In this document: piece after piece, positions 1 through 64,000 of the stretch
How positions within the stretch are numbered: the first letter of the stretch is position 1
Layout: the number at the start of each line of letters is the position of its first letter
From: Alistipes sp.
Lineage (GTDB): Bacteria > Bacteroidota > Bacteroidia > Bacteroidales > Rikenellaceae
NCBI GenBank assembly: GCA_017547175.1
Contig: JAFYQI010000002.1
Location: forward strand, 145,722-209,721
Direction: 5' to 3'
Length of the DNA: 64,000 nt
The notes under the pieces: model-generated
The model's input: only the letters and a program-made list of their open reading frames with translations
Database searches by the model: none
What the model was told of the DNA's origin: nothing
Made by a program: the position numbers and the translations under genes

Positions 1-690
1 AAGAGTAAAGATAGACATTTGCCATATAGAGATAGTCTGACGGAAGGTTACAACATCACGCCAAACTTCTTTATTCGAGGAGTAGTTAATTCGCAAAACA
101 TTTCTTACGATGAGGATATCAAAGAGCAAAGTGATGTGGTAAGATACAATAGGCATTTCTATAATAGGCTCTTTGATAGAGATACGCTAATATTGAAGGA
201 GTATAATATCAACTTCCTCTATGTGTTATCTACATATGCAATTCACATAGATTCAGAAAGTCGTACTCATAGATTGAGAACATTGTTCCGCAATGACCTC
301 ATAGAATCGCTTGATAAGACTTATACATTCTATAAGGTTAAACAGAAGGCCGGCGGAATTGGTCTGGAAGAATTGGTTAGAACCCATTTCTACACATTTG
401 CTGGAAGGATGTATAAGAGCCCAGAGGATGATACTATCTGGGTGGCACTTGAAAAAGAACGAGCAACCGAGGCCGAGAACGATAGAGAATACCCAAGCAT
501 CGACCTCCTATCTAGAGATGCTATGGTTAGTAATCCATTGGAAGTCTGCGAACGAGCATCTGATTATGGTTGCATAGAGAAGTATTTCAGCAGTCCTAAG
601 TGGAGCGTTGATTATGCGTACATTTTCCAGCAACCTGAGTCAGAAAGCTTGGGACTCGTAGCGGATGTAAAGATTGCTTATAATGAATAA
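1..690 (+). CDS. hypothetical protein, C-terminal part (5' end lies left of the window)
   Basis: Frame 1 is open from nt 1 (KSKDRHLPYR...). TAA at 688-690 overlaps the ATG of the next gene (ATGAATAA). AT-rich like the rest of the island. No motif I can name. Confidence 0.6.
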   Translation, partial: KSKDRHLPYRDSLTEGYNITPNFFIRGVVNSQNISYDEDIKEQSDVVRYNRHFYNRLFDRDTLILKEYNINFLYVLSTYAIHIDSESRTHRLRTLFRNDLIESLDKTYTFYKVKQKAGGIGLEELVRTHFYTFAGRMYKSPEDDTIWVALEKERATEAENDREYPSIDLLSRDAMVSNPLEVCERASDYGCIEKYFSSPKWSVDYAYIFQQPESESLGLVADVKIAYNE

Positions 691-1687
691 AAAAACATTG
701 ATGAATAGAAACACTATGGCACGTCGAAGGAAAATAGGCTCAATTAAAAATGAATTAGCAACTAAGGCTAGAGAAGCCATGTTGTCTGCCGTTCAAATCT
801 ACAATAATCCTAATATTCAATTTAAGGCGGAAACTTTTATTGTGTTATCAATTATTGCGTGGACATATTTAATGCATGCATATTATAGACAACAAAAGAT
901 AGATTATTGTTACTATAAGGTTAATGATAATGGGCGTAAAAAATATGACAAAACAAAGTTTGGAGCAAAAAAACACTGGGAGTTAGAACGGTGTATAAAT
1001 TGTGATGAATCTCCATTAAATGAACACATCTCACAAAACCTAAGGTTTCTAATAGGATTAAGACACGAGATAGAACATCAAATGACCTCAAAAATAGATG
1101 ATGCTCTTAGTGCAAAATTTCAGGCATGTTGTATTAACTTTAATGATGCAATTGTTGAATTAATAGATTCTAAATATGCCATTGATAAACATTTGTCGTT
1201 CTCTCTACAATTTACATCATTATCAGAACCACATGTAGAGCAGTTGGAAAAATTTGATGGCCTTCCAAAACACATAGAATCGTTTATTACAAATTTTGAC
1301 GAGCAATTAGATGATGATGTTTTTAATAGTCCTAAATACTCATATAGAGTATTGTTTGTGCAAAAAAACGTCAACAAAAAAGGGCAGGCCGACAAAGTAA
1401 TTGAGTTTCTACCTAAAGACTCTCCTTTAGCTGATCAACTTAGCAAAGAGTACTATATAATAAAGGAAAGGGAGAGAAAGAAACTATTGCCTAGTCAACT
1501 CGTGAAAATTGTGAAGGAAAAAGGCTATGAAAAATTAAACCTCTATCATTTTGCGAAATGCTGGAAGAGTAAAGATGCAAAACGAGATAATACATATGGT
1601 TGTATGGTTGGAGGTAAAGAATGGTACTGGTACGAAAATTTTATTCCTATTGTAGAGCAATATTGTAAAGAACACAACCTTAAGTAG
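683..1687 (+). CDS. DUF3644 family protein
   Basis: ATG 683 overlaps the upstream stop. AREAMLSAVQIYNNP...FKAETFIVLSIIAWTYLMHAYY and the RHEIEH block match my memory of DUF3644. Confidence 0.7.
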   Translation: MNKKTLMNRNTMARRRKIGSIKNELATKAREAMLSAVQIYNNPNIQFKAETFIVLSIIAWTYLMHAYYRQQKIDYCYYKVNDNGRKKYDKTKFGAKKHWELERCINCDESPLNEHISQNLRFLIGLRHEIEHQMTSKIDDALSAKFQACCINFNDAIVELIDSKYAIDKHLSFSLQFTSLSEPHVEQLEKFDGLPKHIESFITNFDEQLDDDVFNSPKYSYRVLFVQKNVNKKGQADKVIEFLPKDSPLADQLSKEYYIIKERERKKLLPSQLVKIVKEKGYEKLNLYHFAKCWKSKDAKRDNTYGCMVGGKEWYWYENFIPIVEQYCKEHNLK

Positions 1688-1704
1688 AATTCAATAATAC
1701 AAAA

Positions 1705-2856
1705 ATGTGTATGAAAGAATCTCAGTTTTTTGAAACCCAAACAATGTCCTCGCGAATCAAAGCGAGCATTGTATCCGAATATTTTCCCAAATACTGCAAA
1801 ATAATAATCAATAAGCACCGCCCAAAGCAATTGAGATATATTGACCTATTTGCTGGTCCGGGTAGATACGAGGATGGCAATGCTTCTACACCCATATTAA
1901 TTGCTCAAAATTGTTTTAAGGATGAATATTTAAGAAATAATGTAAGATTCATATTTAATGATAATACATATGCAGAACAATTAAAAACTAATTTTCTAAA
2001 AGAGTTTCCGGTTGGTTCATTTGCAATACCTCCATTTTTTGGCAATAAAACAGTTGGCGATAATCAAAAAATATCAGACTTTTTGATTAAAAACACACAT
2101 GAAGGTAAATGTAATGAGAGCCCATCTTTACTTTTCATTGATCCATTCGGATACAAAGGTATAGAAACAAATGTTTTAGCTCAATTTTTAAAAAATTGGG
2201 GTAATGAATTATTCTTATTTATAAACACGAAGCGAATTCATCCAGCACTTGAGAATGAGAAATTTGAACCTCTAATGAGAGATTTATTCCCAACTACTTA
2301 CGAATCTATAAAAAGAGATAGGAAGTTTAAATCTACTACACCTGAAAGATTACAATTAATAATTGACAATTTGGGGAAAGAATACCAAAAGATTTTAGGT
2401 GGCTCCTTATATTACACCGCATTTAGATTCCAAGAAGAAGATATTGATACTACAAGTCATTATATTCTACATTTAACTAAGGGGAAGAGAGGCTTTGATT
2501 TAATTAAGACCATATACAATGACTTCGCCAATGTGGGAACTATTTTTGACGGTGTAAATACATATACATTTGATGTGAAGCAGTTTAACAATCCAATAAC
2601 TGAATTATTTGATGTTAAGGCTATGAATATAGACAATCTCAAACATCAAATCTATACTAATTATAAAGGTCGAAAGATATCCGCATACGATTTGTTTGAA
2701 GAGCATCAAATTACTGGCAATTATTGTAGAAAACATTACACTGATGCATTACGCTCACTTGTTGAGGAAAACAAAGTGGATGCAGAATTTACAGACCAAA
2801 AGCAACATTATGTATCAGTTCTTATTTCTAAAGAATGCATTTTAACATTCTTATAA
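1705..2856 (+). CDS. tcmP: three-Cys-motif partner protein TcmP
   Basis: SRIKASIVSEYFPKY, YIDLFAGPGRY and LLFIDPFGYKG resemble the TcmP family (TIGR04474). It lies 3 nt upstream of the expected DUF5131 partner. Confidence 0.7.
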   Translation: MCMKESQFFETQTMSSRIKASIVSEYFPKYCKIIINKHRPKQLRYIDLFAGPGRYEDGNASTPILIAQNCFKDEYLRNNVRFIFNDNTYAEQLKTNFLKEFPVGSFAIPPFFGNKTVGDNQKISDFLIKNTHEGKCNESPSLLFIDPFGYKGIETNVLAQFLKNWGNELFLFINTKRIHPALENEKFEPLMRDLFPTTYESIKRDRKFKSTTPERLQLIIDNLGKEYQKILGGSLYYTAFRFQEEDIDTTSHYILHLTKGKRGFDLIKTIYNDFANVGTIFDGVNTYTFDVKQFNNPITELFDVKAMNIDNLKHQIYTNYKGRKISAYDLFEEHQITGNYCRKHYTDALRSLVEENKVDAEFTDQKQHYVSVLISKECILTFL

Positions 2857-2859
2857 ATT

Positions 2860-3591
2860 ATGGCAACAACATCAATAGAATGGACAGATAAAACTTGGAA
2901 CCCTGTCACGGGTTGTACAAAATTATCTAAAGGGTGCGAACATTGTTATGCCGCTGTTATGGCGCGAAGATTAAAAGGCATGAAAAAAAGCAAATATGCG
3001 AATGGCTTTAAGGTTACATTGCATAATAACGCTTTAATAGAGCCTACACAATGGAAAAATCCTTGTATCATATTTGTTTGCTCAATGAGCGACTTGTTTC
3101 ATAAGGATGTTCCTTTTGAATTTATTGACAAAGTATTTAGTGTTATAAAGGATACTCCGCAGCATAACTATCAAATACTTACAAAGCGAGCAGAGCGTAT
3201 GGCTGAATACTTCAAGACTCGCAAAATACCTCATAATGCCTGGGTTGGTGTTACGGTAGAAAATGAAGAGACCAAGTCAAGAATAGACTATATTAGACAT
3301 CTAGATGCAACTGTCAAATTCCTTTCATGCGAACCATTGTTAGGAGATTTGGAGGAGCTAAATCTTGATGGTATAAATTGGATAATTGTAGGAGGCGAAA
3401 GTGGCACACAAGCTCGTCCTATGAAAGAAGAGTGGGTGTTGAATATAAAACGACAAGCTGATGCTAATAGTATTCCATTCTTTTTCAAGCAATGGGGAAC
3501 TTGGAGTAAAGATGGCATAAAAGGGAACAAGAAGATAAACGGCAAACTCTTGCAAGGTGAAATCGTGCAGAATATACCTCGTATTAAATAA
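2860..3591 (+). CDS. DUF5131 / phage Gp37-Gp68 family three-Cys-motif protein
   Basis: N-terminal SIEWTDKTWNPVTGCTKLSKGCEHCYA (C-x7-C-x2-C) and C-terminal WIIVGGESG...PFFFKQWG are typical of PF07505. Confidence 0.8.
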   Translation: MATTSIEWTDKTWNPVTGCTKLSKGCEHCYAAVMARRLKGMKKSKYANGFKVTLHNNALIEPTQWKNPCIIFVCSMSDLFHKDVPFEFIDKVFSVIKDTPQHNYQILTKRAERMAEYFKTRKIPHNAWVGVTVENEETKSRIDYIRHLDATVKFLSCEPLLGDLEELNLDGINWIIVGGESGTQARPMKEEWVLNIKRQADANSIPFFFKQWGTWSKDGIKGNKKINGKLLQGEIVQNIPRIK

Positions 3592-3610
3592 ATAGCATAT
3601 CTAGAATACT

Positions 3611-4354
3611 ATGAGAAAGGTTTGGAACTGCATAAAAAAGTTTTTGGGTTACATAAATAGGACACCGCTCAATCCTATCATACTAATTTTGTTCTTCACT
3701 ATTGCTGGTGGATTCCTTATGATTTCGCTCGGAGGAAATGAAAATAGTATGGAGTATTTTCTATCATGCGTCGGATTAGGTATTAGTGCGGCTGTGGTAC
3801 AATGCACATTAATACAAAATCGAATCCAAAAAGATAACATAAAGATCCAACTCTTTGATAAAAGGTATAGCGTATTCCAATCTGTATTAGATACAATTAC
3901 TCTTATCAAGAGAGACAATTGGGATAGATACATTCTTTTCAATGAAAATGACATCAACAAACAGATGATACTTGTTGAAGAGAACCTGTATAAGTCTGTA
4001 CAACTTTCTGTATGTCTGTTCGACGCCAGCTTACACTCAAAATTAGCAGAAGTGAATAATGCCTTCTGTAAAGTTACAAAGGCGTATAAGAACATGCTTA
4101 CAGCCAATCTGGAGAATTTGGCTAATCAAGGAAATGCTCAAGAATACCTATCAGTCTTGACTACCCACATATTGTCAAGTGCTGGACTTGGCTCCGAGAA
4201 ATACGAAAATGATCTTAAAGAGAAATTTCCTAATGTGTATATCAACTTAATGGAGTTTTCTAAAGAGTGCGAAGCATATATTACATTTGTTGAAGAATGT
4301 GAAATTCTCAAAGATCTTGGTAGGTATGTTGTTGTTGACAAATTAGATAAATAG
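3611..4354 (+). CDS. membrane-anchored hypothetical protein
   Basis: One or two N-terminal hydrophobic helices (PIILILFFTIAGGFLMISL, LSCVGLGISAAVV) followed by a soluble helical region. Same operon spacing (19 nt and 11 nt gaps). Confidence 0.55.
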   Translation: MRKVWNCIKKFLGYINRTPLNPIILILFFTIAGGFLMISLGGNENSMEYFLSCVGLGISAAVVQCTLIQNRIQKDNIKIQLFDKRYSVFQSVLDTITLIKRDNWDRYILFNENDINKQMILVEENLYKSVQLSVCLFDASLHSKLAEVNNAFCKVTKAYKNMLTANLENLANQGNAQEYLSVLTTHILSSAGLGSEKYENDLKEKFPNVYINLMEFSKECEAYITFVEECEILKDLGRYVVVDKLDK

Positions 4355-4365
4355 AAGATTTGCAT

Positions 4366-5232
4366 ATGACAAAAATATCCATTCGATTTTATAATGACCG
4401 TGAGGTGCGAGCTGTTTGGGATGAGGAAAAATCCAAATGGTGGTTCTCTGCGGTCGATATCGTAGCTGCTATAACAGAGAGCCCTCGTCCTCGTGTCTAT
4501 TGGGGTACGGTAAAAAGTCGTTTGAAGAACAAAGACTTTCAGTTGTATTCAAAATGTATACAACTGAAATTAACCGCTACCGATGGCAAGAAATATGCTA
4601 CCGATTGCTTCATTCAAGACGACATTATAGCATTGGTAAAAGCGATTCCAAGCAAGAAGGGTGCAGATTTTCTTGATTGGTTCACATACAACGACAATAC
4701 TATTGACGGTCAGAGTCGCAAGAAGGCCTATTCTCTGTTTGAGAGTGGTATATTGAATAATTTAGAGCCAGGAAGCATTAAATGCTTACAGCAGATCCAC
4801 GCCTACCTGTTTGGCGGTTTATATGATTTTGCTGGTCAGATTCGCACGGTGAATATCGCAAAGGGCGGTTTCCAGTTTGCTATGGCGCAATTCCTTCCGC
4901 AGACACTCGCAACAATCGAGCAAATGCCCGAAACGACTTTTGAGGAGATTGCTGACAAATATGTCGAGATGAACATCGCTCATCCGTTCCGTGAGGGCAA
5001 TGGCCGTGCAACTCGTATTTGGCTCGATTTGATTCTCAAAAAGCAGTTGCAGAAATGCGTTGATTGGAGCAAGATTGACAAGAATGATTATCTGAATGCG
5101 ATGCAAAAGAGTGTTGCTGACTCTTCAGAAATTAAGAGACTGTTGCGATCGGCTTTGACAGACAAGATCAACGACCGTGAAACCTTTATGAAGGGCATTG
5201 ACTACTCGTACTACTACGAGCAGGAGGAATAA
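4366..5232 (+). CDS. Fic family protein with Bro-N/KilA-N-like N-terminal domain
   Basis: Fic motif HPFREGNGRATR. N-terminus FYNDREVRAVWDEEKSKWWFSAVDIVAAI resembles Bro-N. First ATG is at 4366; the track start 4360 is TTG. Confidence 0.85.
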   Translation: MTKISIRFYNDREVRAVWDEEKSKWWFSAVDIVAAITESPRPRVYWGTVKSRLKNKDFQLYSKCIQLKLTATDGKKYATDCFIQDDIIALVKAIPSKKGADFLDWFTYNDNTIDGQSRKKAYSLFESGILNNLEPGSIKCLQQIHAYLFGGLYDFAGQIRTVNIAKGGFQFAMAQFLPQTLATIEQMPETTFEEIADKYVEMNIAHPFREGNGRATRIWLDLILKKQLQKCVDWSKIDKNDYLNAMQKSVADSSEIKRLLRSALTDKINDRETFMKGIDYSYYYEQEE

Positions 5233-5256
5233 AGAAAATTTCAAAGTGCCAAACCT

Positions 5257-5293
5257 AACATTTCAAAGTGCCATTTTGGCACTTTGAAATGTT
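5257..5293 (+). terminator. perfect 16-bp hairpin (AACATTTCAAAGTGCC / loop ATTTT / GGCACTTTGAAATGTT)
   Basis: Arms 5257-5272 and 5278-5293 are exact reverse complements. Lies 25 nt after the Fic stop. No T-tract follows. Confidence 0.45.
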
Positions 5294-5305
5294 GCCAATA
5301 AAGTC

Positions 5306-5340
5306 AACAACTCGTGAGGACCCTCGCGAGTTGTTTTATT
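5306..5340 (+). terminator. rho-independent terminator of the Fic operon
   Basis: AACAACTCGTGAGG-A-CCCTCGCGAGTTGTT stem followed by TTTTATT. Confidence 0.6.
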
Positions 5341-5703
5341 ATCCCATATACCATCTTGCTTTTTTGTGGCATTTCATCTTGTGTTTTTGTGATAAAGAAA
5401 CATAGTCAAATGGCACTTTGAAATACCATCTACACTTTCCCAAATAGAAAGTAAATTATAGACCCTGGCGAGCAAAAATGCCTCAAATAGGGAATCTTTA
5501 TTTATACACCTTTTAACACAATTTTCTATGAAATTTTACTATCTTTGTACTTGGATTAGGGCTCCGAGCAGAAAATCAGAGAAGTGTGCATTTACTGTAA
5601 TAGAATGGCACAATTATCGACCCTATTTCGGCTTAAAGTTTGCAACTCATTGATTATCAATGCTATTTTCACACTGCATAGGTAAATAATTAAAAATCAA
5701 GCT

Positions 5704-6957
5704 ATGAAGAGATTGTTATTGGTGGCGTTGGTGCTGGTTACGATGCAGCTCCAGGCCCAAGATTTGGCGCACTACAAGCGGGTGGTCAAGGAGCTGAGCT
5801 CGGCGAAATATCAGGGTCGCGGTTATGCCGAGGATGGTGCGAACAAGGCCGGGCGATGGATTGCCAAGGAGTTCAAGAAGGCCGGGGCCGATGCGGTGAT
5901 CTGCCAGCCCTTCAAGCTCAACATCAACACCTTCCCGGGCAAGATGGAGGTCGAAGTAGATGGTCAAAAGCTGACGCCGGGTGTCGATTTCACGGTGCGC
6001 GAGTTCAACCCTTCGCTCAAAGGCGAGTTCAAGCTCTACTACATCGACATGGAGCACTACAACTCCGAGAAGCTTTTTGCCGATCTGGCTTCGCCCGAGT
6101 ACGAGGGTGCCTTTGTGGTGTGTGACTTTATGTTCTCGTTCAAGCACCGCGCCGATTTCAAGCGTCTGCAAAGTAAGCAAGAGTGTTCGAACGCAGGTCT
6201 GATTTACACCTGGGAGGCACCGCTGAAATTCTACAAGGCCTACGGCGAGACCGTGAAGGAGAAACCGATTTTGTGGGTACGTCCCGACTTCCCGAACGAT
6301 GCCAAGCGCATCCGCGTCGATATGGAGAACGAATTTTTGGAGGATTATGAGTGCTTCAACGTGATTGCCAAGGTCGAGGGTCAGAAGCACGACAGCTGCT
6401 ACCTCTTCACAGCCCACTACGACCACCTCGGCAAGCTGGGCAAGAAGACCTACTACCCGGGTGCGCACGACAACGCCTCGGGCACGGCCACGATCATCAC
6501 TATGGCGGCCCATTACGCGCAGCACACCCCCGAATACGACATGTACTTCGTCGCCTTCTCGGGCGAGGATGCCAATCTGCGCGGCTCGGAGTGGTATGCC
6601 GACCACCCGATTGCCCCGCTCGAGCAGATCAAATACCTGATCAACATCGACATGGTGGCCGACAACAATCCGGCACAGTATTGCGAGGTGAGCAACGAGG
6701 GCATGGCAGGCTTTGCCCGCTTCGAGCAGATTAATGCCGAAAAGGGCTACTTCAAGGCGCTGGATCGCGGTGAGCTGGCCGGCAACAGCGACCACTACCC
6801 CTTCGCACTCCGCAAGGTGCCGTGCATCTTCTTCATGAACGAGAATGGCGACGCCTTCAAATACTACCACACGGTTTACGACACCTGGGAGAACTCCATC
6901 TTCAGCAACTACGAGCCCACCTTTAAGCTCATCCGCGACTTTATCGATCAGCAGTAG
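5704..6957 (+). CDS. M28 family metallopeptidase (secreted aminopeptidase-like)
   Basis: Signal peptide MKRLLLVALVLVTMQLQA. Zn-ligand blocks HYDHLG, GAHDNASGTA, FSGEDANLRGSEWY. Confidence 0.85.
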   Translation: MKRLLLVALVLVTMQLQAQDLAHYKRVVKELSSAKYQGRGYAEDGANKAGRWIAKEFKKAGADAVICQPFKLNINTFPGKMEVEVDGQKLTPGVDFTVREFNPSLKGEFKLYYIDMEHYNSEKLFADLASPEYEGAFVVCDFMFSFKHRADFKRLQSKQECSNAGLIYTWEAPLKFYKAYGETVKEKPILWVRPDFPNDAKRIRVDMENEFLEDYECFNVIAKVEGQKHDSCYLFTAHYDHLGKLGKKTYYPGAHDNASGTATIITMAAHYAQHTPEYDMYFVAFSGEDANLRGSEWYADHPIAPLEQIKYLINIDMVADNNPAQYCEVSNEGMAGFARFEQINAEKGYFKALDRGELAGNSDHYPFALRKVPCIFFMNENGDAFKYYHTVYDTWENSIFSNYEPTFKLIRDFIDQQ

Positions 6958-6977
6958 AGCGGCCCGAGTTAACAAGC

Positions 6978-7012
6978 AAAGCGGGTGGCCTGATGTTCAG
7001 GTCACCCGCTTT
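6978..7012. terminator. bidirectional hairpin terminator
   Basis: AAAGCGGGTG...CACCCGCTTT with an inner CCTGA/TCAGG pairing, between convergent genes. Confidence 0.6.
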
Positions 7013-7028
7013 ATAATAGTGTAGGTAT

Positions 7029-7430
7029 CTACTCTATCACCGCAGCACCCACAGCATTGCAAACCTTCGCGCGGAGATCGCCCACCGTACCCTTATCCTC
7101 GGGGTGTACACGATGGGCCAAGAGGACTATTGCCAACTTTGAGACGGGATCGATGACAATGGCCGTGCCGGTATGTCCCGTGTGGGAAAAAGTACGCGTG
7201 GGATGGAGCATGCAGCCATACTTGCCAGGCATGGCGTCATTCTCCCAGCCCAACGAGCGTCCGATATGCTCAAAGCCGCGCGGCATAGTGGTCATCGCCT
7301 CGACGGTCTGCTTACCCAGTACGCTCACGCCGTTGATCTGTCCGCCATTCATCAGTGCCGCAGCCAGGAGTGCCAAATCCTCGGCACTGGAGAAGAGGCC
7401 TGAATTACCCGAATTTTCCCGATTCATCAC
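7029..7430 (-). pseudogene. C-terminal remnant of a beta-lactamase-family serine hydrolase
   Basis: Only 133 aa remain (GLFSSAEDLALLAAALMNGG ... HTGHTGTAIVIDP ... LLAHRVHP). The N-terminal SxxK half is missing. Only about 80 nt separate it from the next terminator. Confidence 0.6.
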
Positions 7431-7501
7431 GCGGCCCAGCGGACTCCAACGCCCGACCCATTGGGCACATAGTAGCCATATAACTCATAATCGTGACAGC
7501 A

Positions 7502-7549
7502 ATATAAAAAGCGAAGTTGCACCACATGTTAACCATGGGTGCAACTTCG
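7502..7549 (-). terminator. terminator of the UPF0597 gene
   Basis: 12-bp stem CGAAGTTGCACC / GGTGCAACTTCG (7512-7523, 7538-7549), with a T-tract on the minus strand. Confidence 0.6.
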
Positions 7550-7590
7550 TCTTGTAGCATAACGACCGACTAGTCGTCAAGAAATACTTT

Positions 7591-8877
7591 TTACGATTTG
7601 TGTGTCATGATATCCAACACAATTCGATCTGTCTCATTCATGGCATCGCGTCCAATACGGGTGAGGTTTTGAATCGAGCGATCCACATCGTCGTCAATGA
7701 TACCCTCTACCGAGGTGACACAACGGCCGTTCATGGCCATCAGGGCCGACATCACGGCGGTCGAAACACCACTCATCAGTTTCATGGCACAACTCGGTTT
7801 AGCACCGTCGCAAATCATACCCGTCAGGTTGGCGATCATATTCTTCACAGCCGAAACCACCTCGTCATATCCACCCCCCATCAGGTAGGTGATACCGCAA
7901 CTCGAGCCCGTAGCCGCTACCACACAGCCGCACAGTGCCGAAAGGCGACCGAGCGACTGTTTGATGTAGATCACCGTCAGGTGGCTCAGCGTCAGGGCAC
8001 GAATCGTCTGTTCCTCCGTGGCACCAATTTCCTCGGCATAGACCGCTACGGGTAACGTAGCGGCAATACCCTGGTTACCGCTACCCGAATTACTCATCAC
8101 AGGGATCTTGGCACCTGCCATACGGGCATCGCACGCAGCTGAAGTATACGACAAGAGGCGGGTAAAGATACTATCGCCCATAATTTTGCAATCACGAGCC
8201 TCACGCATCGTGCGACCAATGGCGTGGCCGTAGTTACCCTGCAACGACACCTCGGCTGCATCTTTATTCAAACGTTTCGTTTCCAGAATAAAGCGGAGTT
8301 CCTCAACGGGCGACTCCATCGCAAATTCCCATACGCGAGCCAACGAAAGGGGCACATCTGTTGTCTCCTCCTGATTAGCCGTCGTCGTGCGATTATCCAG
8401 CTCGGCTGTGCCGTTCTTTGTCAAATAGACAAAGTTGGTATGGCCACCGGCGATGATCGCTACAGCCTCTTCGTCGCCTGCCACGGTGCGAATCTCAATG
8501 TAGAGCTTTTCCGTGATATCCTCCTTCAGACCAATGGCGATGCGCTTCTCGTCAATGAAGGTCTTACCGGCCTCTACCGCTTCGGGAGTCACATCGCGCA
8601 GCACCTCCAACTGATACTCCGACTTACCGACCAAGGCACCCAAAGCGATGGCAATCGGCAAGCCGATCATACCCGTACCCGGAATACCGACGCCCATGGC
8701 GTTTTTCAAGACATTGGCGCTGAGCAGTACCTCGATCTGCTCGGGACACTTGCCCAACAACTCCGTAGCGCGCGCTGTACACAAAGCGACAGCTATTGGC
8801 TCGGTACAACCAATCGCAGGGATAACTTCATGATTGATCAGCGCGATAAGTTGCTGGCGTTCTTCTTTGTTCAACAT
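7591..8877 (-). CDS. UPF0597 / serine dehydratase alpha-chain-like protein (L-cysteine desulfidase family)
   Basis: N-terminus LINHEVIPAIGCTEPIAVALCTARA is the family signature as I recall it. Confidence 0.75.
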   Translation of the reverse strand: MLNKEERQQLIALINHEVIPAIGCTEPIAVALCTARATELLGKCPEQIEVLLSANVLKNAMGVGIPGTGMIGLPIAIALGALVGKSEYQLEVLRDVTPEAVEAGKTFIDEKRIAIGLKEDITEKLYIEIRTVAGDEEAVAIIAGGHTNFVYLTKNGTAELDNRTTTANQEETTDVPLSLARVWEFAMESPVEELRFILETKRLNKDAAEVSLQGNYGHAIGRTMREARDCKIMGDSIFTRLLSYTSAACDARMAGAKIPVMSNSGSGNQGIAATLPVAVYAEEIGATEEQTIRALTLSHLTVIYIKQSLGRLSALCGCVVAATGSSCGITYLMGGGYDEVVSAVKNMIANLTGMICDGAKPSCAMKLMSGVSTAVMSALMAMNGRCVTSVEGIIDDDVDRSIQNLTRIGRDAMNETDRIVLDIMTHKS

Positions 8878-8909
8878 AGGTTTGGGATTGTGTGTATATG
8901 TTAAATATG

Positions 8910-9587
8910 CTATTTACCGACCGACTGAGCCAGGGCAAAGAAGTACTGCTCGCCCTCCAGACCGATTACCTGAAGCACCTCGGGCGAAGCACCGCCACGC
9001 GTAATCGACTTCAAACCCGTACCGGCGGTATAGAGATTCACATTCTCGGCGTAACCGGCAGCATCTTGGCCGCAAAGGTACTGCGCCTTCTCAACGGGGA
9101 ACTTACGCTCGTTATAGGGGGTCAGGTCGGCTACATAGACCAGGTTCAAGGCAGCAGTCTCGACAAAACCCTGCGCACCGGCCTTCACCATATAGTTACC
9201 CTCCTTGACACGCACCAAACGGTGACCCTTCGCCTCATAACGATATATACCCTCCTCAAAGAAGGCATAAACCGTAATGGGATAGAGTGCCAACGCCGAA
9301 GGTGCCGTCAGGTGGTCATTCTCGGGACGATTAATTCCTGCAGCAGCCCACAGAACACCCGAAAGTTCCTCCATCGAGAGCTTCTCGGCTGAATATTCAC
9401 GCCACGAACGACGATTCTGCAACGCCTCGGAGATATTCATACCACGCGACAGATCGGGTGCAGGCAATTCGATCACTTCACCATAAACTACAGGAGTCGA
9501 AGCCAACTCTTCGGCCTCGCATTTGGTCTGTTGATTGCAGCAGGCCGTCATTGCAAAAGCCACAACTGCGAAAAGAATAGTTTTCAT
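8910..9587 (-). CDS. nitroreductase-family lipoprotein
   Basis: Lipobox FAMTAC. RRSWREYS...LSGVLWAAAGINR resembles the nitroreductase/SagB-type fold. Confidence 0.7.
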   Translation of the reverse strand: MKTILFAVVAFAMTACCNQQTKCEAEELASTPVVYGEVIELPAPDLSRGMNISEALQNRRSWREYSAEKLSMEELSGVLWAAAGINRPENDHLTAPSALALYPITVYAFFEEGIYRYEAKGHRLVRVKEGNYMVKAGAQGFVETAALNLVYVADLTPYNERKFPVEKAQYLCGQDAAGYAENVNLYTAGTGLKSITRGGASPEVLQVIGLEGEQYFFALAQSVGK

Positions 9588-9610
9588 CGTAAATCGTGTT
9601 ATATTAAAGG

Positions 9611-10051
9611 TTACAGAGTCTGCGTAGGTGTTATCTCAACAGGCTGGGCAGGTTCGAGCGGAGTCATCGGAACAGCATAGGGCTGCTGCTCTACGGTTAT
9701 GATGCTGTCGACGATAAACTTCGTAAAACCGCGCCACGGCAGACGACCGAAGTACTCCTTGTAGTGCAACTCGATGGTCTTGCCGCCTTGCAGCATCAAC
9801 TTCTCGGCCAGCTCGGCATTCTCAACCGAGAACTCGAATTCGTAGCTCTGAATCGAGCCAGCGGCCTGTGAGCGAATACCGGCCTGGATCAGCTTACCCT
9901 CATAGGTCTTGAAGAGCAGGCCCTTGCGGACTACATAGTTCAACTCACCACTCTTAACACCCTCGCCAAAGACGAAGTAGAAACGGAGATAGATGAACAT
10001 AAATAGGCCGATTACTACGACCAGACCCAAGATGGCGCCAAACTTTTTCAT
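9611..10051 (-). CDS. membrane-anchored hypothetical protein
   Basis: Single N-terminal TM helix (FGAILGLVVVIGLFMFIYL). GC-rich codon usage like its neighbours. Confidence 0.55.
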   Translation of the reverse strand: MKKFGAILGLVVVIGLFMFIYLRFYFVFGEGVKSGELNYVVRKGLLFKTYEGKLIQAGIRSQAAGSIQSYEFEFSVENAELAEKLMLQGGKTIELHYKEYFGRLPWRGFTKFIVDSIITVEQQPYAVPMTPLEPAQPVEITPTQTL

Positions 10052-10090
10052 ACCCTTAAGCTATTAATGTTTCGTAAATATAGTGATTTT

Positions 10091-11365
10091 TTATAAAAAA
10101 CGCGACATGCGGTAAAAAAGCGTCGGGAAATAGTCCAGGCGATCGTTGCCCAAATAGACGGCAACGACCCGCTTCACGGGATCGACAAAGACCACCTGAC
10201 CATGCAGGCCATAGGCAAAGAAGCACTCCGTGGGGACCCTCAAAGTCCAAAGGCCGTTTTCGCCCTGCGTTGCACGCATCTTGTCGATCGGATAGCCCTC
10301 TCGCTGATGTGCCGCCAACATCACTTCGGCCAGCTCCTCGGTGCGGAATTCATGGCGGTCGTCGTACTTAATACGCCCGGGCACCGTGCGCCACGAGTTC
10401 GTGTACCAGCCGTTGGCCGAAGCACACTCCTGCGAGAAGGAGCGATCGACCCACTCCTTGCTCACGATGCGCTCGCCCTCCCACTCTCCGCCATGCAGAT
10501 AAAGGCGACCGAAACGGGCCATATCGCGTGGAATGGACGAAAGACCTCCATAGGCCTTGGCGAAGCAATGCTCCTTGTCGTCGAGGTTCATCAGTGCATA
10601 GCGCTCCATGCCGATCGGCTGCCAAACCCACTCTTCGAGCAGCTCCGCGTAACGACGACCCGTAGCGCGCTCCAAGACTGCACCCAGGATGGCCGTTGCC
10701 ATCGAGTTGTATTCGAACTCCGTACCGGGCTCTTTCTTGAACTTTTGTTGCGTGATTTGGCGCTGGATGTTACGTCCGTAGTGTAGACGCGCCATTCCGC
10801 TGAAGGGATTCGAGGCGTAGTTTTCCGAGAAGGCCAGTCCGGTGCGCATGTCGAGCAGATCCTCGATCGTCAGGCGTGCGAACTCGGGCGCTTTATCGCT
10901 TAGTTCGGGCCAATACTTTGTAACGGGATCCTCCACGGTGCCGATATAACCCTTGTCGAGGGCTATGCCCACCAGGAGCGAGGTGACGGACTTCGTGACC
11001 GAAAAGACAGTCGTATGCTGATCGGGGGCCACCATGCCGCGATAGTGCTCAAAAAGAATCGTATCGTTGCGCACCACTACGATACCCGCCGAGGGGTGCT
11101 TGCTGTCGAGCGTGTCGATCATCTGACGCAGGGTCAGCGGCTCCTCACAACGAGCCACCTTTAGACGGAGCGTATCGAGCACCGAAGACTCAGCTACGGC
11201 AAAGCGGAAGGGGCTCTCTGCGGCGTGGATCGTGTCGATCGGGAAGGTCTTGAAATCGTCAATACCCTCCGTTCCATACTTCACAAAACGGTAGGCGATG
11301 CAACTCTGCATCGACGCCATCAGGACCAGACCCAAAAACAGGTTACGAATCATGTTTCGCATCAT
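10091..11365 (-). CDS. serine hydrolase, beta-lactamase/transpeptidase-like family
   Basis: SxxK motif in FSVTKSVTSLLVG, plus a signal peptide. The start overlaps the helicase stop, so a later Met is possible. Confidence 0.8.
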   Translation of the reverse strand: MMRNMIRNLFLGLVLMASMQSCIAYRFVKYGTEGIDDFKTFPIDTIHAAESPFRFAVAESSVLDTLRLKVARCEEPLTLRQMIDTLDSKHPSAGIVVVRNDTILFEHYRGMVAPDQHTTVFSVTKSVTSLLVGIALDKGYIGTVEDPVTKYWPELSDKAPEFARLTIEDLLDMRTGLAFSENYASNPFSGMARLHYGRNIQRQITQQKFKKEPGTEFEYNSMATAILGAVLERATGRRYAELLEEWVWQPIGMERYALMNLDDKEHCFAKAYGGLSSIPRDMARFGRLYLHGGEWEGERIVSKEWVDRSFSQECASANGWYTNSWRTVPGRIKYDDRHEFRTEELAEVMLAAHQREGYPIDKMRATQGENGLWTLRVPTECFFAYGLHGQVVFVDPVKRVVAVYLGNDRLDYFPTLFYRMSRFL

Positions 11366-12770
11366 CGCTTACGGGGTGATTGGTGGTGTTCTTGCGGTGA
11401 TGACGTCCGCCTCGGTGGCGACGACGTCTATCGCGCGTACCGCGATTACCCTCGCCACGCCCCTCTCCATGATTATTATCGGCAGGTATTGTATCGGTCG
11501 TAGGGGCAGCTACTGAAGATGGCTCGCCCGCCGTGCGCGGCTTGTCGCCACGACCTCTGCGCGAACGCGACTTGCCACCGCGTCCTTTACGACCCTTGCC
11601 GCCCGAACGACGTCCATCCGAGGGGTTGTAGGCCGGGCCCTCCATTCCTTCAGGAAGTTCACGCTTGCGAACCTCGCGTTCGATGAACTTCTCGATTTGG
11701 TAGAACTTCGACTGCTCCTCCTCGTTGACGAAGGTGATGGCCGCACCCGTAGCCGCCGCGCGTGCCGTACGGCCGATGCGGTGGATGTAATCTTCAGGAT
11801 CGTGCGGTACGTCGTAGTTGATGACGAGCGTAATATCCTCGATGTCGATACCGCGTGCCACAATATCCGTCGCCACAAGGATCTTCACCTTGCCGTTTTT
11901 ATAGTTGAGCATCACCTCCTCACGCTTCGGCTGATCCAAGTCGGAGTGCATGGGTGCCACGTCAAGGTGCATGCGTTTGAGCGTGTGGGCCAACTCCTTA
12001 ACCTTCTGCTTCGAGGAGGAGAAGATGAGCGCCTTCGAGTCGAAAGGCTCCTTGAAGAGCTCCTTCACGAGGTTGAGTTTCTGCGTTTCATAGCATACAT
12101 AAGCCGACTGATCAATCGCCTCGTTGGGTTTCGAGATGGCGATATTCACCTCCACCGGATCGCGCAGAATCGTCTTTGCCAACTCCCGAATTTTCGGAGG
12201 CAAGGTAGCCGAAAAGAGCAGTGTCTGACGCTCTTTCGGCGTGTAGGAGATAATCTTCAAAATATCCTCCGAAAAACCCATATCAAGCATGCGGTCGGCC
12301 TCATCAAGGATCAAATAACTCACCTTCGACAGATCGATACCGCTATTTTGCAAGTGTGAGATCATGCGTCCCGGAGTGGCAATTACGACATCCGAGCCCA
12401 TCAACATACCTCGCTTCTGCACATCCCAGCCTTTGCCGTCACCACCACCATAAACCACCGTTGTCGAGACAGGCAGGTAGTAGGAGAAACCCTGGAACTG
12501 CTGATCGATCTGTTGCGCCAATTCGCGCGTGGGGACAATGATGAGCGCTTTGACTACATTATCGGGATTTCCCTCCAGGAGCAGGCGATTCAACAAAGGC
12601 AACGTATAGGCTGCCGTCTTTCCTGTACCGGTTTGGGCGCAACCAATGATATCGTGACCCTCGAGGATAACGGGAATCGTATGCTCTTGCACCGGAGTCA
12701 TCTCCTCAAAGTGCATATCCCAAAGACCGTCCAGGATCTCGTCCTCCAAATCTAACTCATCAAATCGCAT
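11343..12770 (-). CDS. DEAD-box ATP-dependent RNA helicase with Arg/Gly/His-rich C-terminal tail
   Basis: AQTGTGKT, DEAD, SAT and HRIGRTAR motifs. About 110 aa of basic low-complexity tail. Confidence 0.9.
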   Translation of the reverse strand: MRFDELDLEDEILDGLWDMHFEEMTPVQEHTIPVILEGHDIIGCAQTGTGKTAAYTLPLLNRLLLEGNPDNVVKALIIVPTRELAQQIDQQFQGFSYYLPVSTTVVYGGGDGKGWDVQKRGMLMGSDVVIATPGRMISHLQNSGIDLSKVSYLILDEADRMLDMGFSEDILKIISYTPKERQTLLFSATLPPKIRELAKTILRDPVEVNIAISKPNEAIDQSAYVCYETQKLNLVKELFKEPFDSKALIFSSSKQKVKELAHTLKRMHLDVAPMHSDLDQPKREEVMLNYKNGKVKILVATDIVARGIDIEDITLVINYDVPHDPEDYIHRIGRTARAAATGAAITFVNEEEQSKFYQIEKFIEREVRKRELPEGMEGPAYNPSDGRRSGGKGRKGRGGKSRSRRGRGDKPRTAGEPSSVAAPTTDTIPADNNHGEGRGEGNRGTRDRRRRHRGGRHHRKNTTNHPVSDDAKHDS

Positions 12771-12778
12771 AGCAGACG

Positions 12779-14134
12779 TTACTTAATCTCTTCACCGAAG
12801 AGGGTTGCCGAGGTACAACGAACAATGCGAACACGTACGTACTCACCCGCCTGATGACCGTTATTGTCGAAGACTACCATCTTATTTTGCGAGGTACGAC
12901 CGCAAAGTTGGGCCTCGCTGCGACGCGAAGTACCCTCAACCAGCACCTCGAACTCCTTGCCCACATCACGGCGATAGCTCTCCAGACCCAGGTCGTTCTG
13001 CAGGGCGATGATCTCCTGCAGACGACGCGACTTCACCTCATCGGGTACATCGTCGCCCAAGTTGCGTTGTGCAAAGGTGCCCGGACGCTCCGAATATTTG
13101 AACATGAAGGCAAAATCGTAACCCACCTCACGCATGAGCGAGAGGGTATCTTGATGCTCCTCCTCCGTCTCGCCCGCAAAGCCGGCAATCAGGTCGGTCG
13201 TGATGGCGCAATCGGGCATATAGCGACGAATCGCTGCAATGCGATCCAGATACCATTCACGGGTATATTTGCGGTTCATGCGTTCAAGCATCGTGGTCGA
13301 GCCAGATTGCGCGGGCAGGTGAATCGAGCGGCAGATATTGGATTTCGAGGCCATCACTTCGAGCAGTTTATCGCTCATATCCTTCGGGTGAGAGGTGGCA
13401 AAGCGGACACGTAGCGCAGGCGAAATCTCGGCCACGCGACGCATCAACTCGGGAAAATCAACCTCCCCCCAGCAGTATGAATTGACATTCTGTCCCAGGA
13501 GCGTCACTTCGCGATAACCATTCTCGAAGAGCTGACGAGCCTCATTGAGAATCGTCTCAGCATCACGACTGCGCTCACGGCCACGCGTATAGGGGACCAC
13601 GCAATACGAGCAGAAGTTGTTGCAACCGCGCATAATCGAGATGAAGGCACTCACGCCGTTCTTGTCGATGCGTACGGGAGCAATCTCAGCATAGGTCTCC
13701 TCGGTCGAGAGCAGAACGTTTACACCCTGCTGACCCGCCTCAGCGGCACGCAGCAGATTCGGTAGATCGCGATAAGCATCCGGACCGGCCACTACATCGA
13801 CACCCGTCTCGGGCTTGAGCAGGGCCTCGTTCAGGCGCTCGGCCATACAGCCTACAATACCCACGATGAGGCTCGGCTTCTGTTTCTTGAGGCGACGCAT
13901 CTCGGACAGGCGGCCCCAAATGCGCTGCTCGGCATTGTCACGGATCGAGCAGGTGTTAATCAGAATCACATCTGCCTCCGTTTGGATCTCGGTATAGCGA
14001 TAGCCGTGCTGCTGCAGAATCGAAATGATCAGCTCCGAGTCACCAACATTCATTTGGCAACCATAGGTCTCGATAAAGAGTTTGCGTCCCTCACCCGTAA
14101 GCGGTCGAAGTTGATTGTATTGAATTGTACTCAA
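12779..14134 (-). CDS. miaB: tRNA-2-methylthio-N6-dimethylallyladenosine synthase
   Basis: FIETYGCQMNVGDSE N-terminal domain, radical-SAM CNNFCSYC, C-terminal TRAM domain. Confidence 0.9.
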   Translation of the reverse strand: MSTIQYNQLRPLTGEGRKLFIETYGCQMNVGDSELIISILQQHGYRYTEIQTEADVILINTCSIRDNAEQRIWGRLSEMRRLKKQKPSLIVGIVGCMAERLNEALLKPETGVDVVAGPDAYRDLPNLLRAAEAGQQGVNVLLSTEETYAEIAPVRIDKNGVSAFISIMRGCNNFCSYCVVPYTRGRERSRDAETILNEARQLFENGYREVTLLGQNVNSYCWGEVDFPELMRRVAEISPALRVRFATSHPKDMSDKLLEVMASKSNICRSIHLPAQSGSTTMLERMNRKYTREWYLDRIAAIRRYMPDCAITTDLIAGFAGETEEEHQDTLSLMREVGYDFAFMFKYSERPGTFAQRNLGDDVPDEVKSRRLQEIIALQNDLGLESYRRDVGKEFEVLVEGTSRRSEAQLCGRTSQNKMVVFDNNGHQAGEYVRVRIVRCTSATLFGEEIK

Positions 14135-14173
14135 TGTCTATCTGTTTTTAATCGTCCAATTTTACATTTCTTG

Positions 14174-15157
14174 CTACTCAGCCTGGAGAGCATCATCGTC
14201 GGGGAAAGGTTTAAAACCTTCACCGTAAGTATCATAAGCGTCGGTTACCACCAAGAAAGCTCTGGGGTCAAACTGTTTGATCTTTTGTTGTACCTGACGC
14301 ACCTCTTTACGGCTGATGACCAAGAAAATCATCTCACGCTCGGCATCTGTATACATTCCTCGAGCTCGGATGTAGGTTGCACTACGCTCCAAATCTTCCA
14401 AGATAAAACGCTTCAGCTCCTCATGGTTGTCGGTTATAATAAACAGCAGTTTATCATACGAGGCACCATCGAGCACATAGGCCAACATGCGCGACGAGGC
14501 GTAGATGATCAATAACGAATAGATCGTCAAGAGCCATCCCGAAGGATCAGGTTCTCCGACAAAGAGGCCGAAACCGATCACCAATAGACCGGCCAACACC
14601 ACAAAGCCGTCCGCATAGAACACGCCGGACGAGAACTTTATGCCACAATACTTGTTCAAAAGCATGGCTACGATATCCGTACCACCTGTCGTAGCCTGTT
14701 GACGTACTACGATACCCACACCGACACCAATCAGAATAGAGCCCAACAGGCCGGCCATCATCAGATCGTTCGACAGGTTGAGATTACCTCCCAGCAGCAA
14801 CGCCGGATCGAGCGATTCTACCGCTTCACGCGAAGGATAGACCATGGTCGTAAGCAGGTTCATGAAGCCGGGCGTATAGGCCGCAGCGACAATCGTACGG
14901 GCACCGAACTTACCACCAAAAATCAAGACGGCCGCAATCATCAGCGGAATATCGAACATATAGCCAAAAGTACCCACCTGTATCGAAGGGAAAATATTGT
15001 GGAGCACGACGGCCAGACCGTAAACACCGCCCGGAACAAAATTATAGGGATTGATAAAAAGGACAAAAGCAGCACCCATAATACTGCATCCCAGGAAGAT
15101 AAGCAGCCACGAACGAATCGTTTGCCATGCTGCTTTCACGGAAAATTGATGTTTCAT
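14174..15157 (-). CDS. YitT family membrane protein (DUF2179 C-terminal domain)
   Basis: Multi-pass N-terminal region followed by a soluble C-terminal domain typical of YitT. Confidence 0.75.
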   Translation of the reverse strand: MKHQFSVKAAWQTIRSWLLIFLGCSIMGAAFVLFINPYNFVPGGVYGLAVVLHNIFPSIQVGTFGYMFDIPLMIAAVLIFGGKFGARTIVAAAYTPGFMNLLTTMVYPSREAVESLDPALLLGGNLNLSNDLMMAGLLGSILIGVGVGIVVRQQATTGGTDIVAMLLNKYCGIKFSSGVFYADGFVVLAGLLVIGFGLFVGEPDPSGWLLTIYSLLIIYASSRMLAYVLDGASYDKLLFIITDNHEELKRFILEDLERSATYIRARGMYTDAEREMIFLVISRKEVRQVQQKIKQFDPRAFLVVTDAYDTYGEGFKPFPDDDALQAE

Positions 15158-15334
15158 ATACCGAGATATTTGATGGATTGATTGTGTTATATACTTTGTT
15201 ATATATTAGGGCAAATATACGATATTTCTGCGAAATCACGGGTAAGAGTGCACTTTTTTTCGTTTAATCCTACCTTCAAGCGCGTTTTTCCCATTTTTTT
15301 TGTATCTTTGTCGTATAATGTATATCAAAAAGCC

Positions 15335-16099
15335 ATGATTTTAACTTATTATATCGTCATAACGCTCCTCATCATCGCCTACTTGCTTGGCTCAATTCCT
15401 AGCGCCGTATGGATCGGCAAGAGGTATTACGGAATCGACATTCGCGAACACGGCTCAAAAAATGCCGGCACGACCAATATGTTGCGTGTATTGGGTCGCC
15501 GTGCCGCCATTCCTGTTTTTGCCCTCGATTTCTTGAAAGGTTTTGTTGCTGTTACGATTATCGATTTGGTTAAATACGACGATATATTTGCATACGCCCC
15601 CAATGAAAACGGATTTTACATCCTGCGTTTTGCAGCCCTCTTCTGTGCCGTAATCGGCCATATATTCCCCATTTTTGCGGGATTTAGAGGTGGTAAAGGC
15701 GTGGCTACATTGGTGGGCGGTGTAGTAGCAGTCAATGCCCCGCTGGTACTGCTCTGCGCCGGTGTTTGGCTCATCGTTCTGATGGTAACGCACTATGTTT
15801 CGCTCGCCTCGATGATTGCCGGTATTTGTTATCCGATATTTACACTTACCTCTCCCAAGGTAGGCCATCTTCCTCCTTTTATCATCTTCTCGTTTGTGGT
15901 GGCTATCCTGTTGATCTACACCCACCGCAAAAATATCAAGCGTCTGAAAGAGGGTACCGAATCGAAGATTTATGTTTGGAAACCACGCAAGGTACGTGAC
16001 CAGGAGGCTCAAGCTCTTGCTCAGACACCGGAAGAGGAGAGTCTAGAAGAGGCGATCGAAGAGCTCGTTGATGAGTTCAAAGAGGATAATCAACGTTAA
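15335..16099 (+). CDS. plsY: glycerol-3-phosphate acyltransferase PlsY
   Basis: LLGSIPSAVWIGK...HGSKNAGTTN...FRGGKGVAT. ATG at 15335 chosen; the upstream 51 codons of the track ORF lie in promoter DNA. Confidence 0.9.
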   Translation: MILTYYIVITLLIIAYLLGSIPSAVWIGKRYYGIDIREHGSKNAGTTNMLRVLGRRAAIPVFALDFLKGFVAVTIIDLVKYDDIFAYAPNENGFYILRFAALFCAVIGHIFPIFAGFRGGKGVATLVGGVVAVNAPLVLLCAGVWLIVLMVTHYVSLASMIAGICYPIFTLTSPKVGHLPPFIIFSFVVAILLIYTHRKNIKRLKEGTESKIYVWKPRKVRDQEAQALAQTPEEESLEEAIEELVDEFKEDNQR

Positions 16100-16141
16100 T
16101 TTTTACTCGATTTTTTCATTACAAGATAGACTTTATTCCCT

Positions 16142-17839
16142 ATGCAAGACAACGTAATCAAAATCTTTGAGAACAGTTTTCGCGAGCATCGCGAAATGTC
16201 GGCTTTGACCGACTACTTCAAAGGGGAGACCTTCTCCTATTACGAACTGGCAAAGGAAATTGCCAAACTGCACTTATTGTTTAAAGAGGCAGGTATCAAA
16301 CAGGGTGACAAGATTGCACTGATTGGACGTAACAACCCCCGTTGGTGTATTACCTGGTTAGCAACTGTGACTTATGGAGCTGTAATCGTTCCGATTCTTC
16401 AAGATTTTGCCCCCACTGATGTCATCCACATCATCAACCACTCGGAGAGCCGCTTGTTGTTCCTGGGTGATAATTTCTGGGACAACATCGAGGAGGATCA
16501 GATCGAGAAGATTGAGGCTGTATTCTCGCTCACCGATTTCCATGCCATCTTCGAGCGCAAAGGCGAGAAGCTGACCAACTTCCAGAAAGACATCAAGAAG
16601 GCCTACCGCAAAGCCTATCCGCGCGGATTCAACGTAGAAGATATCAAATATGTTGAAGTGGAGGACGACCAGCTGTTGTTGCTGAACTATACGTCGGGTA
16701 CAACGGGTTATTCGAAGGGTGTTATGCTCACCTGTGAGAACCTCACGGGTAACGTCTTGATGGGCTTCGAGGCAACGAATCCCGAAACGGGCGAGCTCTA
16801 CTTTCAGAAGGGCTTCCGCATTCTTTCGTTCCTGCCGCTGGCTCACGCCTTTGGTTGCGCCTTCGATTTCATTGCGGCCATGGCGCGCGGTATGCACGTG
16901 ACGCTGCTGGGTAAAATGCCTTCGCCGAAGATTCTGATCGAGGCTCTGGGCAACGTTCGCCCGAATATAATCTTGGCCGTGCCCCTGATCTTGGACAAGA
17001 TCTATCGCAAGCAGATTTTGCCCATGTTGGAGCAGGGGCCCATGTCGATTGCCATGAAGTTGCCCCTGATCAATACGGCCATCTATTCGGTGATTCGCAA
17101 GAAGCTGATGGATACCTTCGGTGGTGCCTGCGCCATCTTCATCGTGGGTGGTGCTCCGATGAACCAGGAGACTGAGGCCTTCCTGCGCAAGATCAACTTC
17201 CCGCTCACGGTAGGTTACGGTATGACCGAGTGCGGCCCGCTGATCAGCTTCACACCCGCCCCGGAGTACAAGTTGGGCTCGTGCGGTCGCTACATCTCGG
17301 CACGCTTGGAGTGTAAGATCGACTCAAACGATCCGGAGAAGGTTGCCGGTGAGATTTTGGTACGTGGAGGTCACGTCATGAAGGGCTACTACAAGAATCC
17401 CGCAGCCACCAAGAAGGTGCTCGAGAAGGATGGTTGGCTCCACACGGGCGACATGGGTACGATGGATGCCGATGGTACGCTCTATATCCGTGGTCGCTCG
17501 AAGACGATGATTCTCTCGGCTAACGGCCAGAATATCTATCCCGAGGAGATCGAGGACCAGCTCAACAATATGTATATGGTACTCGAGTCACTCGTATTGG
17601 ATGCAGGTGGTGGTCGCCTGAAGGCCCTCGTGGTACCTGACTATGAGTTGGCCGAGAAGGAGGGTGTCAAGAAAGAGGATCTGCCCGAGATTATCCAGAA
17701 CAACATGAAGGAGCTCAACCAGCAGTTGGCTGCTTATCAGCGTTTGGCTGAGGTGGTACTCTATCCCAAGGAGTTTGAGAAGACCCCGAAGCGTTCGATC
17801 AAGCGCTATCTGTACGATACGACGCTGCTCAACAAATAA
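16142..17839 (+). CDS. AMP-dependent synthetase / long-chain fatty-acid-CoA ligase
   Basis: AMP-binding motif LNYTSGTTGYSKGVML, and GYGMTE, GWLHTGD. Confidence 0.85.
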   Translation: MQDNVIKIFENSFREHREMSALTDYFKGETFSYYELAKEIAKLHLLFKEAGIKQGDKIALIGRNNPRWCITWLATVTYGAVIVPILQDFAPTDVIHIINHSESRLLFLGDNFWDNIEEDQIEKIEAVFSLTDFHAIFERKGEKLTNFQKDIKKAYRKAYPRGFNVEDIKYVEVEDDQLLLLNYTSGTTGYSKGVMLTCENLTGNVLMGFEATNPETGELYFQKGFRILSFLPLAHAFGCAFDFIAAMARGMHVTLLGKMPSPKILIEALGNVRPNIILAVPLILDKIYRKQILPMLEQGPMSIAMKLPLINTAIYSVIRKKLMDTFGGACAIFIVGGAPMNQETEAFLRKINFPLTVGYGMTECGPLISFTPAPEYKLGSCGRYISARLECKIDSNDPEKVAGEILVRGGHVMKGYYKNPAATKKVLEKDGWLHTGDMGTMDADGTLYIRGRSKTMILSANGQNIYPEEIEDQLNNMYMVLESLVLDAGGGRLKALVVPDYELAEKEGVKKEDLPEIIQNNMKELNQQLAAYQRLAEVVLYPKEFEKTPKRSIKRYLYDTTLLNK

Positions 17840-17860
17840 AGTCGGCAGATGTTCGCATAA

Positions 17861-17893
17861 AAAGGTTGCTCCAAAAAAGGGCAACCTTTTTTA
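17861..17893 (+). terminator. rho-independent terminator
   Basis: AAAGGTTGC ... GCAACCTTT followed by TTTATTT. Confidence 0.6.
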
Positions 17894-17951
17894 TTTATAG
17901 CTGAATTTTATTACCTTTGTTTATTACTTATCTCTTTTTGGGGCTGGAAAG

Positions 17952-18986
17952 ATGAAGATTGGAAAAAAATATGCGTTGGGCGAGAACTTACTCTATGCTT
18001 TGGTATGGGCCACCATTATCCTGGTGCCGATCCTCAATGCACAGATGCTCTCTGAGATGTATTTCGACACCAAGGAGGCATGGATCGTATGGCGACAGCT
18101 TATTCCCTTCTTTGCAATCTTCCTCATTCACAACACATTTATCGCTCCTCAATACCTATTGAGCGGACGATATGCCCTCTATCTATTGATCAATATCATC
18201 TTCGTAACGGTTGTTTTTATCATCATCTACCTTTACGAGATGAACATCGGCTACACAGCCGGCTATGGCTCATTCACAAACTACGAAATCTATTGGAATA
18301 TCCTCTTTGCGCTCTTTATGAACGGCACAAACGGAGGCATTAAACTGCTCTACAAATCCCTAATTGATGAGGAGCAGATGCTCCGTTTGAAGGAGGAGAA
18401 TTTGCGGGCAGAGATGGTATCACTCAAATACCAAATCAACCCTCATTTCTTCATGAACACGCTCAACAACATCCATGCGTTGATCGATATTGATCGTGAA
18501 GCTGCCAAATCGGCCGTCATTGATCTTTCGAAGATGATGCGTTATGTGCTTTATGATTCGGAACGTGAAACCATCTCGCTGACTCACGACTTGCAATTCA
18601 TGAAGAACTATATCGAATTGATGCGCATCCGCTATTCAGAGGAGGTAACCATCACGATTGATTATCCACATGAGATGCCTGACAAAGTTGCCATTCCGCC
18701 CCTGTTGCTCATTGTTTTTGTCGAGAATGCCTTCAAGCACGGAGTGAGTTCCAACCAAAAATCCTTTATTCACATCTCGCTCTTCTATGCCGATGGAATC
18801 TTGACATCTATCATTAGCAACAGCCGAACCAATAAAGCGGAAGCCAATAGGCGCGCTGGTATCGGATTAGAAAATGTACGCAAACGCCTCGATCTGATCT
18901 ATGGTCCGGAGGGCTACTCGCTCGATATCGTCGAGGAGACGCAACGTTATACCGTAAAACTCGTAATACCTACTCTCCATGCTTAG
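17952..18986 (+). CDS. LytS/YehU-type sensor histidine kinase
   Basis: Membrane N-terminal region. His_kinase block LKYQINPHFFMNTLNNIHALI. HATPase-like C-terminus. Confidence 0.85.
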   Translation: MKIGKKYALGENLLYALVWATIILVPILNAQMLSEMYFDTKEAWIVWRQLIPFFAIFLIHNTFIAPQYLLSGRYALYLLINIIFVTVVFIIIYLYEMNIGYTAGYGSFTNYEIYWNILFALFMNGTNGGIKLLYKSLIDEEQMLRLKEENLRAEMVSLKYQINPHFFMNTLNNIHALIDIDREAAKSAVIDLSKMMRYVLYDSERETISLTHDLQFMKNYIELMRIRYSEEVTITIDYPHEMPDKVAIPPLLLIVFVENAFKHGVSSNQKSFIHISLFYADGILTSIISNSRTNKAEANRRAGIGLENVRKRLDLIYGPEGYSLDIVEETQRYTVKLVIPTLHA

Positions 18987-19782
18987 ATGTATAGCCATTG
19001 ATGACGAACCGTTGGCACTGCGCCAATTGGCAACCTATATTGCCAAGATTCCCTACCTGGAGTTGGTGGCAAGCTGCAAGAATGCGCTCGATGCCCAACA
19101 AATCATCACTAGCGAGGCGATTGATCTTATATTTGTTGATATCAACATGCCCGATCTGAATGGCGTGGATTTCGTTCGTTCAATGACTGGCAGTCGCCCC
19201 ATGGTGATCTTCACAACAGCCTATTCGGAGTATGCGATCGAAGGGTTCCGTCTTGATGCAGTAGACTATCTGCTGAAGCCCTTTTCAATGGCCGACTTCA
19301 GCCGTGCAACAGCCAAAGCCAATGCACTATTCGAACTCAAGCAACAAGCACAACGCAACAGCGAATCGCCGACTCCATCCCTCGCGCCAACGGAGACCAC
19401 CCCTGCGCCCCTCGAACAAGAGTTACCGCAACCGGTTGTTGGGAATGAAGAGCAGGAATTCATATCGGTCAAATCCGATTATAAGCTGTCGCTCATCCGC
19501 ATCGACGAGATAGTCTACATTGAGAGTGAAGGTGAGTATGTGCGTATTCATCTTGCCGACGGGCAAAAGGTGACCACCCTCTACCGCATGAAAAACATGG
19601 AGGCCGAACTACCGTCGAGTCGTTTCATGCGTATTCATCGCTCTTACATCGTCAACTTGAAGGCGGTCCGCAGCTATATGCGTGGTCGAATCTACCTCAA
19701 CGAAAAGGATTATCTTCCAATCGGCGAGAATTACAAAGAGGCTTTCCAACGCTACATCGGAAAAACGTATAAAAACCTATAA
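18979..19782 (+). CDS. LytTR-family response regulator
   Basis: Receiver domain (IAIDDEPLAL...DINMPDLNG) and LytTR domain (FMRIHRSYIVNL). Overlaps the kinase stop by 8 nt. Confidence 0.9.
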   Translation: MLRCIAIDDEPLALRQLATYIAKIPYLELVASCKNALDAQQIITSEAIDLIFVDINMPDLNGVDFVRSMTGSRPMVIFTTAYSEYAIEGFRLDAVDYLLKPFSMADFSRATAKANALFELKQQAQRNSESPTPSLAPTETTPAPLEQELPQPVVGNEEQEFISVKSDYKLSLIRIDEIVYIESEGEYVRIHLADGQKVTTLYRMKNMEAELPSSRFMRIHRSYIVNLKAVRSYMRGRIYLNEKDYLPIGENYKEAFQRYIGKTYKNL

Positions 19783-19785
19783 CCC

Positions 19786-19902
19786 ATGAAACACGAAGAG
19801 ATCTACATGGCACCCGATCTGGAGGTGCTTGAAATTGCCGTTGAGCAAGGTTTTGCTGCCTCGCAGCTGGAGAGTCCCGAAGAGGAAGAGGGCGAATGGT
19901 AA
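19786..19902 (+). CDS. candidate 38-aa acidic small protein (MKHEEIYMAPDLEVLEIAVEQGFAASQLESPEEEEGEW)
   Basis: ATG lies 4 nt after the regulator stop and TAA lies 22 nt before the lipoprotein ATG. Below the ORF-track cut-off. Backbone-like codon usage. Confidence 0.3.
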   Translation: MKHEEIYMAPDLEVLEIAVEQGFAASQLESPEEEEGEW

Positions 19903-19923
19903 ACTAAAAACTAACCCAAAATC

Positions 19924-21975
19924 ATGAAAAAGTGGCTTTTATTGGCAGTAGTCGGCCTCATGTCGGCCTGCTCGAAATCGGACATTGAGGAGGTGAACAC
20001 CTCGATCGGCTCGGAGAGCCCGATTTTCTACGCCTCGCTGGAGGGTAGCGATGAAACGCGTACCTACCTGGACGAGAATGCCTACATGCGTTGGACGGCC
20101 GATGACCGTGTGACGATCTTTTTTGGCGAGAACTACAACCGCGAGTTTGCCTTTACGGGCAAAACGGGCGCTACGTCGGGCGGTTTTAAGCAAGTCTCGA
20201 CCGACGATCCTTTCTACACGGCCGTCACCATGTCGGCTAACTACGCACTCTACCCCTATGCGGCTGATGTAGTGCTGGAGCCTGCAGGCTATCTGGAGTT
20301 TTCGTTCCCTGCCACGCAGTCCTATGCCGAGGATTCGTTTGGTCTGAATGCCAATACAATGGTGGCTGTGACGAAGACGGTGGATGATCGTTTCCTGCAG
20401 TTCAAGAATGTCTGCGGTTACCTTAAGTTGAACCTTTATGGCGCCAATGTCACGGTCAAGAGCATCACGCTGACGGGCAACAACGAGGAACCGTTGGCCG
20501 GTGCTGCGACGGTGACGCCGACCTATGGCGGTAATCCGACGATGGCGTGGGCCGCGAGTGGCACGACCACGAGCCTCACCCTCGATTGTGGCGATGACGT
20601 GAAGATTGGCGCGACCGAGGCCGAGGCTACTCCGTTCTGGCTGGTCGTTCCGCCGACGACCTTCACGAAGGGTTTTACGGTGACCATCACCGATACCGCG
20701 GGCAACACCTTCACCAAAAGCTCGACAAGCAAGCAGACCATCACGCGCAACATTAGCAAAAATATGCCTGCATTTGAGGTGGTTACGACCGTAAGCGATC
20801 CCTCATCGCCCGTGCCGAGCAACCAAATTTGGTACACCTCGACCGATGGGAAGATTGTTACGCCATATCGTGATAACTTTGGCGCCTATTTTGTATCAAA
20901 TACTTACACAAATGGTAAGGGTGTTCTCACTTTTGATGGCGCCGTAACGACCATCGGGTGGACCGCTTTTTATGAGTGTACCTCGTTAGCCTCCATCATG
21001 ATTCCCGAGGGTGTAACGAGTATTGGACAGGAAGCATTCCGCGATTGCCACTCACTAAACCAAGTTATTTTGCCATCGAGTTTGAATACTATTGGATATA
21101 TGGCATTTGAGGATTGCGAATCTCTGAATTCAATCTATCTTCCTAAAAATCTCACGGAGATAGAAACATATGCATTTTCTTCTTGTGCATTAAAAACCAT
21201 TACTCTACCAGAAAATTTGACATCTATTGACACTGGCGTCTTCGGGGGGTGTTCCTCGCTATCTTCAATTACGTTTTCAGGGAAATTGCTAGAGATTGGA
21301 GGTGAAGCTTTCAAAAATTGCACTGCATTACAATCAATCTCCTTTCCGGAGAGTTTAATAAGTATTGGTGGTGGTGCTTTTTATCAGTGTACATCGTTAC
21401 AATCAATCTCTTTTCCAAAGAGTCTCACAAAAATTGGCGAGGGTGCTTTTGAATTTTGTACTTCATTGAAATCTATTATCCTTCCTACTGGCTTGACGAC
21501 ATTAGGTTCAGGTGCATTTGCTTATTGTGATGCTCTAACAGCAATAACTCTTCCACCCACATTAACCACCTATAGTGAGGTATGCTGTGGTTGCAGTTCT
21601 CTCATTTCGGTCAATCTTTCCCAAGGAATAAAAACAATTAGTGGCGGAGCGTTCGACGGTTGTTATAGTCTACAGAATGTCGTAATACCCGAGGGTGTAA
21701 CGACGATAGGATCTCGGGCATTCAGATCTTGCAAGAGCCTTGCGAGCATCACGCTTCCTGAGGGTGTGACATCGATTGAAGAGATGGCATTCAAGAATTG
21801 CTCAAGCCTAAAGAGTGTCTATTGCAAGCCAACTACACCACCGAAAGGAGGTTCGTCTATGTTTTCCAACAACGCTTCCGGTCGCAAGATTTATGTACCA
21901 ATGGGTACGGTTGCCACATACAGAACAGCTGAATATTGGAGGTCTTATGCATCCGATATAATTCTCGAGGAGTAA
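19924..21975 (+). CDS. surface lipoprotein with BspA-type leucine-rich repeats
   Basis: Lipobox GLMSAC. The C-terminal half is LRR_5-type repeats (IPEGVTSIGQEAFRDCHSL, LPSSLNTIGYMAFEDCESL ...). Confidence 0.8.
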   Translation: MKKWLLLAVVGLMSACSKSDIEEVNTSIGSESPIFYASLEGSDETRTYLDENAYMRWTADDRVTIFFGENYNREFAFTGKTGATSGGFKQVSTDDPFYTAVTMSANYALYPYAADVVLEPAGYLEFSFPATQSYAEDSFGLNANTMVAVTKTVDDRFLQFKNVCGYLKLNLYGANVTVKSITLTGNNEEPLAGAATVTPTYGGNPTMAWAASGTTTSLTLDCGDDVKIGATEAEATPFWLVVPPTTFTKGFTVTITDTAGNTFTKSSTSKQTITRNISKNMPAFEVVTTVSDPSSPVPSNQIWYTSTDGKIVTPYRDNFGAYFVSNTYTNGKGVLTFDGAVTTIGWTAFYECTSLASIMIPEGVTSIGQEAFRDCHSLNQVILPSSLNTIGYMAFEDCESLNSIYLPKNLTEIETYAFSSCALKTITLPENLTSIDTGVFGGCSSLSSITFSGKLLEIGGEAFKNCTALQSISFPESLISIGGGAFYQCTSLQSISFPKSLTKIGEGAFEFCTSLKSIILPTGLTTLGSGAFAYCDALTAITLPPTLTTYSEVCCGCSSLISVNLSQGIKTISGGAFDGCYSLQNVVIPEGVTTIGSRAFRSCKSLASITLPEGVTSIEEMAFKNCSSLKSVYCKPTTPPKGGSSMFSNNASGRKIYVPMGTVATYRTAEYWRSYASDIILEE

Positions 21976-21993
21976 TCGGGCCCACGACAAAAG

Positions 21994-22024
21994 AAAAAGC
22001 GAGGTGTTGAGCCTCGCTTTTTTT
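21994..22024. terminator. bidirectional terminator
   Basis: AAAAAGCGAGG-TGTTGAG-CCTCGCTTTTTTT between convergent genes. Confidence 0.65.
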
Positions 22025-22472
22025 AATATAGGTGCGGAAAGGAATCGAGCGGGCGATACCCCGCCGCGGTGAGTTCGTACAGAAAGAGTTTCAGGCCGTT
22101 GGTGAGCAGCAGATAGCGTGCGCCGAGCACCGCGTTGTAGCGCGCCGCCTGGTCGAGCACCGATTGGTCGATCTTCACCTCCGGAGCCTTACATTCAGCC
22201 AAAAGCAACGGCTTTGTATCTCGGCCAATTACAACAACATCAGCCCTTTGCGGCTGCCCATTGAGTGGTACAGGATACTCCTCTACCACATTCAACAACG
22301 GCACCCCCAGCTCGCTAATCAACCATGCAACCAAATGGCGACGCACCCACTCCTCGGGGGTAAGCACCAACCATTGACGGCGTGTTTCGCTCCACACCAA
22401 ACAGCCCTTGGCATCCTCCTTGAGACGAAGTTGGGGACGGGGAAAGATCAGTTTTGCAAACTCCTGCATCAC
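22023..22472 (-). CDS. HsdR_N-like (type I restriction enzyme R N-terminal domain) protein
   Basis: RADVVVIGRDTKPLLLAECKAP...ARYLLLTNG is the PD-(D/E)xK-type core of the stand-alone HsdR_N family. Confidence 0.65.
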   Translation of the reverse strand: MMQEFAKLIFPRPQLRLKEDAKGCLVWSETRRQWLVLTPEEWVRRHLVAWLISELGVPLLNVVEEYPVPLNGQPQRADVVVIGRDTKPLLLAECKAPEVKIDQSVLDQAARYNAVLGARYLLLTNGLKLFLYELTAAGYRPLDSFPHLY

Positions 22473-22519
22473 GTATCGAAAAAAATAGCTATCTTTGTCG
22501 AAAGCAAAGATACAAAACT

Positions 22520-23818
22520 ATGCGCATACTCACCACCCTTTTGGCTCTTTTTTCGTGTGGCTTGGTCGCCGCACAACCTTATAGCACCACCGAAGGTCGC
22601 GAACTGCCGCGTGGCGTTATCAACCCCTGCATCTCGGCCACTGATGCCGCAACAAACTCGGAGAGCCACCGTTATCGCAGTCCTATCCACACATGGAGTC
22701 AGGCGGGAAATCGTTTTTCAGCCGATTTCACCTCCACATTTGCCTGGACGAACCGCCAGGTGTTGCTGCATATCGAGAGTGCCTCCTGCGATTACGAATT
22801 GTGGATTAACGGTCAGCGAGCCGCCATCAACCGCGACGGCAACGCCCCCGCCGACTACAACATCACAAAACTCATCAAAGAGGGTCGCAACAATGCCGAG
22901 GTGATCCTTAACATTCCCTCGGACCTGGCCCCCATCGAGGGGTGGAAAAGCGACTCCACGACGCCGGCTTTGGGTCCTTGCTACCTCATATCCTCTCCCA
23001 CGATGGGTGTGCGTGACTTCACCGTACGCACTGAGATCAACCCAGAAACACCTGAAGTGGCCACGACCGAGGTGGGCATCATCGTGAAAAGCTACGCTCT
23101 TAACCCGCGTAGCGTACGTATCTTCTATGAATTGGATGATCCGGCTGGTCGACAGATAGCGCACGGACAAACCGATTTAACCCTTGACATGCGTGGGGAA
23201 GATACGGTACGTTTTCTCGCTTCTGTACCCGACACGATGTTGTGGAGCACCACAAATCCGAAACACCACACCCTACGCATCCGTACTCAACGCGACGGAC
23301 GTTTTTCGGAGTACCATCAATATGCACTCGGATTGCGTGCGGCCGAACTGAAAGAGGGTAAACTTTACATCAATGGCCAATCTGCAGCCCTACGCACCGA
23401 AAGTTGCGTACCCACCGCATCACCCGAAGTGTTGCAAAAGATCAAAAACCGCAACACCAACACAATCCTATTGGAGCCGGGAGCCGTAGCACCGCACCTC
23501 TATACGGTATGCGATACGTTGGGACTCTATGTCATTCCCCAGGCGCCGATTGACAGCCACATGGCCGGCACATCACGTCGCGTGGACGGCAATCCTTCGA
23601 ACAATCCTGCTTGGATGCCCTTCTACCTGGAGCGCGTCGAGAACCTATACCATGCTACTAAACGCCACCCATCGGTAGTCGGTTTTTCGTATGCGATCCG
23701 TTCAGCCAACGGTATCTGCCTATACGAGAGCTATATACAACTTAAAAAGCATCAAGACGGCCGCCCGATCCTCTACCCCACTGCCGAAGGAGAGTGGAAT
23801 ACGGACCGTATTGAATAG
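22520..23818 (+). CDS. GH2-like protein, truncated (sugar-binding and Ig-like domains, partial barrel)
   Basis: Signal peptide from ATG 22520. CDYELWINGQ resembles the GH2 N-terminal domain. RHPSVVGFSYAIRSANG aligns to the LacZ HPSVIIWSLGNESG block without the Glu. Confidence 0.6.
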   Translation: MRILTTLLALFSCGLVAAQPYSTTEGRELPRGVINPCISATDAATNSESHRYRSPIHTWSQAGNRFSADFTSTFAWTNRQVLLHIESASCDYELWINGQRAAINRDGNAPADYNITKLIKEGRNNAEVILNIPSDLAPIEGWKSDSTTPALGPCYLISSPTMGVRDFTVRTEINPETPEVATTEVGIIVKSYALNPRSVRIFYELDDPAGRQIAHGQTDLTLDMRGEDTVRFLASVPDTMLWSTTNPKHHTLRIRTQRDGRFSEYHQYALGLRAAELKEGKLYINGQSAALRTESCVPTASPEVLQKIKNRNTNTILLEPGAVAPHLYTVCDTLGLYVIPQAPIDSHMAGTSRRVDGNPSNNPAWMPFYLERVENLYHATKRHPSVVGFSYAIRSANGICLYESYIQLKKHQDGRPILYPTAEGEWNTDRIE

Positions 23819-23964
23819 ATTTTGAGCATGTTAGCGCCCAAAAACATCCTTGCACAATTCTGCTTGGATGTTTTTTTTGCATTTTTTTTGAAAAATATTT
23901 GCACAAATAAACTTTTGTCCTTATCTTTGCATCGCAATTAGGAGGTAAAACTCCAAAAGCAAAT

Positions 23965-24037
23965 GCCTCTTTAGCTCAGTTGGTAGAGCACGACACTCTT
24001 AATGTTGGGGTCCAGGGTTCGAGCCCCTGAGGGGGTA
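23965..24037 (+). tRNA. tRNA-Lys (anticodon CTT) with a non-canonical 3' acceptor strand
   Basis: Hand-folded cloverleaf: D arm GCTC/GAGC, anticodon loop CTCTTAA, T arm CAGGG-TTCGAGC-CCCTG. Acceptor GCCTCTT pairs with AGGGGGT through three G.U pairs. Confidence 0.8.
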
Positions 24038-25577
24038 CTTGAAGAGACTTTTCTGAAAAATCTGAAGAGTCTCTTTTCTTTTGCCCTCGTAACTCATTGG
24101 TTTGCAGGTATATTAAATCAAGCACCTTGTTGTAAGAGTTGGTTCGATATGATTTTCCATCAAAATCAAATTTTTCGGGGAACATCACACCAATAAGCTC
24201 TCGTTTGGCATCCAAACGACCCTCCTTAATCACGTGTGAAAGATTGTTAATCAATGACATAGCATACTTGATTTGTGGTTCGAAATCAGCACACTGAGGG
24301 TTTTTCAACATATCAAGTTTGGTTAAACACGCCTGTTTTTCTGCTAACACCCTCTGTTTCACTTCATTATATGTATCTGCATCAATTTTATCATCCAAAA
24401 ACTTATTGGTCGCAGCAGTCAATCTTGCCTCGTGTTGTAAAATTTCTTCCTCCACTTTTGCTATCTGGCTTCGGGAAACTATCCTGCTTTCTCCCTGAAT
24501 ATCTCTTATTACTTCCCTGTATAGGCTAATTATGGCATAGTTTGGAATAAGGGCTGAAAGATAACGAGCGAAATCATCATTTGCCTTATCAGCCCTGCAT
24601 CGTAGGTGCTTTGCATCCTTGCTGCAATGGTAGTAATAGTATTTACCTCCATTGCCTGTGCTTGCGCTACCTGTCATTGTTGCCCCACATTGCGGACAAC
24701 GCAGATACTGACGCAGGAAAACATCAGGATGTGTTCGTTTGGTTAATTTGGGTCTATACTTTTTATCAACTATTGATTGTACCTTTTCGAATGTGTCCCT
24801 ATCAATCAGTGGCTCGTGCAACCCCTTTACATAATGAGCAGGGATAACTCCAATTTTCTGGTCTTTGTATTCTGGCACATATATCTCTCCTACATAAAAT
24901 CTGTTACGGAGCATTTTTAGGAAAGAATTCTTGTGTATGTAGTGCCCTCGGCGAGCAAATAGTTTCTGTATGTAACATGGAGTATAAACACCTTTTGCCA
25001 CCTCGGCAAACATCTCTCTGATGATAGGGGCTTTCTCCTTATCTATCTCAACATACTTATGCTCATCATCTATTTGTCGGTTAATATAACCTCTTGGGGC
25101 TTTGTATGTACATTTACCCTTCTCTAATGATGCGTGGATACCCTCTTTGGTTCTACGGGAAATTTTTGTATCCTCTGATTGTGCCATTGAAATATATAGG
25201 GAGAGCATAGTGATGTAGTCAGATGCATTGAAATCAATGTTTTGTTCCACGCTATTCACCTCAATACCTAACTTCTCAAAATAATCCAGATTGATTAAAG
25301 CCTCTTTAAGATTACGTGAATATCTATCCCAGCGATAGACCAATACATAATCAATCTCGTGCTTATGTGCCTTGCAGAATTTCATCAAAGCTTGAAACTC
25401 AGTTCTCTTCTTAAAACCTGACTTTGCAGATTTATCCTCTTTATATACTGCTACTACGTTGTAGTGCTTCATCTCACAATAACGGCGGAGATAGTCCTCC
25501 TGCCAATTGAGAGAACTGCCTTTTTCCTGCTCCTCTGTTGAAACACGGCAATACAGAATTACATTTTTAATTTCCAT
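23976..25577 (-). CDS. large serine recombinase (integrase)
   Basis: Resolvase catalytic domain VILYCRVSTEEQ...YRWDRYSRN, recombinase domain, zinc ribbon CPQCG...YYYYHC, coiled-coil. The last ~20 codons are antisense to tRNA-Lys. Start is ATG 25577, or 25607. Confidence 0.85.
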   Translation of the reverse strand: MEIKNVILYCRVSTEEQEKGSSLNWQEDYLRRYCEMKHYNVVAVYKEDKSAKSGFKKRTEFQALMKFCKAHKHEIDYVLVYRWDRYSRNLKEALINLDYFEKLGIEVNSVEQNIDFNASDYITMLSLYISMAQSEDTKISRRTKEGIHASLEKGKCTYKAPRGYINRQIDDEHKYVEIDKEKAPIIREMFAEVAKGVYTPCYIQKLFARRGHYIHKNSFLKMLRNRFYVGEIYVPEYKDQKIGVIPAHYVKGLHEPLIDRDTFEKVQSIVDKKYRPKLTKRTHPDVFLRQYLRCPQCGATMTGSASTGNGGKYYYYHCSKDAKHLRCRADKANDDFARYLSALIPNYAIISLYREVIRDIQGESRIVSRSQIAKVEEEILQHEARLTAATNKFLDDKIDADTYNEVKQRVLAEKQACLTKLDMLKNPQCADFEPQIKYAMSLINNLSHVIKEGRLDAKRELIGVMFPEKFDFDGKSYRTNSYNKVLDLIYLQTNELRGQKKRDSSDFSEKSLQVPPQGLEPWTPTLRVSCSTN

Positions 25578-25734
25578 AACTATCTCCAATTGTTTTATTA
25601 TCTTCATTATTAAGTGCCTTCAATGCGATGTTTGCAACGGCATATAAATATTCTCTTACTTCTTTTACTTGGCTATCATCGAGCCTTAATCCATTGTCTT
25701 TTAGAATGTTTTTGCATACTTCGATACTAAGCAT
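25567..25734 (-). CDS. candidate 55-aa protein translationally coupled to the recombinase (possible accessory/directionality factor)
   Basis: MLSIEVCKNILKDNGLRLDDSQVKEVREYLYAVANIALKALNNEDNKTIGDSYGN. Its TAA (25567-25569) overlaps the recombinase ATG (TATGGAAATTAA). Confidence 0.35.
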   Translation of the reverse strand: MLSIEVCKNILKDNGLRLDDSQVKEVREYLYAVANIALKALNNEDNKTIGDSYGN

Positions 25735-26101
25735 ACATATTAAAAATTATTCTCTTATTTGCTTTTCGCCTCTTTTACCTTGAAATGATAAGGAAAAGAC
25801 TTCTGGTCGGCAGGGGTGTGCGTGGAACCCTTGTGCTATGTGCACAATTATCCTGTGGTTACATATTATTAAAATTTAAATTGATTTAGGGGAAAGACAT
25901 CAGTTCGTGTTAAGAACTGAAGTAAAGCAAATATACAAATCTTTTATGAGAATTCCAAATTCTATAAAAAATGTACTTCAATATCTGCAAAACTCCGAAT
26001 TGAATTATATTAGCATGAATGCTTATTTATCTAATCGTTATTAGCAAACGGGCTTATTGGAGAATTATATCCATTCCATATAAGTTTAGATTGCGTTTTA
26101 T

Positions 26102-26140
26102 GAGTACCCCTCTATGTAGAAGGTGGTGGGTAGAGGGGTG
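26102..26140. promoter_or_regulatory. att/res-like inverted repeat (GAGTACCCCTCTA - 16 nt - TAGAGGGGTG)
   Basis: ACCCCTCTA (26106-26114) and TAGAGGGGT (26131-26139) are exact reverse complements. The half-site resembles GAGGGGGTACT at the tRNA junction. Confidence 0.35.
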
Positions 26141-26258
26141 TTTTAATAGGTGTCCCCGCAATTTGAATTTTTATGAAGGGGTACGCAAATAGCATATACC
26201 CCATATCTGTTGTGTAAAAATTTTTTTGTCCCAAATTTTCGGTTTCAAAAATCGACCA

Positions 26259-26885
26259 CTATATTCCAAACTCCTTCTTAACTCGCTGTACGGTCGATAC
26301 CGATACACCACATATTGCAGCCGTATCACGGATACTTTTGCCCGCCTTCAATGAGCGAATGACCTTGCCGTACTCCTCTTGCTTGCGCTCTCTGCTCTTT
26401 ATCGAGCCGAGCTTGCGACCCATCTTTATACCTTTTACCTTTGCCAACTCTCGACCCGAATTCAATCGGTAACGAATGCTATCACGCTCTATCTCGGCAA
26501 AGCTACTCAATACAGCAGTAATCATCTTGGCAATGGGATTGGGTTGTCCATCGGCATTGAGGGTACAGAGCGGCAAATTTTGGATATAGACATTCACACC
26601 CGCCTTCGTCAGCTCGTCAATGGTATTTACAACAATCTTTGTCGAGCGTCCCAAACGACTGATTTCAGAAACGCATAGTGTGCCAATGCGGTTCTCGATG
26701 CAAAACTCTATGCACTCAGTGAGGACGGGGCGGTTCTCCTTCGCTCCGCTCATCTTCTCCTCGTATGTTGCTACCAGCTCCATTTCGTTGATGGCGATAT
26801 GTCGCTTCAAATCCTCTACCTGACGCTCGGTATTTTGTCTGTCACTCTCACTGCTCACACGAGCATAAATCACTGCCGTTGCCAT
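26259..26885 (-). CDS. small serine recombinase (resolvase/invertase family)
   Basis: AVIYARVSSESDRQNTERQ catalytic N-terminus and C-terminal HTH (IRDTAAICGVSVSTVQRV). Confidence 0.9.
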   Translation of the reverse strand: MATAVIYARVSSESDRQNTERQVEDLKRHIAINEMELVATYEEKMSGAKENRPVLTECIEFCIENRIGTLCVSEISRLGRSTKIVVNTIDELTKAGVNVYIQNLPLCTLNADGQPNPIAKMITAVLSSFAEIERDSIRYRLNSGRELAKVKGIKMGRKLGSIKSRERKQEEYGKVIRSLKAGKSIRDTAAICGVSVSTVQRVKKEFGI

Positions 26886-26936
26886 ATTTGTCGTATCAAT
26901 TTAGTGTATTCGTTTGGTATCCCTTTTTGATATGTG

Positions 26937-27242
26937 TTAAGCGGGATTGCTATACTCTGCCTGTACTCGTTCCTTGTATTGGTCACATCGCTCGACCATA
27001 CCATCTATAACCGCTACGAGATTGTCGCAATAGACCATTTCTTCAACTCTATTGTCTGCCAATCGTACCTCGAATAAGTCGAGCGCATCGTTGTAGATAA
27101 CCTCAACCCTGCCCTTGTAGAGAAAGCCATCGACTTCAAACGCCAACCCACTATCATCAGGCAGTGCTGTGGGGTGATGAAAACCCCACGAAAACACCAC
27201 CATCAACTGACTGCGAAGTATCGCTATAATGTACTCTGCCAT
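26937..27242 (-). CDS. hypothetical protein (101 aa)
   Basis: Same-strand run with a 4-nt gap to the next ORF. No motif recognised. Confidence 0.55.
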   Translation of the reverse strand: MAEYIIAILRSQLMVVFSWGFHHPTALPDDSGLAFEVDGFLYKGRVEVIYNDALDLFEVRLADNRVEEMVYCDNLVAVIDGMVERCDQYKERVQAEYSNPA

Positions 27243-27246
27243 AGAT

Positions 27247-27579
27247 TTAGAATACTTGGATTAGATTCTCGTAGCGCAATGAGCGGTAACCACCCTTTTC
27301 TACATCCCAATACTTGATGGTGTTCACTTGGTCACCGCTCAAGCCCCTGCCGTTCTGTGTAGCTTTCATCAGCTGACCATTGCAAGAGCCCCAAGCCTCA
27401 CGAATTTCGCCCGTGCTCTGCTTCTTGTAGAGGAAGTGTGCCACGCCATTCTTCAACTTCTCCTTAAGCAAGTCAATCATCTGCGCCTTAACCACGCCCA
27501 TCGCCGCACTACCTGTACGAGCAAAAATAACATTAGCACGATGTGCTGTCATTGAGTTTACTACAACCATTGTCTCCAT
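27247..27579 (-). CDS. small SH3-barrel-like protein, DUF2693-like
   Basis: FLYKKQSTGEIREAWG...IKYWDVEKGGYRSLRYENLIQV resembles DUF2693 proteins of Bacteroidales mobile elements (from memory). Confidence 0.5.
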   Translation of the reverse strand: METMVVVNSMTAHRANVIFARTGSAAMGVVKAQMIDLLKEKLKNGVAHFLYKKQSTGEIREAWGSCNGQLMKATQNGRGLSGDQVNTIKYWDVEKGGYRSLRYENLIQVF

Positions 27580-27611
27580 ATCTGTATGATTTTTTATTAC
27601 ATCTAAACTTT

Positions 27612-27806
27612 TTAATAACTTCTTCTAATCTGCTTTGGTTCACCCCAACCATTCAGGCGATATACCTCACGTACAGCCTCCTCGTACGAATATACATCCT
27701 TAACAAACGATGCCATCGTTCCTGTCTCAGATACCATCGTGTACAGCCAAATCCCCCACAGATTATAGTGGCGACCAAACTTGTATTTTCCAACTTCTAC
27801 CTTCAT
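27612..27806 (-). CDS. hypothetical protein (64 aa)
   Basis: First gene of the minus-strand run, directly downstream of the divergent AT-rich promoter region. Confidence 0.45.
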   Translation of the reverse strand: MKVEVGKYKFGRHYNLWGIWLYTMVSETGTMASFVKDVYSYEEAVREVYRLNGWGEPKQIRRSY

Positions 27807-27819
27807 AGTTTATCATCCT

Positions 27820-27843
27820 TTTGTATTACAAATATAATACAAA
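27820..27843. promoter_or_regulatory. operator-like palindrome TTTGTATTA-N6-TAATACAAA
   Basis: Perfect 9-bp arms in the divergent intergenic region next to an HTH gene. Confidence 0.4.
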
Positions 27844-27958
27844 TAAATTATATAAACAAATATTCAACTCGATTTTATAATAAAATCATATAATTTTTAT
27901 GATATTTTTATGGCTATATAATAATTGTTTTGTATTTTTACTGAAAATATGGACTAAT

Positions 27959-28276
27959 ATGAACGGATTAGAGCTTGAAAAGACCTATTTTGAGGAGCAC
28001 GCTATGGAGATGCTTACTGCGGCCAATATGACAAAGGCTCAGTTTGCAAGGGCTATGGATATACTACCCCAAAATATCAATAAACTTATTTCAACCAAGA
28101 ATGTGCTAATGCTCATTAAGGTATCTACGGTATTGGATATTCCCATCCAAGTATTGATATATGGAGAGCAGGAGGATGAGCCTCAGACTGATTTGCACGG
28201 TTGCATCTATATAAACAATGTACCTCACATTTTCAATAATAGAGAAGAGTTGGATGAACTACTAAAACAGGAGTAA
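27959..28276 (+). CDS. XRE-type helix-turn-helix protein
   Basis: MTKAQFARAMDILPQNINKLIS is an HTH_3-like core. ATG 27959 preferred over the track start. Confidence 0.6.
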   Translation: MNGLELEKTYFEEHAMEMLTAANMTKAQFARAMDILPQNINKLISTKNVLMLIKVSTVLDIPIQVLIYGEQEDEPQTDLHGCIYINNVPHIFNNREELDELLKQE

Positions 28277-28337
28277 GTTCATGAATTGCGCATTTTGAGT
28301 AAGAAGCATTTAGATTATCCAAACAACAATTGATACT

Positions 28338-31010
28338 ATGAAAAACATCCCCTATAACGAAATATGGTACACTACACGTAATCATGATGTTCTCAAGAGT
28401 TTTGATATGTATGTATTTGGCTCACAACTTTTATCTAATACATATGAGAAAGGAATGGGGGTATTACGATTTAACACAGATTTAACTATTATAGGGGAAT
28501 CTGCATTTTCTCTATGTAATGAATTAGTGACAGTGGAGCTACCCGACTCTATTACTAAAATTGATGTAGGAGCATTCTCCGCTTGTGAGAATTTGAAAGA
28601 ATTTAAAGTGCCAGATAGTGTCAAGGAGATAGGAGAATGCGCTTTTGGGCTATGTGTAAACTTGGAAAAATTCAGTGGTAAGTTTGCGTCAATAGATGGA
28701 TTGTGCCTTATTGTCAATGGTATTCTTAATCAGTTTGCCCTTGGATGTGGTTTGAAAGAATATACTATTCCAAACGATGTTAGAGAGATTGGATGGAGTG
28801 CGTTTTCAGATAGTGAGTTAACTAAAATTAATTTGCATGAAAATATAATTAAGATTTGTCATAGTGCATTTTGTGGTTGTCAAAATTTAACATATATCAA
28901 TATTCCTAATAGTATTACAACCATTGCGGATGTCGCTTTCCAAGATTGTATTAACCTCAAAAATATATTTATTCCTAAGACGGTTACCAATTTAGGAAGC
29001 GAGATATTTGAAGGTTGCAATAACATTTTGGTGAAATATGAGGATGAAAGTATTAAGATTTCAAAGGACAAGGGATTAAAACAACTTTTGGAAGAATACG
29101 TTGCTTTACAGAAAGATGTACCTAATGGTTGGATATATTCTGGTGATAAAACAGCAAAAATAATACATGTTCCCTATGGCGTTACATTGGTAAAATCAGA
29201 AGCATTTGAGGGTTGTGATAATGTTGAAGTTATACATTTACCACAAACCATTGAAGAAATAGAGGACGGAGCATTTACAGATTTGGACAACTTGTATCGC
29301 TTCGAGAGCGATTATGCCTCTCCTGATGGGAAATGTTTAATTATCAAAAATACCTTAGTTGGTTTTGCGGCAAAAGACATTGAGGAATATGAGCTCCCAA
29401 CAGGCTTTGCGAAGGTCGCTCCCATGGTTTTCTATAACAAAGAACAAATAAAAACAATCATCATCCCCGAAGGCGTTCTTTCTATAGGGGATGAAGCTTT
29501 TATGGGGTGCCTTAATCTATACCATATAAAGCTACCTTCGAGTCTTAATTTTATTGGTTACAAAACCTTTGCTGACTGCATCTCTCTAAGGAAGATAGTT
29601 GTACCTAATAGCGTTAAAGTAATTTGTGGTAATAATTTTCAAGGTTGCGAACATTTAGAAGAAGTAACATTATCTGACAACTTAATAGCCCCTAACGAAA
29701 GTCTCTTTGGCGGATGTAATAATCTAAAAAAACTTAAATGTAAATTTGGTTCAAAGGATGGCAGATGTTGTATTATCAATGGTGTATTAACAGACTATTT
29801 TGGTACACGCTCAATATCCGAATATGTTATTCCGAATGAGGTTGAAAGTATAGCAAAATTTGCATTCCGCCATGATGAGCACTTGCAAAAAATAATTATA
29901 CCCGCCTCTGTTACCCAAATTGATGATAATGCATTTTTCTCATGTAGTAAATTAAAATATGTAGAATTTGAAACAATAACCCCACCAATATTTGGTGAAA
30001 ACATATTTTCCCAAACTGCATTACTTGCGATTTATGTTCCTGACGAAGCTATTTCTGTATATGAAAAAGTATTTAAGAAAACTAAAGCCAACGCATGTGT
30101 TGTTGCAAAATCAAAAAGCAATAATTGGCTGAAAGAAGTTGCTTTTGGAGATGCATACAATAATGAAATATCAATGGAGGCTTTATGGAGTATTGGTGTT
30201 TGTTGCTACAAAGAAAGAAAAACAAAAGAGGCTTATGCTATTTTCGAGAAATTAATTGCTCGAGGGGAAAGCGATAGCTACCCTTACTCGATACTCATTG
30301 AGGCATATCGTAATCGTCAAGACATAGAAAACGAGAAAAGAATTCTTACTATGGCTTTAAAGAATCTGCCTAATAGAGGCAATTCTCACCACGAATACCA
30401 AAAACGCTTAAACACTTTATCTGCCAAAACTCAAGAATACAAATTACCCACAATTGCAGAGATTCCCCAAATTTCCATTAAGCATGGTGAATTATATGAA
30501 GAGGAACTATTTAAATTGCCTGAGTTTAATTTTTACACAGAGGGAAGTGGATTGCCTATCAGTTGGTATGAACGAGAAATCGTAATGCAACCAATCGGAG
30601 ATATAATAGACTACTTTAAAGAGCTTATCCATGAAGCAGAGTTAGCAACAAGCATTAAAGATTATCAAAAAGCAGCTTTCATATATGAGCAAATAATTGC
30701 TGAAAAATATTGGAAACCAGCCCCGTATGACAAATTGATATTAATATATTCCCGAGCAATGTTATTGGATGACGAAATTAGAGTTCTCAAATTAAGTATA
30801 GACCATTTTACTAAACTTAGAGCAAAACGACATCAGTATATTATGGCATTAGCGGAAAAATATAATGCTCTTGATTATATCGAAAAGAAAAAGAAAACAA
30901 CGGGGCGAATAAATTATTATTATGGATGGAAAGGAGATATTTGTCTATATGATTCATATCCTGCAATTGATAAATGGATAAAAAGACTCGAAAAGAAATT
31001 AAAGCAGTAA
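28338..31010 (+). CDS. cytoplasmic BspA-type LRR protein with C-terminal TPR-like helical domain
   Basis: No signal peptide or lipobox. About 590 aa of LRR_5 repeats (LPDSITKIDVGAFSACENL ...), then about 300 aa of helical repeats (EAYAIFEKLIARGE..., YQKAAFIYEQIIAEKY...). Confidence 0.8.
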   Translation: MKNIPYNEIWYTTRNHDVLKSFDMYVFGSQLLSNTYEKGMGVLRFNTDLTIIGESAFSLCNELVTVELPDSITKIDVGAFSACENLKEFKVPDSVKEIGECAFGLCVNLEKFSGKFASIDGLCLIVNGILNQFALGCGLKEYTIPNDVREIGWSAFSDSELTKINLHENIIKICHSAFCGCQNLTYINIPNSITTIADVAFQDCINLKNIFIPKTVTNLGSEIFEGCNNILVKYEDESIKISKDKGLKQLLEEYVALQKDVPNGWIYSGDKTAKIIHVPYGVTLVKSEAFEGCDNVEVIHLPQTIEEIEDGAFTDLDNLYRFESDYASPDGKCLIIKNTLVGFAAKDIEEYELPTGFAKVAPMVFYNKEQIKTIIIPEGVLSIGDEAFMGCLNLYHIKLPSSLNFIGYKTFADCISLRKIVVPNSVKVICGNNFQGCEHLEEVTLSDNLIAPNESLFGGCNNLKKLKCKFGSKDGRCCIINGVLTDYFGTRSISEYVIPNEVESIAKFAFRHDEHLQKIIIPASVTQIDDNAFFSCSKLKYVEFETITPPIFGENIFSQTALLAIYVPDEAISVYEKVFKKTKANACVVAKSKSNNWLKEVAFGDAYNNEISMEALWSIGVCCYKERKTKEAYAIFEKLIARGESDSYPYSILIEAYRNRQDIENEKRILTMALKNLPNRGNSHHEYQKRLNTLSAKTQEYKLPTIAEIPQISIKHGELYEEELFKLPEFNFYTEGSGLPISWYEREIVMQPIGDIIDYFKELIHEAELATSIKDYQKAAFIYEQIIAEKYWKPAPYDKLILIYSRAMLLDDEIRVLKLSIDHFTKLRAKRHQYIMALAEKYNALDYIEKKKKTTGRINYYYGWKGDICLYDSYPAIDKWIKRLEKKLKQ

Positions 31011-31032
31011 ATAACGCCTAAACATTAATATT

Positions 31033-32460
31033 ATGAAAGAACTAAGATGCCCAAAATGTGGCACATCATTTACTATAGATGAAGCAGACTATGCTTCTAT
31101 TCTAACTCAAGTCAGAAATGTAGAATTTGAAGAGGAGCTACAAAGAAGAACAGAAGAGGTTAATGCTCAACATGAAGTTGAGTTGGAGATAATTAAAGCC
31201 AAAAGCGATAAAGAATATGCCAATAAACTTGCGGAGAAAGCCCTCGAATCAAGTAAAAAGGACAATGAGATAGCAAAGCTCAATGAGCAAATCAACTCTT
31301 TAACTCTAACAAAGGATTTAGAGATTAAGAGTGAATTGGCAAAGAAAGATGCCGAGATTGCGAAATTGCATGAGCAGATTAATAACATTGCCCAAAGCAA
31401 GGAGTTAGAGTTTAGAAATGAGTTAGCACAAAAAGAAGAACAGATTTCTAAACTTAAAATAGACTTAACAGAAGCTGATGCCCATCTTAAGCTTGCGATT
31501 TTAGAAGAACAAAATCGTTCGAAGGAAGCAATAACTAATAAGGAAGCTGAAATTATTGAGTTGCGTAATATGGTTAAAACGGCTAAGAATGAAGCAATTA
31601 TTAGCGAAAATAACCTTAAGGATAAACACAAGGCAGAACTTCGAATAGCACAAGAACAGATAGAGTTTTATAGAGATTTAAAGAGTCGCATGTCTACCAA
31701 GATGGTCGGTGAAACATTAGAGGAGCACTGCCAAGTTGAATTTGAGCGTATGTTGCGTCCTCATTTGCCATTTGCGTATTTTGAGAAAGACAATGATGCG
31801 AGAGGAGGCAGTAAGGGGGATTTCATTTTTAGAGATTTTGATGACGGCGTAGAGTATGTATCTATAATGTTTGAAATGAAAAATGAATCTGATACAACTG
31901 CTACCAAACACAAAAATGAGGACTTTTTCAAGAAACTTGATGATGACAGGAAAGCTAAAAATTGCGAATATGCAGTTTTAGTATCGCTATTGGAAGCTAA
32001 TAGCGAGTTATATAATACAGGAATTGTTGATGTATCACATCGTTATGATAAGATGTATGTTGTACGCCCACAATTTTTCGTTCCTTTAATAACATTGCTT
32101 GTCAAAGCATCAAGAAAGAGTATTGAATACAAACGAGCGTTAGCAGTAGCCCAGAATCAGTCTGTTGATATAACAAATTTTGAAGAACGCCTGGCAGATT
32201 TTAAGGATAAGTTTGGTAGGAATTATCGTTTAGCAAGTGAGAAATTTCAGGTTGCAATCAAAGAGATTGACAACTCAATTGCTCATTTGCAAAAAATTAA
32301 GGATGCATTAATTGGTTCAGAGAATAATCTTCGTTTAGCAAATGACAAAGCAGAGGATTTGACAATTCGCAAATTAACTCATAAAAATCCGACAATGTCT
32401 CAAAAGTTCAAAGAAGAGAGAATGAGGAAAAGTGGAGATTATGAGATATTAGAAGATTGA
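31033..32460 (+). CDS. DUF2130 family protein (zinc ribbon, coiled-coil, PD-(D/E)xK-like C-terminus)
   Basis: [21 protein letters not shown]-terminus, long coiled-coil, GDFIFRDF...[10 protein letters not shown] nuclease-like motif. Confidence 0.75.
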
Positions 32461-32481
32461 TGAGTGATTTTTAAAATTAAC

Positions 32482-33213
32482 ATGTCACAAACTATGTATA
32501 ACGCTAATAAACTGTATGCGAACATTATTCCGCTATATCACATACATAGAGATAGTGCGTCATCTAATCACGCTATATTGAATTCGGAGAGGAGATGGGA
32601 GCAGTTTATTCCTACTAATTTCATATATGCATTTTTTACATTTAATACATTATATAATGTAGATTGGGAGCAGAGTTTAAAAATTGGACACAAGTGGATA
32701 ATTCTAAATAATAGAGGAGACCTATATGAGTTCGATAAAATCGAACAATATATTAACTTTTGTTGCAAGGAAGAAGAATTTCTTAAAATATATAAAGATT
32801 TTTTTAGAAAATATGTAACACATCGTTATCCATCATGTCAAGTTTTATCAGAACTACACAAAATACAGGTTGATAAACCTCTTTCTAATGGAAGGATACG
32901 GAAGAAGAGTATAGTTTCTTCTTTTCTCGATGCTTGTCATAATTTTCTAGAATACGACAATTTTGATAAACATTTTATAAAAGAAGTAGCAAGGTTCGTA
33001 TATTATATTCGATGTAATCTTTTTCATGGCGTAAAAACTATGGACATGCTTAACGACTCAGCTCAACAAATAAGATTAGAAATATATACATTGTTCATTA
33101 TAGCCATAAACCAAATGGTATTTTCTTACATTGAATACCTAAATGGGTGTGATATTAACAAAAGTTTCTCGGCACTAATTGATGTGCTGAAGTGGAAGAA
33201 TTGTGAGCTGTAA
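32482..33213 (+). CDS. hypothetical protein with HEPN-like Rx4H motif
   Basis: All-helical looking. FVYYIRCNLFHG carries R-x4-H. GTG 32464 is an alternative start, 4 nt after the upstream stop. Confidence 0.5.
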   Translation: MSQTMYNANKLYANIIPLYHIHRDSASSNHAILNSERRWEQFIPTNFIYAFFTFNTLYNVDWEQSLKIGHKWIILNNRGDLYEFDKIEQYINFCCKEEEFLKIYKDFFRKYVTHRYPSCQVLSELHKIQVDKPLSNGRIRKKSIVSSFLDACHNFLEYDNFDKHFIKEVARFVYYIRCNLFHGVKTMDMLNDSAQQIRLEIYTLFIIAINQMVFSYIEYLNGCDINKSFSALIDVLKWKNCEL

Positions 33214-33269
33214 AAGCATAAACTTGAAGAGAAAATAATTTGTAAAATTATCATCTTTTGGTGATAAAA

Positions 33270-34448
33270 ATGAAAGATAAAACAGCGTATAAAGCATTGG
33301 AAAGTATTGCCGAGGATATATCTCTATCAAGGCTTGCAAAGAGCATTGGTAAAGATAAGAGCTGGCTATATCACAAACTGAAGAATGATATTGTCAATGG
33401 AGTTGAATATCGTTTCAATGTTTCTGAGTATGCTTTATTGGCAGAGCGACTTCACAAACTTGCAGAGGATATACATAGATGTGCAGAAGAGTTGGATAGC
33501 GTAGTACAAGATGCCAACCGAACAGCAGGAAGGTATTATACAAATGAGAATGTATTTGAATATCCATTATTCAAAGAGTGGCTCAAACTTATACCTGAAT
33601 TGGAGAGAACAACCATATTAGAACCTTTTGCAGGAGAATGTTCCATACCAAAAATGCTTGAACAATATGGTTTTAAGTGGAAATGTTACGATATTGAAGG
33701 AGGAGATAATGTTGTTAAGAGAGATACAATAAGCAATTTCCCGAAAAATCATAGAGTTTGTATCACCAACCCTCCATATCTTGCGAAAAACTCTGCCACA
33801 AGACGAGGGTTGCAATACCCTGATTGTGAGTTTGACAACATTTATAAGTATTGTTTGAAGCTGATGTTGGATAATTGTCAGTATGTTGCTGCTATTATAC
33901 CTGATAGTTTTATTCAATCAGGATTGTTTACCGATAGATTATATGGGGTTATATCTCTTCCTGAAAAGGTTTTTGAGGATACAGAGTACCCCGTTTGCCT
34001 TGCGATGTTTTCTCCAAAGAAGAGTGCCGATTTTGCGATATGGCGTGGAGATACCTTTTTAGGTAGTTATAGAGAGCTATCTAAAACTGCACTTTTGGAG
34101 TATCGAGATGAGCGATGGGTGTTTAACGATGAGAATGGTAGTATTGGAGTAATATGCGCTGACGGCAACAAGAGTCGTATCCGATTTGTCAAGGGTGAGG
34201 AGATAGACAGCGAGATTAAGGAGAGTAGTAGATTTTTGGTGCGAGTATCAGGATTGCCTGATGATATAGACCGAGATACATTCATCGAGCGTTGCAACAC
34301 CATCTTGGAGCAATACCGAGAAATCACAAAGGATATTTTCCTCAACTCATTCAAAGGATTGAGAAGTGACGGAATGTATAGAAAGAGAATCCCGTTTAAG
34401 GTGATACGTTTGATATTGACTTATGCGTTGGAGCGGATGATAGTCTGA
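33270..34448 (+). CDS. N6-adenine DNA methyltransferase (motif I then motif IV order)
   Basis: ILEPFAGECS (motif I-like) and CITNPPYL (NPPY motif IV). N-terminal ~100 aa are HTH-like. Confidence 0.75.
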   Translation: MKDKTAYKALESIAEDISLSRLAKSIGKDKSWLYHKLKNDIVNGVEYRFNVSEYALLAERLHKLAEDIHRCAEELDSVVQDANRTAGRYYTNENVFEYPLFKEWLKLIPELERTTILEPFAGECSIPKMLEQYGFKWKCYDIEGGDNVVKRDTISNFPKNHRVCITNPPYLAKNSATRRGLQYPDCEFDNIYKYCLKLMLDNCQYVAAIIPDSFIQSGLFTDRLYGVISLPEKVFEDTEYPVCLAMFSPKKSADFAIWRGDTFLGSYRELSKTALLEYRDERWVFNDENGSIGVICADGNKSRIRFVKGEEIDSEIKESSRFLVRVSGLPDDIDRDTFIERCNTILEQYREITKDIFLNSFKGLRSDGMYRKRIPFKVIRLILTYALERMIV

Positions 34449-34538
34449 TAATTCTTTGAATAATACGAATACTAAAAACGGCAGACTCTCAAAAGGGTCT
34501 GCCGATTTTTCTGAATACACCGACAACTTGAATACACC

Positions 34539-35507
34539 CTAAATTAAAATTCCGAGTAAAATAGTTATCTCTATTAGAAGGTTTCTCAGGATTGTCTTAA
34601 TTGATTTAGGGTTATTATCAATCTTCTCTGCCAGTATGCGAAAAGGTTTCATTACCTTACTGATGTGAGTCTTGGGGGATAGGTGCTGGCGCAACAATGC
34701 CTCAACTTTAACTAAATCCCCACCGCAATGCTCCAGCAACAAAAGGTTTTTCAATTCAGAAAGGCTATGTCCAGTAGTAGCATCCCCAACCTCAACCAGT
34801 GCCTTATCCAACATAGACCAAATTGGATTAGCATCAGAGTCGAGCACTGAGTTAAGAGATGTATCAGGGATGTTTAATGCTCGTCTTAGTTGCTCCTTAG
34901 CGTTGAGGTTTAATTCAAATCGTACCTTATCCTTAAAGTAATCTTGCAACTTTTCCCTATCCGCTACGGTGTCCATAAATTTTCGGTTACTGGCACGTTG
35001 CAACTCAGCCTCCTTGTCATAAATGGTTAGACGCTGCTTGTAGGATTTGGTAACGACATTCTTTTCAATGATTAGGTTGTCATTGATATTACGAGTAAGA
35101 TATTTCTTGAAATTACATACACTTGCTCGTATAGCAGAAGATAATTCATTGCAGTTGGGATAATGAATATCTAATGCAACATCAGCCTTGACCACTTCGG
35201 CATCAGTCAAAATTTTATCAATATCTAAATTACAAAATCCTAATTGATTGATATGGTCTAAACATATATGAATGTTATTCTGATTAATTAGTTGAGGGTA
35301 ATCATCTCCGAGAATTTTACCAGTAAATTCTATTACTAATTCTCTTTCTATACAATCAATTTCTACATATAAAAGATATGGATTAGTAATAGTAATTTTA
35401 TATTCAGAAATACATCCATCTCTTAATATACATTTGAACTTAGAATAATCGAGTATCTCTACATAATCAATTTGAGATACAATTTTTAATTTATCAAATT
35501 TTATCAC
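34539..35507 (-). CDS. hypothetical protein, possible replication initiator (Rep_trans-like)
   Basis: QRLTIYDKEAEL resembles the conserved YDK block of replication initiation factors. Function is uncertain. Confidence 0.4.
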   Translation of the reverse strand: MIKFDKLKIVSQIDYVEILDYSKFKCILRDGCISEYKITITNPYLLYVEIDCIERELVIEFTGKILGDDYPQLINQNNIHICLDHINQLGFCNLDIDKILTDAEVVKADVALDIHYPNCNELSSAIRASVCNFKKYLTRNINDNLIIEKNVVTKSYKQRLTIYDKEAELQRASNRKFMDTVADREKLQDYFKDKVRFELNLNAKEQLRRALNIPDTSLNSVLDSDANPIWSMLDKALVEVGDATTGHSLSELKNLLLLEHCGGDLVKVEALLRQHLSPKTHISKVMKPFRILAEKIDNNPKSIKTILRNLLIEITILLGILI

Positions 35508-35767
35508 TTCTTCATATTTTTATTCTTTTTATTATTTATAATACTCCCCAGAAAACAAAAAACTTAACCTTGATAAGTGGTTATAACTTGACTTTTTCTA
35601 CATCCTATATATAATTATATGGGAATAGAATTATAAAGTCAATGAAAAGTTGGTTGAGATGTGTCCTTATTGTAAATTTCGGGGTTAGGAATAAGATACC
35701 TAAGATTCCAAATGCGCATCAAATCATCTTGAAATTCTTTCGAAAACAGAACATCAAGGGGTACAGA

Positions 35768-35800
35768 AGCGAGAATCGAAAGATTCTCGCTTTTTGTTTT
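35768..35800 (+). terminator. orphan rho-independent terminator
   Basis: AGCGAGAATC-GAAA-GATTCTCGCT followed by TTTTGTTTT. No credible plus-strand CDS lies upstream. Confidence 0.5.
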
Positions 35801-36001
35801 ATTGTCTCAAATGGCAGTTGGTAGTAGAGCATATGACGCTCCGACGCAATATAGGCGGTTGATGTTTTGGGTGCAAGTTCCCTACGTCACCGACTATATG
35901 GCATCTGCCGTTGTCAATATACCACCAACCGAGCACCACCCCATGGTGCTACTCACAAAATGCAGGTTGCATGGATGTAATACGCTATTTTTCGCCTATT
36001 A

Positions 36002-36019
36002 TTGACAAACGTATGTCAA
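36002..36019. promoter_or_regulatory. palindrome TTGACA-N6-TGTCAA upstream of the WYL gene
   Basis: Perfect 6-bp arms. The same TGACA half-site recurs at 37052-37078 and 37160-37178. Confidence 0.4.
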
Positions 36020-36045
36020 AAGTGGTACGTGTATCCACTTTTTTT
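36018..36045 (+). terminator. hairpin plus T-tract (AAAAGTGG ... CCACTTTT TTT)
   Basis: 8-bp stem with a 9-nt loop and a T run. Confidence 0.4.
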
Positions 36046-36098
36046 GTAGTCGCAGGCACTTTTACCCGTTTTGAGCATATACTCTCTACAAAATTTCT

Positions 36099-36106
36099 TA
36101 TTTTTG
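36099..36106 (+). promoter_or_regulatory. Bacteroidota -7 box TATTTTTG for the WYL gene
   Basis: Matches TAnnTTTG, 37 nt upstream of ATG 36143. Confidence 0.4.
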
Positions 36107-36142
36107 TAGAAAATAGACCCTTTGGAATTGCAACGAAAAGCT

Positions 36143-37051
36143 ATGGATCAGCCGAAAATTGAGCGTGTGCTGCGTCTGATGAAGATGATGACGGGCAACA
36201 ACAACTACACCGTGGAGGATATGGCCGAGCGACTCGGTATCTCCTATCGGTCGGTGTATCGTTACATCGAGACCTTTAAGGAGGCCGGATTCGTTGTGCA
36301 ACGCAAAGAGGGCGGCATCTATAAACTCGGTAAGGAGAGCCGCTACTTCAAGGATATCTCGCAGCTCATCCACTTTACCGATGAGGAGGCTCACATGGTC
36401 AACCAACTCATCGAGGGTCTGGACAATACCAATATGCTCAAGCAGAACCTCCGCAAAAAACTCACGGCTATCTATAACTGCACTTCGCTTGCCGATAGTG
36501 TGGTCGAAGGCAAGAACGCAATTAATGTCAATCGCGTAATAGAGGCCATCAACGACCAAAAACAGGTCATTCTTCGCAGCTATGCATCATCACATACGGG
36601 CGTAGTTCGCGACCGCCTGGTTGAGCCGTTTGGTTTTACGACCAACTATGTGCAGATCTGGTGTTATGAGCCGGAATCGGGACTCAACAAACTCTTTAAT
36701 GCGGCCCGTGTAGGAGCAGTAGAGGTGCTGAACGATGATTGGAAGTTTGCCGACAAACATCACGAAGGCTACATCGACATCTTCCGCATTACGGGCTTTG
36801 AGCAGAAATGCGTGCAGCTGGAGTTGGGCGTAATGGCGCACAACCTCTTGATCGAAGAGTATCCGTTGGCAACTCGCGACCTCACACCGATCGACGACTC
36901 ACATTGGCTACTCGACACGATGGTCTGCAACTATGTCGGCATTGGTCGTTTCGTAATGGGACTCTCGGAGGATATCAAGATACTCACTCCCGAGTTCAAT
37001 GAATATATAGAGACTACAATTAATCGCTTACATAGCAATTATCATCGTTAG
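36143..37051 (+). CDS. WYL-domain transcriptional regulator (HTH + WYL)
   Basis: IERVLRLMKMMTGNNNYTVEDMAERLGISYRSVYRYIETFKEAGF is an HTH_11-type N-terminus. The central region (RDRLVEPFGFTTNYVQIWCY) is WYL-like. Confidence 0.8.
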   Translation: MDQPKIERVLRLMKMMTGNNNYTVEDMAERLGISYRSVYRYIETFKEAGFVVQRKEGGIYKLGKESRYFKDISQLIHFTDEEAHMVNQLIEGLDNTNMLKQNLRKKLTAIYNCTSLADSVVEGKNAINVNRVIEAINDQKQVILRSYASSHTGVVRDRLVEPFGFTTNYVQIWCYEPESGLNKLFNAARVGAVEVLNDDWKFADKHHEGYIDIFRITGFEQKCVQLELGVMAHNLLIEEYPLATRDLTPIDDSHWLLDTMVCNYVGIGRFVMGLSEDIKILTPEFNEYIETTINRLHSNYHR

Positions 37052-37094
37052 AATTGTCATTGACAGAAATTGACAATTTAGGCTCATACCTTTG
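37052..37094 (+). repeat. operator/promoter-like repeat, copy 1
   Basis: AATTGTCA-TTGACAGAAAT-TGACAATT inverted repeat. The unit CATTGACAGAAATTGACAATT...TACCTTTG (37058-37094) starts 6 nt after the WYL stop. Confidence 0.6.
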
Positions 37095-37095
37095 T

Positions 37096-37125
37096 CCCTG
37101 CGATCAGATGGTTGCAGGGATTTTT
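37096..37125 (+). terminator. terminator of the WYL gene
   Basis: CCCTGC-GATCAGATGGTT-GCAGGG followed by ATTTTTG. Confidence 0.6.
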
Positions 37126-37157
37126 GTTTACATAGTCTAATTTAACAAAAATATATC

Positions 37158-37194
37158 CATTGACAGAAATTGACAATTCGCACCAGTACCTTTG
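37158..37194 (+). promoter_or_regulatory. operator/promoter-like repeat, copy 2, with -7 box TACCTTTG
   Basis: CATTGACAGAAATTGACAATT is identical to copy 1 and offset by exactly 100 bp. TACCTTTG at 37187-37194 matches TAnnTTTG. Confidence 0.6.
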
Positions 37195-37198
37195 CAGT

Positions 37199-37573
37199 AT
37201 GAAAACAACTAAAAACAATACAATTATGGAACACAACACTATTGACAAGCATTTGGGCAATTTCAACATTGCGGGTTTTACATTTTGGGATGGATATGAG
37301 GCATTTGGAGATCTTAAAGTCGGCACTTCCTTGCATCTGGTACGAGAGGCGGATAACAAGTTCGATCCTTATGCGGTGGCTATTTACTATAAGGATACCA
37401 AGCTTGGTTTCATTCCTCGTGGCGAGAATCAGCTGGTAGCGCAGTTTATGGATCTTGGCTACAATATGATCTTTGATCTCCGCGTGCAGCGTATCTGTCC
37501 AGACGCACACCCAGAAAAGCAAGTGGGGGTAATGCTCCGTCTTAAGGAGGCAAATAAGGTGTTTAATAAATAA
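37199..37573 (+). CDS. HIRAN domain protein
   Basis: FNIAGFTFWDGYEAFGDLKVGTSLHLVREADNKFDPYAVAIYYKDTKLGFIPRGEN matches the HIRAN pattern. ATG 37199 lies 4 nt after the -7 box (leaderless?); alternative ATG at 37226. Confidence 0.7.
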   Translation: MKTTKNNTIMEHNTIDKHLGNFNIAGFTFWDGYEAFGDLKVGTSLHLVREADNKFDPYAVAIYYKDTKLGFIPRGENQLVAQFMDLGYNMIFDLRVQRICPDAHPEKQVGVMLRLKEANKVFNK

Positions 37574-37592
37574 TATGTAGGAGGCATAGATT

Positions 37593-38270
37593 ATGGAGAC
37601 AAAGAAAACGCAGGTTTACAACCTTATTATTTTGGACAAGAGCGGATCAATGGAGAGTATCCGTAAGGCTGCCATTGATGGCTACAACGAGACTCTTGGC
37701 TCAATTAAGGCAGCTCAGCTCAAGCATCTCGACACACAGGAACACTTCATTTCGCTAGCTGCATTTTGTGGTTGCGGTGTAGATATGATCTACGATTGCA
37801 CTCCTATTAAGGATGCGGAAAAACTCACAAAGGCGAAGTATGATCCATGCTGCTGCACTCCTCTCTATGATGCGATCGGCAGATGTATTAAGGCATTGGC
37901 AAAGAAGACCGACAAAATTGAGGATGCCGCTGTGCTAGTTACTATCATTACAGATGGTGAGGAGAATGCCTCAGTAGAGTGGACTGGCCCAGCCATTAAG
38001 AGACTTATCGACGAGCGCAAGGAAGAGGGATGGATGTTCTCCTATATCGGTGCGGACCACGATGTAGAGAGCGTTGCAGCAAGCATCTCTATTACCAACA
38101 CTGTTGTATGGACCAAAACGACCGAAGGAACAGAGGCTGTGATCTGTAATGAGAATGAGGCTCGTGAGCGATTCTACGATAAGATGGATGCATGCTGCGC
38201 ACCTTGTGCAAGCGTACATGAGAGAAAGCGAATGCGCAAACAATTTTCGGAAGAGTATTATAAAAAGTAA
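37593..38270 (+). CDS. von Willebrand factor type A (vWA) domain protein
   Basis: MIDAS elements ILDKSGSM, CCTPLYDAIG, ITDGEENAS. No signal peptide. Confidence 0.8.
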   Translation: METKKTQVYNLIILDKSGSMESIRKAAIDGYNETLGSIKAAQLKHLDTQEHFISLAAFCGCGVDMIYDCTPIKDAEKLTKAKYDPCCCTPLYDAIGRCIKALAKKTDKIEDAAVLVTIITDGEENASVEWTGPAIKRLIDERKEEGWMFSYIGADHDVESVAASISITNTVVWTKTTEGTEAVICNENEARERFYDKMDACCAPCASVHERKRMRKQFSEEYYKK

Positions 38271-38275
38271 AAGTT

Positions 38276-39259
38276 ATGAATTTAGATATCACATTATCAA
38301 TTACCAAGAAGCAGGAGGCGCAGCACAACACCTTTCTGCTTAGGTGGAATCCCGCAATATCGTCATACACCATGGATCATCTTGATGATGATATGTCAGA
38401 GTGGGCGGATAGCCGTTGGTGGGATGACGACTTTGATTGGAGCGTCTATGAGTGGCAGAAGGCTCGAAAGGGCGATCGTTTCTTTATGGTGCGTGTAGGA
38501 GAGGGCAATACGGGTATTTTTGCTGCGGGCCGCTTTACATCCGAGCCATATAAAAGCGAGGATTGGTCTGGCAAAGGTCGCGAGGTCTATTATATGAAGA
38601 TGGAGTTTGAGGCGGTATTCCACCCGGAGCGTTCGGAGATTATCTCTACTGAGGATCTGGAGCGAGAGTTACCACATCTCGATTGGCGCAAAGGACATTC
38701 TGGCCAGCTGCTTGAAAAGGAGGATGCAGTTCGCCTGGAGCTGATGTGGCGCGATTTCGTGGGCCGCAATAAGACAATGTTCCTACCTCGCGCTCTGAAG
38801 AATGAGGACTACGACTCTCGTTCAGACATAGACAAGGCTATCGAGTTTGCCTCAAAGGCGCACGCTGCAGACTACGACCTCGATGGCAACCCAACCATCC
38901 TGCACCCGCTGGCGGTAGGTATGATGGGCCAAAACGACACCGAACGTATCGTAGGCTTTCTACACGACGTGGTCGAAGACACGAAATACGACTTTGATGA
39001 CTTGATCGACATCGGATTCTCGTCAGAAGTTATAGCCGCTTTGCGCCTCTTGACCCATGACAAGCGAACTCCATATATGGAGTATGTGGCACAGATCTGC
39101 AAATCAAACAACCGAACCGCCATTCATGTAAAAATGAATGATCTGCGCCACAACCTGGCTCGTGGCAAGGCTGGTGGACATATGCGTTGTGTCGAGAAGC
39201 ATACCATAGCCCTACAGTATATGGAGGATTATCTCCTACAACATAGCCTCACAGATTAG
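38276..39259 (+). CDS. fusion of a PUA-like (EVE/ASCH-type) domain and a RelA/SpoT-type HD (p)ppGpp-hydrolase domain
   Basis: C-terminus ILHPLAVGMM...VGFLHDVVEDT...MNDLRHNL is the HD_4 signature. N-terminus FLLRWNP...GDRFFMVRVG...GIFAAGRFTSEPY looks like a PUA-type barrel (this part is inferred). Confidence 0.7.
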   Translation: MNLDITLSITKKQEAQHNTFLLRWNPAISSYTMDHLDDDMSEWADSRWWDDDFDWSVYEWQKARKGDRFFMVRVGEGNTGIFAAGRFTSEPYKSEDWSGKGREVYYMKMEFEAVFHPERSEIISTEDLERELPHLDWRKGHSGQLLEKEDAVRLELMWRDFVGRNKTMFLPRALKNEDYDSRSDIDKAIEFASKAHAADYDLDGNPTILHPLAVGMMGQNDTERIVGFLHDVVEDTKYDFDDLIDIGFSSEVIAALRLLTHDKRTPYMEYVAQICKSNNRTAIHVKMNDLRHNLARGKAGGHMRCVEKHTIALQYMEDYLLQHSLTD

Positions 39260-39263
39260 TAAC

Positions 39264-39503
39264 ATGTCAAGCTATCGCCGCTTTCGTACTTTTCTGCAAG
39301 AGCAACATTGCGAAGAGGCCTTTGACCGAGCCTTCTATCACCACAACGGTTTCATCTCGCTAGATGAGTCGTTGTGGCAAGCCGGTGAAGCGGCTTATAT
39401 CCTCGCACAGGCCTTCGACTGGCGAAAAACTCCCGAAGGCCGAGCATTTTGGGTGGAGATTGATAGAAAATGGCACGCTTGGCGAAAAAGCAGCATCTTA
39501 TAG
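39264..39503 (+). CDS. hypothetical protein (79 aa)
   Basis: Starts 4 nt after the upstream stop with the same codon bias. No motif recognised. Confidence 0.5.
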   Translation: MSSYRRFRTFLQEQHCEEAFDRAFYHHNGFISLDESLWQAGEAAYILAQAFDWRKTPEGRAFWVEIDRKWHAWRKSSIL

Positions 39504-39571
39504 CTGACCAATGGTGGATGTTGCACTTCGGCCATGAAGATCATCAGACACACGATGCCGTGCAAGTTGAC

Positions 39572-39607
39572 AAAAAAAACCGCGTCAGAGATCATCTGAC
39601 GCGGTTT
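39572..39607 (-). terminator. terminator of tRNA-Leu (usable in both directions)
   Basis: AAACCGCGTCAG-AGATCAT-CTGACGCGGTTT with an A-run on the plus strand (T-run on the minus strand). Confidence 0.65.
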
Positions 39608-39611
39608 CCAG

Positions 39612-39697
39612 TACTCGGAACGGGAATCGAACCCGTACGGCCATTACTGGCCACAGGATTTTAAGTCCGGCGTGTCTACCTATTCCACCATCCGAGC
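39612..39697 (-). tRNA. tRNA-Leu (anticodon TAA), long variable arm
   Basis: Hand fold: acceptor GCTCGGA/TCCGAGT (G1.U72), anticodon loop CTTAAAA, variable arm GTGGCCAGTAATGGCCGT, T arm ACGGG-TTCGATT-CCCGT. Confidence 0.85.
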
Positions 39698-39739
39698 AAC
39701 CCTGTTTGCTGTTCAGCGACGCAAAATTAGTAAAAAAAA

Positions 39740-40663
39740 TTAATTCGTGCAACTTTCGATATGCTCCTTGATCCGTTCATCATCATCAGGGCGAAACCAA
39801 TGCACCTCCTGATCACGCCTAAACCAGGTCAGTTGACGTTTGGCATAACGGCGCGAGTTGCGCTGAATGAGGGCCACAGCCTCGTCGTGCGTGATCGTAC
39901 CATCAAAATAGTCAAAGAGTTCCTTATACCCCACCGTCTGTAGGGCATTGAGCCGTCGATGAGGAAGCATCGCACGAGCCTCGGCCTCCAACCCCTCCCC
40001 CATCATCAACTCCACACGGCGGTCGATGCGGGCGTATAACTCCTCACGAGGCAGATCGACGCCAATCTTAAGGATGCGGAAAGGCCGCTGTCGACGTTCG
40101 CCGGTACGCAACGACGAATAGGGCTGTCCCGTCTGCAAGCAAACCTCCAAAGCACGTAGCACGCGTGCGGGATTTTGGCGATCCACCTGCTCGTAATAGC
40201 TCGGATCGAGTTGTTGAAGTTCCTCGCATAGTGGCTCCAACCCCTCCGTCTGCAAACGACGAGTCAACTCCTCGCGAAGCTTTTCATCAGCTTCGGGCAA
40301 TTCATCCATCCCCTCACACAAGGCGCGAACATATAGTCCTGATCCACCAACGGCTATTACCGTATCGTGTTGTTGAAACAGTTCATCCAATCGTGCAAGT
40401 GCCATCACCTCATACGAGCCGCAATTCACATCATCGGTCACAGCTCGATCGGCAATAAAATGGTGCTCGGCACGTGCCAGTTGTTCGGGGGTAGGTTGAG
40501 CCGTGCCTATCGGCAGACCTTGGTAAAACTGACGCGAATCGGTCGAAAGTATCGGCGCATGATAATGTTCGGCAAGGCGGATACTCAGATCCGTCTTGCC
40601 GCATCCCGTCGGGCCGACAATCACGACCAACCGTTTAATACTCATCGTCGTAGCTATCGTCAC
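39740..40663 (-). CDS. miaA: tRNA dimethylallyltransferase
   Basis: P-loop VIVGPTGCGKTDLS, and STDSRQFYQGLPIGTAQP. The true start may be Met-7 (40645). Confidence 0.9.
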   Translation of the reverse strand: MTIATTMSIKRLVVIVGPTGCGKTDLSIRLAEHYHAPILSTDSRQFYQGLPIGTAQPTPEQLARAEHHFIADRAVTDDVNCGSYEVMALARLDELFQQHDTVIAVGGSGLYVRALCEGMDELPEADEKLREELTRRLQTEGLEPLCEELQQLDPSYYEQVDRQNPARVLRALEVCLQTGQPYSSLRTGERRQRPFRILKIGVDLPREELYARIDRRVELMMGEGLEAEARAMLPHRRLNALQTVGYKELFDYFDGTITHDEAVALIQRNSRRYAKRQLTWFRRDQEVHWFRPDDDERIKEHIESCTN

Positions 40664-41150
40664 CCTCGAAGTCCGAGAACTCGCTCATCACATCGTCAAA
40701 GATCGAGCCGTCATCATCGTCGGCGTTCGTCTTCGTAGGATCATACTGATCGGGCACATCGGCCACAGCGTAGATCTCGCGCGGATAGGTTGCACCCTCC
40801 TCAGCCTCGTAAGCACCCGTCAGCTCCAGGTAGTAGGCACGCTCGCCAAACATATCGAAGAGGTAGATCAGGCGGTCACGCAGGTGGTGGATGATCTGAC
40901 CGAGCTTGATCTGATCCATCGGCAGGGGGCTGTTCTCCGAGCCGTCGTCCATATCCATCAGCGTAAACTCACGCAACTTCTCCCAACGGTTGTCTGCCGT
41001 AAAGAAGGAGGCCATGCAGGGCTCATACTCCAACGCCTCGAGCAGGAATTCATGAAAATCGAGCAGCGTGGCATCGTACATAATCTCGTAGTCGCGCACA
41101 AAACGATCGTTCTCGTCGCTGAGCATGCGGAAGCGAAATACCATCGACAT
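40635..41150 (-). CDS. pRiA4b ORF-3-like / IS1096 TnpR-passenger family protein
   Basis: FRFRMLSDENDRFVRDYEIMYDATLLDFHEFLLEALEYEP...FFTADNRWEK fits the family as I recall it. Acidic C-terminal tail. Confidence 0.6.
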   Translation of the reverse strand: MSMVFRFRMLSDENDRFVRDYEIMYDATLLDFHEFLLEALEYEPCMASFFTADNRWEKLREFTLMDMDDGSENSPLPMDQIKLGQIIHHLRDRLIYLFDMFGERAYYLELTGAYEAEEGATYPREIYAVADVPDQYDPTKTNADDDDGSIFDDVMSEFSDFEGDDSYDDEY

Positions 41151-41184
41151 AAGGGGTAATTTTTGAGTTTATAGGACAAATATA

Positions 41185-42153
41185 CTAAATCGTTTCCAAA
41201 AATGCAATGACATCTACCGCATCGGGATAATCGGTCAGGGCGGGATGTTGCGCACGGCCGAAATCGACCCGACGCGCATGGGCGATCGAACGCCCTACGA
41301 CACACTGCAATTCGCGATCGTGAGCGGCCAACCACTGCTCCACCTCAGGTGCGGTGTCGTAGTAGCGATAGGCAATAGCCGAGAGGGCATGCGGAAACTC
41401 TGCTCGCTGTACCGCCACGGCATCACCAAGGTCAATAAACGGCTCACCGGCCATCTGCATCAGCGCTTTAGTCTGCAAATAGTTGTTGCGATATTTCGGA
41501 TGTCGGATCTGCGGTTGCAGAGGCGGAAAGGGCATTCCTCGCTTTAAGAACAACATCGACACATTGCGACACCCCAAACCATAATGCAACCAAATATCTT
41601 CCTCCAAGCCCCGCAACGCCTCTTCAGACTCCTTGCCCGTCAACACGGCAACCGATTGACGCGATCCGCGCAACAAGGTTGGGATCGACCCATAATGCGC
41701 CCGGAAATAGCGGTTCGTATTATTGCTACCCGTGGCAATAACCGCATCGGGGACAAATTGACCATCGTACACCTCAACATTCAGAGAGGGATCAATGGTG
41801 CGAAGTTCACCGATTGCATACTCCATCAGTACACGATCCTTCGACGAGGGTTTCACCAGACAACGATGGCCACTTACCACCACACACAGCATATCGAAAA
41901 AACCTACCAACGGCAGATTACCGGCCATAATGACCAGCACATTTTTCGGGCGCTGCACAGGCACGGCATACGACGCAAGCCAAGCAGCTAACTTTTCCGG
42001 ATCGAGCATTTCGGTACGAATAGCCTCGATGGCTGCACCTATCGATGCAGCGGTAAACCATGGATTATGCGCCATGGCACACTTCACCACATCTTCAGGC
42101 ACTCTTGTTAGCCGATCAGCGAGCTGACAAAGGGTATCAATCGTTGTTTTCAT
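41185..42153 (-). CDS. acyl-CoA reductase (LuxC-like) family protein
   Basis: SNNTNRYFRAHYGSIPTLLRGSRQSVAVLTG...YGLGCRNVSMLFL resembles Bacteroidota LuxC-like proteins. Confidence 0.6.
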   Translation of the reverse strand: MKTTIDTLCQLADRLTRVPEDVVKCAMAHNPWFTAASIGAAIEAIRTEMLDPEKLAAWLASYAVPVQRPKNVLVIMAGNLPLVGFFDMLCVVVSGHRCLVKPSSKDRVLMEYAIGELRTIDPSLNVEVYDGQFVPDAVIATGSNNTNRYFRAHYGSIPTLLRGSRQSVAVLTGKESEEALRGLEEDIWLHYGLGCRNVSMLFLKRGMPFPPLQPQIRHPKYRNNYLQTKALMQMAGEPFIDLGDAVAVQRAEFPHALSAIAYRYYDTAPEVEQWLAAHDRELQCVVGRSIAHARRVDFGRAQHPALTDYPDAVDVIAFLETI

Positions 42154-42257
42154 TACTACAAAGATAGGCTTTGGGACGGGATTTCAGCTGTTTTTTGACT
42201 TTTTTTCTGAAAAAATTTGCAAACTAAGATTTTTGCCGTATATTTGCACTCGCAATT

Positions 42258-42333
42258 GCGGAAATAGCTCAGTTGGTAGAGCATAACCTTGCCAAGGTTA
42301 GGGTCGCGAGTTCGAGTCTCGTTTTCCGCTCCA
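42258..42333 (+). tRNA. tRNA-Gly (anticodon GCC), CCA encoded
   Basis: Acceptor GCGGAAA/TTTCCGC, anticodon arm TAACC-TTGCCAA-GGTTA, T loop TTCGAGT. Confidence 0.9.
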
Positions 42334-42343
42334 AGAAACACTA

Positions 42344-42376
42344 AAAACCCCTTACAGACATCTGTAAGGGGTTTTT
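42344..42376. terminator. bidirectional terminator
   Basis: AAAAACCCCTTACAGA-CA-TCTGTAAGGGGTTTTT. Confidence 0.7.
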
Positions 42377-42446
42377 ACTTACCCCAACCTTAGCAAAGTT
42401 GGAGCCGCAATATTCGCCATTTCACCATCGGCAAAATAGCATTTCA

Positions 42447-43208
42447 CTAAGGTCTTAGGCCACTACCACCTTGCAATGTGATGGTCTCGCCTGTAACATA
42501 CGCGGCATCGTCAGAGGCAAGGAACACGCACACACGACCAATATCACCCTTGGGGTCGGCGAAGTGTCCCAACGGAATACCTTGAATGGTCTTTTCGTAA
42601 AGTTCTGGGAAGTTCTCACGCCACTGCTGCAGGCTCTCGGTCATGGCCAGAGGGCAGATAACATTCACTCGCACGCCATCTGGACCCCACTCTGCTGCTG
42701 CCACGCGTGACATACCTCGAATACCCTCTTTGGCTGCGGCATACGACGCCTGACCCAACTTACCAAACAGACCTGCTCCCGATGCAAAATTAATCACCGA
42801 GCCTCGCGAAGCCTTTAAGTATGGGAAGCACTCGCGCATATAGAAGAATGCAGCATACAAACCCGAATAGATTGCAAGGTCAAAATCCTCCTTCGTATGC
42901 TCAACCAGCGGCATGCCCGACTTCGACACCTGGGCATTATTTACCAATGTATTTAGTTTACCAAACGTCTCGATCGTCTTTGTAACTGCCATCTTGATGG
43001 CCTGTTCGTCGGCACCGTCGGCTACAACAGGCAACACTTCGATACCATAATGCTCCTCTAATTTTCGCTTTGCCTCAAGTAAGCGAGACTCGGTTCTACC
43101 AGTAAGCACAAGGTTTGAACCCTCCTCGGCAAAAGCCTCAGCCAAGCCGAATCCAATTCCTTTACCGCCACCTGTGATAAGGGTGACATTTCCATTTAAG
43201 CGTTTCAT
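42447..43208 (-). CDS. SDR family oxidoreductase
   Basis: TGGGKGIGFG cofactor motif and YAAAK catalytic motif. Confidence 0.85.
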   Translation of the reverse strand: MKRLNGNVTLITGGGKGIGFGLAEAFAEEGSNLVLTGRTESRLLEAKRKLEEHYGIEVLPVVADGADEQAIKMAVTKTIETFGKLNTLVNNAQVSKSGMPLVEHTKEDFDLAIYSGLYAAFFYMRECFPYLKASRGSVINFASGAGLFGKLGQASYAAAKEGIRGMSRVAAAEWGPDGVRVNVICPLAMTESLQQWRENFPELYEKTIQGIPLGHFADPKGDIGRVCVFLASDDAAYVTGETITLQGGSGLRP

Positions 43209-43495
43209 AATTATCGAATTTTGAAATTATGCAATATTTAACATTGCCACGATGAACACACCGTGCCCCAACACAACGCTAAAATTAATCATTTTATGGC
43301 ACAATTTACCATCACGGCGTGAAAATATATCACTAAAGAACTATTATCGTGCTATAGCAGCACATTTTACGCCGTAAGGTGGGAGTATTTTGCCCACCTA
43401 CACGTTTTTCACTATGTATTACAAATTAATATCCTACATGAAGGCAAAGCCAGCGTAAAACTTCGAATTCTTCTCCTGTTTTTAGGTAATAATTA

Positions 43496-43702
43496 GTTAA
43501 AATATCGAAGGCGTAACAAAATAAAAATTTCCTGATTGGTTACCAATAAGTTGGGGGACTTCACAACAATTCAAGGCTAAGCTTGAAGAATGTGTAAAAT
43601 CCCGATAATGACCAAGTTAAATTATTAAACTTGGGTTTCGGTGGGTTATTGGGATTGGTTGGGAATATTGGAAATTTTTTACACCTTGAGCATTATTATT
43701 CC
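43496..43702 (+). repeat. ~206-bp intergenic repeat, copy A
   Basis: First 54 nt are identical to copy B. The last ~107 nt differ at about 4 positions. The central ~44 nt are divergent. Confidence 0.85.
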
Positions 43703-43754
43703 AAAATTCCTATTACCCCACCCTCCCCAAAAAAAATCCTATAAAATTAGTTGC

Positions 43755-43781
43755 ATAACTAAACATTTAGTTATATATTTG
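43755..43781 (+). promoter_or_regulatory. BlaI-type operator palindrome overlapping a -7 box
   Basis: ATAACTAAA-CA-TTTAGTTAT (43755-43774) abuts or overlaps TATATTTG (43774-43781), 33 nt before the blaI-like ATG. Confidence 0.5.
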
Positions 43782-43813
43782 CAACAGCAAAACACCATAG
43801 AAACTTTCACACC

Positions 43814-44200
43814 ATGGAAAACTCCACCAAAAACCGCCCGCAAGAGCTCACAAAGGCCGAATTGGAAATTATGCAGATTCTTTGGCGGATCGAACGAGGC
43901 GTGATTCACGACATCATGCAGGAGATCGCCGAGCCGAAGCCCGCCTACAACACCGTATCGACCATTGTCCGCATTCTCGAGAAGAAGGGATATGTGGATC
44001 ACAAGGCCTACGGCAAGACCCACGAATACTACCCCGTCGTCAGCAAGCAAAGCTACACCGACCGCTACATGCACGGCGTGTTGCAGAACTTCTTCGACGG
44101 CTCGTTGAGCCGCCTCGTCTCGTTCTTCTCTGCACAACAGTCGATCTCGACCGAGGAGGTCGATGAGATCCTGCGCATGCTCAACGAACAGAAAAAATAA
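43814..44200 (+). CDS. BlaI/MecI/CopY family transcriptional repressor
   Basis: Winged-helix pattern ELEIMQILW...YNTVSTIVRILEKKGYVDHKAYGKTHEYYP. Confidence 0.85.
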   Translation: MENSTKNRPQELTKAELEIMQILWRIERGVIHDIMQEIAEPKPAYNTVSTIVRILEKKGYVDHKAYGKTHEYYPVVSKQSYTDRYMHGVLQNFFDGSLSRLVSFFSAQQSISTEEVDEILRMLNEQKK

Positions 44201-44217
44201 CCACCAACCCCTACCCT

Positions 44218-45879
44218 ATGGCCTCGATGTTCGGCTATCTGATCGAAGTGCTCCTTTGTAGCGGGCTCTTCGTGGCGCTCTACCGCTGTCTGCTTGCGCG
44301 GAGGGTCAATTACACCCTCTGCCGTCGCTACTTGGTGGGGACAATGCTGTTGGCAGCGATTATTCCCGCATTGGAGGTACCGCTCTACCCTGCCGAGAGT
44401 GCCTACTCGCCCCTGCCGATCTTTGAAATCGAAACGGCGGAAGTGATTGAATCCGAGCAGACTACCCTACCCTCGAAAGAGTCATTCCACGAGGCGTGGC
44501 GTACTGTTTTAATAGGGGGATACTTCACTATATCGGTGTTATTGCTTGCACTATTGGCTATTCGACTGCTTTCGATCGCTCGACTGCGGAGCAAAGCGCA
44601 ATTAACGCATTGCGAGGGCTACACCCTTGCCGAAAGCGATGCGGTAAAGACCCCCTTCTCCTTTTGGGGAACGATCTTTTTGGCGCTCGGCTACGAAGCC
44701 GAGGAGCGAAGGCAGATCATCGCGCACGAGCGTTCTCATATCCGCCACCAACACACGGCTGATCGACTGATATTGGAGCTCATGCGCACGCTCTTCTGGT
44801 GCAACCCCTTCCTTTGGTTGGCGGAGCGATGGCTGATCGATGTGCAGGAGTGGCAGGCCGACGCCGATGTGTTGGCTGAAGGGACAGACCTACACACCTA
44901 CCAAGCAACCATTTTCAAACAACTCTTTGGTTATAATCCGGATATAACCTGCGGGTTGAGTAATTCATTCACTAAAAACAGATTTCTTATGATGACTCAA
45001 CAACCACGCGGTGGGAATCCGCTGCTGCGCCTCGGTGTAGCACTCCCGCTCATTGCGGGCATGATTCTGGCTTTCGGAGCAACGGCTGCCGAACCGAAAT
45101 TTGACGAGAAGAGGAACGCCATTGAGCAAACCAAAGAGCAAACGACGGCTCGTTTGGAGGTGCTGGCCGAGCACTATCGCTTCAACGGCGAGGTATTCAC
45201 CAAAGAGGAGCTGCCCGCGGCAATCGAGCGGTTTCGTGAGGGGCTGAGCGATCCGACCAAAGCTGTTGTTCACATCTCGGCCGCGCCCGAGACGAAGTTG
45301 GGCGCCGTTCAAGACGCAAAGGAGATCCTTCGCCAATCGAAGGTGCTGCGCATTCGGTACGAGGAGATGGGCTACGGTGCGCAGGTACTGCCGCCTCGTG
45401 CGACGAGCGAGAGTAAGCAGATTGAGCATCATGAGACGACGGTCAAGCAGCGCAACCACTTCCAGATCAACCTCAATGCCAACGGGAAACTGCTCTGTGG
45501 CACTCAGGCAAAATTACAGATGCAAGATGGGTTGGAGGGCGTTTGCAACTACCTGAAACGCTTTGTAATGAATCCGACGGGGGTGCTTGAGCTCTCTGAG
45601 CAAGAAGATCGCGTGTTCACACTCGTAGACGGTCGAACATTCACGCTCCCCGTGAGCAAGGGTATGATTTCAATCCAAACCTCAGCAAATGTCGCTGCCA
45701 AAGATTACTTTGCACTCACACACGCCATCGCAGTGGCCTATGGCGAAATGCGTAACGAACTCGCCGAGCAACTCTTTAAGCGGCCGATGCAGGAGCTATC
45801 GCAAGAGGAACACGAGCTGATCCACCGTGCTATCCCGATTCGCGTAAGCGAGGGAATGGTGAAGGTGAGGGAATTTTAG
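44218..45879 (+). CDS. M56 family (BlaR1-like) membrane metallopeptidase sensor
   Basis: Four N-terminal TM helices and the HExxH site in IIAHERSHIRHQH. The C-terminal ~250 aa are not a penicillin-binding domain. Confidence 0.8.
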   Translation: MASMFGYLIEVLLCSGLFVALYRCLLARRVNYTLCRRYLVGTMLLAAIIPALEVPLYPAESAYSPLPIFEIETAEVIESEQTTLPSKESFHEAWRTVLIGGYFTISVLLLALLAIRLLSIARLRSKAQLTHCEGYTLAESDAVKTPFSFWGTIFLALGYEAEERRQIIAHERSHIRHQHTADRLILELMRTLFWCNPFLWLAERWLIDVQEWQADADVLAEGTDLHTYQATIFKQLFGYNPDITCGLSNSFTKNRFLMMTQQPRGGNPLLRLGVALPLIAGMILAFGATAAEPKFDEKRNAIEQTKEQTTARLEVLAEHYRFNGEVFTKEELPAAIERFREGLSDPTKAVVHISAAPETKLGAVQDAKEILRQSKVLRIRYEEMGYGAQVLPPRATSESKQIEHHETTVKQRNHFQINLNANGKLLCGTQAKLQMQDGLEGVCNYLKRFVMNPTGVLELSEQEDRVFTLVDGRTFTLPVSKGMISIQTSANVAAKDYFALTHAIAVAYGEMRNELAEQLFKRPMQELSQEEHELIHRAIPIRVSEGMVKVREF

Positions 45880-45922
45880 GAGTTTTGGGAGCTTTGGGAA
45901 GGCTGGGAGTTTTGGGAGTTTT
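45869..45922 (+). repeat. six tandem 9-bp units (GGGAGTTTT consensus)
   Basis: GGGAATTTT AGGAGTTTT GGGAGCTTT GGGAAGGCT GGGAGTTTT GGGAGTTTT. Starts in the last codons of the blaR1-like gene. The last unit pairs with AAAACTCCC at 45937-45945. Confidence 0.8.
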
Positions 45923-45969
45923 TTGGCGAGTTTCGCAAAACTCCCATTATTCCTATTATTCCCAAAATT

Positions 45970-46175
45970 GTTAAAATATCGAAGGCGTAACAAAATAAAA
46001 ATTTCCTGATTGGTTACCAATAACTTGGGGTGCTTCACAACAATACCAGACCTAGCTGGAGCAATCTGTAAAATCCCGATAATGAACAAGTTAAATTATT
46101 AAACTTTGATTTCGGTGGGTTATTGGGATTGGTTGGGAATATTGGAAATTTTGTTACACCTTGAGCATTATTATT
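45970..46175 (+). repeat. ~206-bp intergenic repeat, copy B
   Basis: See copy A. Followed by the -7 box TATTTTTG at 46186-46193. Confidence 0.85.
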
Positions 46176-46255
46176 TAATAATTCGTATTTTTGCAAAGAA
46201 CAATCAAGCAATTACAGAAATACAGCTTTTATACATGCCGATAAATCGACATACC

Positions 46256-46879
46256 ATGAAAGAGATAAATCCCCAAGAGACAACCCGTGCTTATGCTTTC
46301 GAGATGTGGATGCAGGCACCAAATCCGATGGTGACATTTTTCAAGACGCTCAATGTATCGCGCCTGTTGAAATTTAGCAGCCGAAAAGGACTGAAATTCA
46401 ATATGTTGATGTGCTACTGCATTGGTCGTTCAGCCGCACAAGTCAAGGAGTTTTACATGCTGCCAGTGAATGGCAAGTTGATGCAGTTCGACACCATTGC
46501 GGTGAATACCATCGTTGCCAATAGTGCGGGCGAAGTGAGCTCGTGTGATCTCCCTTTTAGCGAGGATTTGGCGCAGTTTAATCTTGACTATCTGCGACTT
46601 ACGAAGCAGGTAGCGGAGAGTTGCACTGACCACGACCTCTCGGAGCAGAGTATGGTTATCGGCACTTCGGCATTGGCGCAATACGAAATTGACGGCGCTG
46701 TGGGAATGTATAGTGGCATTTTCTGCAATCCGTTTATGATTTGGGGCAAGTATAAGTGCGGACTATTTAAGACCACGCTGACCGTATCATTCCAATTCCA
46801 CCACACCCAGATGGACGGTGCCCACGCCGCCAAGTTCCTCGACCTCCTCCAAAAGGAGATAAACAACCTCCGTGCGTAG
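46256..46879 (+). CDS. CatA-like (chloramphenicol acetyltransferase family) O-acetyltransferase
   Basis: Active-site block SFQFHHTQMDGAHAAKF (HHxxxDG) and length of about 207 aa. ATG 46256, or 46235. The upstream part of the track ORF is repeat DNA. Confidence 0.8.
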   Translation: MKEINPQETTRAYAFEMWMQAPNPMVTFFKTLNVSRLLKFSSRKGLKFNMLMCYCIGRSAAQVKEFYMLPVNGKLMQFDTIAVNTIVANSAGEVSSCDLPFSEDLAQFNLDYLRLTKQVAESCTDHDLSEQSMVIGTSALAQYEIDGAVGMYSGIFCNPFMIWGKYKCGLFKTTLTVSFQFHHTQMDGAHAAKFLDLLQKEINNLRA

Positions 46880-47180
46880 CACCTCACGAAATCGCTGCTC
46901 CTCCAGGAAGAGGATCTTCGCTATACCTCAACAGACTCTACCTCTACCCCAAACGCATAAACACGACAAAGGTGCCCGGCGATGGTCGGGCACCTTGTGT
47001 GTACAACAAGATCTATTATCTTAAAAATGGAGATGAGTTGTTTAGTTAATATATCACAGGTGAACACTAAAATAATCTAACTGACTGGTAACCATTCTAT
47101 TAGATGATATTGTTCCCAGCTATATGTTTATTATTTTCTCTTAATTATCTCTTACTAATCTCTCTAATCCTCTATAAATC

Positions 47181-47292
47181 ACCAAGTTAAATTATTTAAC
47201 ACGCATTTTGATATTATTGGAATGATTGGTAGCTTTGTGAGGTGTTGGGTGAGAGTTACATGAAATTTGTTGTACACCTTGAGCATATTAAT
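47181..47292 (+). repeat. partial diverged third copy of the repeat (3' half)
   Basis: Shares ACCAAGTTAAATTATT and TACACCTTGAGCAT with copies A and B. The G/T-rich middle has diverged. Confidence 0.6.
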
Positions 47293-47303
47293 TTCTTTTT
47301 ATG

Positions 47304-47345
47304 TTTTAGGGGCATAATCCATGCAAGCATAGCATGCCCCTAAAA
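47304..47345. other. 12-bp perfect hairpin TTTTAGGGGCAT ... ATGCCCCTAAAA
   Basis: Arms 47304-47315 and 47334-47345. Lies between repeat copy C and the tRNA-Ser terminator. Confidence 0.6.
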
Positions 47346-47372
47346 CAAAAAAGCTTCTGCTATTGCAGAAGC
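47346..47372 (-). terminator. terminator of tRNA-Ser
   Basis: GCTTCTGC-TATT-GCAGAAGC with a T-run on the minus strand. Confidence 0.65.
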
Positions 47373-47399
47373 CGTGCAAATCGTTCGTTTGCCTTTTTG

Positions 47400-47487
47400 C
47401 GGAGAGGACGAGATTCGAACTCGTGGTACCCTAATCAGGTACGTCGGTTTAGCAAACCGGTGGTTTCAGCCACTCACCCACCTCTCC
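47400..47487 (-). tRNA. tRNA-Ser (anticodon GCT), long variable arm
   Basis: Acceptor GGAGAGG/CCTCTCC, anticodon loop TTGCTAA, T arm ACGAG-TTCGAAT-CTCGT. Confidence 0.9.
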
Positions 47488-47574
47488 GTTGCCCATTTTC
47501 GGTCGTTTTATTCCGAAAGGGTGTGCAAATATAGGGCGAAATTTGGAATTAACAAAATTTCAGTGCGAAAATTT

Positions 47575-47862
47575 CTATTTCGAGGGAATCGAACATTGAA
47601 TCAACGCCGCCGTGATGATTGCACCCGGGATGCCGACAAACATCGGCATTAGTTCGTTGCGTACGCCCGCTATAGTCAGCAGTGCCAGCACCAAAGCTGT
47701 CGACATCAGCCCCCAAAAGGCGACACGTCCCGTCTTTTTCGGATCCATGTATTCACGATCCTTCTCGGACAAAACATTGAGGTACTGCGGCTTAAAGCGC
47801 ACAAAGACAGCTATTGCGGCCAGGATGGCAGCAATCGACAAGTTGACGATCAAACCTTCCAT
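47575..47862 (-). CDS. small membrane protein (three predicted TM helices)
   Basis: Hydrophobic segments LSIAAILAAIAVFV, VAFWGLMSTALVLALLTIAG, MFVGIPGAIITAALI. Confidence 0.55.
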   Translation of the reverse strand: MEGLIVNLSIAAILAAIAVFVRFKPQYLNVLSEKDREYMDPKKTGRVAFWGLMSTALVLALLTIAGVRNELMPMFVGIPGAIITAALIQCSIPSK

Positions 47863-47865
47863 GCG

Positions 47866-48582
47866 TTACTCTTTTTGCACCAAACGACGATAGATACAGG
47901 TTTTGTTTTGGCACACCACGCATCCGTAGGCTCTTCTGCGCACCTTTTCGCCAATGCCAATCACACCGCTTACCGATTTGATTGGGTGCATCAGACAACT
48001 CTCGCTCAACTCGATGCCCGTCGGATTCTCGCCCACAAAGCCAAAGAGGGCACGCTGATCCTTGAGTGGCCAGTTGCAGTAGCCCGGGCTGTAGCGGTTC
48101 GTAATCTTCAGTCCACGCTGCGCCTGCTCCTCCTTCAGTGCCTGGTGAATTTTATCCATCGCACGCTCCACGGCGAGTGAGCCAATAGCATCAATGATAT
48201 AGGCCTCAAGGAACTCACCCTCTGCATTGAGTCGATGCGCCTCATCCGAGAATAACGGACCTGCCGTGCAGAGGAAGAGTGCCGCCTCCGTAGCCTCTTT
48301 CAGGTAGCCGCAGACCTGCGTTCCTGCTTCAAACGTAACTCCCTCGACTGTAAGTAGGCCACCCTGCATATCCACAGCATCAACAGCCCCGATAGCATAG
48401 CCGCCAACAGCCTGCAACTCGCTGGTAGCAAGCTCGTCCAAGCGCTCCTGCATATAGGCATAAGCGGGATGCTCGGTATCTCCATCCATGTGGAGATACC
48501 GAGCAAGCTCATCGAGCGAGGGCAAAACCTCGCCATAGGGGAAACGATAGGTATGAAACGTCGATTTCACGCTATCGTGCAT
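47866..48582 (-). CDS. methionine-synthase activation-domain-like protein (corrinoid reactivation?)
   Basis: Third gene of the corrinoid operon. The C-terminal Cys cluster YGCVVCQNKTCIY and overall resemblance are from memory. ATG 48582 chosen. Confidence 0.5.
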   Translation of the reverse strand: MHDSVKSTFHTYRFPYGEVLPSLDELARYLHMDGDTEHPAYAYMQERLDELATSELQAVGGYAIGAVDAVDMQGGLLTVEGVTFEAGTQVCGYLKEATEAALFLCTAGPLFSDEAHRLNAEGEFLEAYIIDAIGSLAVERAMDKIHQALKEEQAQRGLKITNRYSPGYCNWPLKDQRALFGFVGENPTGIELSESCLMHPIKSVSGVIGIGEKVRRRAYGCVVCQNKTCIYRRLVQKE

Positions 48583-49567
48583 TGTAGGCATCAACAGCCT
48601 CGAAGAATGCCTTGATATTGGCTTCAGGCACCTCGGGCGGCAGGTCACAACCCGTCGAGATCACGAAGTTCTTGGCCTCGGCAGTCTTCTCCAGCAGGTC
48701 GGTCGTTGCGGCCGAAACAGCCTCGGGCGTAGCCTGCTGAATCACATTCACGGGATCGAGGTTTCCCATTACGAGCATATCCTCGGGAACCTCGGTCAGC
48801 GCCTGCGGAATATCTACCAGATTACCGAAGTGGAGGGCACGTGCGCCACACTCCACCATGGCGTGCGTACACTGACCCATGTTACCGCAATTGTGCAGAA
48901 TAACCGTAAAGTCATCATCCTGTACGGCGTCTACAATCTGCTTCACATAAGGCGTAGCATAGACCATGTGGTCCTCGTCCGAAAGCAGACCGGCAGCCGG
49001 CTCGGCCATTACCACACCGGCAACTCCCGTAGCCTTGAGGGCCTTGCAGTAGTCGATCAGGAAGGCCGTACACTTATCCAATAGGGCCATGATTACATCC
49101 GGCTCGATGTAAATAGCCACCATGATCTCGCTCATGTCGTACAGACGACCGGCCAACGAGAAGGGACCGATACAACCTGCCAAGACGGGGCGGTCGGTAA
49201 TCTGCTCAACAGCCAAACGATTTGCCTTGAGGAACTCGGGTACGCGACCCGCCTCCAGCGAAGGCACGGCAAGCGCCTCAACCGAAGCGGCATCCGAAAC
49301 CAAGCGCTCCGTAACGGTCGGGATCTCGTTCTCCGGGATCAGAATCTTAGCACCAAAAGCCTCGGCCTCAACCGTCAAATCCATGATCACCGTCGATGCA
49401 GCCGAAGGATAACGCTCGGCGAGTGCCTTGATCGCCTCAAAATGAGTCTGACCATCGGTCACAGCCTCGCGCACCGTCTTGCCGATATACTCAATACCCG
49501 GATGGGTCATGATCGGCACTGCTACGCGCTTCGGATTGGCCATCAGGCCATCTATCCACTTTTTCAT
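48572..49567 (-). CDS. uroporphyrinogen-decarboxylase-family methyltransferase (MtaA/CmuA-like)
   Basis: URO-D fold pattern and Zn-site-like ILHNCGN. Adjacent to a corrinoid protein. Confidence 0.75.
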   Translation of the reverse strand: MKKWIDGLMANPKRVAVPIMTHPGIEYIGKTVREAVTDGQTHFEAIKALAERYPSAASTVIMDLTVEAEAFGAKILIPENEIPTVTERLVSDAASVEALAVPSLEAGRVPEFLKANRLAVEQITDRPVLAGCIGPFSLAGRLYDMSEIMVAIYIEPDVIMALLDKCTAFLIDYCKALKATGVAGVVMAEPAAGLLSDEDHMVYATPYVKQIVDAVQDDDFTVILHNCGNMGQCTHAMVECGARALHFGNLVDIPQALTEVPEDMLVMGNLDPVNVIQQATPEAVSAATTDLLEKTAEAKNFVISTGCDLPPEVPEANIKAFFEAVDAYNAR

Positions 49568-49582
49568 GGGAGCGTGTGTTTA

Positions 49583-50254
49583 TTAGGCGTTCAAGAAGCT
49601 CTCCAGGATCTTGATATCGTCCTGCGGGTCGGCAGCATAGCCATCAGCACCGATCTCCTGAGCAAACTCAGCCGATACGGGGGCACCACCCACGATAAAC
49701 TTCACCTCAGGATGCGTCTCGTGTACCTTGTCGATGATCGTCTTCATGTTGGTCATCGTCGTCGTCAGCAGGGCCGACAGACCTACGTGTGCACCCGGGT
49801 GCTTCTCGATGGCAGCTACAAACTTCTCGGCCGAAACATCAACGCCCAGGTCGATAACCTCCCAACCGGCACCTTCGACCATCATGCATACGAGGTTCTT
49901 ACCAATATCGTGCAGGTCACCAAATACGGTACCGATCACAAACGTACCCTTGCGCTTCACCTCACCCGACTGGAAGAAGGGCTTGATGTGGGTCAAGGCA
50001 GCATTCATAGCCTTGGCCGAAAGCAGCATCTGGGGAACAAACACCTGACCTTCGGTAAACTTCTGACCTACACGCGTCATGGCGGGAATCAGGGCCGTGT
50101 CCATAATTTCCGAGGGGGCGATGCCGGCATCCAAAGCCTGCTTCGTGAGTTCCATAGCACCCTCCTGACCACGCATCTGCGGCGGATAGGGCGAAGCCGT
50201 GTTAATCTTACCAAACTCAATGCAGGTAAAGAGCTTTTCGAGAATTTCGTTCAT
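49583..50254 (-). CDS. corrinoid (B12-binding) protein
   Basis: B12-binding DxHxxG in GDLHDIGKN, with an N-terminal helical cap. Confidence 0.85.
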   Translation of the reverse strand: MNEILEKLFTCIEFGKINTASPYPPQMRGQEGAMELTKQALDAGIAPSEIMDTALIPAMTRVGQKFTEGQVFVPQMLLSAKAMNAALTHIKPFFQSGEVKRKGTFVIGTVFGDLHDIGKNLVCMMVEGAGWEVIDLGVDVSAEKFVAAIEKHPGAHVGLSALLTTTMTNMKTIIDKVHETHPEVKFIVGGAPVSAEFAQEIGADGYAADPQDDIKILESFLNA

Positions 50255-50546
50255 AGTTGTATGGTTTAATTATGTGCATGCAAAATATCATGCGAATATA
50301 CCAACAAAAAATGAAAGTTCAAAATTTAAAAAGCCCAGGAATCGGAGTTATATCAGAATTTTAGAAAGATTCGCCATTCCGAGGAAGTGAAACACACACA
50401 AAACAGATTCAGAACAGTTCCCTACATCACGACTACACCCCTTCTTGTTCCCACTCAGAGCTTCCCCATCCAGCGCGATTACCCACCCAAATTTTGTTTT
50501 CTAAACTTCTTTTCCTATCTTTGTTTGATTTATCAAACACTTTCCT

Positions 50547-52370
50547 ATGAAACGATTGCTGACGCTGCTTTGCAGCCTTTGTCTGCCGACCCTCCTTGTG
50601 GCGGGAAATATCTTTGTATCACCTACGGGAAATGATGCTGCCGATGGCAGCCAAACCTCCCCACTACGCACTCCTCACGCTGCGCTGAAGATGGCTCGCG
50701 AGTGGCGTCGCACGGCGGACCCCCGCTGCACGGGTGGTATTAAGATCTGCTTTGAGGCAGGTCGCTACACACTCGATCGCCCGATCTATATCCGTCCCGA
50801 GGACAGTGGTACGGCCGATTCTCCTACTACGCTATGCACTGCGGAGGGCGCCGAGGGTAAAGTCTACATTGTGGGCAGTCTGCCGCTGCAGCATTGGACG
50901 CGCGAGGGCAATTGCTGGGTGACCGAAGCACCGAAAGAGCACGGAAAGCCCATCCACGCCCGTCAGCTGTGGGGTTTTGCCGGCAAGCTGCACCGCGCCA
51001 ACCAATTTGGTCCTGCAACCATGGAGCGCATGATCGCCTTCGATAAAGAGCACCAAACGATCACAATCCCGAAGCCAGCAATTGAAGGTCTGGACAATGT
51101 TGAAGGATTGGAGATGATGGTTCATCAGCGTTGGGCCACGGCCATCCTGCGCGTAAAGGAGATGCACTACAAGGGTAACGAGGCGATTGTTTCGTTCCTC
51201 GAGCCCGAGAGCTACCTCGAATTTGCACACCCCTGGCCGCAGCCGGTCATTGGCGAAGAGAAGGGGAACTCCTCCTTCATGCTGATGAACGCCCGCGCGA
51301 TGCTCAACGAAGATTACGAGTGGTGGCAAGATCCCGCTACGGGTCGCATCTACCTCTACGCTGAGGATACGACGATCGACCCAAATCGTCAGACAGTCTA
51401 CATCCCCACCCTGGAGTGCCTCATGACCATCGAGGGTGCACCGCAAAAGCAGATCGAGCACCTGCACTTCATCGGCCTGACCTTTGCCGACACGGCCTGG
51501 AATCGTCCCTCGAAGGAGGGGCACGTCACCCTGCAGGGAGGTTTCCCCTTTATCGACGGCTATAAACTCCACGATCAACCGGGCTTTGCATGGGATCCGA
51601 ACCTGGAGAATCAAGCATGGCTCGTTCGTCCCGATGCAGCTGTCTCGGTACGAAATGCACGCCACATCAGTTTCACGAAGTGTTCATTTGTAGCGCTCGG
51701 TGCTACGGGTCTTGATTTGGCAGCCAATGTTCACCACTCGAAGGTGAGCCATTGCACCTTCCGTAACATCGGAGGTACGGCCCTGCTCGCAGGTTCGTTT
51801 GGCGAGGGCCCGACCGAGGTACATATCCCCTACAACAAGATTGGCTCCAAGGAGGGTTTCTGCACCCACCTGGACATCTCGTGCAACACCGTTACCAACT
51901 GCACGCGCGAGGATTGGGGCGCCGTGGGTATCGGTTGCGGTTATGTGAGCGATGTGATGATCTATGGCAACCACGTCTCGCAGGTCAACTATTCGGCAAT
52001 CGCCGTGGGTTGGGGCTGGACAAAGCATAAGACCGGCATGAAACGCAACCACATCGTCTGCAACACGGTGCGCGACTATGCCCGCCAGCTCTACGACACG
52101 GGCGGCATCTACACCCTCTCGAATCAACCCAAATCGACGATCAAGCATAATATCATCTATGCCCCCGTCGAGGCTCCCTACGCCACGAACGATCGTGCCT
52201 TCTGCATCTACCTCGATGCGGCGACCGATGGTTACACAATCTCGAATAACTGGTGTGAGATTTCCGACTCATTCGGTTTCAACAATCCGGGGCCCAAGGT
52301 ACGTTTCGAGGGTCTGAACGGTCCCGAGGTGAATCGTCAAGGAATCGAACTACCCGAATTGAACAAATAG
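50547..52370 (+). CDS. secreted right-handed beta-helix repeat protein (glycan-active enzyme-like)
   Basis: Signal peptide. NIFVSPTGNDAADGSQTSPL start typical of pectate-lyase-fold proteins. Confidence 0.7.
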   Translation: MKRLLTLLCSLCLPTLLVAGNIFVSPTGNDAADGSQTSPLRTPHAALKMAREWRRTADPRCTGGIKICFEAGRYTLDRPIYIRPEDSGTADSPTTLCTAEGAEGKVYIVGSLPLQHWTREGNCWVTEAPKEHGKPIHARQLWGFAGKLHRANQFGPATMERMIAFDKEHQTITIPKPAIEGLDNVEGLEMMVHQRWATAILRVKEMHYKGNEAIVSFLEPESYLEFAHPWPQPVIGEEKGNSSFMLMNARAMLNEDYEWWQDPATGRIYLYAEDTTIDPNRQTVYIPTLECLMTIEGAPQKQIEHLHFIGLTFADTAWNRPSKEGHVTLQGGFPFIDGYKLHDQPGFAWDPNLENQAWLVRPDAAVSVRNARHISFTKCSFVALGATGLDLAANVHHSKVSHCTFRNIGGTALLAGSFGEGPTEVHIPYNKIGSKEGFCTHLDISCNTVTNCTREDWGAVGIGCGYVSDVMIYGNHVSQVNYSAIAVGWGWTKHKTGMKRNHIVCNTVRDYARQLYDTGGIYTLSNQPKSTIKHNIIYAPVEAPYATNDRAFCIYLDAATDGYTISNNWCEISDSFGFNNPGPKVRFEGLNGPEVNRQGIELPELNK

Positions 52371-52399
52371 ACAAATAATTTACATAAAACTCAAATACT

Positions 52400-54655
52400 G
52401 TGAAACAGACGAATTATCATCTTTTCGATTTTCTGGATTTCGATCCCGATCTGAAGATCGACGAAGCGCTCTGGAAAGCCTATAAACCCACGTCGGTAGA
52501 GGCTGTAGACGGCGATATTCACATTGCTGTTCCCTTCCAGAAACAACTTTTGGCTGCCGATATGGCTGCCGATACCCAAGCCGAGCAAGTTACCCATACG
52601 CTGATTCTGCGCGCCTATGGCGACGAGATCATGCGCCTGTTCCTCGACGTAGAGGGTCATCGTCCCTCCGACGAGAGCGAAATGCTGTGCTATGCCCCCT
52701 CAGTAAAGCAAACTCCCTTGACGGCCACCTTTGCCGACAACGTATGGTCGTTTTGCGACGAGCAGGGACACCTGCGTGGTGAGTTAAACCTCAAGGAGGC
52801 CGTAATCGACTTCTGGAGTGACCTGCAACCCGCCCCGCAACCCACGATCGATTTGACGATCTACCCCGATGGCAATACCGATAAGCCGGTACGTCTTTCG
52901 GCTTACGACCATTTCTCGCCCCCGCGCTACGATGCACTGCCGTTGGCTTACTGCGAAACACAGCAGAAGGCTGACCGCGCCACCCTCTCGTTTGAGTGCA
53001 AGGCCGACGAGTGTTTCGCCGGTACGGGTGAGCGTTTCACGAAGATGGACCTGAGCGGTCACACCTTCTACCTAAAGAATCAGGATGGTCAGGGCGTAAA
53101 CAACCGCCGCGCCTATAAGAATATTCCCTTCTTCTTGTCGAGTCGTCTGTATGGTGTTTTCTACCACACGAGCGACTACTGCAAGCTCTCGTTGGCCGAC
53201 CATTCGACCCGCTCGGTACAGTACCTCTGCGAAGCTCCCGTCGTGGATGCCTACCTGATCGGTGGCGCTACTCCCGAGCGCATTCTCTACAACTACCGCA
53301 CCCTGACGGGCTTCCCGTCGTTGCCGCCGATGTGGAGTTTTGGTATCTGGATGAGCCGCATGACCTACTTCTCGGCCGACGAGGTGCAGGAGATCTGCGA
53401 CCGTCTGCGTCGCGAGAAGTACCCTTGCGATGTGATCCACCTCGACACGGGTTGGTTCCGCACCGACTGGCTCTGCGAGTGGAAGTTCAACCCCGAGCGC
53501 TTCCCCGATCCCGAAGGGTTCCTACAGGGGTTGAAGAAGGATGGCTACCGTGTATCGCTCTGGCAGTTGCCCTACGTAGCTGAGGGTGCCGAGCAGATCA
53601 CCGAGGCCAAAGATAACCGCTACATCGCTCCCCTCACGAAGGAGCAGGAGCGTGCCGAGGGTTCGAACTTCTCAACGCTGGATTATGCCGGTACGATCGA
53701 CTTCACCTACCCGAAGGCAACGGCTTGGTATAAGGGACTGCTGAAGGAACTGCTTGATATGGGTGTAGTCTGCATCAAGACCGATTTCGGTGAGAATATC
53801 CATATGGATGCCGACTACTACGGCATGACCCCCGAGAAGCTCAACAACCTCTATGCACTGCTCTACCAAAAGGCAGCCTACGAGATCACGAAGGACGTGA
53901 CGGGCGACGGTATCGTCTGGGCACGTGCTGCCTGGGCAGGTTGCCAGCGTTACCCGCTCCATTGGGGTGGTGATTCAGCCTCGACGTGGGACGGCATGGC
54001 CGGATCGGTCAAGGGTGGTCTACACTTTGGTCTTTCGGGCTTCGGTTTCTGGAGCCACGACGTGCCGGGCTTCCACTCGCTGCCCAACTTCATGAACTCG
54101 CCCCTTGATGAAAAGGTCTATGTACGTTGGACGCAGTTTGGCGTCTTCACCTCGCACATGCGCTACCACGGATCGTTCAAGCGTGAGCCGTGGCACTACC
54201 CCGCCATCGCCCCCATCGTGAAGCGTTGGTGGAAGCTCCGCTATCGCCTGATGCCCTACATTCTGGAGGAGGCTAAAGCGGCCACCGAGACGGGTTATCC
54301 GATGGTGCGCGCCCTCTTGATGCATCACGCCGACGATCGTCAGGTATGGCATATTGACGATGAGTACTACTTCGGTTCGGAGTTCCTCGTAGCCCCCGTT
54401 ATGAACGACAAGGGGGTACGTGATGTCTATCTGCCCGAAGGCCGTTGGGTCAACTTCTTTACTGGTGAGCGCTACGAGGGTGGTCGCTGGTTGAAGGGAG
54501 TTGTTACGCCGCTCGACGAGATGCCCGTCTATGTCAAAGAGGGGGCTAAGTTGTCGATCTACCCCGACATCGAGCCGCAGCATACCGACCAGATGGATCT
54601 TCAGAAGGCCGAGGTGCTTACTATTGACGAAACATTCAACGGATTTAAGTTCTAA
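52400..54655 (+). CDS. glycoside hydrolase family 31 (alpha-xylosidase/alpha-glucosidase-like)
   Basis: IHLDTGWF, CIKTDFGE and HWGGD blocks. GTG start. Confidence 0.85.
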   Translation: MKQTNYHLFDFLDFDPDLKIDEALWKAYKPTSVEAVDGDIHIAVPFQKQLLAADMAADTQAEQVTHTLILRAYGDEIMRLFLDVEGHRPSDESEMLCYAPSVKQTPLTATFADNVWSFCDEQGHLRGELNLKEAVIDFWSDLQPAPQPTIDLTIYPDGNTDKPVRLSAYDHFSPPRYDALPLAYCETQQKADRATLSFECKADECFAGTGERFTKMDLSGHTFYLKNQDGQGVNNRRAYKNIPFFLSSRLYGVFYHTSDYCKLSLADHSTRSVQYLCEAPVVDAYLIGGATPERILYNYRTLTGFPSLPPMWSFGIWMSRMTYFSADEVQEICDRLRREKYPCDVIHLDTGWFRTDWLCEWKFNPERFPDPEGFLQGLKKDGYRVSLWQLPYVAEGAEQITEAKDNRYIAPLTKEQERAEGSNFSTLDYAGTIDFTYPKATAWYKGLLKELLDMGVVCIKTDFGENIHMDADYYGMTPEKLNNLYALLYQKAAYEITKDVTGDGIVWARAAWAGCQRYPLHWGGDSASTWDGMAGSVKGGLHFGLSGFGFWSHDVPGFHSLPNFMNSPLDEKVYVRWTQFGVFTSHMRYHGSFKREPWHYPAIAPIVKRWWKLRYRLMPYILEEAKAATETGYPMVRALLMHHADDRQVWHIDDEYYFGSEFLVAPVMNDKGVRDVYLPEGRWVNFFTGERYEGGRWLKGVVTPLDEMPVYVKEGAKLSIYPDIEPQHTDQMDLQKAEVLTIDETFNGFKF

Positions 54656-54664
54656 CAAGATACT

Positions 54665-55729
54665 ATGCAGACCTGGAAAAAAAATTGGGAGGAGTCAAAA
54701 CAGAACTACCTCGCCTGGTGGCAGCACAAGGGGTGCGTCCTGACCATGTGGGAGCACCTCCAAACGGGGGTTACCCCGCACGCCGAGGTACCGGCCCCTG
54801 CCGCACCTAAAGATATGAATCAGCGTTGGTTCGACCCCGAATGGCGCGCCGAAGAGCTAAACCACTACGTGGCTCACTCGTCGCTCAAGGCTGACATCCT
54901 GCCCGTAGCCAACACGCAGCTTGGCCCCGGCTCGCTCGCTGCCATCCTGGGTGGCCGCCTCGAGGGTGGTGCCGACACGATTTGGATTCACCCCGCAGAG
55001 GCAGTGGGTCAGGATATCATCTTCGACCCCGAGAATGCCGCCTACAAACTTCACAAAGAACTGTTGCAGGCATCGAAGGCTCTTGCCAAGGGCAACTACT
55101 ATGTCGGCATGCCCGACCTGATGGAGGGTCTGGATGTGTTGGCTGCCATTCGTGGCACGGACAACGTACTGCTCGACACGATGATCGATCCCGACCTGTT
55201 GGAGCACCAGCTCAAGCAGGTCAACGAGATCTATTTTAAGGTCTATGACGAGCTCTACAACATCATCCGCGAGGATGACGGCATGGCCTTCTGCTACTTC
55301 TCGATTTGGGGTCCGGGCCGTGTGAGCAAGCTCCAGAGCGACATCTCGATCATGATCTCTGAGGAGGATTACCGCCGCTTCGTGCAGCCCTTCATCCGCG
55401 AGCAGTGTCAGAAGCTCGATTACACGCTCTACCACCTCGACGGCGTGGGTGCCATTCGTCACCTCGACGCATTGCTTGAGATCGAAGAGCTGGATGCCAT
55501 TCAGTGGACCCCGGGTGTGGGTGAACCGCAGGGTGGCGACAAGAAATGGTACGACTTGTATCGCCGCATCAAGGCGGGTGGCAAGTCGATCGAGGCCAAC
55601 TGGATCACACTCGACGAGTTGGAGCCCCTCTTGGACAATGTGGGTGCCGAGGGTATGCTGCTCTCGATGGACTTCAAGAACGAGGCTGAGATTGATCAGG
55701 CCCTGAAGATCGTGGAGAAATACCGCTAA
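54665..55729 (+). CDS. hypothetical protein, possibly URO-D-like fold
   Basis: Clear coding bias. YHLDGVGAIRHLDALLEIEELDAIQWTPG weakly resembles URO-D family C-termini. Function unknown. Confidence 0.5.
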   Translation: MQTWKKNWEESKQNYLAWWQHKGCVLTMWEHLQTGVTPHAEVPAPAAPKDMNQRWFDPEWRAEELNHYVAHSSLKADILPVANTQLGPGSLAAILGGRLEGGADTIWIHPAEAVGQDIIFDPENAAYKLHKELLQASKALAKGNYYVGMPDLMEGLDVLAAIRGTDNVLLDTMIDPDLLEHQLKQVNEIYFKVYDELYNIIREDDGMAFCYFSIWGPGRVSKLQSDISIMISEEDYRRFVQPFIREQCQKLDYTLYHLDGVGAIRHLDALLEIEELDAIQWTPGVGEPQGGDKKWYDLYRRIKAGGKSIEANWITLDELEPLLDNVGAEGMLLSMDFKNEAEIDQALKIVEKYR

Positions 55730-55760
55730 TAATGACAACTAACCAATTTTACGAATACTT

Positions 55761-57329
55761 ATGATTAACGCTTCTTATTTGCAAGGGCTTGACTGGGGTA
55801 TCCTGATCGGCTACTTCGTCATTCTGCTTGCCATCGGCATCTGGGCCAGCACCCAGCGCAAGAAGGGCAGCTCGCTCTTCTTGGCCGAAAACTCGCTGCG
55901 TTGGTACCACATCGGTTTCTCGATGTGGGGCACGAACGTCGGCCCTTCGATGCTGATTGCCTCCGCTTCGGCCGGTTTCACGACCGGTATCGTATCGGGT
56001 AACTTCGCCTGGTATGCCTTCATTTTTATCTGCATGTTGGCCTTCGTCTTTGCCCCACGCTACCTAGGCTCGAAGGTCTCGACCCTGCCCGAGTTCATGG
56101 GCCTGCGTTTCGGTCAATCGACCCGCAACATCCTGGCCTGGTACACCATGATCACGGTGCTTATCTCGTGGTTGGCGCTGACGCTCTTCGCAGGCGGTGT
56201 GCTGATTCGTCAGGTCTTCGACATCCCGATGTGGGAGTCAGCCCTGATTCTGCTGGCCATCTCAGCCTTCTTTACGATGCTCGGCGGTCTGAAGGCTGTC
56301 GCCTACACGAACGTCTATCAGATGTTGCTCCTGATCTTCGTTTCGGCCGTGATCGTCATCGCCGGTCTGAACAAGCTGGGCGGCATCGATGAGCTGATCG
56401 CCCGCACGCCGGCCGACTATTGGGTGCTCTTCCGCCCCAATTCGGATGTCGACTTCCCCTGGCTGCCGATCATCCTCGGCTACCCCATTTCGGGTATCTG
56501 GTTCTGGTGCACCGACCAGTCGATGGTGCAGCCCGTCCTGGCCGCCAAGAATCTGCGCGAGGGTCAGCTCGGTACGAACTTCACGGGTTGGTTGAAGATT
56601 CTGGATGTGCCCCTCTACATCTTGCCGGGTATCATCTGCTTCGCCCTCTACCCCACGTTGGCAAATCCCGATGAGGCCTATATGACGATGGTCAAGAACC
56701 TCTTCCCGGTAGGTATGGTGGGCTTGGTGCTGGCCGTTCTGACCGCCGCCCTCGTCAGTACGATCGGCTCGGCACTCAACGCGCTGAGTACGGTCTTCAC
56801 GATGGATATCTACGTCAAGAAGTTCAACCCCCAGGCCTCGAACAAGGAGATCATCCGCATGGGTCAGATCGTGACTGTTGTGGGTGCCATCATCTCGGTG
56901 ATCATCTGCGTAGCGATCGACTCGATCAAGGGTCTGAACCTCTTCAACGTATTCCAGTCGGTGCTGAGCTTCATCGCACCGCCCATGGCTGCCGTCTTTG
57001 TGATGGGTGTCTTCTGGAAGCGCACCACGAAGCGCGCCGCCAACTTCACGCTCACGATCGGTACGCTGATCAGCATCGGCACGGGTATCATGTACCTCTG
57101 GGCATGGCCCGCAGGTATTGCCAAGCCGCACTTCATGCTCCTCTCGTTCTACCTCTGGGTACTGCTTGTAATGTGCATGTTGCTCATTTCGCACTTCGAC
57201 AAATCGCCCATGGAGGAGGGCACGGAGCTCTTCGACAAGGTGGAGCGTCAGAAGGTCGGAGGCTTGGTTGCAGGCCTTTGGATCGCCCTCATTGTGGTGA
57301 TGGTCGGGTTGTATATTTTCTTCAACTAA
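55761..57329 (+). CDS. sodium:solute symporter family transporter
   Basis: About 13 TM helices and SSF-type pattern (GGLKAVAYTNVYQ). Confidence 0.85.
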   Translation: MINASYLQGLDWGILIGYFVILLAIGIWASTQRKKGSSLFLAENSLRWYHIGFSMWGTNVGPSMLIASASAGFTTGIVSGNFAWYAFIFICMLAFVFAPRYLGSKVSTLPEFMGLRFGQSTRNILAWYTMITVLISWLALTLFAGGVLIRQVFDIPMWESALILLAISAFFTMLGGLKAVAYTNVYQMLLLIFVSAVIVIAGLNKLGGIDELIARTPADYWVLFRPNSDVDFPWLPIILGYPISGIWFWCTDQSMVQPVLAAKNLREGQLGTNFTGWLKILDVPLYILPGIICFALYPTLANPDEAYMTMVKNLFPVGMVGLVLAVLTAALVSTIGSALNALSTVFTMDIYVKKFNPQASNKEIIRMGQIVTVVGAIISVIICVAIDSIKGLNLFNVFQSVLSFIAPPMAAVFVMGVFWKRTTKRAANFTLTIGTLISIGTGIMYLWAWPAGIAKPHFMLLSFYLWVLLVMCMLLISHFDKSPMEEGTELFDKVERQKVGGLVAGLWIALIVVMVGLYIFFN

Positions 57330-57351
57330 CGAGCGACCAACACACCTAACA

Positions 57352-57389
57352 AATAAGCCCCGCCAGAAAATTCTGACGGGGCTTATTTA
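57352..57389. terminator. bidirectional terminator
   Basis: AAATAAGCCCCG ... CGGGGCTTATTT between convergent genes. Confidence 0.7.
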
Positions 57390-57432
57390 TAAAAGAGAAC
57401 GAATTGGTAACGGCTGTTACCTATTGACCTCT

Positions 57433-58455
57433 TTATTCAAACTTAACCAGGATGCGGAACACTTTACCCGGCGCTGCAGCCCACTCCTTCATCACGTCGT
57501 GTGCCGTATCGGGCGTTGCAACAGCCGAAACCAGGCGATCCTTCGGGAAGTCGGGATGCTCCTTCATGAAGCGAATCACGGCGCGGAAATCCGACGGCAT
57601 GGCGTTACGCGAACCGCGGATATCAAGCTCCTTCTGTACGAACAATTTGGTCTGGAACTCCACGTTGCTCTTGGCGTAACCGATGCAGACTACGCGGCCG
57701 GCAAAGGCCACCTCATCAACAGCCATCACATAGGTTGCGGGGGCACCTACGGCCTCCACCACCACGTTCGGGCCATGACCACCGGTCAGCTCCTGCAAAC
57801 GCTCGTGGACATTCTCAGTCATCGTATTGACCGTATATTTAGCACCCAGTTCCTTTGCCAGGGCCAGCTTTTCGTCGTCGATATCGGCAGCAATCACCGT
57901 AGCACCACGCAGCGAAGCACGCACGATGGCACCCACACCGATCATACCGCAACCGATCACCATCACCGTATCCAGATCGGTCACCTGAGCACGATCCACG
58001 GCGTGGAAACCTACGCTCATCGGCTCGATAAGGGCCGTATCACGCGCCGAGATACCCTCAGCGGGAATCACCTTCTGCCAGGGCACCACAATGTAGTCCG
58101 ACATGGCACCATTGCGCTGTACACCGAGCGTTTCGTTGAATTGGCAAGCATTCACGCGACCTGAGAGGCACGAAGCACACGTTCCGCAAGCCGTATAGGG
58201 GTTGATCGTCACGTTCTGACCCACCACAATCGAAGCGGGAACGCTCTCACCTACGGCTGCCACTTCGCCACCGATCTCATGACCCGGAATTACGGGCAGC
58301 TTCACCATCGGGTTACGACCCAGATAGGTATTGAGATCCGAGCCACAATAGCCCACATAACACATCTTCACAAGCACCTCACCGGCTTTGAGCTGAGGCT
58401 GCTCCAACTCGACCACCTTCATTTCCAAAGGGGCCACAATCTGTACTGCTTTCAT
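57433..58455 (-). CDS. zinc-dependent alcohol/polyol dehydrogenase (MDR family)
   Basis: GHEIGGEV, structural-Zn Cys cluster CGTCASCLSG, Rossmann VIGCGMIG. Confidence 0.85.
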   Translation of the reverse strand: MKAVQIVAPLEMKVVELEQPQLKAGEVLVKMCYVGYCGSDLNTYLGRNPMVKLPVIPGHEIGGEVAAVGESVPASIVVGQNVTINPYTACGTCASCLSGRVNACQFNETLGVQRNGAMSDYIVVPWQKVIPAEGISARDTALIEPMSVGFHAVDRAQVTDLDTVMVIGCGMIGVGAIVRASLRGATVIAADIDDEKLALAKELGAKYTVNTMTENVHERLQELTGGHGPNVVVEAVGAPATYVMAVDEVAFAGRVVCIGYAKSNVEFQTKLFVQKELDIRGSRNAMPSDFRAVIRFMKEHPDFPKDRLVSAVATPDTAHDVMKEWAAAPGKVFRILVKFE

Positions 58456-58611
58456 TGGTTTATAATTAGCTTATTTCGTTTCATAAATCCTCAAAAGTTG
58501 CTTTGGCAGTGCTTTTTAGAGCTGCTCGCAGGCTGTAACGCCGCATCATACTTACCATAGTGAGGATGTTACAGACATCTCAGAGGGCGAAAGAGCCCTG
58601 CCAAATAACTT

Positions 58612-59538
58612 TTACTCCGACATATTTTTAATATACGGCAACTCCACCAGATCCGTAAATCCGTAGAACTGCTCCGCATTACCACCCAGGAACATCGCCT
58701 TCTCGGCATCGGTCATCTCCTTCGTCTTTTGAATAAAATCATACGACATACGATAGGTGATGGCCGTGATCGTACGCGGGTAATCCGAGCCCCACATCAA
58801 CTTCTCCATGCCCACCTCGTCGGCTGCCTGACGAATGGCACGCACAGCACCCGGGAAGGGGTAAAACTCGCTGTTGAAGAGCCACGTGATACCACCCGAC
58901 TCGATCATCACGTTCTTGTGACGGGCCAGACGCACCTGCTCCATGAAGGTCGGGAAGGTCGCCATACCGAAATGGCCCACCGCCGTCTTGAGGTTGGGGT
59001 GCTGCTGCAGGATCTCGTTCATCTGAGCAATCTGGTGCGAATCATCGTCCAAATCGAGCGAGAGGATCATCCCCTCCTGCTCCATCCAGGCGAAGAGCTG
59101 CATCATCTTCTCATCCTGCAACTCCACGGTCACCGCATCGGTCTTGAGGCGGTTGGCAGGGATCTTGATGGCCTGAAAACCACGCTCCTTGAGTTGCTTG
59201 GCCTGTCCCACGACATCCTCATCGAAATACTCGCACATGCCGCAGCAGAAGAATCGATTCGGGTACTTACGCTGCACCTCCTCCAAATAGTCGTTCTGCA
59301 GGCCGTCGATATACTCTTGCGTAATGACTGCCGCCGAGACCTGCGCATAGTTCATGTTCGAGAGGAAGACCTCAGCCGAGTTCTTACCGTCGATCATAAA
59401 GGGCGGAATCATCTGCACCTCCTCACCGAGGAAGTGCGAACGACCGTTCTCGAGCGTTTGGATTCGCTTGCCGTTCCAAACGGCATCCTGCTTGAGCCAC
59501 AGGTGGGCGTGGGCATCAATGATCTTATAATCCATCAC
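58612..59538 (-). CDS. amidohydrolase-2 family protein (lactonase/decarboxylase-like)
   Basis: IIDAHAHLW N-terminal metal motif. PF04909-like. Confidence 0.75.
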   Translation of the reverse strand: MMDYKIIDAHAHLWLKQDAVWNGKRIQTLENGRSHFLGEEVQMIPPFMIDGKNSAEVFLSNMNYAQVSAAVITQEYIDGLQNDYLEEVQRKYPNRFFCCGMCEYFDEDVVGQAKQLKERGFQAIKIPANRLKTDAVTVELQDEKMMQLFAWMEQEGMILSLDLDDDSHQIAQMNEILQQHPNLKTAVGHFGMATFPTFMEQVRLARHKNVMIESGGITWLFNSEFYPFPGAVRAIRQAADEVGMEKLMWGSDYPRTITAITYRMSYDFIQKTKEMTDAEKAMFLGGNAEQFYGFTDLVELPYIKNMSE

Positions 59539-59546
59539 CGCAAAGA

Positions 59547-60479
59547 TTAGGAGTTGGCCCAGCTGACACGCTTCTGTTCACCGATGATCTCCTGCACCTC
59601 GGCAACGAGCTGCCAATCGATCGGCTCCTCGATGAAGGCGAGGTTCTTCTTCACATTGGCCGGATTGGCCGACGAGAAGAGGGTCGTTGCGATGCGGTCG
59701 TTCGAGAGGGCATACTGCATGGCCAGCTTCTCGATCGGATAACCCTTCGCCTTGCAGTGGTCGGCAGCCTTCTTGCAGGCCTCCACCAGCGGTTTGGGTG
59801 CGGGATGCCAATCGGGCACACCACGCTCCGACAAAAGGCCCATCGAGAGGGGCGATGCGCTAATCACACCCACGTTGTGCTCCTCGAAGAAATCCAGAAA
59901 ATCGACCATCTTATCATCGCAGAGGCAGTAGTGGCAGAAGTTCAGCACACTCTCTACCGTACCTGCGGGAACATGCTCGATGACCCACTTCAGGTTCTCA
60001 AGCTGCAGGTCCGTAATACCGACATGGCTGACGATACCCTTCTCACGCAACTCAACGAGTGCCGGCAGAGTCTCCTCCACCACCTGGTTCAGATCGGCAA
60101 ACTCCACGTCATGGACATTGATCAAGTCGATGTGGTCGATACCCAAACGCTCCATGCTCTCATAGACGCTCTCCTGGGCACGCTTGGCCGAGTAGTCCCA
60201 CGTATTGACGCCATCCTGGCCATAACGGCCCACCTTGGTCGACAGGTAGTACTTGTCACGAGGCACGTTGCGCAACGCCTTACCCAGCACCGTCTCGGCC
60301 TTGTAGTGGCCGTAGTAGGGCGAAACGTCGATGAAGTTCATACCACCCTCGATGGCCGTATAGACTGCCTCGAGAGCCTCGTCCTCGCGCGTCGAGCGGA
60401 AGACACTACCGAGCGACGAAGCACCGAAACTGAGGTTCGATACCACCATGCCCGTCTTACCGATTTCGTTGAATTTCAT
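59547..60479 (-). CDS. aldo/keto reductase
   Basis: AKR pattern GASSLG...FIDVSPYYG...LSTKVG. Confidence 0.85.
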   Translation of the reverse strand: MKFNEIGKTGMVVSNLSFGASSLGSVFRSTREDEALEAVYTAIEGGMNFIDVSPYYGHYKAETVLGKALRNVPRDKYYLSTKVGRYGQDGVNTWDYSAKRAQESVYESMERLGIDHIDLINVHDVEFADLNQVVEETLPALVELREKGIVSHVGITDLQLENLKWVIEHVPAGTVESVLNFCHYCLCDDKMVDFLDFFEEHNVGVISASPLSMGLLSERGVPDWHPAPKPLVEACKKAADHCKAKGYPIEKLAMQYALSNDRIATTLFSSANPANVKKNLAFIEEPIDWQLVAEVQEIIGEQKRVSWANS

Positions 60480-60582
60480 GATTTATGATGTTTTAGAATC
60501 TTGTTAGCAATACATAACGCCTATAATAGAACAAAAATAATTATTTTCATCGAAAATTCAAATTTTGCAGGCCACAAAAAAA

Positions 60583-60606
60583 GGGTCGCAGTGAACTGCA
60601 ACCCTC
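60583..60606 (-). terminator. terminator of the guaA-like gene
   Basis: GGGTCGCAG-TGAA-CTGCAACCC with a T-run on the minus strand. Confidence 0.55.
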
Positions 60607-60639
60607 AAGTATATATTTATTTCGGCGTTCTTTCGCGCT

Positions 60640-61947
60640 TTACTCCCACTCAATCGTAGCGTTCGGCTTCGGCGAGAGATCGTAGCATACGCGGTTCACA
60701 TTGGGAACCTCTGCCAAGATGCGGTTCGTGATCTTGTGCAGCACAGGCCACTCGATCTCCTCGATCGTAGCGGTCATGGCATCCACCGTATTCACAGCAC
60801 GCAGGATCACCGGCCAATCGTACGAACGAGCGTTGTTGCGTACACCCACCGACTTGAAGTCGGGAATGACGGTAAAGTACTGCCAAACCTTCTTGTCCAG
60901 ACCGGCATTCTTGAACTCCTCACGCAGGATGGCATCAGCCTCGCGCAGCGCCTCGAGGCGGTCACGCGTGATGGCACCCAGGCAACGCACACCCAGACCC
61001 GGACCCGGGAAGGGCTGACGATAAACCATATCGTACGGCAGACCCAACTCGACACCGCAGGCGCGAACCTCATCCTTGAAGAGCTGACGCAGCGGCTCTA
61101 CGAGCTCGAACTGCAGATCCTCCGGCAGACCACCTACGTTGTGGTGCGACTTCACCATCTTAGCCGTCTTCGTACCGCTCTCCACGATGTCGGGATAGAT
61201 CGTACCCTGACCCAGGAAATCGATACCATCGAGCTTGCGAGCCTCTTCCTCAAATACACGGATAAACTCACCACCAATGATCTTACGCTTCTGCTCAGGA
61301 TCCTCAACGCCCTCCAACTTCGTCAGGAAGCGATCCGTAGCGTCAACATAAACCAAATTAGCATTGAGCTGGTTGCGGAATACCTCCACAACATCCTCCG
61401 ACTCACCCTTGCGCATCAGACCGTGGTTCACATGAACGCAAACGAGCTTATCACCAATAGCCTTCAGCAACAGAGCTGCCAACACCGACGAATCGACACC
61501 ACCCGACAAAGCGAGCAGTACCTTCTTATCGCCTACCTGACGACGCACGAGCTCCACCTGGTCGTCGATAAAGTTTTTCATATTCCAATTCGTTTCGGCC
61601 TTGCAGACATCAAAAACGAACGACTTCACCATCTCCTTGGCTACCTCCATATCGTTACCCAGCTGAGGGAGCTTCACCTCGCACGTAGCCTTATCGTGAC
61701 CCATGGCGATCACGGGGAAGCCGGCCTCATAAATCTCGGGGAGCACGTCGATCTCTACACCATCGACAACATTCATCGGGCCACCGTTCAAAATCACGCC
61801 CTTCACACCGGGCAAAGCCTTCAACTCATTGGCCGTAATGTCATGCGGATAAATCTCGCTGTAAACACCCAAATCACGGATTGCGCGCGCCAACACCGTA
61901 TTCTCGTGGCTGCCCAAATCCAAAATCACAATCATATCTTGCTTCAT
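60640..61947 (-). CDS. guaA: GMP synthase-like protein with shortened, apparently inactive amidotransferase domain
   Basis: ATP-PPase loop LALSGGVDSSV and C-terminal dimerisation domain ending TIEWE. The N-terminal domain is only ~95 aa and lacks the GICYG Cys. Confidence 0.8.
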   Translation of the reverse strand: MKQDMIVILDLGSHENTVLARAIRDLGVYSEIYPHDITANELKALPGVKGVILNGGPMNVVDGVEIDVLPEIYEAGFPVIAMGHDKATCEVKLPQLGNDMEVAKEMVKSFVFDVCKAETNWNMKNFIDDQVELVRRQVGDKKVLLALSGGVDSSVLAALLLKAIGDKLVCVHVNHGLMRKGESEDVVEVFRNQLNANLVYVDATDRFLTKLEGVEDPEQKRKIIGGEFIRVFEEEARKLDGIDFLGQGTIYPDIVESGTKTAKMVKSHHNVGGLPEDLQFELVEPLRQLFKDEVRACGVELGLPYDMVYRQPFPGPGLGVRCLGAITRDRLEALREADAILREEFKNAGLDKKVWQYFTVIPDFKSVGVRNNARSYDWPVILRAVNTVDAMTATIEEIEWPVLHKITNRILAEVPNVNRVCYDLSPKPNATIEWE

Positions 61948-62065
61948 AGCTGTAAGTATTTATATTCTTATTTACCTATTTAAAAGACCTCAGCCCACGT
62001 CACAACGCATCTTAAAGCGTCGATTGGTGAGCTGAGGTCATATGTATCATAAGCGTCATGAAAAT

Positions 62066-63544
62066 TTATCGTTCGCTCGAATAGTTCGGAGCCTCACGCG
62101 TAATGGCCACATCATGCGGGTGGCTCTCCTGCATACCCGATGCCGTAATGCGGATAAACTTGGCCTGCTGAAGAGTCGGAATATCCTTTGCTCCGCAATA
62201 ACCCATACCCGAGCGCAAACCTCCGATAAGCTGATAAACCGTCTCGCTCAACGTACCCTTATAGGGAACACGTGCCACAATACCTTCAGGAACCAACTTA
62301 TTGATATTACCCTCGCATCCCTTCTGGAAATAGCGATCAGCCGAACCGGCTTTCATGGCATCGATCGAACCCATACCACGGTACGACTTAAACTTACGAC
62401 CGTTGAAGATAATCGTCTCGCCCGGAGCCTCCTCCGTACCGGCAAACATCGATCCTACCATCACCGAGTCACCACCGGCAGCCAACGCCTTCACAATATC
62501 ACCCGAATAGCGCAAACCACCATCGGCAATTACCGGCACATTGCTCTTCTTGGCCTCCGAGGCTGCAGCATAGATAGCCGACAGCTGGGGAACACCGACA
62601 CCGGCAATAATACGAGTCGTACAGATCGAACCGGGACCGATACCAACCTTGATACCATCAGCACCTGCATCGATCAAGAAACGGGCAGCCTCAGCCGTAG
62701 CAATATTACCGGCCACCACATCAAGCGTGGGGAACTCCGCCTTGATTTCGCGCAATTTCTTGGCGATATTAGCCGAGTGACCGTGTGCCGAATCGAGCAC
62801 CACTGCATCTACACCTTCGGCAACCAATGCACGTACACGCACCAAAGCATCCTCCGTAATACCGACGCCGGCAGCTACACGCAGACGGCCTTTGGCATCC
62901 TTGCAGGCATTGGGGTGATCCTGAATCTTCGTAATATCCTTATAGGTGATCAGACCAACCAGACGATCATTCTCATCCACAACAGGGAGTTTCTCAATCT
63001 TCGAGCCGAGCAACATATCCTTTGCTGTCTCCAAGTCGGTCGAGTGAGTCGTTACAAGGTTTTCGCGCGGGGTCATCACATCACCAATCAAGCGATTCAT
63101 ATCGCGCTGGAAACGCAAATCGCGATTCGTTACGATACCAATCAACTTCATCGACGAATCTACCACAGGAATACCACCAATCTTATTTTCACGCATGAGG
63201 TTCAAGGCATCAGCCACAGTCTCCTCCTTCGAGATGGTCACCGGGTCATAAATCATGCCATTCTCGGCACGCTTCACACGACGAACCTGAGCGGCCTGCT
63301 CGACAATCGACATGTTTTTGTGAATGACGCCGATACCTCCCTCACGAGCCAAGGCAATAGCCATAGGGGCCTCCGTAACGGTATCCATCGCTGCTGAAAC
63401 GATGGGAATGTTCAAGCTGATATTTCGCGAGAAACGAGTTTGCATAACAACCTCTCGCGGCAACACCTCGGAATAGGCGGGAACCAACAGCACATCGTCA
63501 AAGGTCAAACCTTCGGGCTGTACTCTTTCATCAATAAAAGACAT
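62066..63544 (-). CDS. guaB: IMP dehydrogenase
   Basis: [11 protein letters not shown] start, CBS pair, catalytic loop [14 protein letters not shown] 63544 chosen. Confidence 0.9.
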
Positions 63545-63698
63545 AATGAACGGATTTTTTGTTGCCTGCAAAAATAGTGATTTTTTCGGAATTTAACAAC
63601 AACGAAACCCTGCACAAGAAAAAAAAATCAACATTTTTTCATCAAGCGCAGGGTTTCGTTTTTCTATCTTCTCTACGAAGCCTATTTTGCGATTTAAA

Positions 63699-64000
63699 TC
63701 ACGGTATAAGGTTGTTCAAATAGCGTTCCAAATTGGTATAACCAGTCGTCACATCGACTACGTAATTGCCATCAGCAGCATTTCGAGGGTCGAGACCCTC
63801 ATTACGCTCCCACCAATCGGGCATACCGTCACCGTCCGTATCGCGCAACGCCTTGCGTTTTACACCACCATCGCTCAACGGACACCAGGGCGAATCGGCA
63901 CCTTCGGGCATCACATCCGTCTGCACGTCAATCAAACCCGGGTATTGCTCAGCATCGTCCGATATCGAGCCGCGATAGGTGGCCGTACCCGTACGGGTCT
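63699..64000 (-). CDS. C-terminal end of a larger secreted protein (5' end outside window)
   Basis: The frame stays open to nt 64000. The DTDGDGMPDWWERNEGLDP motif is seen at the C-termini of polysaccharide-lyase-like proteins. Confidence 0.55.
   Translation of the reverse strand, partial: TRTGTATYRGSISDDAEQYPGLIDVQTDVMPEGADSPWCPLSDGGVKRKALRDTDGDGMPDWWERNEGLDPRNAADGNYVVDVTTGYTNLERYLNNLIP

Follow-up and report, generated by a model that had tools for sequence, protein, structure and literature searches.

This locus raises the question of whether four consecutive genes, here designated g1 to g4, form one defence system or a group of unrelated genes that are carried together. They lie in a 64,000-nucleotide stretch of Alistipes sp. 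DNA (the window, meaning the whole stretch that was analysed) and encode a leucine-rich repeat (LRR) protein, a DUF2130 protein, a HEPN-like protein and an N6-adenine DNA methyltransferase, respectively. A sequence-only reading had proposed a single restriction-modification (R-M)-like system with DUF2130 as the nuclease and, as a fallback, an orphan methyltransferase belonging to the element. The comparative evidence supports this fallback better than the R-M proposal, and g1 to g4 probably represent co-transcribed mosaic cargo plus one backbone gene (g4), composed of independent modules and not of one conserved defence system.

Structure of the element and of the four-gene block

The host chromosome is Alistipes-like, that of a gut member of the Bacteroidales. 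Its GC content in the flanks is 52–58% against 31–36% over 28–34 kb, and the AT-rich segment is an element of the serine-recombinase type, about 11.6 kb long, spanning the tRNA-Lys gene to the Rep gene (Table 1). The 3' end of the large serine recombinase gene enters the tRNA-Lys gene, and a 43% identical homologue occupies the same position in locus L003. The backbone runs in the order large serine recombinase, small resolvase, 101-aa protein, WYL_2 protein, 64-aa protein, HTH regulator, cargo slot, DUF5053-methyltransferase (g4) and Phage_CRI-like Rep. Parts of it recur elsewhere, with homologues of the small resolvase in L003, L098-L101 and L186-L189, of the WYL_2 protein in L003 (94% identity) and L098 (64%), and of Rep in L098 and L101 (37%), and with an HTH gene at the equivalent place in L005, L098 and L188. 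R-M systems occupy the cargo slot, located between the HTH gene and g4, in L186-L189, and the corresponding place behind the HTH gene in L003 and L005. Cluster sizes at 90% identity, with the cluster representatives inspected, were 160 for Rep, 21 for g4, 13 for g2, 12 for g3 and 8 for g1. The element type was not found described in a literature search, and the element was absent from IMG/VR.

Table 1. Coordinates of the features of the element and of its cargo in the window.
Feature	Position	Strand	Evidence
tRNA-Lys(CTT), left edge of element	23965..24038	+	ARAGORN; Rfam tRNA 61.6 bits
Large serine recombinase (element integrase)	23976..25607	-	Resolvase 1.5e-28, Recombinase, Zn_ribbon_recom
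Small serine recombinase/resolvase with C-terminal HTH (backbone)	26259..26885	-	Resolvase 3.1e-33
101-aa backbone protein, function unassigned	26937..27242	-	Homologues 56-72% identical in L003, L005, L098-L101
WYL_2 (Sm-like SH3) backbone protein	27247..27579	-	PF10902 7.1e-17
64-aa backbone protein	27612..27806	-	Homologues 44-48% identical in L003-L005
XRE-like HTH regulator, heads cargo transcription unit	27899..28276	+	HTH_26/HTH_3 weak; PHROG transcriptional regulators 5e-6
g1, cytoplasmic BspA-type LRR protein (cargo)	28338..31010	+	890 aa; LRR_5 1.8e-89
g2, DUF2130 protein with CPxC knuckle, coiled coil and PD-(D/E)xK-type C-terminal domain (cargo)	31033..32460	+	475 aa; PF09903 6.9e-86
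g3, all-helical protein with invariant RxNxFHGxK motif, HEPN-like (cargo)	32482..33213	+	243 aa from ATG; 249 aa from GTG 32464
Divergent patch inside g3 (about residues 115-165)	32826..32975	+	83% identity to L006 vs 97-100% in flanks
g4, DUF5053 N-terminal domain and gamma-class N6-adenine DNA methyltransferase (orphan, backbone)	33270..34448	+	392 aa from ATG; 396 aa from TTG 33258
Terminator-like hairpin between convergent g4 and Rep genes	34479..34504	+	11-bp stem, 7 GC pairs, T tail
Phage_CRI-like replication initiator (Rep, backbone), right end of element	34539..35507	-	PF05144 3.8e-6; PHROG 702 replication protein

The open reading frames, gaps and GC content confirmed the earlier description of the block as four same-strand genes (28338-34448) with short gaps inside an AT-rich element, downstream of an HTH gene. 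The gaps measure 22 nt between g1 and g2, 3 or 21 nt between g2 and g3 depending on the start chosen, and 56 nt between g3 and g4. All four genes have homologues and are therefore real genes, not chance ORFs. Since they are co-directional and closely spaced, and since the only terminator-like site on the + strand between 27500 and 35700 follows g4, they are probably transcribed as one unit under the HTH regulator. For this upstream gene the HTH call stands, while its likeness to the XRE type is weak (HTH_26 0.01).

The four genes were found together only in near-identical copies of the element (L006-L009 and L182-L185; 97.5% nucleotide identity for L006), and the reading of the block as one R-M-like system with DUF2130 as its nuclease fails the co-occurrence test for this reason. 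The genome and metagenome scans covered no more than 80 loci apiece, with every species represented by one genome in the genome collection, so rare co-occurrence may be missed; the plasmid collection was queried with g2 and g3 only. A PADLOC check, which had been suggested for the locus, returned no match to g1, g2, g3 or g4 in PADLOC-DB 2.0 at E<=0.01.

The LRR protein and the DUF2130 protein

The cytoplasmic LRR+TPR protein that had been claimed for g1 was upheld in its LRR part. Five LRR_5 stretches were observed, with matches in the PDB to solved LRR proteins of Bacteroidales and Firmicutes (e.g., 4fs7 at 4.7e-37), and no N-terminal hydrophobic signal was seen on inspection, in contrast to the LRR_5 protein of L098-L101, which begins MKKVFFSLMFAIIVSTAYAF and is secreted. 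The TPR matches all fell below their gathering scores (TPR_6 3.3e-4, the best, scoring 21.6 bits where 26.3 are required; TPR_15 0.003; TPR_2 0.004). A search of 5.8 billion proteins gave a single homologue of the C-terminal 306 aa, and this region of about 300 aa is helical, nearly orphan and weakly TPR-like. The g1 protein may act as a protein-binding module.

In g2, the coiled coil and the D...ExK motif described earlier were both recovered, whereas the supposed zinc ribbon proved to be a single invariant CPxC knuckle (C6, C9) and not four clustered ligands. Across 36 sequences drawn from many phyla, D263 and E281-x-K283 (GDFIFRD...IMFEMKNE) do not vary. Pfam clan membership and these residues point to a PD-(D/E)xK fold; sequence searches turned up no relative of solved structure. 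The long coiled coil preceding the nuclease-like domain gives g2 what we take to be an RmuC-like architecture, and g2 may be a coiled-coil DNA nuclease of this kind that acts on its own, attacking incoming DNA or taking part in recombination. DUF2130 is listed among the PD-(D/E)XK families, with no function known (PMC3424549).

The neighbourhoods of DUF2130 genes provide no constant partner. Clustering of 507 neighbours from the 79 loci listed, which come from many phyla, gave 453 clusters and no conserved neighbour, and the families that recur among the 124 directly adjacent genes are mostly housekeeping, with just three neighbours being OLD/GajA-like. A homologue of g3 or g4, an adjacent g1-like gene or another adjacent LRR/TPR partner was found in 0 of the 79 loci listed; weak LRR-repeat matches occurred near three, about 5 kb distant in the two loci checked.

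The HEPN-like protein

The g3 family is rare, with 17 close homologues and 391 representative clusters, and g3 is matched by no Pfam, PADLOC, NCBIfam or PHROG model. The R-x4-H motif that had been noticed in YYIRCNLFHG is borne out by 66 distant members, in which R177 is invariant and H182 is conserved in at least 90%. The AF2 model (pLDDT 89.6) predicts a helix at residues 163–181 and a long helix at 193–220, with the motif (177–182) appearing to end the former and to enter the following loop, which would fit the placement described for HEPN domains (PMC3710099). As for the HEPN assignment, the motif holds, but no significant match to a HEPN domain was obtained: Pfam HEPN models gave none at E<=10, PDB profile searches gave no matches, the best Foldseek match was Csm6 at E=0.64 with none in BFVD, and hhalign against AbiF returned a probability of 0.6%. 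One of the 66 distant members hit HEPN_Swt1, at 0.0048. The motif, the predicted helix topology and the genomic context fit a HEPN-like protein, and homology and fold searches gave no confirmation.

The claim that a HEPN-like gene of this sort rides with R-M systems agrees with the surroundings of g3 homologues elsewhere. Among their eight other contexts are positions directly after HsdR (L011), a ResIII/Eco57I type IIG enzyme (L003) and LlaJI (L005), a position within a HinfI/EcoO109I/AbiH island (L001) and, in L012, one four genes downstream from an HsdR-like helicase; the plasmid collection yielded nothing with g3. HEPN genes have been described alongside R-M systems, among them PrrC, RloC and at least 16 R-M-associated clades (Anantharaman et al. 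2013, PMC3710099). The g3 protein may be a latent HEPN-type RNase serving as an abortive, second-line or addiction module, and it would act independently or in loose association with the adjacent nuclease. In the window, DUF2130 fills the restriction-nuclease slot before g3, an arrangement that fits mosaic cargo less readily and leaves room for a g2-g3 or g1-g2-g3 unit.

The orphan DNA methyltransferase

The EPFAG and NPPY motifs reported for g4 are invariant or nearly so, as is GRYYT, and the order GRYYT, EPFAG, TNPPY (X-I-IV) is followed by a C-terminal target-recognition region. A helical DUF5053 domain was matched at the N-terminus (6.4e-14). Foldseek with the g4 model gave M.TaqI at E=1.6e-8 and CamA at 2.8e-8, as well as M.BseCI and HsdM, and PHROG 18657 'DNA methyltransferase' was matched at 1.7e-52. 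By its modelled fold and its motifs, g4 is a gamma-class N6-adenine DNA methyltransferase.

Relatives of g4 that lack DUF5053 are paired with a partner of about 220 aa in 52 of the 81 loci listed, and one of the two partner sequences scanned gave a weak match to the Tsp45I restriction enzyme (1.8e-4). DUF5053-bearing versions are without this partner, which was also absent from the window by tblastn and HMM searches. These versions recur in four related elements with differing neighbouring or cargo genes. There is a 51% identical homologue on the same backbone in L098-L101, between an opposite-strand LRR_5 gene and HTH-NADAR plus Rep; a 47% identical one in L186-L191, where the cargo is a type III R-M system on the strand opposite to g4; and an 86% identical one in L097, preceded by RloA/B, a SLFN/AlbA gene and a type I R-M system. 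Because the DUF5053 versions lack the partner and recur with varied neighbours, g4 is regarded as an orphan methylase of the backbone. It would methylate a particular sequence motif in the DNA of both element and host, which may protect the element from restriction systems like those of its DUF5053-less relatives, or serve the regulation of the element. In the window g4 runs in the same direction as the cargo, with a gap of only 56 nt to g3; this placement differs from that in L186-L191 and sits less easily with mosaic cargo. A classical R-M pair of g4 as methylase and g2 as restriction enzyme was considered and rejected: the methylase motifs and fold are present, but none of the 79 DUF2130 loci listed carries a g4 homologue.

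Alternative explanations

An unlikely alternative, which nevertheless survives best, is that the cargo is not antiviral, with g2 as an RmuC-like repair or recombination nuclease for the DNA ends of element or host, g1 as a BspA-like interaction protein and g3 as a toxin-like addiction module stabilising the element. The mostly housekeeping families shared among the neighbours of DUF2130, the proximity of DUF2130 to RecA and a Y-family polymerase on Lactococcus plasmids, the strong purifying selection on g2 (2 nonsynonymous versus 14 synonymous codon differences), the secreted LRR_5 cargo of L098 and the lack of PADLOC matches are all consistent with it. Such a role is harder to reconcile with the R-M operons and defence islands in which g3 homologues are embedded, with the R-M systems in the slot of related elements, and with the divergent patch of g3 and its ratio near neutrality (28 nonsynonymous versus 11 synonymous codon differences in g3), as expected of conflict genes.

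Quite improbable, on present evidence, is a new defence system made of g1, g2 and g3, in which the cytoplasmic LRR/TPR protein would detect a phage protein and regulate the coiled-coil DUF2130 nuclease, g3 serves as a back-up RNase and g4 is an unrelated backbone methylase. The three genes are separated by gaps of 22 and 21 nt without an internal terminator, they occupy a slot that bears R-M systems in related elements, and g3 homologues usually follow a DNA-cutting enzyme, the position held here by g2; g1 has no signal peptide and a nearly unique C-terminal domain, and on pNP40, a lactococcal plasmid of phage resistance, DUF2130 is found close to LlaJI and Abi genes. Yet the trio was seen only in near-identical copies, the DUF2130 loci listed supply neither an adjacent LRR/TPR partner nor a g3 homologue and the families shared among their neighbours are mostly housekeeping, no PADLOC model was matched, and the slot can equally accommodate a secreted LRR_5 protein with no obvious role in defence. 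In its most specific form, an undescribed anti-phage system in which a cytoplasmic LRR/TPR sensor gates DUF2130 as a coiled-coil DNA nuclease and a new family of HEPN-like RNases provides the back-up, the proposal is more doubtful still; if true, this would be the first function assigned to DUF2130 (COG4487), a family widespread across phyla.

A single four-gene R-M-like system, with g4 methylating self DNA, DUF2130 restricting unmethylated DNA, g3 as an abortive layer and g1 as sensor, is very unlikely and already fails on comparative grounds, for although a methyltransferase and a PD-(D/E)xK nuclease share one co-directional block with a single terminator-like site and HEPN genes are known beside R-M systems (PMC3710099), g2 and g4 families were together in 0 of the 79 DUF2130 loci and 0 of the about 90 g4-family loci listed, the natural partner of the methylase family is the different, probably Tsp45I-like protein of about 220 aa, and g4 homologues adjoin unrelated cargo that has its own methylases (type I and type III R-M) and, in L186-L191, lies on the other strand.

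Comparison with known systems

Mosaic cargo is the preferred reading, and each of its modules resembles a known family while departing from it. The g1 protein shares the LRR_5 repeats of the BspA-type LRR proteins (PF13306) and differs in having no signal peptide and a near-orphan helical tail. The g2 protein, a full-length member of the DUF2130 family (PF09903, COG4487) with the D...ExK residues invariant, may be compared with RmuC and other coiled-coil PD-(D/E)xK nucleases; most DUF2130 members are solitary chromosomal genes, whereas g2 is mobile-element cargo adjoining a HEPN-like gene.

With the R-M-linked HEPN proteins (PrrC, RloC and the clades of PMC3710099), g3 shares the conserved R-x4-H, and members of its family are likewise placed immediately behind genes for restriction enzymes or helicase-nucleases that belong to several types of R-M system. 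It differs in having no significant match to a HEPN Pfam model or solved HEPN structure, in carrying Cys after the Arg in the window subfamily (RCNLFHG) rather than Asn, Asp or His, the wider family having the usual polar residue (VRNNIFHG), and in following DUF2130 in the window rather than a recognised R-M enzyme. PrrC and RloC have an N-terminal ABC-ATPase, whereas g3, with 243 aa, has no ATPase or other N-terminal domain.

In motif order, fold matches and the absence of a cognate nuclease, g4 resembles the orphan gamma-class methylases of mobile elements (M.TaqI fold; CamA; the PHROG 18657 phage methylases), from which it is set apart by the N-terminal DUF5053 and by a motif I reduced to EPFAG with a single glycine; some g4 relatives add a HAD phosphatase. 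The element as a whole is comparable to defence-cargo integrative elements and to defence islands on mobile elements, pipolins (PMC11551731) being one example, in that a conserved recombinase and replication backbone is combined with an exchangeable slot for R-M and other modules; it differs in its backbone, which in these Bacteroidales consists of serine recombinases, a WYL_2 protein, a DUF5053-methylase and a Phage_CRI-like Rep.

Organisation of the four-gene block and the surrounding element

The four plus-strand genes at 28338-34448 are best read as a co-transcribed mosaic, comprising a cargo slot that holds an LRR_5 protein (g1), a DUF2130 protein (g2) and a HEPN-like protein (g3), and a backbone methylase that carries DUF5053 (g4). 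The intergenic gaps measure 22 nt (g1-g2), 21 (or 3) nt (g2-g3) and 56 nt (g3-g4), and the GC content is 31-36% across the block versus 52-58% in the flanks. A terminator-like hairpin at 34479-34504, the sole plus-strand one between 27500 and 35700, lies directly after g4, a position which fits, and does not prove, a single transcript through g1-g4. The sigma-70 promoter scan returned 38 sites against 38.0 in shuffles, that is, no excess, and the Bacteroidetes-type TAnnTTTG motif was not found in the intergenic gaps. None of the four proteins matched a PADLOC model, and g2, g3 and g4 matched none of the NCBIfam models. The motifs quoted in the sequence-only reading were all found, and are conserved among homologues of g2, g3 and g4.

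Coordinates of the block, its element, the adjacent islet and the Lactococcus DUF2130 pair (window positions unless a locus is named)
Feature	Position	Strand	Description
tRNA-Lys(CTT)	23965-24038	+	left neighbour of element genes
Large serine recombinase	23976-25607	-	3' end reads into tRNA-Lys gene
Small resolvase		-	second of five minus-strand genes after tRNA-Lys
101-aa protein		-	third of the five
WYL_2 protein		-	fourth of the five
64-aa protein		-	fifth of the five
HTH gene		+	heads g1-g4
g1	28338-31010	+	890 aa; LRR_5 1.8e-89 (family scan)
g2	31033-32460	+	475 aa; DUF2130 6.9e-86 (family scan)
g3	32482-33213	+	243 aa from ATG, 249 aa from GTG 32464; no family match
g4	33270-34448	+	392 aa from ATG, 396 aa from TTG 33258; DUF5053 6.4e-14
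Phage_CRI-like Rep	34539-35507	-	convergent with g4
WYL/HTH regulator	within islet 36122-39259		PADLOC WYL 3e-15
HIRAN protein	within islet 36122-39259		PADLOC candidate PDC-M03B 5e-14
vWA-like protein	within islet 36122-39259		225 aa
327-aa protein	38276-39259 (same islet)		HD-like C-terminus
DUF2130 + TrlF-family pair	L192 7001-10871		pNP40
DUF2130 + TrlF-family pair	L193 1093-4963

A conserved backbone with variable cargo was observed for the element, and at 90% the Rep cluster has 160 members, that of g4 has 21 and those of g1-g3 have 8-13. The final ~20 codons of the large serine recombinase ORF are antisense to the tRNA-Lys gene, which lies on the other strand; since the ORF ends within this gene, a junction of the element in or at the tRNA gene is suggested, and no direct repeat was found at the element ends. 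The AT-rich spacer beyond Rep contains a hairpin with a 13-bp stem and a T tail (35765-35794), and paired near-consensus promoter-like sites on both strands are located at 35588-35642; for the element, this stretch is a possible origin or att region. No relatives of g4, Rep or the g3 family were detected in IMG/VR. Between Rep and tRNA-Leu there is a second islet of low GC content, and a 39% identical homologue of its vWA-like protein occurs near a g3 homologue in locus L001.

The g3 family and its genomic contexts

The g3 protein has no Pfam match at E<=10 and no PDB match, either by phmmer or with two profiles. Only 17 relatives were retrieved by a word-indexed search of 5.8 billion proteins, and with a profile, 1.84 billion representatives yielded 391 representative clusters of a family that has no Pfam model. 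In a set of 66 diverse members, R177, G183 and K185 never vary and conservation reaches at least 90% at N179, F181 and H182, with RxNxFHGxK as the family signature. Distant members read VRNNIFHGSK, in which a polar residue comes after the arginine, as is usual for HEPN proteins. The AlphaFold model is confident (pLDDT 89.6, pTM 0.89) and all-helical; in it the motif closes helix 163-181 and runs into the loop behind it, with a long helix (193-220) next, a predicted placement that fits the one given for Rx4-6H in the HEPN survey (PMC3710099). Foldseek against the PDB gave the HEPN protein Csm6 as the best match at only E=0.64 and against BFVD gave nothing, 1 of 66 distant members scanned with Pfam matched HEPN_Swt1 (0.0048), and hhalign against lactococcal AbiF returned a probability of 0.6%. 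The HEPN assignment made from the sequence alone therefore agrees with motif, topology and context, while every homology or fold search was negative or insignificant, and g3 is described here as HEPN-like, not as a proven member; it is probably a HEPN-type abortive or addiction module. Four longer family members of ~450-530 aa (P0192, P0214, P0202 and P0221) carry a C-terminal domain with conserved FYPCCG.D, FHFVD, GEGGSG and LIVTDGS motifs, and the two scanned, P0192 and P0214, showed no Pfam match at E<=1.

Diverse restriction contexts were observed for the g3 homologues, which follow HsdM-HsdS-HsdR in L011 (where the gene 3' of the homologue looks DUF262-like at its N-terminus, as read by eye from the translation); a type II methylase and a 1344-aa ResIII/Eco57I enzyme in L003/L004, within a backbone shared with the window's element; and two C5 methylases, an AAA_5 protein and an LlaJI nuclease in L005, again after backbone genes. 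In L012 an HsdR-like helicase is found four genes upstream, and the L001 homologue belongs to an island that also encodes HinfI, EcoO109I, AbiH, an SLFN helicase and Fic. Given these varied contexts, g3 is a module which accompanies many different restriction systems without need for g1, g2 or g4; according to the HEPN survey, at least 16 HEPN clades accompany restriction systems (PMC3710099). It was absent from the plasmid collection.

P0011 (L010 6454-7596) is a fusion of the g3 domain with an HD-type C-terminus that resembles (p)ppGpp hydrolases and shares 34.5% identity over 110 residues with the C-terminus of the window's 327-aa protein, encoded 5 kb from g3; a functional link between the g3 family and the HD-like domain may exist, as judged from this fusion and the 327-aa protein. 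Differential divergence was also observed between the window and L006, a near-identical copy of the element, with 28 nonsynonymous and 11 synonymous codon differences in g3, concentrated at 32826-32975, and 2 nonsynonymous and 14 synonymous in g2. This 150-nt patch in mid-g3 is 83% identical to L006, versus 97-100% elsewhere, which fits either a conflict gene under diversifying selection or a patch recombined by gene conversion.

The DUF2130 and LRR proteins

The D263, E281 and K283 residues are invariant in g2 homologues, and DUF2130 is listed in the PD-(D/E)xK superfamily survey (PMC3424549), the only literature found on this family; a PD-(D/E)xK assignment is thus predicted from the survey and these residues. 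The zinc ribbon proposed earlier is reduced to a single invariant CPxC knuckle. A scan with one genome per species yielded 595 relatives, of which the best 80 (45-65% identity; Bacteroidota, Firmicutes, Proteobacteria, Actinobacteria and one archaeon) were taken and 79 loci analysed. The 507 neighbours of these loci fall into 453 clusters, indicating that DUF2130 has no conserved partner, and we infer that g2 is a solitary RmuC-like nuclease; like it, the other enzymatic roles ascribed to the block proteins are predictions. Weak LRR repeat matches occur in 3 of the 79 loci, ~5 kb away in the two checked. The families common to the 124 immediate neighbours are mostly housekeeping ones; defence-island enrichment or a fixed partner was considered and rejected, with 3/124 immediate neighbours OLD/GajA-like.

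DUF2130 was found on 68 plasmids and on no record of the phage collection. Conjugative plasmids of Lactococcus, among them pNP40, a phage-resistance plasmid, have a gene for an 846-aa AAA-like ATPase of the TrlF family (AAA_21 3.6e-8) next after DUF2130, and LlaJI, Abi, RecA and a Y-family polymerase are encoded nearby. The pair is a possible two-gene module; none of the 79 genome loci showed it, and DUF2130 is not among the published systems described for the pNP40-type plasmidome of lactococci (Rhea, Aristaios, Kamadhenu and others).

The LRR part of g1 is of the ordinary BspA type, and for the C-terminal 306 residues of g1 a search of 5.8 billion proteins gave a single homologue. The LRR+TPR architecture initially read for g1 is retained for LRR_5, the TPR portion having only weak sub-threshold matches, and no hydrophobic signal sequence is seen at the N-terminus, in contrast to the L098 LRR_5 protein.

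Since g3 homologues usually come after a DNA-cutting enzyme and g2 occupies that place in the window, there is room for a functional g2-g3 or g1-g2-g3 unit, which is nevertheless improbable; a g3 or g4 homologue was present in 0 of the 79 DUF2130 loci.

The methylase family and the single-system model

The family scan of g4 gave weak N6_Mtase and Eco57I matches beside DUF5053, a domain for which no paper was found. The family is large (1948 matches), with GRYYT, EPFAG and TNPPY invariant or nearly so; the g4 model (pLDDT 87.6) matches M.TaqI at 1.6e-8, followed by CamA, M.BseCI and type I HsdM, and PHROG 18657 'DNA methyltransferase' matches g4 at 1.7e-52. Many close relatives (P0023-P0037, 68-69% identical) have an extra N-terminal HAD-phosphatase domain and reach ~566 aa.

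The g4 relatives lacking DUF5053 are accompanied by a ~220-aa neighbour, mostly directly downstream, in 52 of 81 metagenome and contig loci. This partner shows conserved K..D, K and GG.Q positions (L105-L181, e.g. L111, L106), and one of two sequences scanned matched the restriction enzyme Tsp45I weakly, at 1.8e-4, short of the Pfam cut-off; methylase and partner together form a widespread two-gene module that looks like an uncatalogued type II R-M system. The partner is absent beside DUF5053 versions and from the window.

The DUF5053-bearing homologues of g4 occur repeatedly in related elements instead. In L098-L101 (51% identical), the resolvase, 101-aa protein, WYL_2 and HTH genes are present, with a secreted LRR_5 gene on the other strand, then the g4 homologue, HTH-NADAR and Rep. 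L186-L191 (47% identical) contain the resolvase, WYL_2, HTH and a tyrosine integrase, with type III Mod and Res on the other strand. The L097 homologue (86% identical) follows a type I R-M system, RloA/B and an SLFN/AlbA protein, and the g4-equivalent slot of L003 holds an HTH_7, weakly Dam-like, HAD protein. The order in L190 (resolvase, 359-aa protein, integrase, g4 homologue, Res) is seemingly circularly permuted relative to L186-L189, consistent with either a tandem copy or an excised circle. Because DUF5053 versions lack the ~220-aa partner and recur in related elements, and in view of the Rep, g4 and cargo cluster sizes, g4 is an orphan methylase of the backbone, not paired with g2; an orphan methylase of the element had been the alternative offered in the sequence-only reading, and the missing partner and this recurrence favour it.

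The reading first favoured there was a single R-M-like system with g4 as methylase, DUF2130 as nuclease, g3 as abortive layer and g1 as sensor. The same four genes were found only in L006-L009 and L182-L185, with 97.5% nucleotide identity between L006 and the window, and L182 and L183 have the window's chromosomal context in common; these copies are the same element and so give no independent support for the set. The four families do not co-occur beyond them in the loci analysed, and the four-gene system is rejected on that ground. The proposal that g3 is the missing nuclease partner of g4 is likewise rejected, as the g3 profiles (A1, A2) and the partner profile never detected the other family at E<=10 in the g4 loci and the window.

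Comparison with known systems

The apparent new four-component defence system thus becomes an example of mobile elements building operons from independent modules. The g3 family, tracking several restriction types, makes a good candidate as a new abortive effector linked to R-M systems, and DUF2130 without an obligate partner constrains hypotheses on a widespread uncharacterised nuclease. The Bacteroidales element family has a recognisable slot between the HTH gene and the DUF5053-methylase that could be mined for new defence genes, and the methylase family presents a case of orphanisation, with a two-gene R-M form versus a DUF5053-fused orphan form of mobile elements. Three known kinds are represented in the block: a HEPN-like family that is associated with R-M systems and has no model, an orphan methylase of mobile elements, and a slot for defence-type cargo in an integrative element.

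Follow-up and report, generated by a model that had tools for sequence, protein, structure and literature searches.

The five-gene cassette described here, which lies in a 64,000-nt stretch of Alistipes sp. DNA (the window), contains a core that recurs well outside this genome and that, judged by gene content across loci, consists of a HIRAN protein, an EVE-like PUA-fold domain and an Aph-type HD hydrolase, the four-gene set of the window not being obligate. The predicted working enzyme of the cassette is a fusion of the EVE-like and HD domains. We tentatively suggest, giving the idea a little under an even chance, that the cassette acts on the side of the host as an inducible eraser (detoxification/repair) module directed against adenosine-modifying toxins, and with the same reserve that such a module would be part of a conflict-system network built on enzymes that undo adenosine-centred modifications.

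All five ORFs are present on the plus strand as earlier described, with gaps of 19 nt between HIRAN and vWA, 5 nt between vWA and fusion and 4 nt between the fusion and the 79-aa ORF, and the terminator and the abutting tRNA-Leu likewise lie where the sequence-only reading had put them (Table 1). Its description of a block of intermediate GC content agrees with the measured values of 0.42-0.49 across 36-39 kb, as compared to 0.52-0.58 in the backbone and 0.31-0.41 in the element on the left. Next to the cassette, here and at one other locus, lies an integrated element that has a Rep of the Phage_CRI type. Since the tRNA-Leu gene is on the minus strand, its 3' end faces the cassette block, and the perfect inverted repeat between operon and tRNA is likely to serve as a bidirectional terminator. 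No paralogues of ADP-ribosylglycohydrolase (ARG) or of the EVE-like domain were found elsewhere in the window, no toxin, nuclease, pore, NADase, synthetase or other effector among the five cassette proteins, and no RelA/SpoT synthetase gene in or beside the cassette.

Table 1. Features of the cassette and its borders, in window coordinates.
Feature	Position	Strand	Basis or remark
Palindrome TGACAAACGTATGTCA	36003..36018	+	~125 nt upstream of regulator ATG
Putative Bacteroidota -7 box TATTTTTG of regulator gene	36099..36106	+	alignment with orthologous loci
HTH + WYL-type transcription regulator, 302 aa	36143..37051	+	PADLOC WYL model, Pfam HTH_11/HTH_29
Box 1: near-palindromic TTGACA-N4-TTGACAA, 10 nt, -7 box TACCTTTG	37060..37094	+	putative operator and promoter
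Hairpin and T run, regulator-gene terminator	37094..37126 (hairpin 37094-37121)	+	begins at last base of Box 1
Box 2: second copy of operator and -7 box	37160..37194	+	putative promoter of the HIRAN-vWA-fusion-79aa operon
Stand-alone HIRAN protein, 115 aa	37226..37573	+	Pfam HIRAN, PDB 3K2Y
vWA protein with complete MIDAS, 225 aa	37593..38270	+	phrog_7371, MIDAS conservation
Fusion protein, 327 aa	38276..39259	+	EVE-like PUA barrel and HD hydrolase
EVE/YTH-like PUA-fold domain, residues 1 to ~175	38276..38800	+	Foldseek on AF2 model
Aph1-like RelA/SpoT-type HD hydrolase domain, residues ~180-327	38813..39259	+	7SMG, phrog_990
Helical protein, 79 aa, Rikenellaceae-only	39264..39503	+	homologue clusters, AF2 model
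Perfect 13-bp inverted repeat	39577..39607	.	between operon and tRNA-Leu
tRNA-Leu(taa)	39611..39697	-	right-hand neighbour of cassette

By family, the HD half of the fusion is predicted to be an intact Aph1-type adenosine 3'-pyrophosphohydrolase. The RelA/SpoT-type hydrolase that had been recognized in the sequence has Aph1 (7SMG) as its best solved relative both by sequence (E 7e-13, and 9e-18 with a profile) and by fold (TM 0.86, rmsd 2.3 A; Foldseek with an AF2 model); it matches phrog_990 (2.5e-30), and MESH1 and small alarmone hydrolases are also among its fold matches. The catalytic His and Asp residues, whose presence was to be checked in a proper alignment, are kept: H196, H210, H230-D231, E234-D235, D289 and N293 do not vary among 60 homologues and are the same H, HD, ED, D and N as in Aph1. 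Of the Aph1 specificity signature, D201, K298 and K308 are kept in the window protein (D24, the basic residue at 119 and K133 of Aph1), with K298 a conservative R-to-K change, whereas Q273, A295 and H309 differ (R96, D116 and Y134 in Aph1). As the domain thus departs from the signature at three of six positions and carries the R-to-K change, its substrate may not be (p)ppApp. The separate-gene HDs of sister loci have all six signature residues. Several EVE-like::HD relatives are without the catalytic residues, and for those proteins a role as sensor fits better than one as eraser.

The N-terminal half of the fusion, first read as a PUA-like barrel, is predicted by Foldseek with an AF2 model (pLDDT 79.8) to have the fold of EVE proteins (2AR1, 2P5D, 2GBS), of the EVE-HNH enzyme VcaM4I and of the Mmi1 YTH domain (E 2e-4 to 2e-3). 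It has no match in Pfam, NCBIfam or PADLOC and no sequence-level similarity with solved EVE, YTH or ASCH proteins. It belongs to a large, previously unnamed family without a Pfam entry, which comprises 1306 clusters at 50% identity (E<=1e-3) and is marked by the motif WNP.ISS...NWS...GDRF...G.G.TG...PY..DW.G...Y...W..GHSG. Some relatives are fused to NADAR, others to UvrD helicase or to an HNH-like Cys/His module, the latter assigned by eye from a CxxC...HCLCxxC pattern at which Pfam matched nothing.

The stand-alone HIRAN ORF is confirmed by Pfam (1.4e-11) and by PDB 3K2Y (1.8e-5); the longer ORF starts at 37160, and the most likely start is the ATG at 37226, as in all aligned orthologous loci. 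The vWA protein matches phrog_7371 (2e-34) and Pfam VWA_2 only weakly (0.06), and a homologue is named 'VWA domain-containing protein' in one source; the complete MIDAS ascribed to it holds, with D15, S17, S19, T89 and D121 invariant in 35 relatives. For the 79-aa protein there are 50 homologous clusters at 40-99% identity, an AF2 model of five helices (pLDDT 84), no match in the PDB and weak matches to uncharacterised phage proteins (PHROG, BFVD). In 9 further loci its gene follows the fusion at the same place; among the loci analysed it occurs only together with an upstream regulator gene or, at seven loci, where a contig end cuts off the upstream DNA.

The leading gene had been taken for a WYL/HTH regulator. 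The PADLOC WYL model (2.7e-15, residues 5-257) and the HTH, for which Pfam reports HTH_11 and HTH_29 only, are in favour of this assignment, but the Pfam WYL and WCX models are both non-significant; residues 131-284 match PafC weakly. The regulator has counterparts of 79-87% identity in 9 further loci, is encoded upstream in about a third of fusion loci (8 of 25 species-representative ones), and in two loci is placed ahead of McrBC. The TAnnTTTG box TACCTTTG reported ahead of the operon exists, but in two copies, each within a duplicated 35-nt unit, TTGACAGAAATTGACAA-N10-TACCTTTG, which has 2 matches in the window against 0 expected (100 shuffles). Box 1 is kept in every locus with the regulator gene, or its remnant, upstream, and the Box 2 unit lies directly 5' of HIRAN or the fusion at almost every Alistipes-type locus, even where the fusion is the sole cassette gene. 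The putative palindromic operator, which travels with the cassette, overlaps the operon promoter at its -33 region. The proposal of a ligand-type regulator in front of the operon is thus borne out, and a conserved operator is present there as well; however, because the operator also occurs at loci without an adjacent WYL gene, control by the WYL protein is something that we infer. The terminator hairpin has a delta-G of -17 to -21 kcal/mol in the 12 loci with Box 1, and its arms vary by locus yet remain complementary (CTGC/GCAG, CAGC/GCTG, CGAC/GTCG, CCGC/GCGG; read by eye). Further upstream, TATTTTTG aligns with an invariant TAACTTTG box that precedes the ATG by ~40 nt in orthologous loci and is the putative promoter box of the regulator gene. 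The TGACAAACGTATGTCA palindrome, which has 1 match in the window where 0 are expected and recurs in the corresponding place in 7 of 9 orthologous loci, may be a second operator or may mark the left border of the cassette.

Co-occurrence of these genes, which the sequence-only reading had named as a point to check, extends well beyond this genome, in Bacteroidota and Spirochaetota, but not as the single four-gene system that it had envisaged: of the 25 species-representative fusion loci, 11 have an adjacent HIRAN gene, 8 a WYL gene, 8 the gene for the 79-aa protein and only 2 that for vWA, and at 11 the fusion is without other cassette genes. HIRAN and vWA are therefore dispensable, and the roles given to them below are guesses. 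EVE and HD are fused in Alistipes; elsewhere HIRAN, EVE (~175 aa) and HD (145-210 aa) are separate but adjacent genes (five loci). By gene content, the optional members are the WYL regulator, ARG, vWA, Macro (one locus), SIR2 (one locus) and the Rikenellaceae-only 79-aa protein, with ARG, which the window cassette lacks, a frequent extra member found in or beside the cassette at eight loci. The linkage to HIRAN, WYL and ARG spans phyla. The defence-island setting that had been proposed is found too, in islands beside tRNA-Lys or tmRNA with integrase, McrBC, GmrSD, KAP, YobI and AbiE. At most loci no element genes adjoin the cassette, solitary fusions flanked by housekeeping genes are frequent, and many different insertion sites are used within the same species family. 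The EVE-like domain was not found by tblastn in INPHARED (50,697 phage records) or with two degenerate peptide patterns in IMG/VR (2.9 million viral contigs); among the PLSDB plasmid matches listed none extended into the EVE-like half, and at no place was >=80% of the query covered.

How does the cassette relate to known systems? Among the closest are the ARG-centric host systems predicted in silico to act against viral ADP-ribosylation (Iyer et al. 2022, Viruses 14:1977, section 3.8; PMC9503650), described chiefly from Actinobacteria, Planctomycetes and Proteobacteria, whose parts list includes a WYL transcription factor, an alarmone-type HD, vWA, NADAR/Macro and HIRAN pairs. Like the cassette, these systems are computational predictions throughout; the two have in common a negative WYL-type regulator, vWA as a chaperone, Macro and NADAR as optional members, genes paired with HIRAN and a modular, variable make-up with no coupled modifying enzyme; sister loci here carry ARG. 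Different from these systems, the window cassette lacks ARG, their defining gene, and has at its centre an EVE-like reader and an Aph-type HD with HIRAN, a combination not described by Iyer et al., in whose text 'PUA', 'EVE', 'ASCH' and 'YTH' do not occur. The claim that the cassette matches no named system needs qualifying: its parts list overlaps that of a kind already predicted, and it is not wholly undescribed. Aph1 itself (Bacteroides caccae; Ahmad et al. 2023, PNAS 120:e2213771120; PMC10083569) is a (p)ppApp hydrolase that in Bacteroides gives enzymatic immunity to a (p)ppApp synthetase fused to phage MuF; the MuF toxins of Bacteroides prophages include ADP-ribosyltransferases as well. 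It is a 149-aa single domain encoded in a prophage beside the toxin MuF-Apk2 and a second immunity protein, whereas the window HD is fused to the EVE-like domain and has no adjacent toxin.

Other likenesses are partial. The alarmone-type HD could neutralise the product of a RelA/SpoT-type toxin, as in toxSAS-SAH pairs (FaRel-ATfaRel), but the cassette is without the synthetase of such pairs. BrxR and CapW are WYL-domain repressors of defence loci; as with these, an HTH + WYL-type protein heads an island-borne operon and a palindromic operator overlaps the promoter, but here Pfam WYL/WCX is not significant and the operator-promoter comes as two copies separated by a terminator. The fusion resembles EVE readers (VcaM4I, PDB 6YEX, of EVE-HNH type IV restriction; 2AR1, 2P5D, 2GBS) in the predicted fold of its N-terminal half and in the varied fusion partners of the family, and differs in having motifs of its own and no Pfam EVE match. 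The HIRAN protein matches only the C-terminal, HIRAN half of PDC-M03B (profile positions 134-233 of 250) from PADLOC PDC-M03, the HipA-like kinase of which, paired there with the HIRAN protein 'HipI', is absent here.

What, then, might such a cassette do? We suggest that the WYL protein would bind Box 1 and Box 2 and keep the operon off until attack by an adenosine-modifying toxin gives rise to a nucleotide or nucleic-acid-derived ligand that releases the repressor. Candidate toxins would be (p)ppApp synthetases and ADP-ribosyltransferases, for instance MuF-fused ones of Bacteroidales prophages, T6SS Tas1-type effectors and toxSAS enzymes. The fusion would hydrolyse the 3'-pyrophosphate mark, targeted by binding of its EVE-like barrel to modified adenosine or modified nucleic acid; HIRAN might add 3'-end recognition and vWA might act as Mg-dependent adaptor or chaperone, while in sister cassettes ARG, Macro or NADAR would remove ADP-ribose marks in parallel. 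Several observations argue for this eraser role: the HD is closest to an antidote enzyme and has invariant catalytic residues; the recurrent partners (ARG, Macro, SIR2 and the NADAR fusion) group as ADP-ribose erasers; the same parts list has been predicted for counter-ADP-ribosylation host systems (PMC9503650); and the five proteins include no effector or synthetase. A functional linkage of HIRAN, EVE and HD is indicated by the fusion of EVE and HD in Alistipes and by the occurrence of all three as adjacent genes elsewhere, host-side placing by the phage, viral-contig and plasmid searches and the island setting, and regulated expression by the operator-promoter unit, which travels with the cassette and is unique within the window. 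That the window cassette lacks the defining gene of the ARG-centric systems counts against the eraser role. So do the departures of its HD from the Aph1 signature, the relatives without catalytic residues, the operators that have no WYL gene beside them and the solitary fusions.

The same parts could also make up a conventional anti-phage defence, in which HIRAN and the EVE-like domain serve as sensors for the free 3' ends and modified bases of phage DNA, the HD is effector or signal-turnover enzyme (nucleotide pool depletion or reset of an alarmone-type signal) and vWA couples the parts. The neighbouring defence genes would agree with this, as would the HNH-like (by eye) and UvrD fusions, the former recalling EVE-HNH type IV enzymes, and a WYL regulator at the operon, as BrxR and CapW gate theirs. 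We nevertheless consider it unlikely, since no nuclease, pore, NADase or synthetase was detected in the cassette, since the closest enzyme of known function is an antidote rather than a toxin and since the commonest extra partners are erasers, not effectors. Distinctly improbable in our view is a module for DNA damage or stalled forks, with the WYL protein as an ssDNA-activated PafBC/DriD-like regulator, HIRAN at the 3' ends of damaged forks, the EVE-like barrel reading a damaged or adducted base and the HD cleaning a blocked 3' end. HIRAN is indeed a binder of 3' ends, ARG, Macro and NADAR are able to reverse nucleic-acid ADP-ribosylation, the regulator matches PafC weakly, and Aph homologues adjoining DNA repair genes have been noted (PMC10083569). 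Then again, the patchy, island-borne spread, variable make-up and tRNA/tmRNA insertion are unlike housekeeping repair, and HD fold and signature are of the nucleotide 3'-pyrophosphohydrolase type.

Two further readings carry little weight. An ordinary metabolic nucleotide phosphatase (MESH1-like, for NADPH, PAPS or ppGpp) under a local regulator and with no conflict role would suit the fold matches to MESH1 and small alarmone hydrolases and the frequent solitary fusions between housekeeping genes; we think it very unlikely in view of the many insertion sites within one species family, a portable operator-promoter kept at nearly all Alistipes-type loci, and links to HIRAN, WYL and ARG that recur across phyla. 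Phage small alarmone hydrolases destroy alarmone-type defence products, and the sequence-only reading had allowed for anti-defence. In that case the cassette would be mobile-element cargo whose hydrolase destroys the alarmone-type products of toxSAS/CapRel-like defences of a recipient. The phage-family matches of the HD, vWA and 79-aa proteins and the Phage_CRI-type elements beside two cassettes point that way. This option fares worst of all, as the EVE-like domain was absent from the INPHARED and IMG/VR scans and unreached among the plasmid matches listed, element genes are not adjacent at most loci, and host restriction systems co-reside.

Taken together, the cassette is real, small and widespread and appears to be mobile and repressor-controlled. 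If it is an eraser module, it would probably protect the cell from nucleotide-modifying toxins of phages or rival bacteria.

The five same-strand ORFs reported by the sequence-only reading are borne out exactly, gaps of 19, 5 and 4 nt among the last four included, and the cassette is intermediate in GC content, as had been said (0.42-0.49, against 0.52-0.58 for the backbone and 0.31-0.41 for the AT-rich element to its left). The tRNA-Leu(taa) gene said to adjoin the block is also in place, following the 79-aa ORF after a perfect 13-bp inverted repeat. Because close homologues all come from Alistipes or other Rikenellaceae, the window represents an Alistipes-type chromosome, and all six contigs found with the same flanks carry the cassette identically. 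The 79-aa gene is conserved in 50 clusters and nine other loci; a fold search with its product gave no PDB match and, beyond the PDB, just weak similarity to phage proteins that are themselves uncharacterised, and the gene was left uncalled by the gene caller in the public assemblies of the same strain (loci L047-L049). In L048, known from one metagenome, the regulator gene appears split into ORFs of 101 and 222 aa, but a mutation or frameshift was rejected as the cause, as the scaffold has a stretch of Ns (15353-15408) within the gene. To the right of tRNA-Leu, the gene between miaA and a LuxC-like gene (40635-41150) encodes an acidic protein of 171 aa that has a PRiA4_ORF3 domain.

Features of the cassette and its immediate surroundings in the window
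Feature	Position	Strand	Basis or remark
AT-rich integrated element	23965-35800		directly after tRNA-Lys(ctt)
Conserved terminator hairpin	35765-35794
Regulator, 302 aa	36143-37051	+	ORF call
Box 1 (copy 1)	37060-37094		operator and -7 box unit
Copy 1 -7 box and hairpin	37087-37126
Box 2 (copy 2)	37160-37194		operator and -7 box unit
HIRAN protein	ORF end 37573	+	Pfam HIRAN
vWA protein, 225 aa	37593-38270	+	phrog_7371, MIDAS
EVE-like::HD fusion, 327 aa	38276-39259	+	Foldseek, Aph1 matches
79-aa ORF	39264-39503	+	ORF call
tRNA-Leu(taa)	39611-39697	minus	opposite to cassette; right-hand neighbour

For the HD half of the fusion the best match is the (p)ppApp hydrolase Aph1 from Bacteroides caccae (PDB 7SMG), with E-values of 7e-13 for the single sequence and 9e-18 for the family profile, and its model matches the 7SMG fold in Foldseek (TM 0.86, 2.3 A). 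The catalytic pattern of Aph1, H...HP...HD..ED...D...N, is present in the fusion, and the whole set of residues concerned (H196, H210-P211, H230-D231, E234-D235, D289 and N293) is invariant in 60 homologues, so that the proposed HD hydrolase withstands inspection of its catalytic His and Asp residues. However, six residues, namely D24, R96, D116, R119, K133 and Y134, part (p)ppApp from (p)ppGpp hydrolases (Ahmad et al. 2023, PMC10083569), and the window HD departs from this signature. Like the fused HD subfamily of Alistipes as a whole, it keeps D24 (D201) and K133 (K308), has a basic residue at position 119 through exchange of R for K (K298) and differs at the remaining positions (Q273, A295 and H309). 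The separate HD genes of the sister loci in which HIRAN, EVE-like and HD proteins are encoded side by side (L072-L084) carry the signature in full, six of six. Judged by these residues, the HD partner of the EVE-like domain is at the family level a genuine Aph, and the window HD has diverged within that family and may act on a different substrate. Some EVE-like::HD fusions (loci L090 and L092; representative proteins P0129, P0136, P0220 and P0232) have lost the catalytic His and Asp residues while keeping the fold region, possibly as inactive derivatives with a sensor-like role.

The N-terminal half of the fusion has no match in Pfam, NCBIfam or PADLOC. In the AF2 model of the fusion (pLDDT 79.8) the block means of this half lie mostly at 76-93, with a dip to 58-62 at residues 41-60, and Foldseek retrieves with it the EVE structures 2AR1, 2P5D and 2GBS, the EVE-HNH protein VcaM4I (6YEX) and the YTH domain of Mmi1, at TM scores (target) of 0.5-0.63. 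The PUA-like barrel claimed before was thus right at the level of the fold, as the modelled half has a PUA-like beta-barrel. At the sequence level the domain is a separate family because its profile finds nothing among PDB sequences; of 118 relatives none matches EVE (PF01878) and one matches ASCH. With residues 1-180 of the fusion as query, an exhaustive HMMER search brought together 1306 clusters at 50% identity (E<=1e-3), and the domain stands at either end of proteins whose lengths range over 150-1500 aa. The partners seen in the best 150 are an uncharacterised, poorly conserved region of ~290 aa (n=53), an Aph-type HD domain (n=18) and a short CxxC...HCLCxxC module (n=14) that by eye looks HNH-like, with LRR_5, NADAR, UvrD helicase, SseB and ASCH among the singletons; a Pfam scan of the partner domains, the CxxC...HCLCxxC module included, returned nothing. 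The conserved motifs of the domain are Trp-rich and comprise a glycine-rich W..GHSG loop, which together might form a base- or phosphate-binding pocket. The ~290-aa partner (P0130, P0131 and about 60 other representatives; L033 9125-10000; L093-L124) has almost no invariant residues and can be divided into two groups whose relationship is distant (hhalign probability 94%). It may correspond to the 'TY-chaperone' (TY-Chap) or the ARPP domain of Iyer et al. 2022 (PMC9503650), identities that were weighed for the EVE-like domain as well. The absolutely conserved Cys and Gln reported there for ARPP are, as compared by description, missing from both the EVE-like family and the ~290-aa partner.

As to the remaining proteins, the stand-alone HIRAN protein is unambiguous (Pfam 1.4e-11, with a match to PDB 3K2Y). 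The vWA protein is weak in Pfam and matches phrog_7371 at 2e-34, and the MIDAS that had been read as complete proves to be so, D15, S17, S19, T89 and D121 being invariant across 35 relatives; a sequence search of the PDB gave no match, and members of the family occur in large phages at ~30% identity. For the supposed WYL/HTH regulator, Pfam gives HTH models alone, with WYL and WCX undetected, while residues 5-257 match the PADLOC WYL model at 2.7e-15 and residues 131-284 show a weak PafC match (E 0.9). BrxR and CapW have the order wHTH, WYL and WCX; of these the window regulator shows a clear HTH and, in PADLOC, a WYL match. The regulator of L033 and L133, a protein distinct from that of the window, matches both of these Pfam models. 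The expectation that defence models would find nothing in the cassette held for full systems only, since a PADLOC scan of the five proteins gave only a generic WYL match and the HIRAN half of PDC-M03B. Membership in PDC-M03 was rejected because the HipA-like partner is absent; the B model matched in its HIRAN half alone, and PDC-M03A had no match.

That these genes belong together outside this genome is upheld by 25 species-representative genomes with a full-length fusion, in which HIRAN lies directly upstream of the fusion in 11 and the regulator gene is present in 8, as well as by split and fused arrangements in metagenomes. The 79-aa gene accompanies the fusion in 8 of the 25 loci, and no neighbour family beyond these and vWA recurs among them. 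However, the four genes are not one fixed system, as the vWA gene is found in only 2 of the 25 and the fusion is the sole cassette gene in another 11. Since the partners vary in this way, the cassette is modular, and the window shows it in one of its states, with a block of four genes; the chromosomal surroundings of the fusion likewise change from locus to locus.

A metagenome scan with the EVE-like profile, annotated by iterative HMM searches and reaching relatives at 45-52% domain identity, extends this picture, with a Pfam scan of ten selected neighbouring ORFs. In L072, L073, L076, L078 and L084, HIRAN, EVE-like (~175 aa) and HD (145-210 aa) proteins are encoded by three adjoining genes, and as these loci are the fission counterpart of the Alistipes fusion, they confirm the functional link between the three. 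A further recurring gene is that of an ADP-ribosylglycohydrolase (ARG), found in or beside the sister cassettes L001, L011, L056, L076, L078, L092, L100 and L044. It stands just upstream of the cassette in L001 and within the Alistipes cassette, between the two operator copies, in L011; other orders are WYL-ARG-HIRAN-EVE-HD (L078), ARG-HIRAN-vWA-fusion (L056), WYL-HIRAN-vWA-X::EVE-ARG-GmrSD (L100) and, in Treponema bryantii, WYL | EVE-ARG (L044). Macro lies immediately upstream of an EVE::HD fusion in L106, and HIRAN-X::EVE is followed by SIR2 in L125. With vWA as an independent anchor, a second survey of neighbourhoods recovered the order integrase-WYL-McrB-McrC-HIRAN-vWA-fusion on 22 contigs and YobI | vWA-WYL/WCX-EVE(163 aa)-PDDEXK-AbiEii with ARG nearby. 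In the Bacteroidales locus L033, KAP NTPase, vWA, X::EVE, WYL/WCX, GmrSD and X::HIRAN are consecutive. Relatives of the cassette genes thus lie in two dense defence islands of Bacteroidales other than the window's, one with KAP NTPase, GmrSD and WYL/WCX (L033 5591-14152) and one with a YobI ATPase, PDDEXK_9, DUF6922-AbiEii, a DNA_alkylation protein and ARG (L133 541-12315).

Between the regulator gene and HIRAN we found a duplicated unit, TTGACA-N4-TTG(T/A)CAA followed after about 11 nt by TAnnTTTG (two matches, none expected). The TAnnTTTG box of the earlier reading is therefore present, but in two copies instead of one. In most relatives the operator is a perfect palindrome, ATTGACA-N5-TGTCAAT, and its right half probably overlaps the position expected of the -33 element of Bacteroidota promoters. 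Directly after copy 1 there is in every case a hairpin (-17 to -21 kcal/mol) with a T run, in agreement with the terminator that had been ascribed to the regulator gene; copy 2 never has one. The arms of this hairpin vary between loci yet stay complementary, as judged by eye, and no spacer separates it from copy 1 in the window or in L004, L008, L009, L010, L011, L018, L021, L022, L029, L031 and L057. Read-through from the regulator gene would be halted there, and a transcript begun at Box 1 would start inside the 5' arm and could escape termination; Box 1 and the hairpin could be a regulatory device or a mere by-product of the duplication. Copy 2 precedes HIRAN or the fusion in nearly every Alistipes-type locus, including those without an adjacent regulator gene, and the operator-promoter therefore belongs to the portable unit; in genomes of the latter kind either the regulator works in trans or there is none. 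A different palindrome, TGACA-N6-TGTCA, stands ~125 nt ahead of the regulator gene in 7 of the 9 loci, and the WYL protein may bind one or more of these candidate operators. Between this palindrome and the conserved terminator hairpin, the window has ~200 nt (35800-36000) that are missing from the orthologous loci L009, L021 and L022 and in which ARAGORN and Rfam made no call; over the whole window Rfam called four tRNAs only, and the Box 1 hairpin is outside any known RNA family.

Cassettes lie beside tRNA-Lys(ctt) in the window, L008, L019, L022 and L006, beside tRNA-Lys(ttt) in L005 and beside tmRNA in L026, L029 and L030; a tyrosine integrase is encoded between tmRNA and regulator in L029 and L132. 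In the window the AT-rich element stands between tRNA-Lys(ctt) and the cassette. It encodes a large serine recombinase (543 aa; its ORF and the tRNA gene overlap), a resolvase of 208 aa, a WYL_2 protein, an 890-aa BspA-type LRR_5 protein, DUF2130, a DUF5053-domain protein, a replication initiator (Rep) of the Phage_CRI type and a 249-aa protein with no family match, and PADLOC gave for it only a weak PDC-M69A match to a 125-aa ORF. A Rep homologue adjoins the regulator in L021. As most loci lack the element, we count it as adjoining DNA and leave it out of the cassette.

Which known system does the cassette resemble? A toxSAS-SAH toxin-antitoxin pair was rejected because the synthetase is absent: the adjacent RelA/SpoT synthetase toxin was found neither in the five cassette proteins nor as a recurring neighbour. 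Iyer et al. 2022 (PMC9503650) predicted ARG-centred host systems that undo the ADP-ribosylation inflicted by invaders, with WYL or Nudix repressors, phosphatases including alarmone-type HD, Macro or NADAR, restriction-type genes, chaperones including vWA and SseB, and an ARPP domain that also pairs with HIRAN or WYL; PUA, EVE and YTH are not mentioned in their text. The window shares with these systems an upstream WYL-type regulator, presumably a repressor, with a conserved operator, an alarmone-type HD phosphatase and a vWA protein with MIDAS, and its relatives share the variable periphery (Macro, SIR2, GmrSD, a NADAR fusion and McrBC). Different from their core, ARG without a coupled ADP-ribosyltransferase, the window has no ARG, whereas sister cassettes do. 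The overlap of the cassette network with the ARG-centric parts list is extensive. The system claimed as undescribed is thus not wholly so; we rate the cassette as a variant of a predicted kind of conflict system, and the finding is real and more general than the sequence-only reading could see.

But what would such a cassette do? We tentatively favour inducible erasure of adenosine-centred toxin damage as the most likely mechanism, at somewhat less than even confidence. Aph1 is an enzyme that protects against a (p)ppApp synthetase which a Bacteroides prophage encodes fused to MuF, Bacteroides MuF toxins include ADP-ribosyltransferases too, and most Aph homologues have no adjacent toxin (Ahmad et al. 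2023, PMC10083569); an operon joining Aph-type and ADP-ribose-removing enzymes would fit both chemistries. A defence system in which sensing is coupled to an effector seems unlikely to us, and a DNA-damage module, for which HIRAN might speak, is less likely still. That the HD protein is a plain metabolic phosphatase we regard as improbable. The reading we consider least probable is that of anti-defence cargo: tblastn did not find the EVE-like domain in INPHARED phages, nor did a scan of IMG/VR viral contigs with two degenerate peptide patterns, and among the places listed for PLSDB plasmids none reached the EVE-like half and none covered at least 80% of the query.

In a further reading, which we hold to be unlikely, the EVE-like barrel would read adenosine-modified nucleic acid and steer erasers to modified ends, such as pyrophosphorylated tRNA. 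Erasers would then be sent to damaged RNA or DNA and not to free nucleotides, the eraser being the Aph-type 3'-pyrophosphohydrolase here and ARG, Macro or NADAR in other loci. HIRAN would hold the 3' end, and the core of HIRAN, EVE-like and HD would mend 3'-pyrophosphorylated ends, for example tRNA CCA ends modified by toxSAS/CapRel-type enzymes or phage toxins; the WYL regulator would sense the damage product and switch the system on. The HD subfamily with A295 and H309, which departs from the free-nucleotide signature of Aph1, would be the form adapted to nucleic acid.

To our knowledge, defence research has dealt mainly with the killing of the phage or of the infected cell, and the undoing of what invader enzymes do to host nucleotides or nucleic acids is almost unexplored. 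ARG-centric systems are so far a computational prediction only, and the cassette, which comes from a lineage dominant in the gut, is a compact case open to testing that offers an enzyme of an assay-ready family (Aph1) and a clean operator and regulator pair. The EVE-like reader domain, fused to dozens of partners and spread over >1,300 sequence clusters, has no name yet, and knowing its ligand would annotate a large uncharacterised family. If the nucleic-acid reading is true, HIRAN, EVE-like and HD would form the first dedicated repair system for 3'-pyrophosphorylated ends. Working the cassette out would explain the frequent toxin-less Aph-type hydrolases, and if it proved to protect against toxins that are (p)ppApp synthetases or ADP-ribosyltransferases, this would found a class of 'eraser immunity'.

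Follow-up and report, generated by a model that had tools for sequence, protein, structure and literature searches.

We describe a gene from Alistipes sp. whose product joins an N-terminal PUA-like domain to a C-terminal HD hydrolase of the RelA/SpoT type. We tentatively read this fusion as a damage-reversal, or "enzymatic immunity", protein whose N-domain captures an adenosine-containing ligand, an explanation that we hold to be the best one and possible rather than probable. The window (the whole stretch of DNA analyzed, 64,000 nucleotides) carries the fusion as a plus-strand open reading frame at 38276..39259, which begins with ATG and encodes 327 aa: the PUA-like domain, a linker of ~12 residues, and the Aph-like HD hydrolase. 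This frame is an intact, true gene, and a chance ORF is excluded. It is open, 319-327 aa long, and has a shared start at all 25 orthologous loci, and the best 120 of 743 database matches to the protein share 73-100% identity with it across 97% of its length or more. Both halves are under purifying selection, with median pairwise dN/dS values of 0.089 (residues 17-170) and 0.070 (residues 183-320) in a set of 26 orthologs whose dS is close to saturation. The product is a cytoplasmic protein of two domains, and the motifs quoted for its N-terminal part in an earlier sequence-only reading fall at residues 20-26 (FLLRWNP), 66-75 (GDRFFMVRVG), 80-92 (GIFAAGRFTSEPY), and 105-111 (YYMKMEF).

The C-terminal half (residues 183-320; 38822..39235, plus strand) is predicted to be a catalytically intact RelA/SpoT-type HD 3'-pyrophosphohydrolase, the kind that strips a 3'-pyrophosphate. 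TIGR00691 matches residues 188-254 (E 8.1e-9) and phrog_990, a "metal-dependent phosphohydrolase", matches residues 180-295 (E 2.5e-30). Among solved structures, the (p)ppApp hydrolase Aph1 (PDB 7SMG) matches best (E 6.9e-13 over residues 184-295), with further matches to Rel/RelA hydrolase domains (7oiw, 8acu, 6yxa, and 1vj7; E 3e-8 to 1.5e-7) and to the MESH1-type 3nr1 (E 2.4e-4). The Pfam model HD_4 stays below its threshold (15.8 bits vs. a cut-off of 27.2), the PHROG and PDB matches being far stronger. At H210-P211, H229-D230, E233-D234, D289, and N293, the fusion lines up with motifs of Aph1 and Rel, and the aligned orthologs keep these residues; we take the motifs (H..HP, HD, ED, and D...N, the last in a K..D.L.N helix) to be the metal-binding and catalytic ones. 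The synthetase model PF04607 gives no match in the fusion protein, which is hence a hydrolase only.

The HD domain of the fusion belongs to a deep sister subfamily of Aph1 (adenosine 3'-pyrophosphohydrolase 1) from Bacteroides caccae. Aph1 confers enzymatic immunity to a toxin that is a (p)ppApp synthetase, and 2,769 Aph homologs were collected in the same study (Ahmad et al. 2023, PMC10083569). Like Aph1, the fusion has a single HD domain and no synthetase; like the Aph1 family, it occurs in Bacteroidales and keeps the H, HD, ED, and D..N motifs, and, like most Aph homologs, it is an "orphan" that no toxin adjoins. It differs in its 170-aa N-terminal PUA-like domain, which Aph1 lacks, and in the C-terminal signature of its clade, NDL(R/K)HNLxRG...GGH...KH, as opposed to the Aph-type DLEDN(M/I)D..R...KY. 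We mapped the six-residue Aph signature (D24, R96, D116, R119, K133, and Y134) onto the fusion via P0124 and stand-alone Aph-like rows that keep Aph1 numbering in a MAFFT alignment. Two of the six residues are kept, D24 as D201 and K133 as K308, while R96 is changed to Q273, D116 to A295, and Y134 to H309, and R119 has no counterpart. The role of D24 has been described, and (p)ppGpp hydrolases carry an arginine at its position (PMC10083569). The position of Q273 is an arginine in several orthologs of the fusion, and that of H309 is a histidine in 14/14 aligned rows of the window's HD clade. With four of the six specificity positions changed, a (p)ppApp substrate is therefore only putative for the fusion. 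The HD tree splits into two deep clades with 100/100 support; fused forms occur in both, and the starred branches require at least two changes of the "fused" label across the tree.

ATfaRel and MESH1 share the HD superfamily with the fusion but are single-domain proteins. These small alarmone hydrolases remove the 3'-pyrophosphate from the CCA end of tRNA (Kurata et al., bioRxiv 10.1101/2021.04.30.441581). Their substrate can thus be a pyrophosphorylated RNA 3' end instead of a free alarmone, and with such a substrate a domain of the nucleic-acid-binding type would make sense in the fusion. The gene for ATfaRel adjoins that of its own toxSAS, whereas no toxSAS lies near the fusion: where a toxSAS/SAH module would have a toxic small alarmone synthetase next to the hydrolase, we found WYL, HIRAN, vWA, and 79-aa proteins as neighbors. 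Across its own genome, PF04607, a model that might miss divergent Tas1/Apk-type synthetases, matches just two genes, both for long RSH proteins (786 and 768 aa) and both on other contigs.

The N-terminal half is harder to name by sequence comparison, as residues 1-170 have no match in Pfam, NCBIfam, PADLOC, or PHROGs. The N-domain (residues 17-170; 38324..38785, plus strand) belongs to a large, previously unannotated family, and its model has a PUA-like (EVE/YTH-like) fold. AlphaFold2 folds it with a pLDDT of 90.4 and a pTM of 0.85, and Foldseek with this model returned 12 matches at E <= 0.001, EVE or YTH proteins on top. In a wide VIA-align search, the best 17 chains are all PUA-like readers (Z 6.8-11.3), and the next, unrelated chains score at most 4.5. 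The highest score belongs to 2ar1 (Z 11.3, rmsd 3.6 over 134 residues); others are THYN1 (10.2), 1wmm (9.9), Mmi1 YTH (9.4), ASCH 5guq (9.0), and the type IV restriction readers VcaM4I (9.3) and McrB N-domains (7.1 and 6.8), while E. coli YqfB, titled "ac4C amidohydrolase", reaches 3.1. Known EVE/YTH/ASCH readers (2AR1, THYN1 5J3E, Mmi1, YTHDC, VcaM4I, and McrB N-domains) have the fold and the strand/helix order in common with the N-domain, at Z 8-11 over 113-134 aligned residues, and the fold was reproduced in a second family member, P0129 (Z 12.6 to 2ar1). At the profile level, the link is weak: hhalign of the N-domain alignment against an 18-sequence EVE alignment gave 58% probability (E 9.8e-5, 63 columns) around a GD...PY core. 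Pfam EVE, YTH, and ASCH find nothing in the window protein at E <= 1, and among N-domain relatives Pfam gives only a sub-threshold EVE match (P0213, E 0.16) and an ASCH match elsewhere in P0265. A profile search of PDB sequences with the N-domain returned only two matches at E ~0.4, to a viral decapping protein, which we rejected as chance. The sequence-only reading had called this half an EVE/ASCH-type barrel and the C-terminal half a RelA/SpoT hydrolase. Since the N-domain folds confidently with EVE, YTH, and ASCH proteins nearest and no unrelated fold among the top chains, the first call holds; the second is borne out by the TIGR00691, phrog_990, and 7SMG matches.

We mapped conservation over 147 N-domain sequences and found the following residues conserved in at least 85% of them: W24, N25, P26, S29, W55, S56, G66, D67, G75, G80, G85, S89, P91, Y92, D96, W97, G99, Y106, L128, P133, W137, G140, H141, S142, and G143. 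The N-domain is accordingly predicted to have a conserved pocket formed by four Trp and one Tyr together with N25, S29, S56, D67, S89, D96, H141, and S142. The EVE pocket motif W-G-x-R-N-Y was not found in it; its own motifs are WNP, WS, DWSG, and GHSG. It also has a strong negative net charge of -10 and so is markedly acidic (the median pI in the family is 4.86, and 92% of 146 members lie below pI 6), which is unlike a general nucleic-acid binder. An acidic domain without the EVE motif, next to an HD domain with two of six Aph1 residues, therefore leaves as candidates a nucleotide or 3'-end ligand, a protein ligand, and catalysis by the N-domain itself. Under the last of these, to which the amidohydrolase YqfB, a PUA-like ASCH protein, offers a parallel, the protein would be bifunctional, one half removing a base or ribose adduct and the other a 3'-pyrophosphate. 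The near-invariant polar residues D67, D96, H141, S142, S56, and N25 could make up a catalytic set, and an ASCH protein is among the structural neighbors; the YqfB match itself is weak, however, and no catalytic family matches the N-domain. We consider an enzymatic N-domain very unlikely.

The N-domain family comprises 1301 cluster representatives at 50% identity, with the domain at either end of the protein. The N-domain is a promiscuous module. Among 150 representatives surveyed, it stands alone in about 28 and is followed by an Aph-type HD domain in 14, the HD always being C-terminal; phrog_990 matches 12 of 118 partners. Other partners include a NADAR domain (P0189: N-domain 1-148, NADAR 168-325, E 1.2e-52), a UvrD + PD-(D/E)XK helicase-nuclease (P0165 and P0258), and DUF4299 (2/118), while most are fast-evolving and without a Pfam match. 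EVE is likewise fused to many different partners, but these are HNH or McrB-type restriction modules, whereas those of the N-domain are hydrolases such as HD and NADAR. P0189 has the layout of the window protein with NADAR replacing HD, a link through the common N-domain only; the chemistry of NADAR concerns a glycosidic adduct and that of HD a 3'-pyrophosphate. NADARs reverse base ADP-ribosylation (PMC11543638 and PMC11125620). The commonest partner is the ~290-aa N-terminal region of P0129-type proteins, for which Pfam gives no match at E <= 0.5 and a word-based homolog search found nothing shorter, only three close relatives of similar length. The AlphaFold2 model of whole P0129 is confident and its Foldseek matches are almost all to the N-domain; residues 4-147 gave middling, non-specific VIA-align matches to ZipA (Z 7.1) and the RnlA NRD (Z 6.2), neither of which we adopted as the identity of this partner.

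In another reading, the fusion simply joins two immunity genes that travel together. The N-domain would then act on its own, as a protein-binding or decoy immunity module directed at a different injected toxin, and the two halves would be uncoupled although the Aph-like domain is an enzymatic immunity domain as well. Its acidity, its placement at either terminus or alone, and its fast-evolving partners would suit such a role, as would an immunity protein (Aph1) as relative of the HD half and the sporadic, mobile occurrence of the fusion. DUF4299 has been reported from Campylobacter jejuni, where it falls in a T6SS effector/immunity variable region (PMC8285248). What speaks against this explanation is first the conservation itself: ~25 positions conserved to at least 85% in 147 divergent sequences, among them the GHSG and DW loops, four Trp, and a Tyr, point to a fixed small-ligand or catalytic pocket and not to a fast-evolving toxin-binding surface. 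Second, the HD domain is always C-terminal and the fusion recurs in two HD clades, and third, the UvrD + PD-(D/E)XK fusions are unlike immunity proteins. We regard uncoupled immunity modules as an unlikely account.

The fusion gene is accessory, occurs sporadically, and moves horizontally: it is present in 3/201 genomes of the family, the N-domain is present in 5/251 genomes of the order, and the chromosomal position of the fusion varies, with mobile-element genes adjoining. On this distribution we rejected the idea of a plain housekeeping small alarmone hydrolase whose N-terminal part is just a structural extension. The HD domain is intact and the genome uses (p)ppGpp, as its long RSH genes indicate, but a housekeeping gene would be at odds with so few genomes, with a variable position beside mobile elements, and with the wide, independent distribution of the N-domain, and we judge this explanation extremely improbable. 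Phage and plasmid origins were rejected as well. By tblastn, 372 of 50,697 phage records match the HD part only and 366 plasmid records match, none at 80% query cover or more; the 25 plasmid matches listed are all to the C-terminal part, the N-domain alone has no match in the phage records, and a scan of IMG/VR with six peptide patterns found no relative of the fusion. As far as we found, the PUA-like/HD pairing is undescribed in the literature, although the 2,769 collected Aph homologs (PMC10083569) may include members. The sequence-only reading could place the pairing in no described family. The pairing is indeed neither annotated nor housekeeping, and the fold and the HD identity of that reading stand as well; the nucleic-acid reader and the second-messenger substrate that it proposed remain putative.

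The fusion is often part of a variable, predicted WYL-regulated cassette with HIRAN, vWA, and small proteins, all encoded on the plus strand of the window. An HTH + WYL transcription regulator of 309 aa (36122..37051; Pfam, and PADLOC WYL at 3e-15) is followed by a terminator-like hairpin of 12 pairs and a T run (37094..37121, plus strand; from a consensus scan only), which would split the WYL gene from the four-gene block downstream. This block opens with a HIRAN-domain protein (37160..37573; HIRAN 1.4e-11), listed at 137 aa; its orthologs have 111-118 aa, and its true start is therefore probably later. Next come a 225-aa vWA-like protein with a DxSxS motif (37593..38270; phrog_7371, 2.3e-34), which ends 5 nt before the fusion start codon, the fusion itself, and a 79-aa protein with no assigned function (39264..39503; from the ORF listing and locus comparison), which starts 4 nt past the fusion stop. 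A tRNA-Leu(taa) on the minus strand (39611..39697; tRNA call) marks the right edge of the accessory region. Across the 25 orthologous loci, the HIRAN gene lies directly upstream of the fusion in 11 and the WYL regulator and the 79-aa protein accompany it in 8 each, the latter two also in G173. None of the four partners was found at 11/25 loci, and at four of those with upstream sequence (L039, L042, L043, and L053) the neighbors on that side that Pfam was run on are housekeeping-type genes. Single loci add further genes: at L037, the WYL and HIRAN genes of the cassette flank an ADP-ribosylglycohydrolase; L055 (1/25) has McrBC within its cassette; and at L059, vWA, N-domain protein, WYL regulator, and HIRAN adjoin two more genes, presumably for a P-loop protein and a ParB-like protein, judging from their motifs. 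In the G173 ortholog, the HD domain is 60% identical and the N-domain only 24%, with the DWSGKGR and GHSG motifs lost; the HD domain can evidently persist without the pocket.

McrBC, the P-loop protein, and the ParB-like protein fit an anti-phage defense island equally well as immunity. We weighed whether the fusion is a defense sensor-effector or gated antitoxin, in which the PUA-like domain would sense phage infection by reading foreign DNA/RNA or a modified base and would switch the HD domain on or off, such that alarmone level and growth arrest or abortive infection track the infection, with HIRAN, vWA, and the WYL regulator as parts of one anti-phage system. The N-domain's nearest folds are modified-base readers, VcaM4I and McrB among them, the PADLOC WYL model recognizes the regulator upstream, and the HIRAN protein matches the PADLOC candidate defense model PDC-M03B at 5e-14. 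A precedent for the regulator exists in the YafY (HTH-WYL)/EVE operons, which lie in variable, defense- or stress-linked neighborhoods (Bell, Wolf and Koonin 2020, PMC7641849) and likewise pair a WYL-type regulator with a PUA-like protein. They differ in adding SRPBCC or VOC small-molecule binders, the domain of the fusion falls outside Pfam EVE, and the text of PMC7641849 does not mention an HD domain, ppGpp, SpoT, or phosphohydrolase. Moreover, an alarmone hydrolase detoxifies rather than kills, and the cassette contains no toxic effector or toxSAS. The PADLOC match spans the HIRAN part of its model only, and the fusion itself matches no defense model; Pfam finds no nuclease domain in it, as modification-dependent (type IV) restriction would have. 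The acidic N-domain without the EVE pocket motif and the loci without cassette partners also weigh against a defense role, which we consider doubtful.

RNA-library contigs from four runs in two studies represent a relative that is ~95% identical; they cover 37139-38415, a stretch that takes in HIRAN and vWA and crosses the vWA/fusion junction, plus a short piece at 36142-36221. Beyond 38415, no contig reaches 93% likeness over the fusion gene, a gap that carries no weight either way. This is a weak sign of expression, and DNA carry-over is possible. A sigma-70 promoter scan, whose consensus is unsuited to Bacteroidota, showed no enrichment (9 found vs. 8.6 expected).

For the damage-reversal reading that we tentatively prefer, we suggest the following sequence of events. 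The N-domain would capture either a (p)ppApp-type nucleotide in free form or, on a nucleic acid that an RSH-type toxin has pyrophosphorylated, the adenosine at the 3' terminus; the ligand-bound N-domain would recruit or gate the HD site; and the HD domain would hydrolyze the 3'-pyrophosphate, restoring a normal nucleotide or 3'-OH end. For other reversal enzymes, e.g., NADAR, the N-domain may do an equivalent job. In favor of this reading, we counted the intact HD motifs, D201 at the Aph1 D24 position, the N-domain fold and its weak EVE profile link, the recurrent fusion (14/150), the NADAR parallel in P0189, the ADP-ribosylglycohydrolase at L037, the tRNA CCA precedent, Aph1 immunity, purifying selection, accessory spread, and the weak sign of expression. 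Against it, we counted the lack of a toxin partner, the four of six Aph1 residues changed, the acidic N-domain, the motif loss in G173, the 11/25 loci without partners, and the defense-like neighbors at L055 and L059.

A bolder version, which we think distinctly unlikely, would make the N-domain family a mobile, as yet undescribed "adduct-reversal" set, in which a new PUA-like module hands toxin-modified adenosine to interchangeable hydrolases (Aph-type HD or NADAR). Such an adenosine might sit in an ADP-ribosylated base or at a 3' end, of CCA or of DNA, that carries a 3'-pyrophosphate. The fusion would work with HIRAN as a 3'-end binder and with vWA under a WYL damage sensor, and would be a nucleic-acid 3'-end repair enzyme, not a second-messenger hydrolase.

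(p)ppApp and 3'-pyrophosphorylated tRNA are recently recognized products of bacterial toxins and anti-phage effectors, and to our knowledge their reversal is known only for single-domain hydrolases. That an HD hydrolase of this family is fused again and again to a domain of the reader type suggests that a separate module can take over substrate capture or regulation. The fusion also uncovers a large PUA-like family that had no annotation and counts ~1300 clusters at 50% identity. Its other partners, which include NADAR, a UvrD-nuclease, and many "dark" domains, hint at a part in conflict or repair in gut anaerobes. Identifying what the N-domain binds would give hundreds of hypothetical proteins a function, and sensors of nucleotide or nucleic-acid adducts of a new class could come to light.

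The 327-aa open reading frame at 38276..39259 (+ strand, ATG start in the ORF listing of the window) had been interpreted, in a sequence-only reading, as an alarmone-hydrolase HD domain fused to a PUA-like reader domain; the frame was recovered as claimed, and the motifs quoted for its N-terminal part lie at residues 20-26, 66-75, 80-92, and 105-111. A search of 5.8 billion clustered proteins returned 743 matches at E ≤ 0.001. The best 120 of these 743 share 73-100% identity over at least 97% of the length, and the few named among them are called "hypothetical protein [Alistipes sp.]". We retrieved 25 orthologous loci of full length, 72-83% identical, in MAGs of Alistipes and Rikenellaceae that came from the guts of yak, goat, sheep, cattle, buffalo, and deer. 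An open frame of 319-327 aa with the same start is present in all 25. The median pairwise dN/dS, taken with dS near saturation, was 0.089 for residues 17-170 (the N-domain) and 0.070 for residues 183-320 (the HD domain); hence, both parts are kept by selection. The fusion is a real, conserved gene.

The C-terminal HD domain (residues ~183-320) matches phrog_990, "metal-dependent phosphohydrolase", at E 2.5e-30, and its top solved-structure match is the (p)ppApp hydrolase Aph1 (7smg; E 6.9e-13), with Rel/RelA hydrolase domains (E 3e-8 to 1.5e-7) and MESH1-type proteins ranking behind. TIGR00691 (spoT_relA; E 8.1e-9) agrees with both matches, so the RelA/SpoT hydrolase signature claimed for this part holds; Pfam HD_4 gave only a sub-threshold match to the window protein. 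Alignment to relatives places H210-P211, H229-D230, E233-D234, D289, and N293, which we take to be the metal and catalytic motifs, all present in the window HD. According to Ahmad et al. (PMC10083569), Aph enzymes are defined by six residues (D24, R96, D116, R119, K133, and Y134), and an arginine stands at the Aph1 D24 position in (p)ppGpp hydrolases. Two subfamilies were visible in an alignment of 27 HD domains (the window protein, 5 orthologues, a homologue from family genome G173, 11 other N-domain+HD fusions, and 9 stand-alone relatives). One of them has all six Aph1 residues and takes in stand-alone proteins of the same bacterial family as well as fusions, P0124 among them. The window's subfamily retains only D24 (D201) and K133 (K308): A295 is at the D116 position, R119 is without a counterpart, and Y134 is replaced by H309, a histidine in every aligned row of this subfamily. 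The R96 position is Q273 in the window HD and R in several orthologues. A long branch with 100/100 support parts the two subfamilies in a maximum-likelihood tree. Based on the kept motifs, the alignment, and the tree, we predict that the window HD is an intact RSH-type 3'-pyrophosphohydrolase domain from a sister subfamily of Aph1, and thus a new subfamily-level variant of the Aph/SAH enzymes. The aspartate at the D24 position may hint at a preference for adenosine substrates.

Residues 1-170 matched no Pfam, NCBIfam, PADLOC, or PHROG model at E ≤ 1, and a PDB-sequence profile search with the N-domain found nothing. When 1.84 billion cluster representatives were searched exhaustively with phmmer, 1301 relatives emerged at E ≤ 0.001 (82 at E ≤ 1e-30); in these, the domain sits at the N- or C-terminus of proteins of 144 to 1505 aa. 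From an alignment of 28 stand-alone members, AlphaFold2 produced a confident model (pLDDT 90.4, pTM 0.85) with the order beta-alpha-beta5-alpha-alpha. Foldseek against the PDB placed this model next to EVE proteins (2p5d, 2ar1, 1wmm, 2eve, and THYN1), YTH domains, and VcaM4I, at E 3e-4 to ~1e-2 and TM-scores of 0.36-0.53. VIA-align, run independently of Foldseek against 48,161 chains, gave Z 11.3 for 2ar1, 10.2 for THYN1 with 5mC DNA, 10.1 for 2gbs, 9.9 for 1wmm, 9.4 for the Mmi1 YTH domain, 9.3 for VcaM4I, 9.0 for ASCH 5guq, 7.9-9.2 for further YTH domains, and 7.1 and 6.8 for two McrB N-domains; below these top 17, part of DrmAB scored 6.2 before a fall to 4.5. The N-domain of P0129, a representative of another architecture (model pLDDT 92.6), has the same structural neighbours (Z 12.6 to 2ar1). 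These models bear out the EVE/ASCH-type PUA-like barrel that had been proposed. In a profile-profile alignment to EVE (18 domains from Bacteroidota; probability 58%, E 9.8e-5, 63 columns), the GD-FFMV-G...G-F-S-PY core of the N-domain is paired with the EVE GD-V-FYHS...VG-EV-YPD core. On the structural modelling, the family forms a separate branch, so far unannotated, within the PUA-like superfamily: a new family in a known fold superfamily.

At least 85% of 147 sequences of the family share W24, N25, P26, S29, W55, S56, G66, D67, G75, G80, G85, S89, P91, Y92, D96, W97, G99, Y106, L128, P133, W137, G140, H141, S142, and G143, a set that differs from the W-G-x-R-N-Y residues of EVE domains. The domain is strongly acidic: the net charge of the window N-domain is -10, against a median of -2.5 in the EVE comparison set; the family has a median pI of 4.86, and 92% of 146 members fall below pI 6. 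The four conserved tryptophans, one tyrosine, and polar residues suggest a putative pocket that would accept a base, a nucleotide, or a small ligand of another kind and may point away from a long nucleic-acid-binding surface. That the N-domain is itself catalytic strikes us as improbable.

Stand-alone proteins (140-214 aa) account for 28 of the best 150 N-domain representatives, and 14 of the 150 carry an Aph-like HD domain, each time C-terminal to the N-domain. Among the 118 multi-domain representatives, 12 matched phrog_990, and a Pfam scan found LRR_5 in 4, DUF4299 in 2, and HD_4 at E ≤ 0.001 in just 5. Scanned singly with Pfam, P0189 showed a complete NADAR domain (N-domain 1-148; NADAR 168-325, E 1.2e-52), P0259 showed SseB_N, and P0265 showed an additional ASCH domain. 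P0165 (1477 aa) and P0258 (1505 aa) combine a UvrD helicase and a PD-(D/E)XK nuclease with an N-domain at the extreme C-terminus. Most partner regions are without a Pfam match, including the two largest clusters (53 and 13 of 129 segments; spot checks). Both deep clades of the HD tree contain fused forms, and its well-supported branches require the fused state to have changed at least twice; the N-domain/HD pairing is therefore recurrent rather than a one-off accident. The acidic N-domain and its dark, fast-evolving partners would also suit an uncoupled poly-immunity fusion, as would the presence among them of DUF4299, which is located in a C. jejuni T6SS variable region (PMC8285248); we think this unlikely in view of the deeply conserved putative pocket and the fixed order of N-domain, then HD.

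In the window, the fusion is the fourth of five co-oriented (+) genes. It follows an HTH-WYL regulator (36122-37051; PADLOC WYL 3e-15) with a predicted terminator-like hairpin 3' of it, a HIRAN protein (37160-37573), and, directly before the fusion, a vWA-like protein; a 79-aa protein comes directly after. The last four genes are separated by 19, 5, and 4 nt. The HIRAN frame is listed from a TTG at 37160 (137 aa), and its true start is probably ~20 codons further in because the orthologues have only 111-118 aa. Contigs from RNA libraries (four metatranscriptome-labelled runs, two animal-gut studies) cover a ~95%-identical relative over 37139-38415, a stretch that takes in HIRAN and vWA, crosses the vWA/fusion junction, and reaches 140 nt into the fusion. 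They are a weak sign of expression of the cassette and cannot prove a single transcript. One of them runs past 38340 into sequence too divergent for placement on the window. To the left, beside a tRNA-Lys, lies an AT-rich mobile element (23976-35507; GC ~0.33-0.42), which carries a large serine recombinase (542 aa), a resolvase/invertase (207 aa; also a serine recombinase), a WYL_2 protein, an 890-aa BspA-type LRR protein, DUF2130, a DUF5053 protein, and a Phage_CRI-like Rep; homologues of Rep (L047) and DUF2130 (L046) flank the fusion cassette in other MAGs. A tRNA-Leu and miaA lie to the right.

HIRAN lies directly upstream of the fusion in 11 of the 25 orthologous loci; WYL occurs in 8, the small protein follows downstream in 8, and vWA occurs in 2. 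In eleven loci, none of the four partners was found, although 4 of these eleven have <600 nt of upstream sequence; in four of the eleven that do have upstream sequence (L039, L042, L043, and L053), the Pfam-checked upstream genes encode a TonB-dependent receptor, RmuC, a tRNA methyltransferase, ResB/CcsA, and an Omp28-domain protein. An M28 peptidase gene precedes HIRAN in L052. The cargo between WYL and HIRAN varies: L037 has an ADP-ribosylglycohydrolase (430-1254; 3.7e-31), and L055 (~2650-5780) has a 684-aa ORF and a 350-aa protein, the latter matching Pfam McrBC at 3.5e-42. In G173, WYL (73% identity) is followed by the fusion, a divergent orthologue (L024, G173:C10, 8021-8974, minus strand), and then by the small protein (44%); the HD of this fusion is 60% identical and its N-domain 24%, with WNP changed to WKP, WS to WQ, and the DWSGKGR and GHSG loops lost. 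An island in an unrelated Bacteroidales MAG (L059, 2591-11152) encodes first a 627-aa P-loop protein, then a vWA protein that shares 72% identity with the one in the window, and then a P0129-type protein of 457 aa, in which a dark partner is joined to the N-domain. After these come a WYL regulator, a 580-aa protein bearing a DGQQR-type motif, a small repeat protein, and HIRAN. By their motifs, the 580-aa protein may be DUF262/ParB-like and the P-loop protein KAP-like. HIRAN is also directly upstream in another N-domain locus, L099. Hence, what recurs is a set of WYL, HIRAN, vWA, and an N-domain protein, and the HD is one among several modules that the N-domain carries. Such defence-type neighbours would fit a phage-defence sensor-effector or a gated antitoxin, to which we give a small chance: the HD would detoxify rather than kill, and no toxin was found, with PF04607 matching only two long RSH genes in the own genome (2.0 Mb, 12 contigs).

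That genome has one N-domain copy. Across 201 family genomes, a full-length match occurs in only three (the own genome, G177 at 81% identity, and G173 at 43%) and stand-alone HD proteins (143-223 aa, 42-46% identical) in about a dozen; the remaining matches mostly fall within long RSH proteins, in their hydrolase domains. Order-wide, the N-domain occurs in 5 of 251 evenly sampled genomes. Two of the five copies (G496:C37:16370-16630 and G423:C854:424-876, with 1 and 3 TAA) are interrupted by stop codons, which suggests that they are decaying. The fusion gene is thus accessory, mobile in distribution, and often in WYL/HIRAN/vWA company; a housekeeping role is very hard to credit.

As in the sequence-only reading, we could not place this pairing in a described family: the N-domain has no Pfam, NCBIfam, PADLOC, or PHROG model, and full-text literature searches (EVE/PUA-like with alarmone hydrolase; alarmone hydrolase with HIRAN) found no description of it. 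In an EVE census (PMC7641849), a term search met neither HD domain nor ppGpp, SpoT, or phosphohydrolase. In the Aph1 paper (PMC10083569), all six main-text uses of "fused" stand in passages on MuF/PAAR toxins, and "fusion" does not appear; its supplementary datasets may list such proteins.

Taken together, a 3'-pyrophosphohydrolase-type HD with intact motifs is joined, in a recurrent fusion, to a predicted PUA-like domain with a putative conserved pocket. The identifiable catalytic partners and neighbours (Aph-like HD, NADAR, and ADP-ribosylglycohydrolase) seem to share a theme: they would reverse nucleotide-type adducts with an adenosine diphosphate component. There are precedents: Aph1 acts as an immunity protein, enzymatic in its mode, against a toxin that synthesizes (p)ppApp (PMC10083569), ADP-ribosylation of bases is reversed by NADARs (PMC11543638, PMC11125620), and small alarmone hydrolases can remove a 3'-pyrophosphate from tRNA CCA ends (10.1101/2021.04.30.441581). 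Given this theme and these precedents, we tentatively favour the possibility that the fusion is a damage-reversal enzyme. In such an enzyme, the N-domain would capture an adenosine-containing ligand, either a free nucleotide or a 3' end, and this capture would target or gate the HD.
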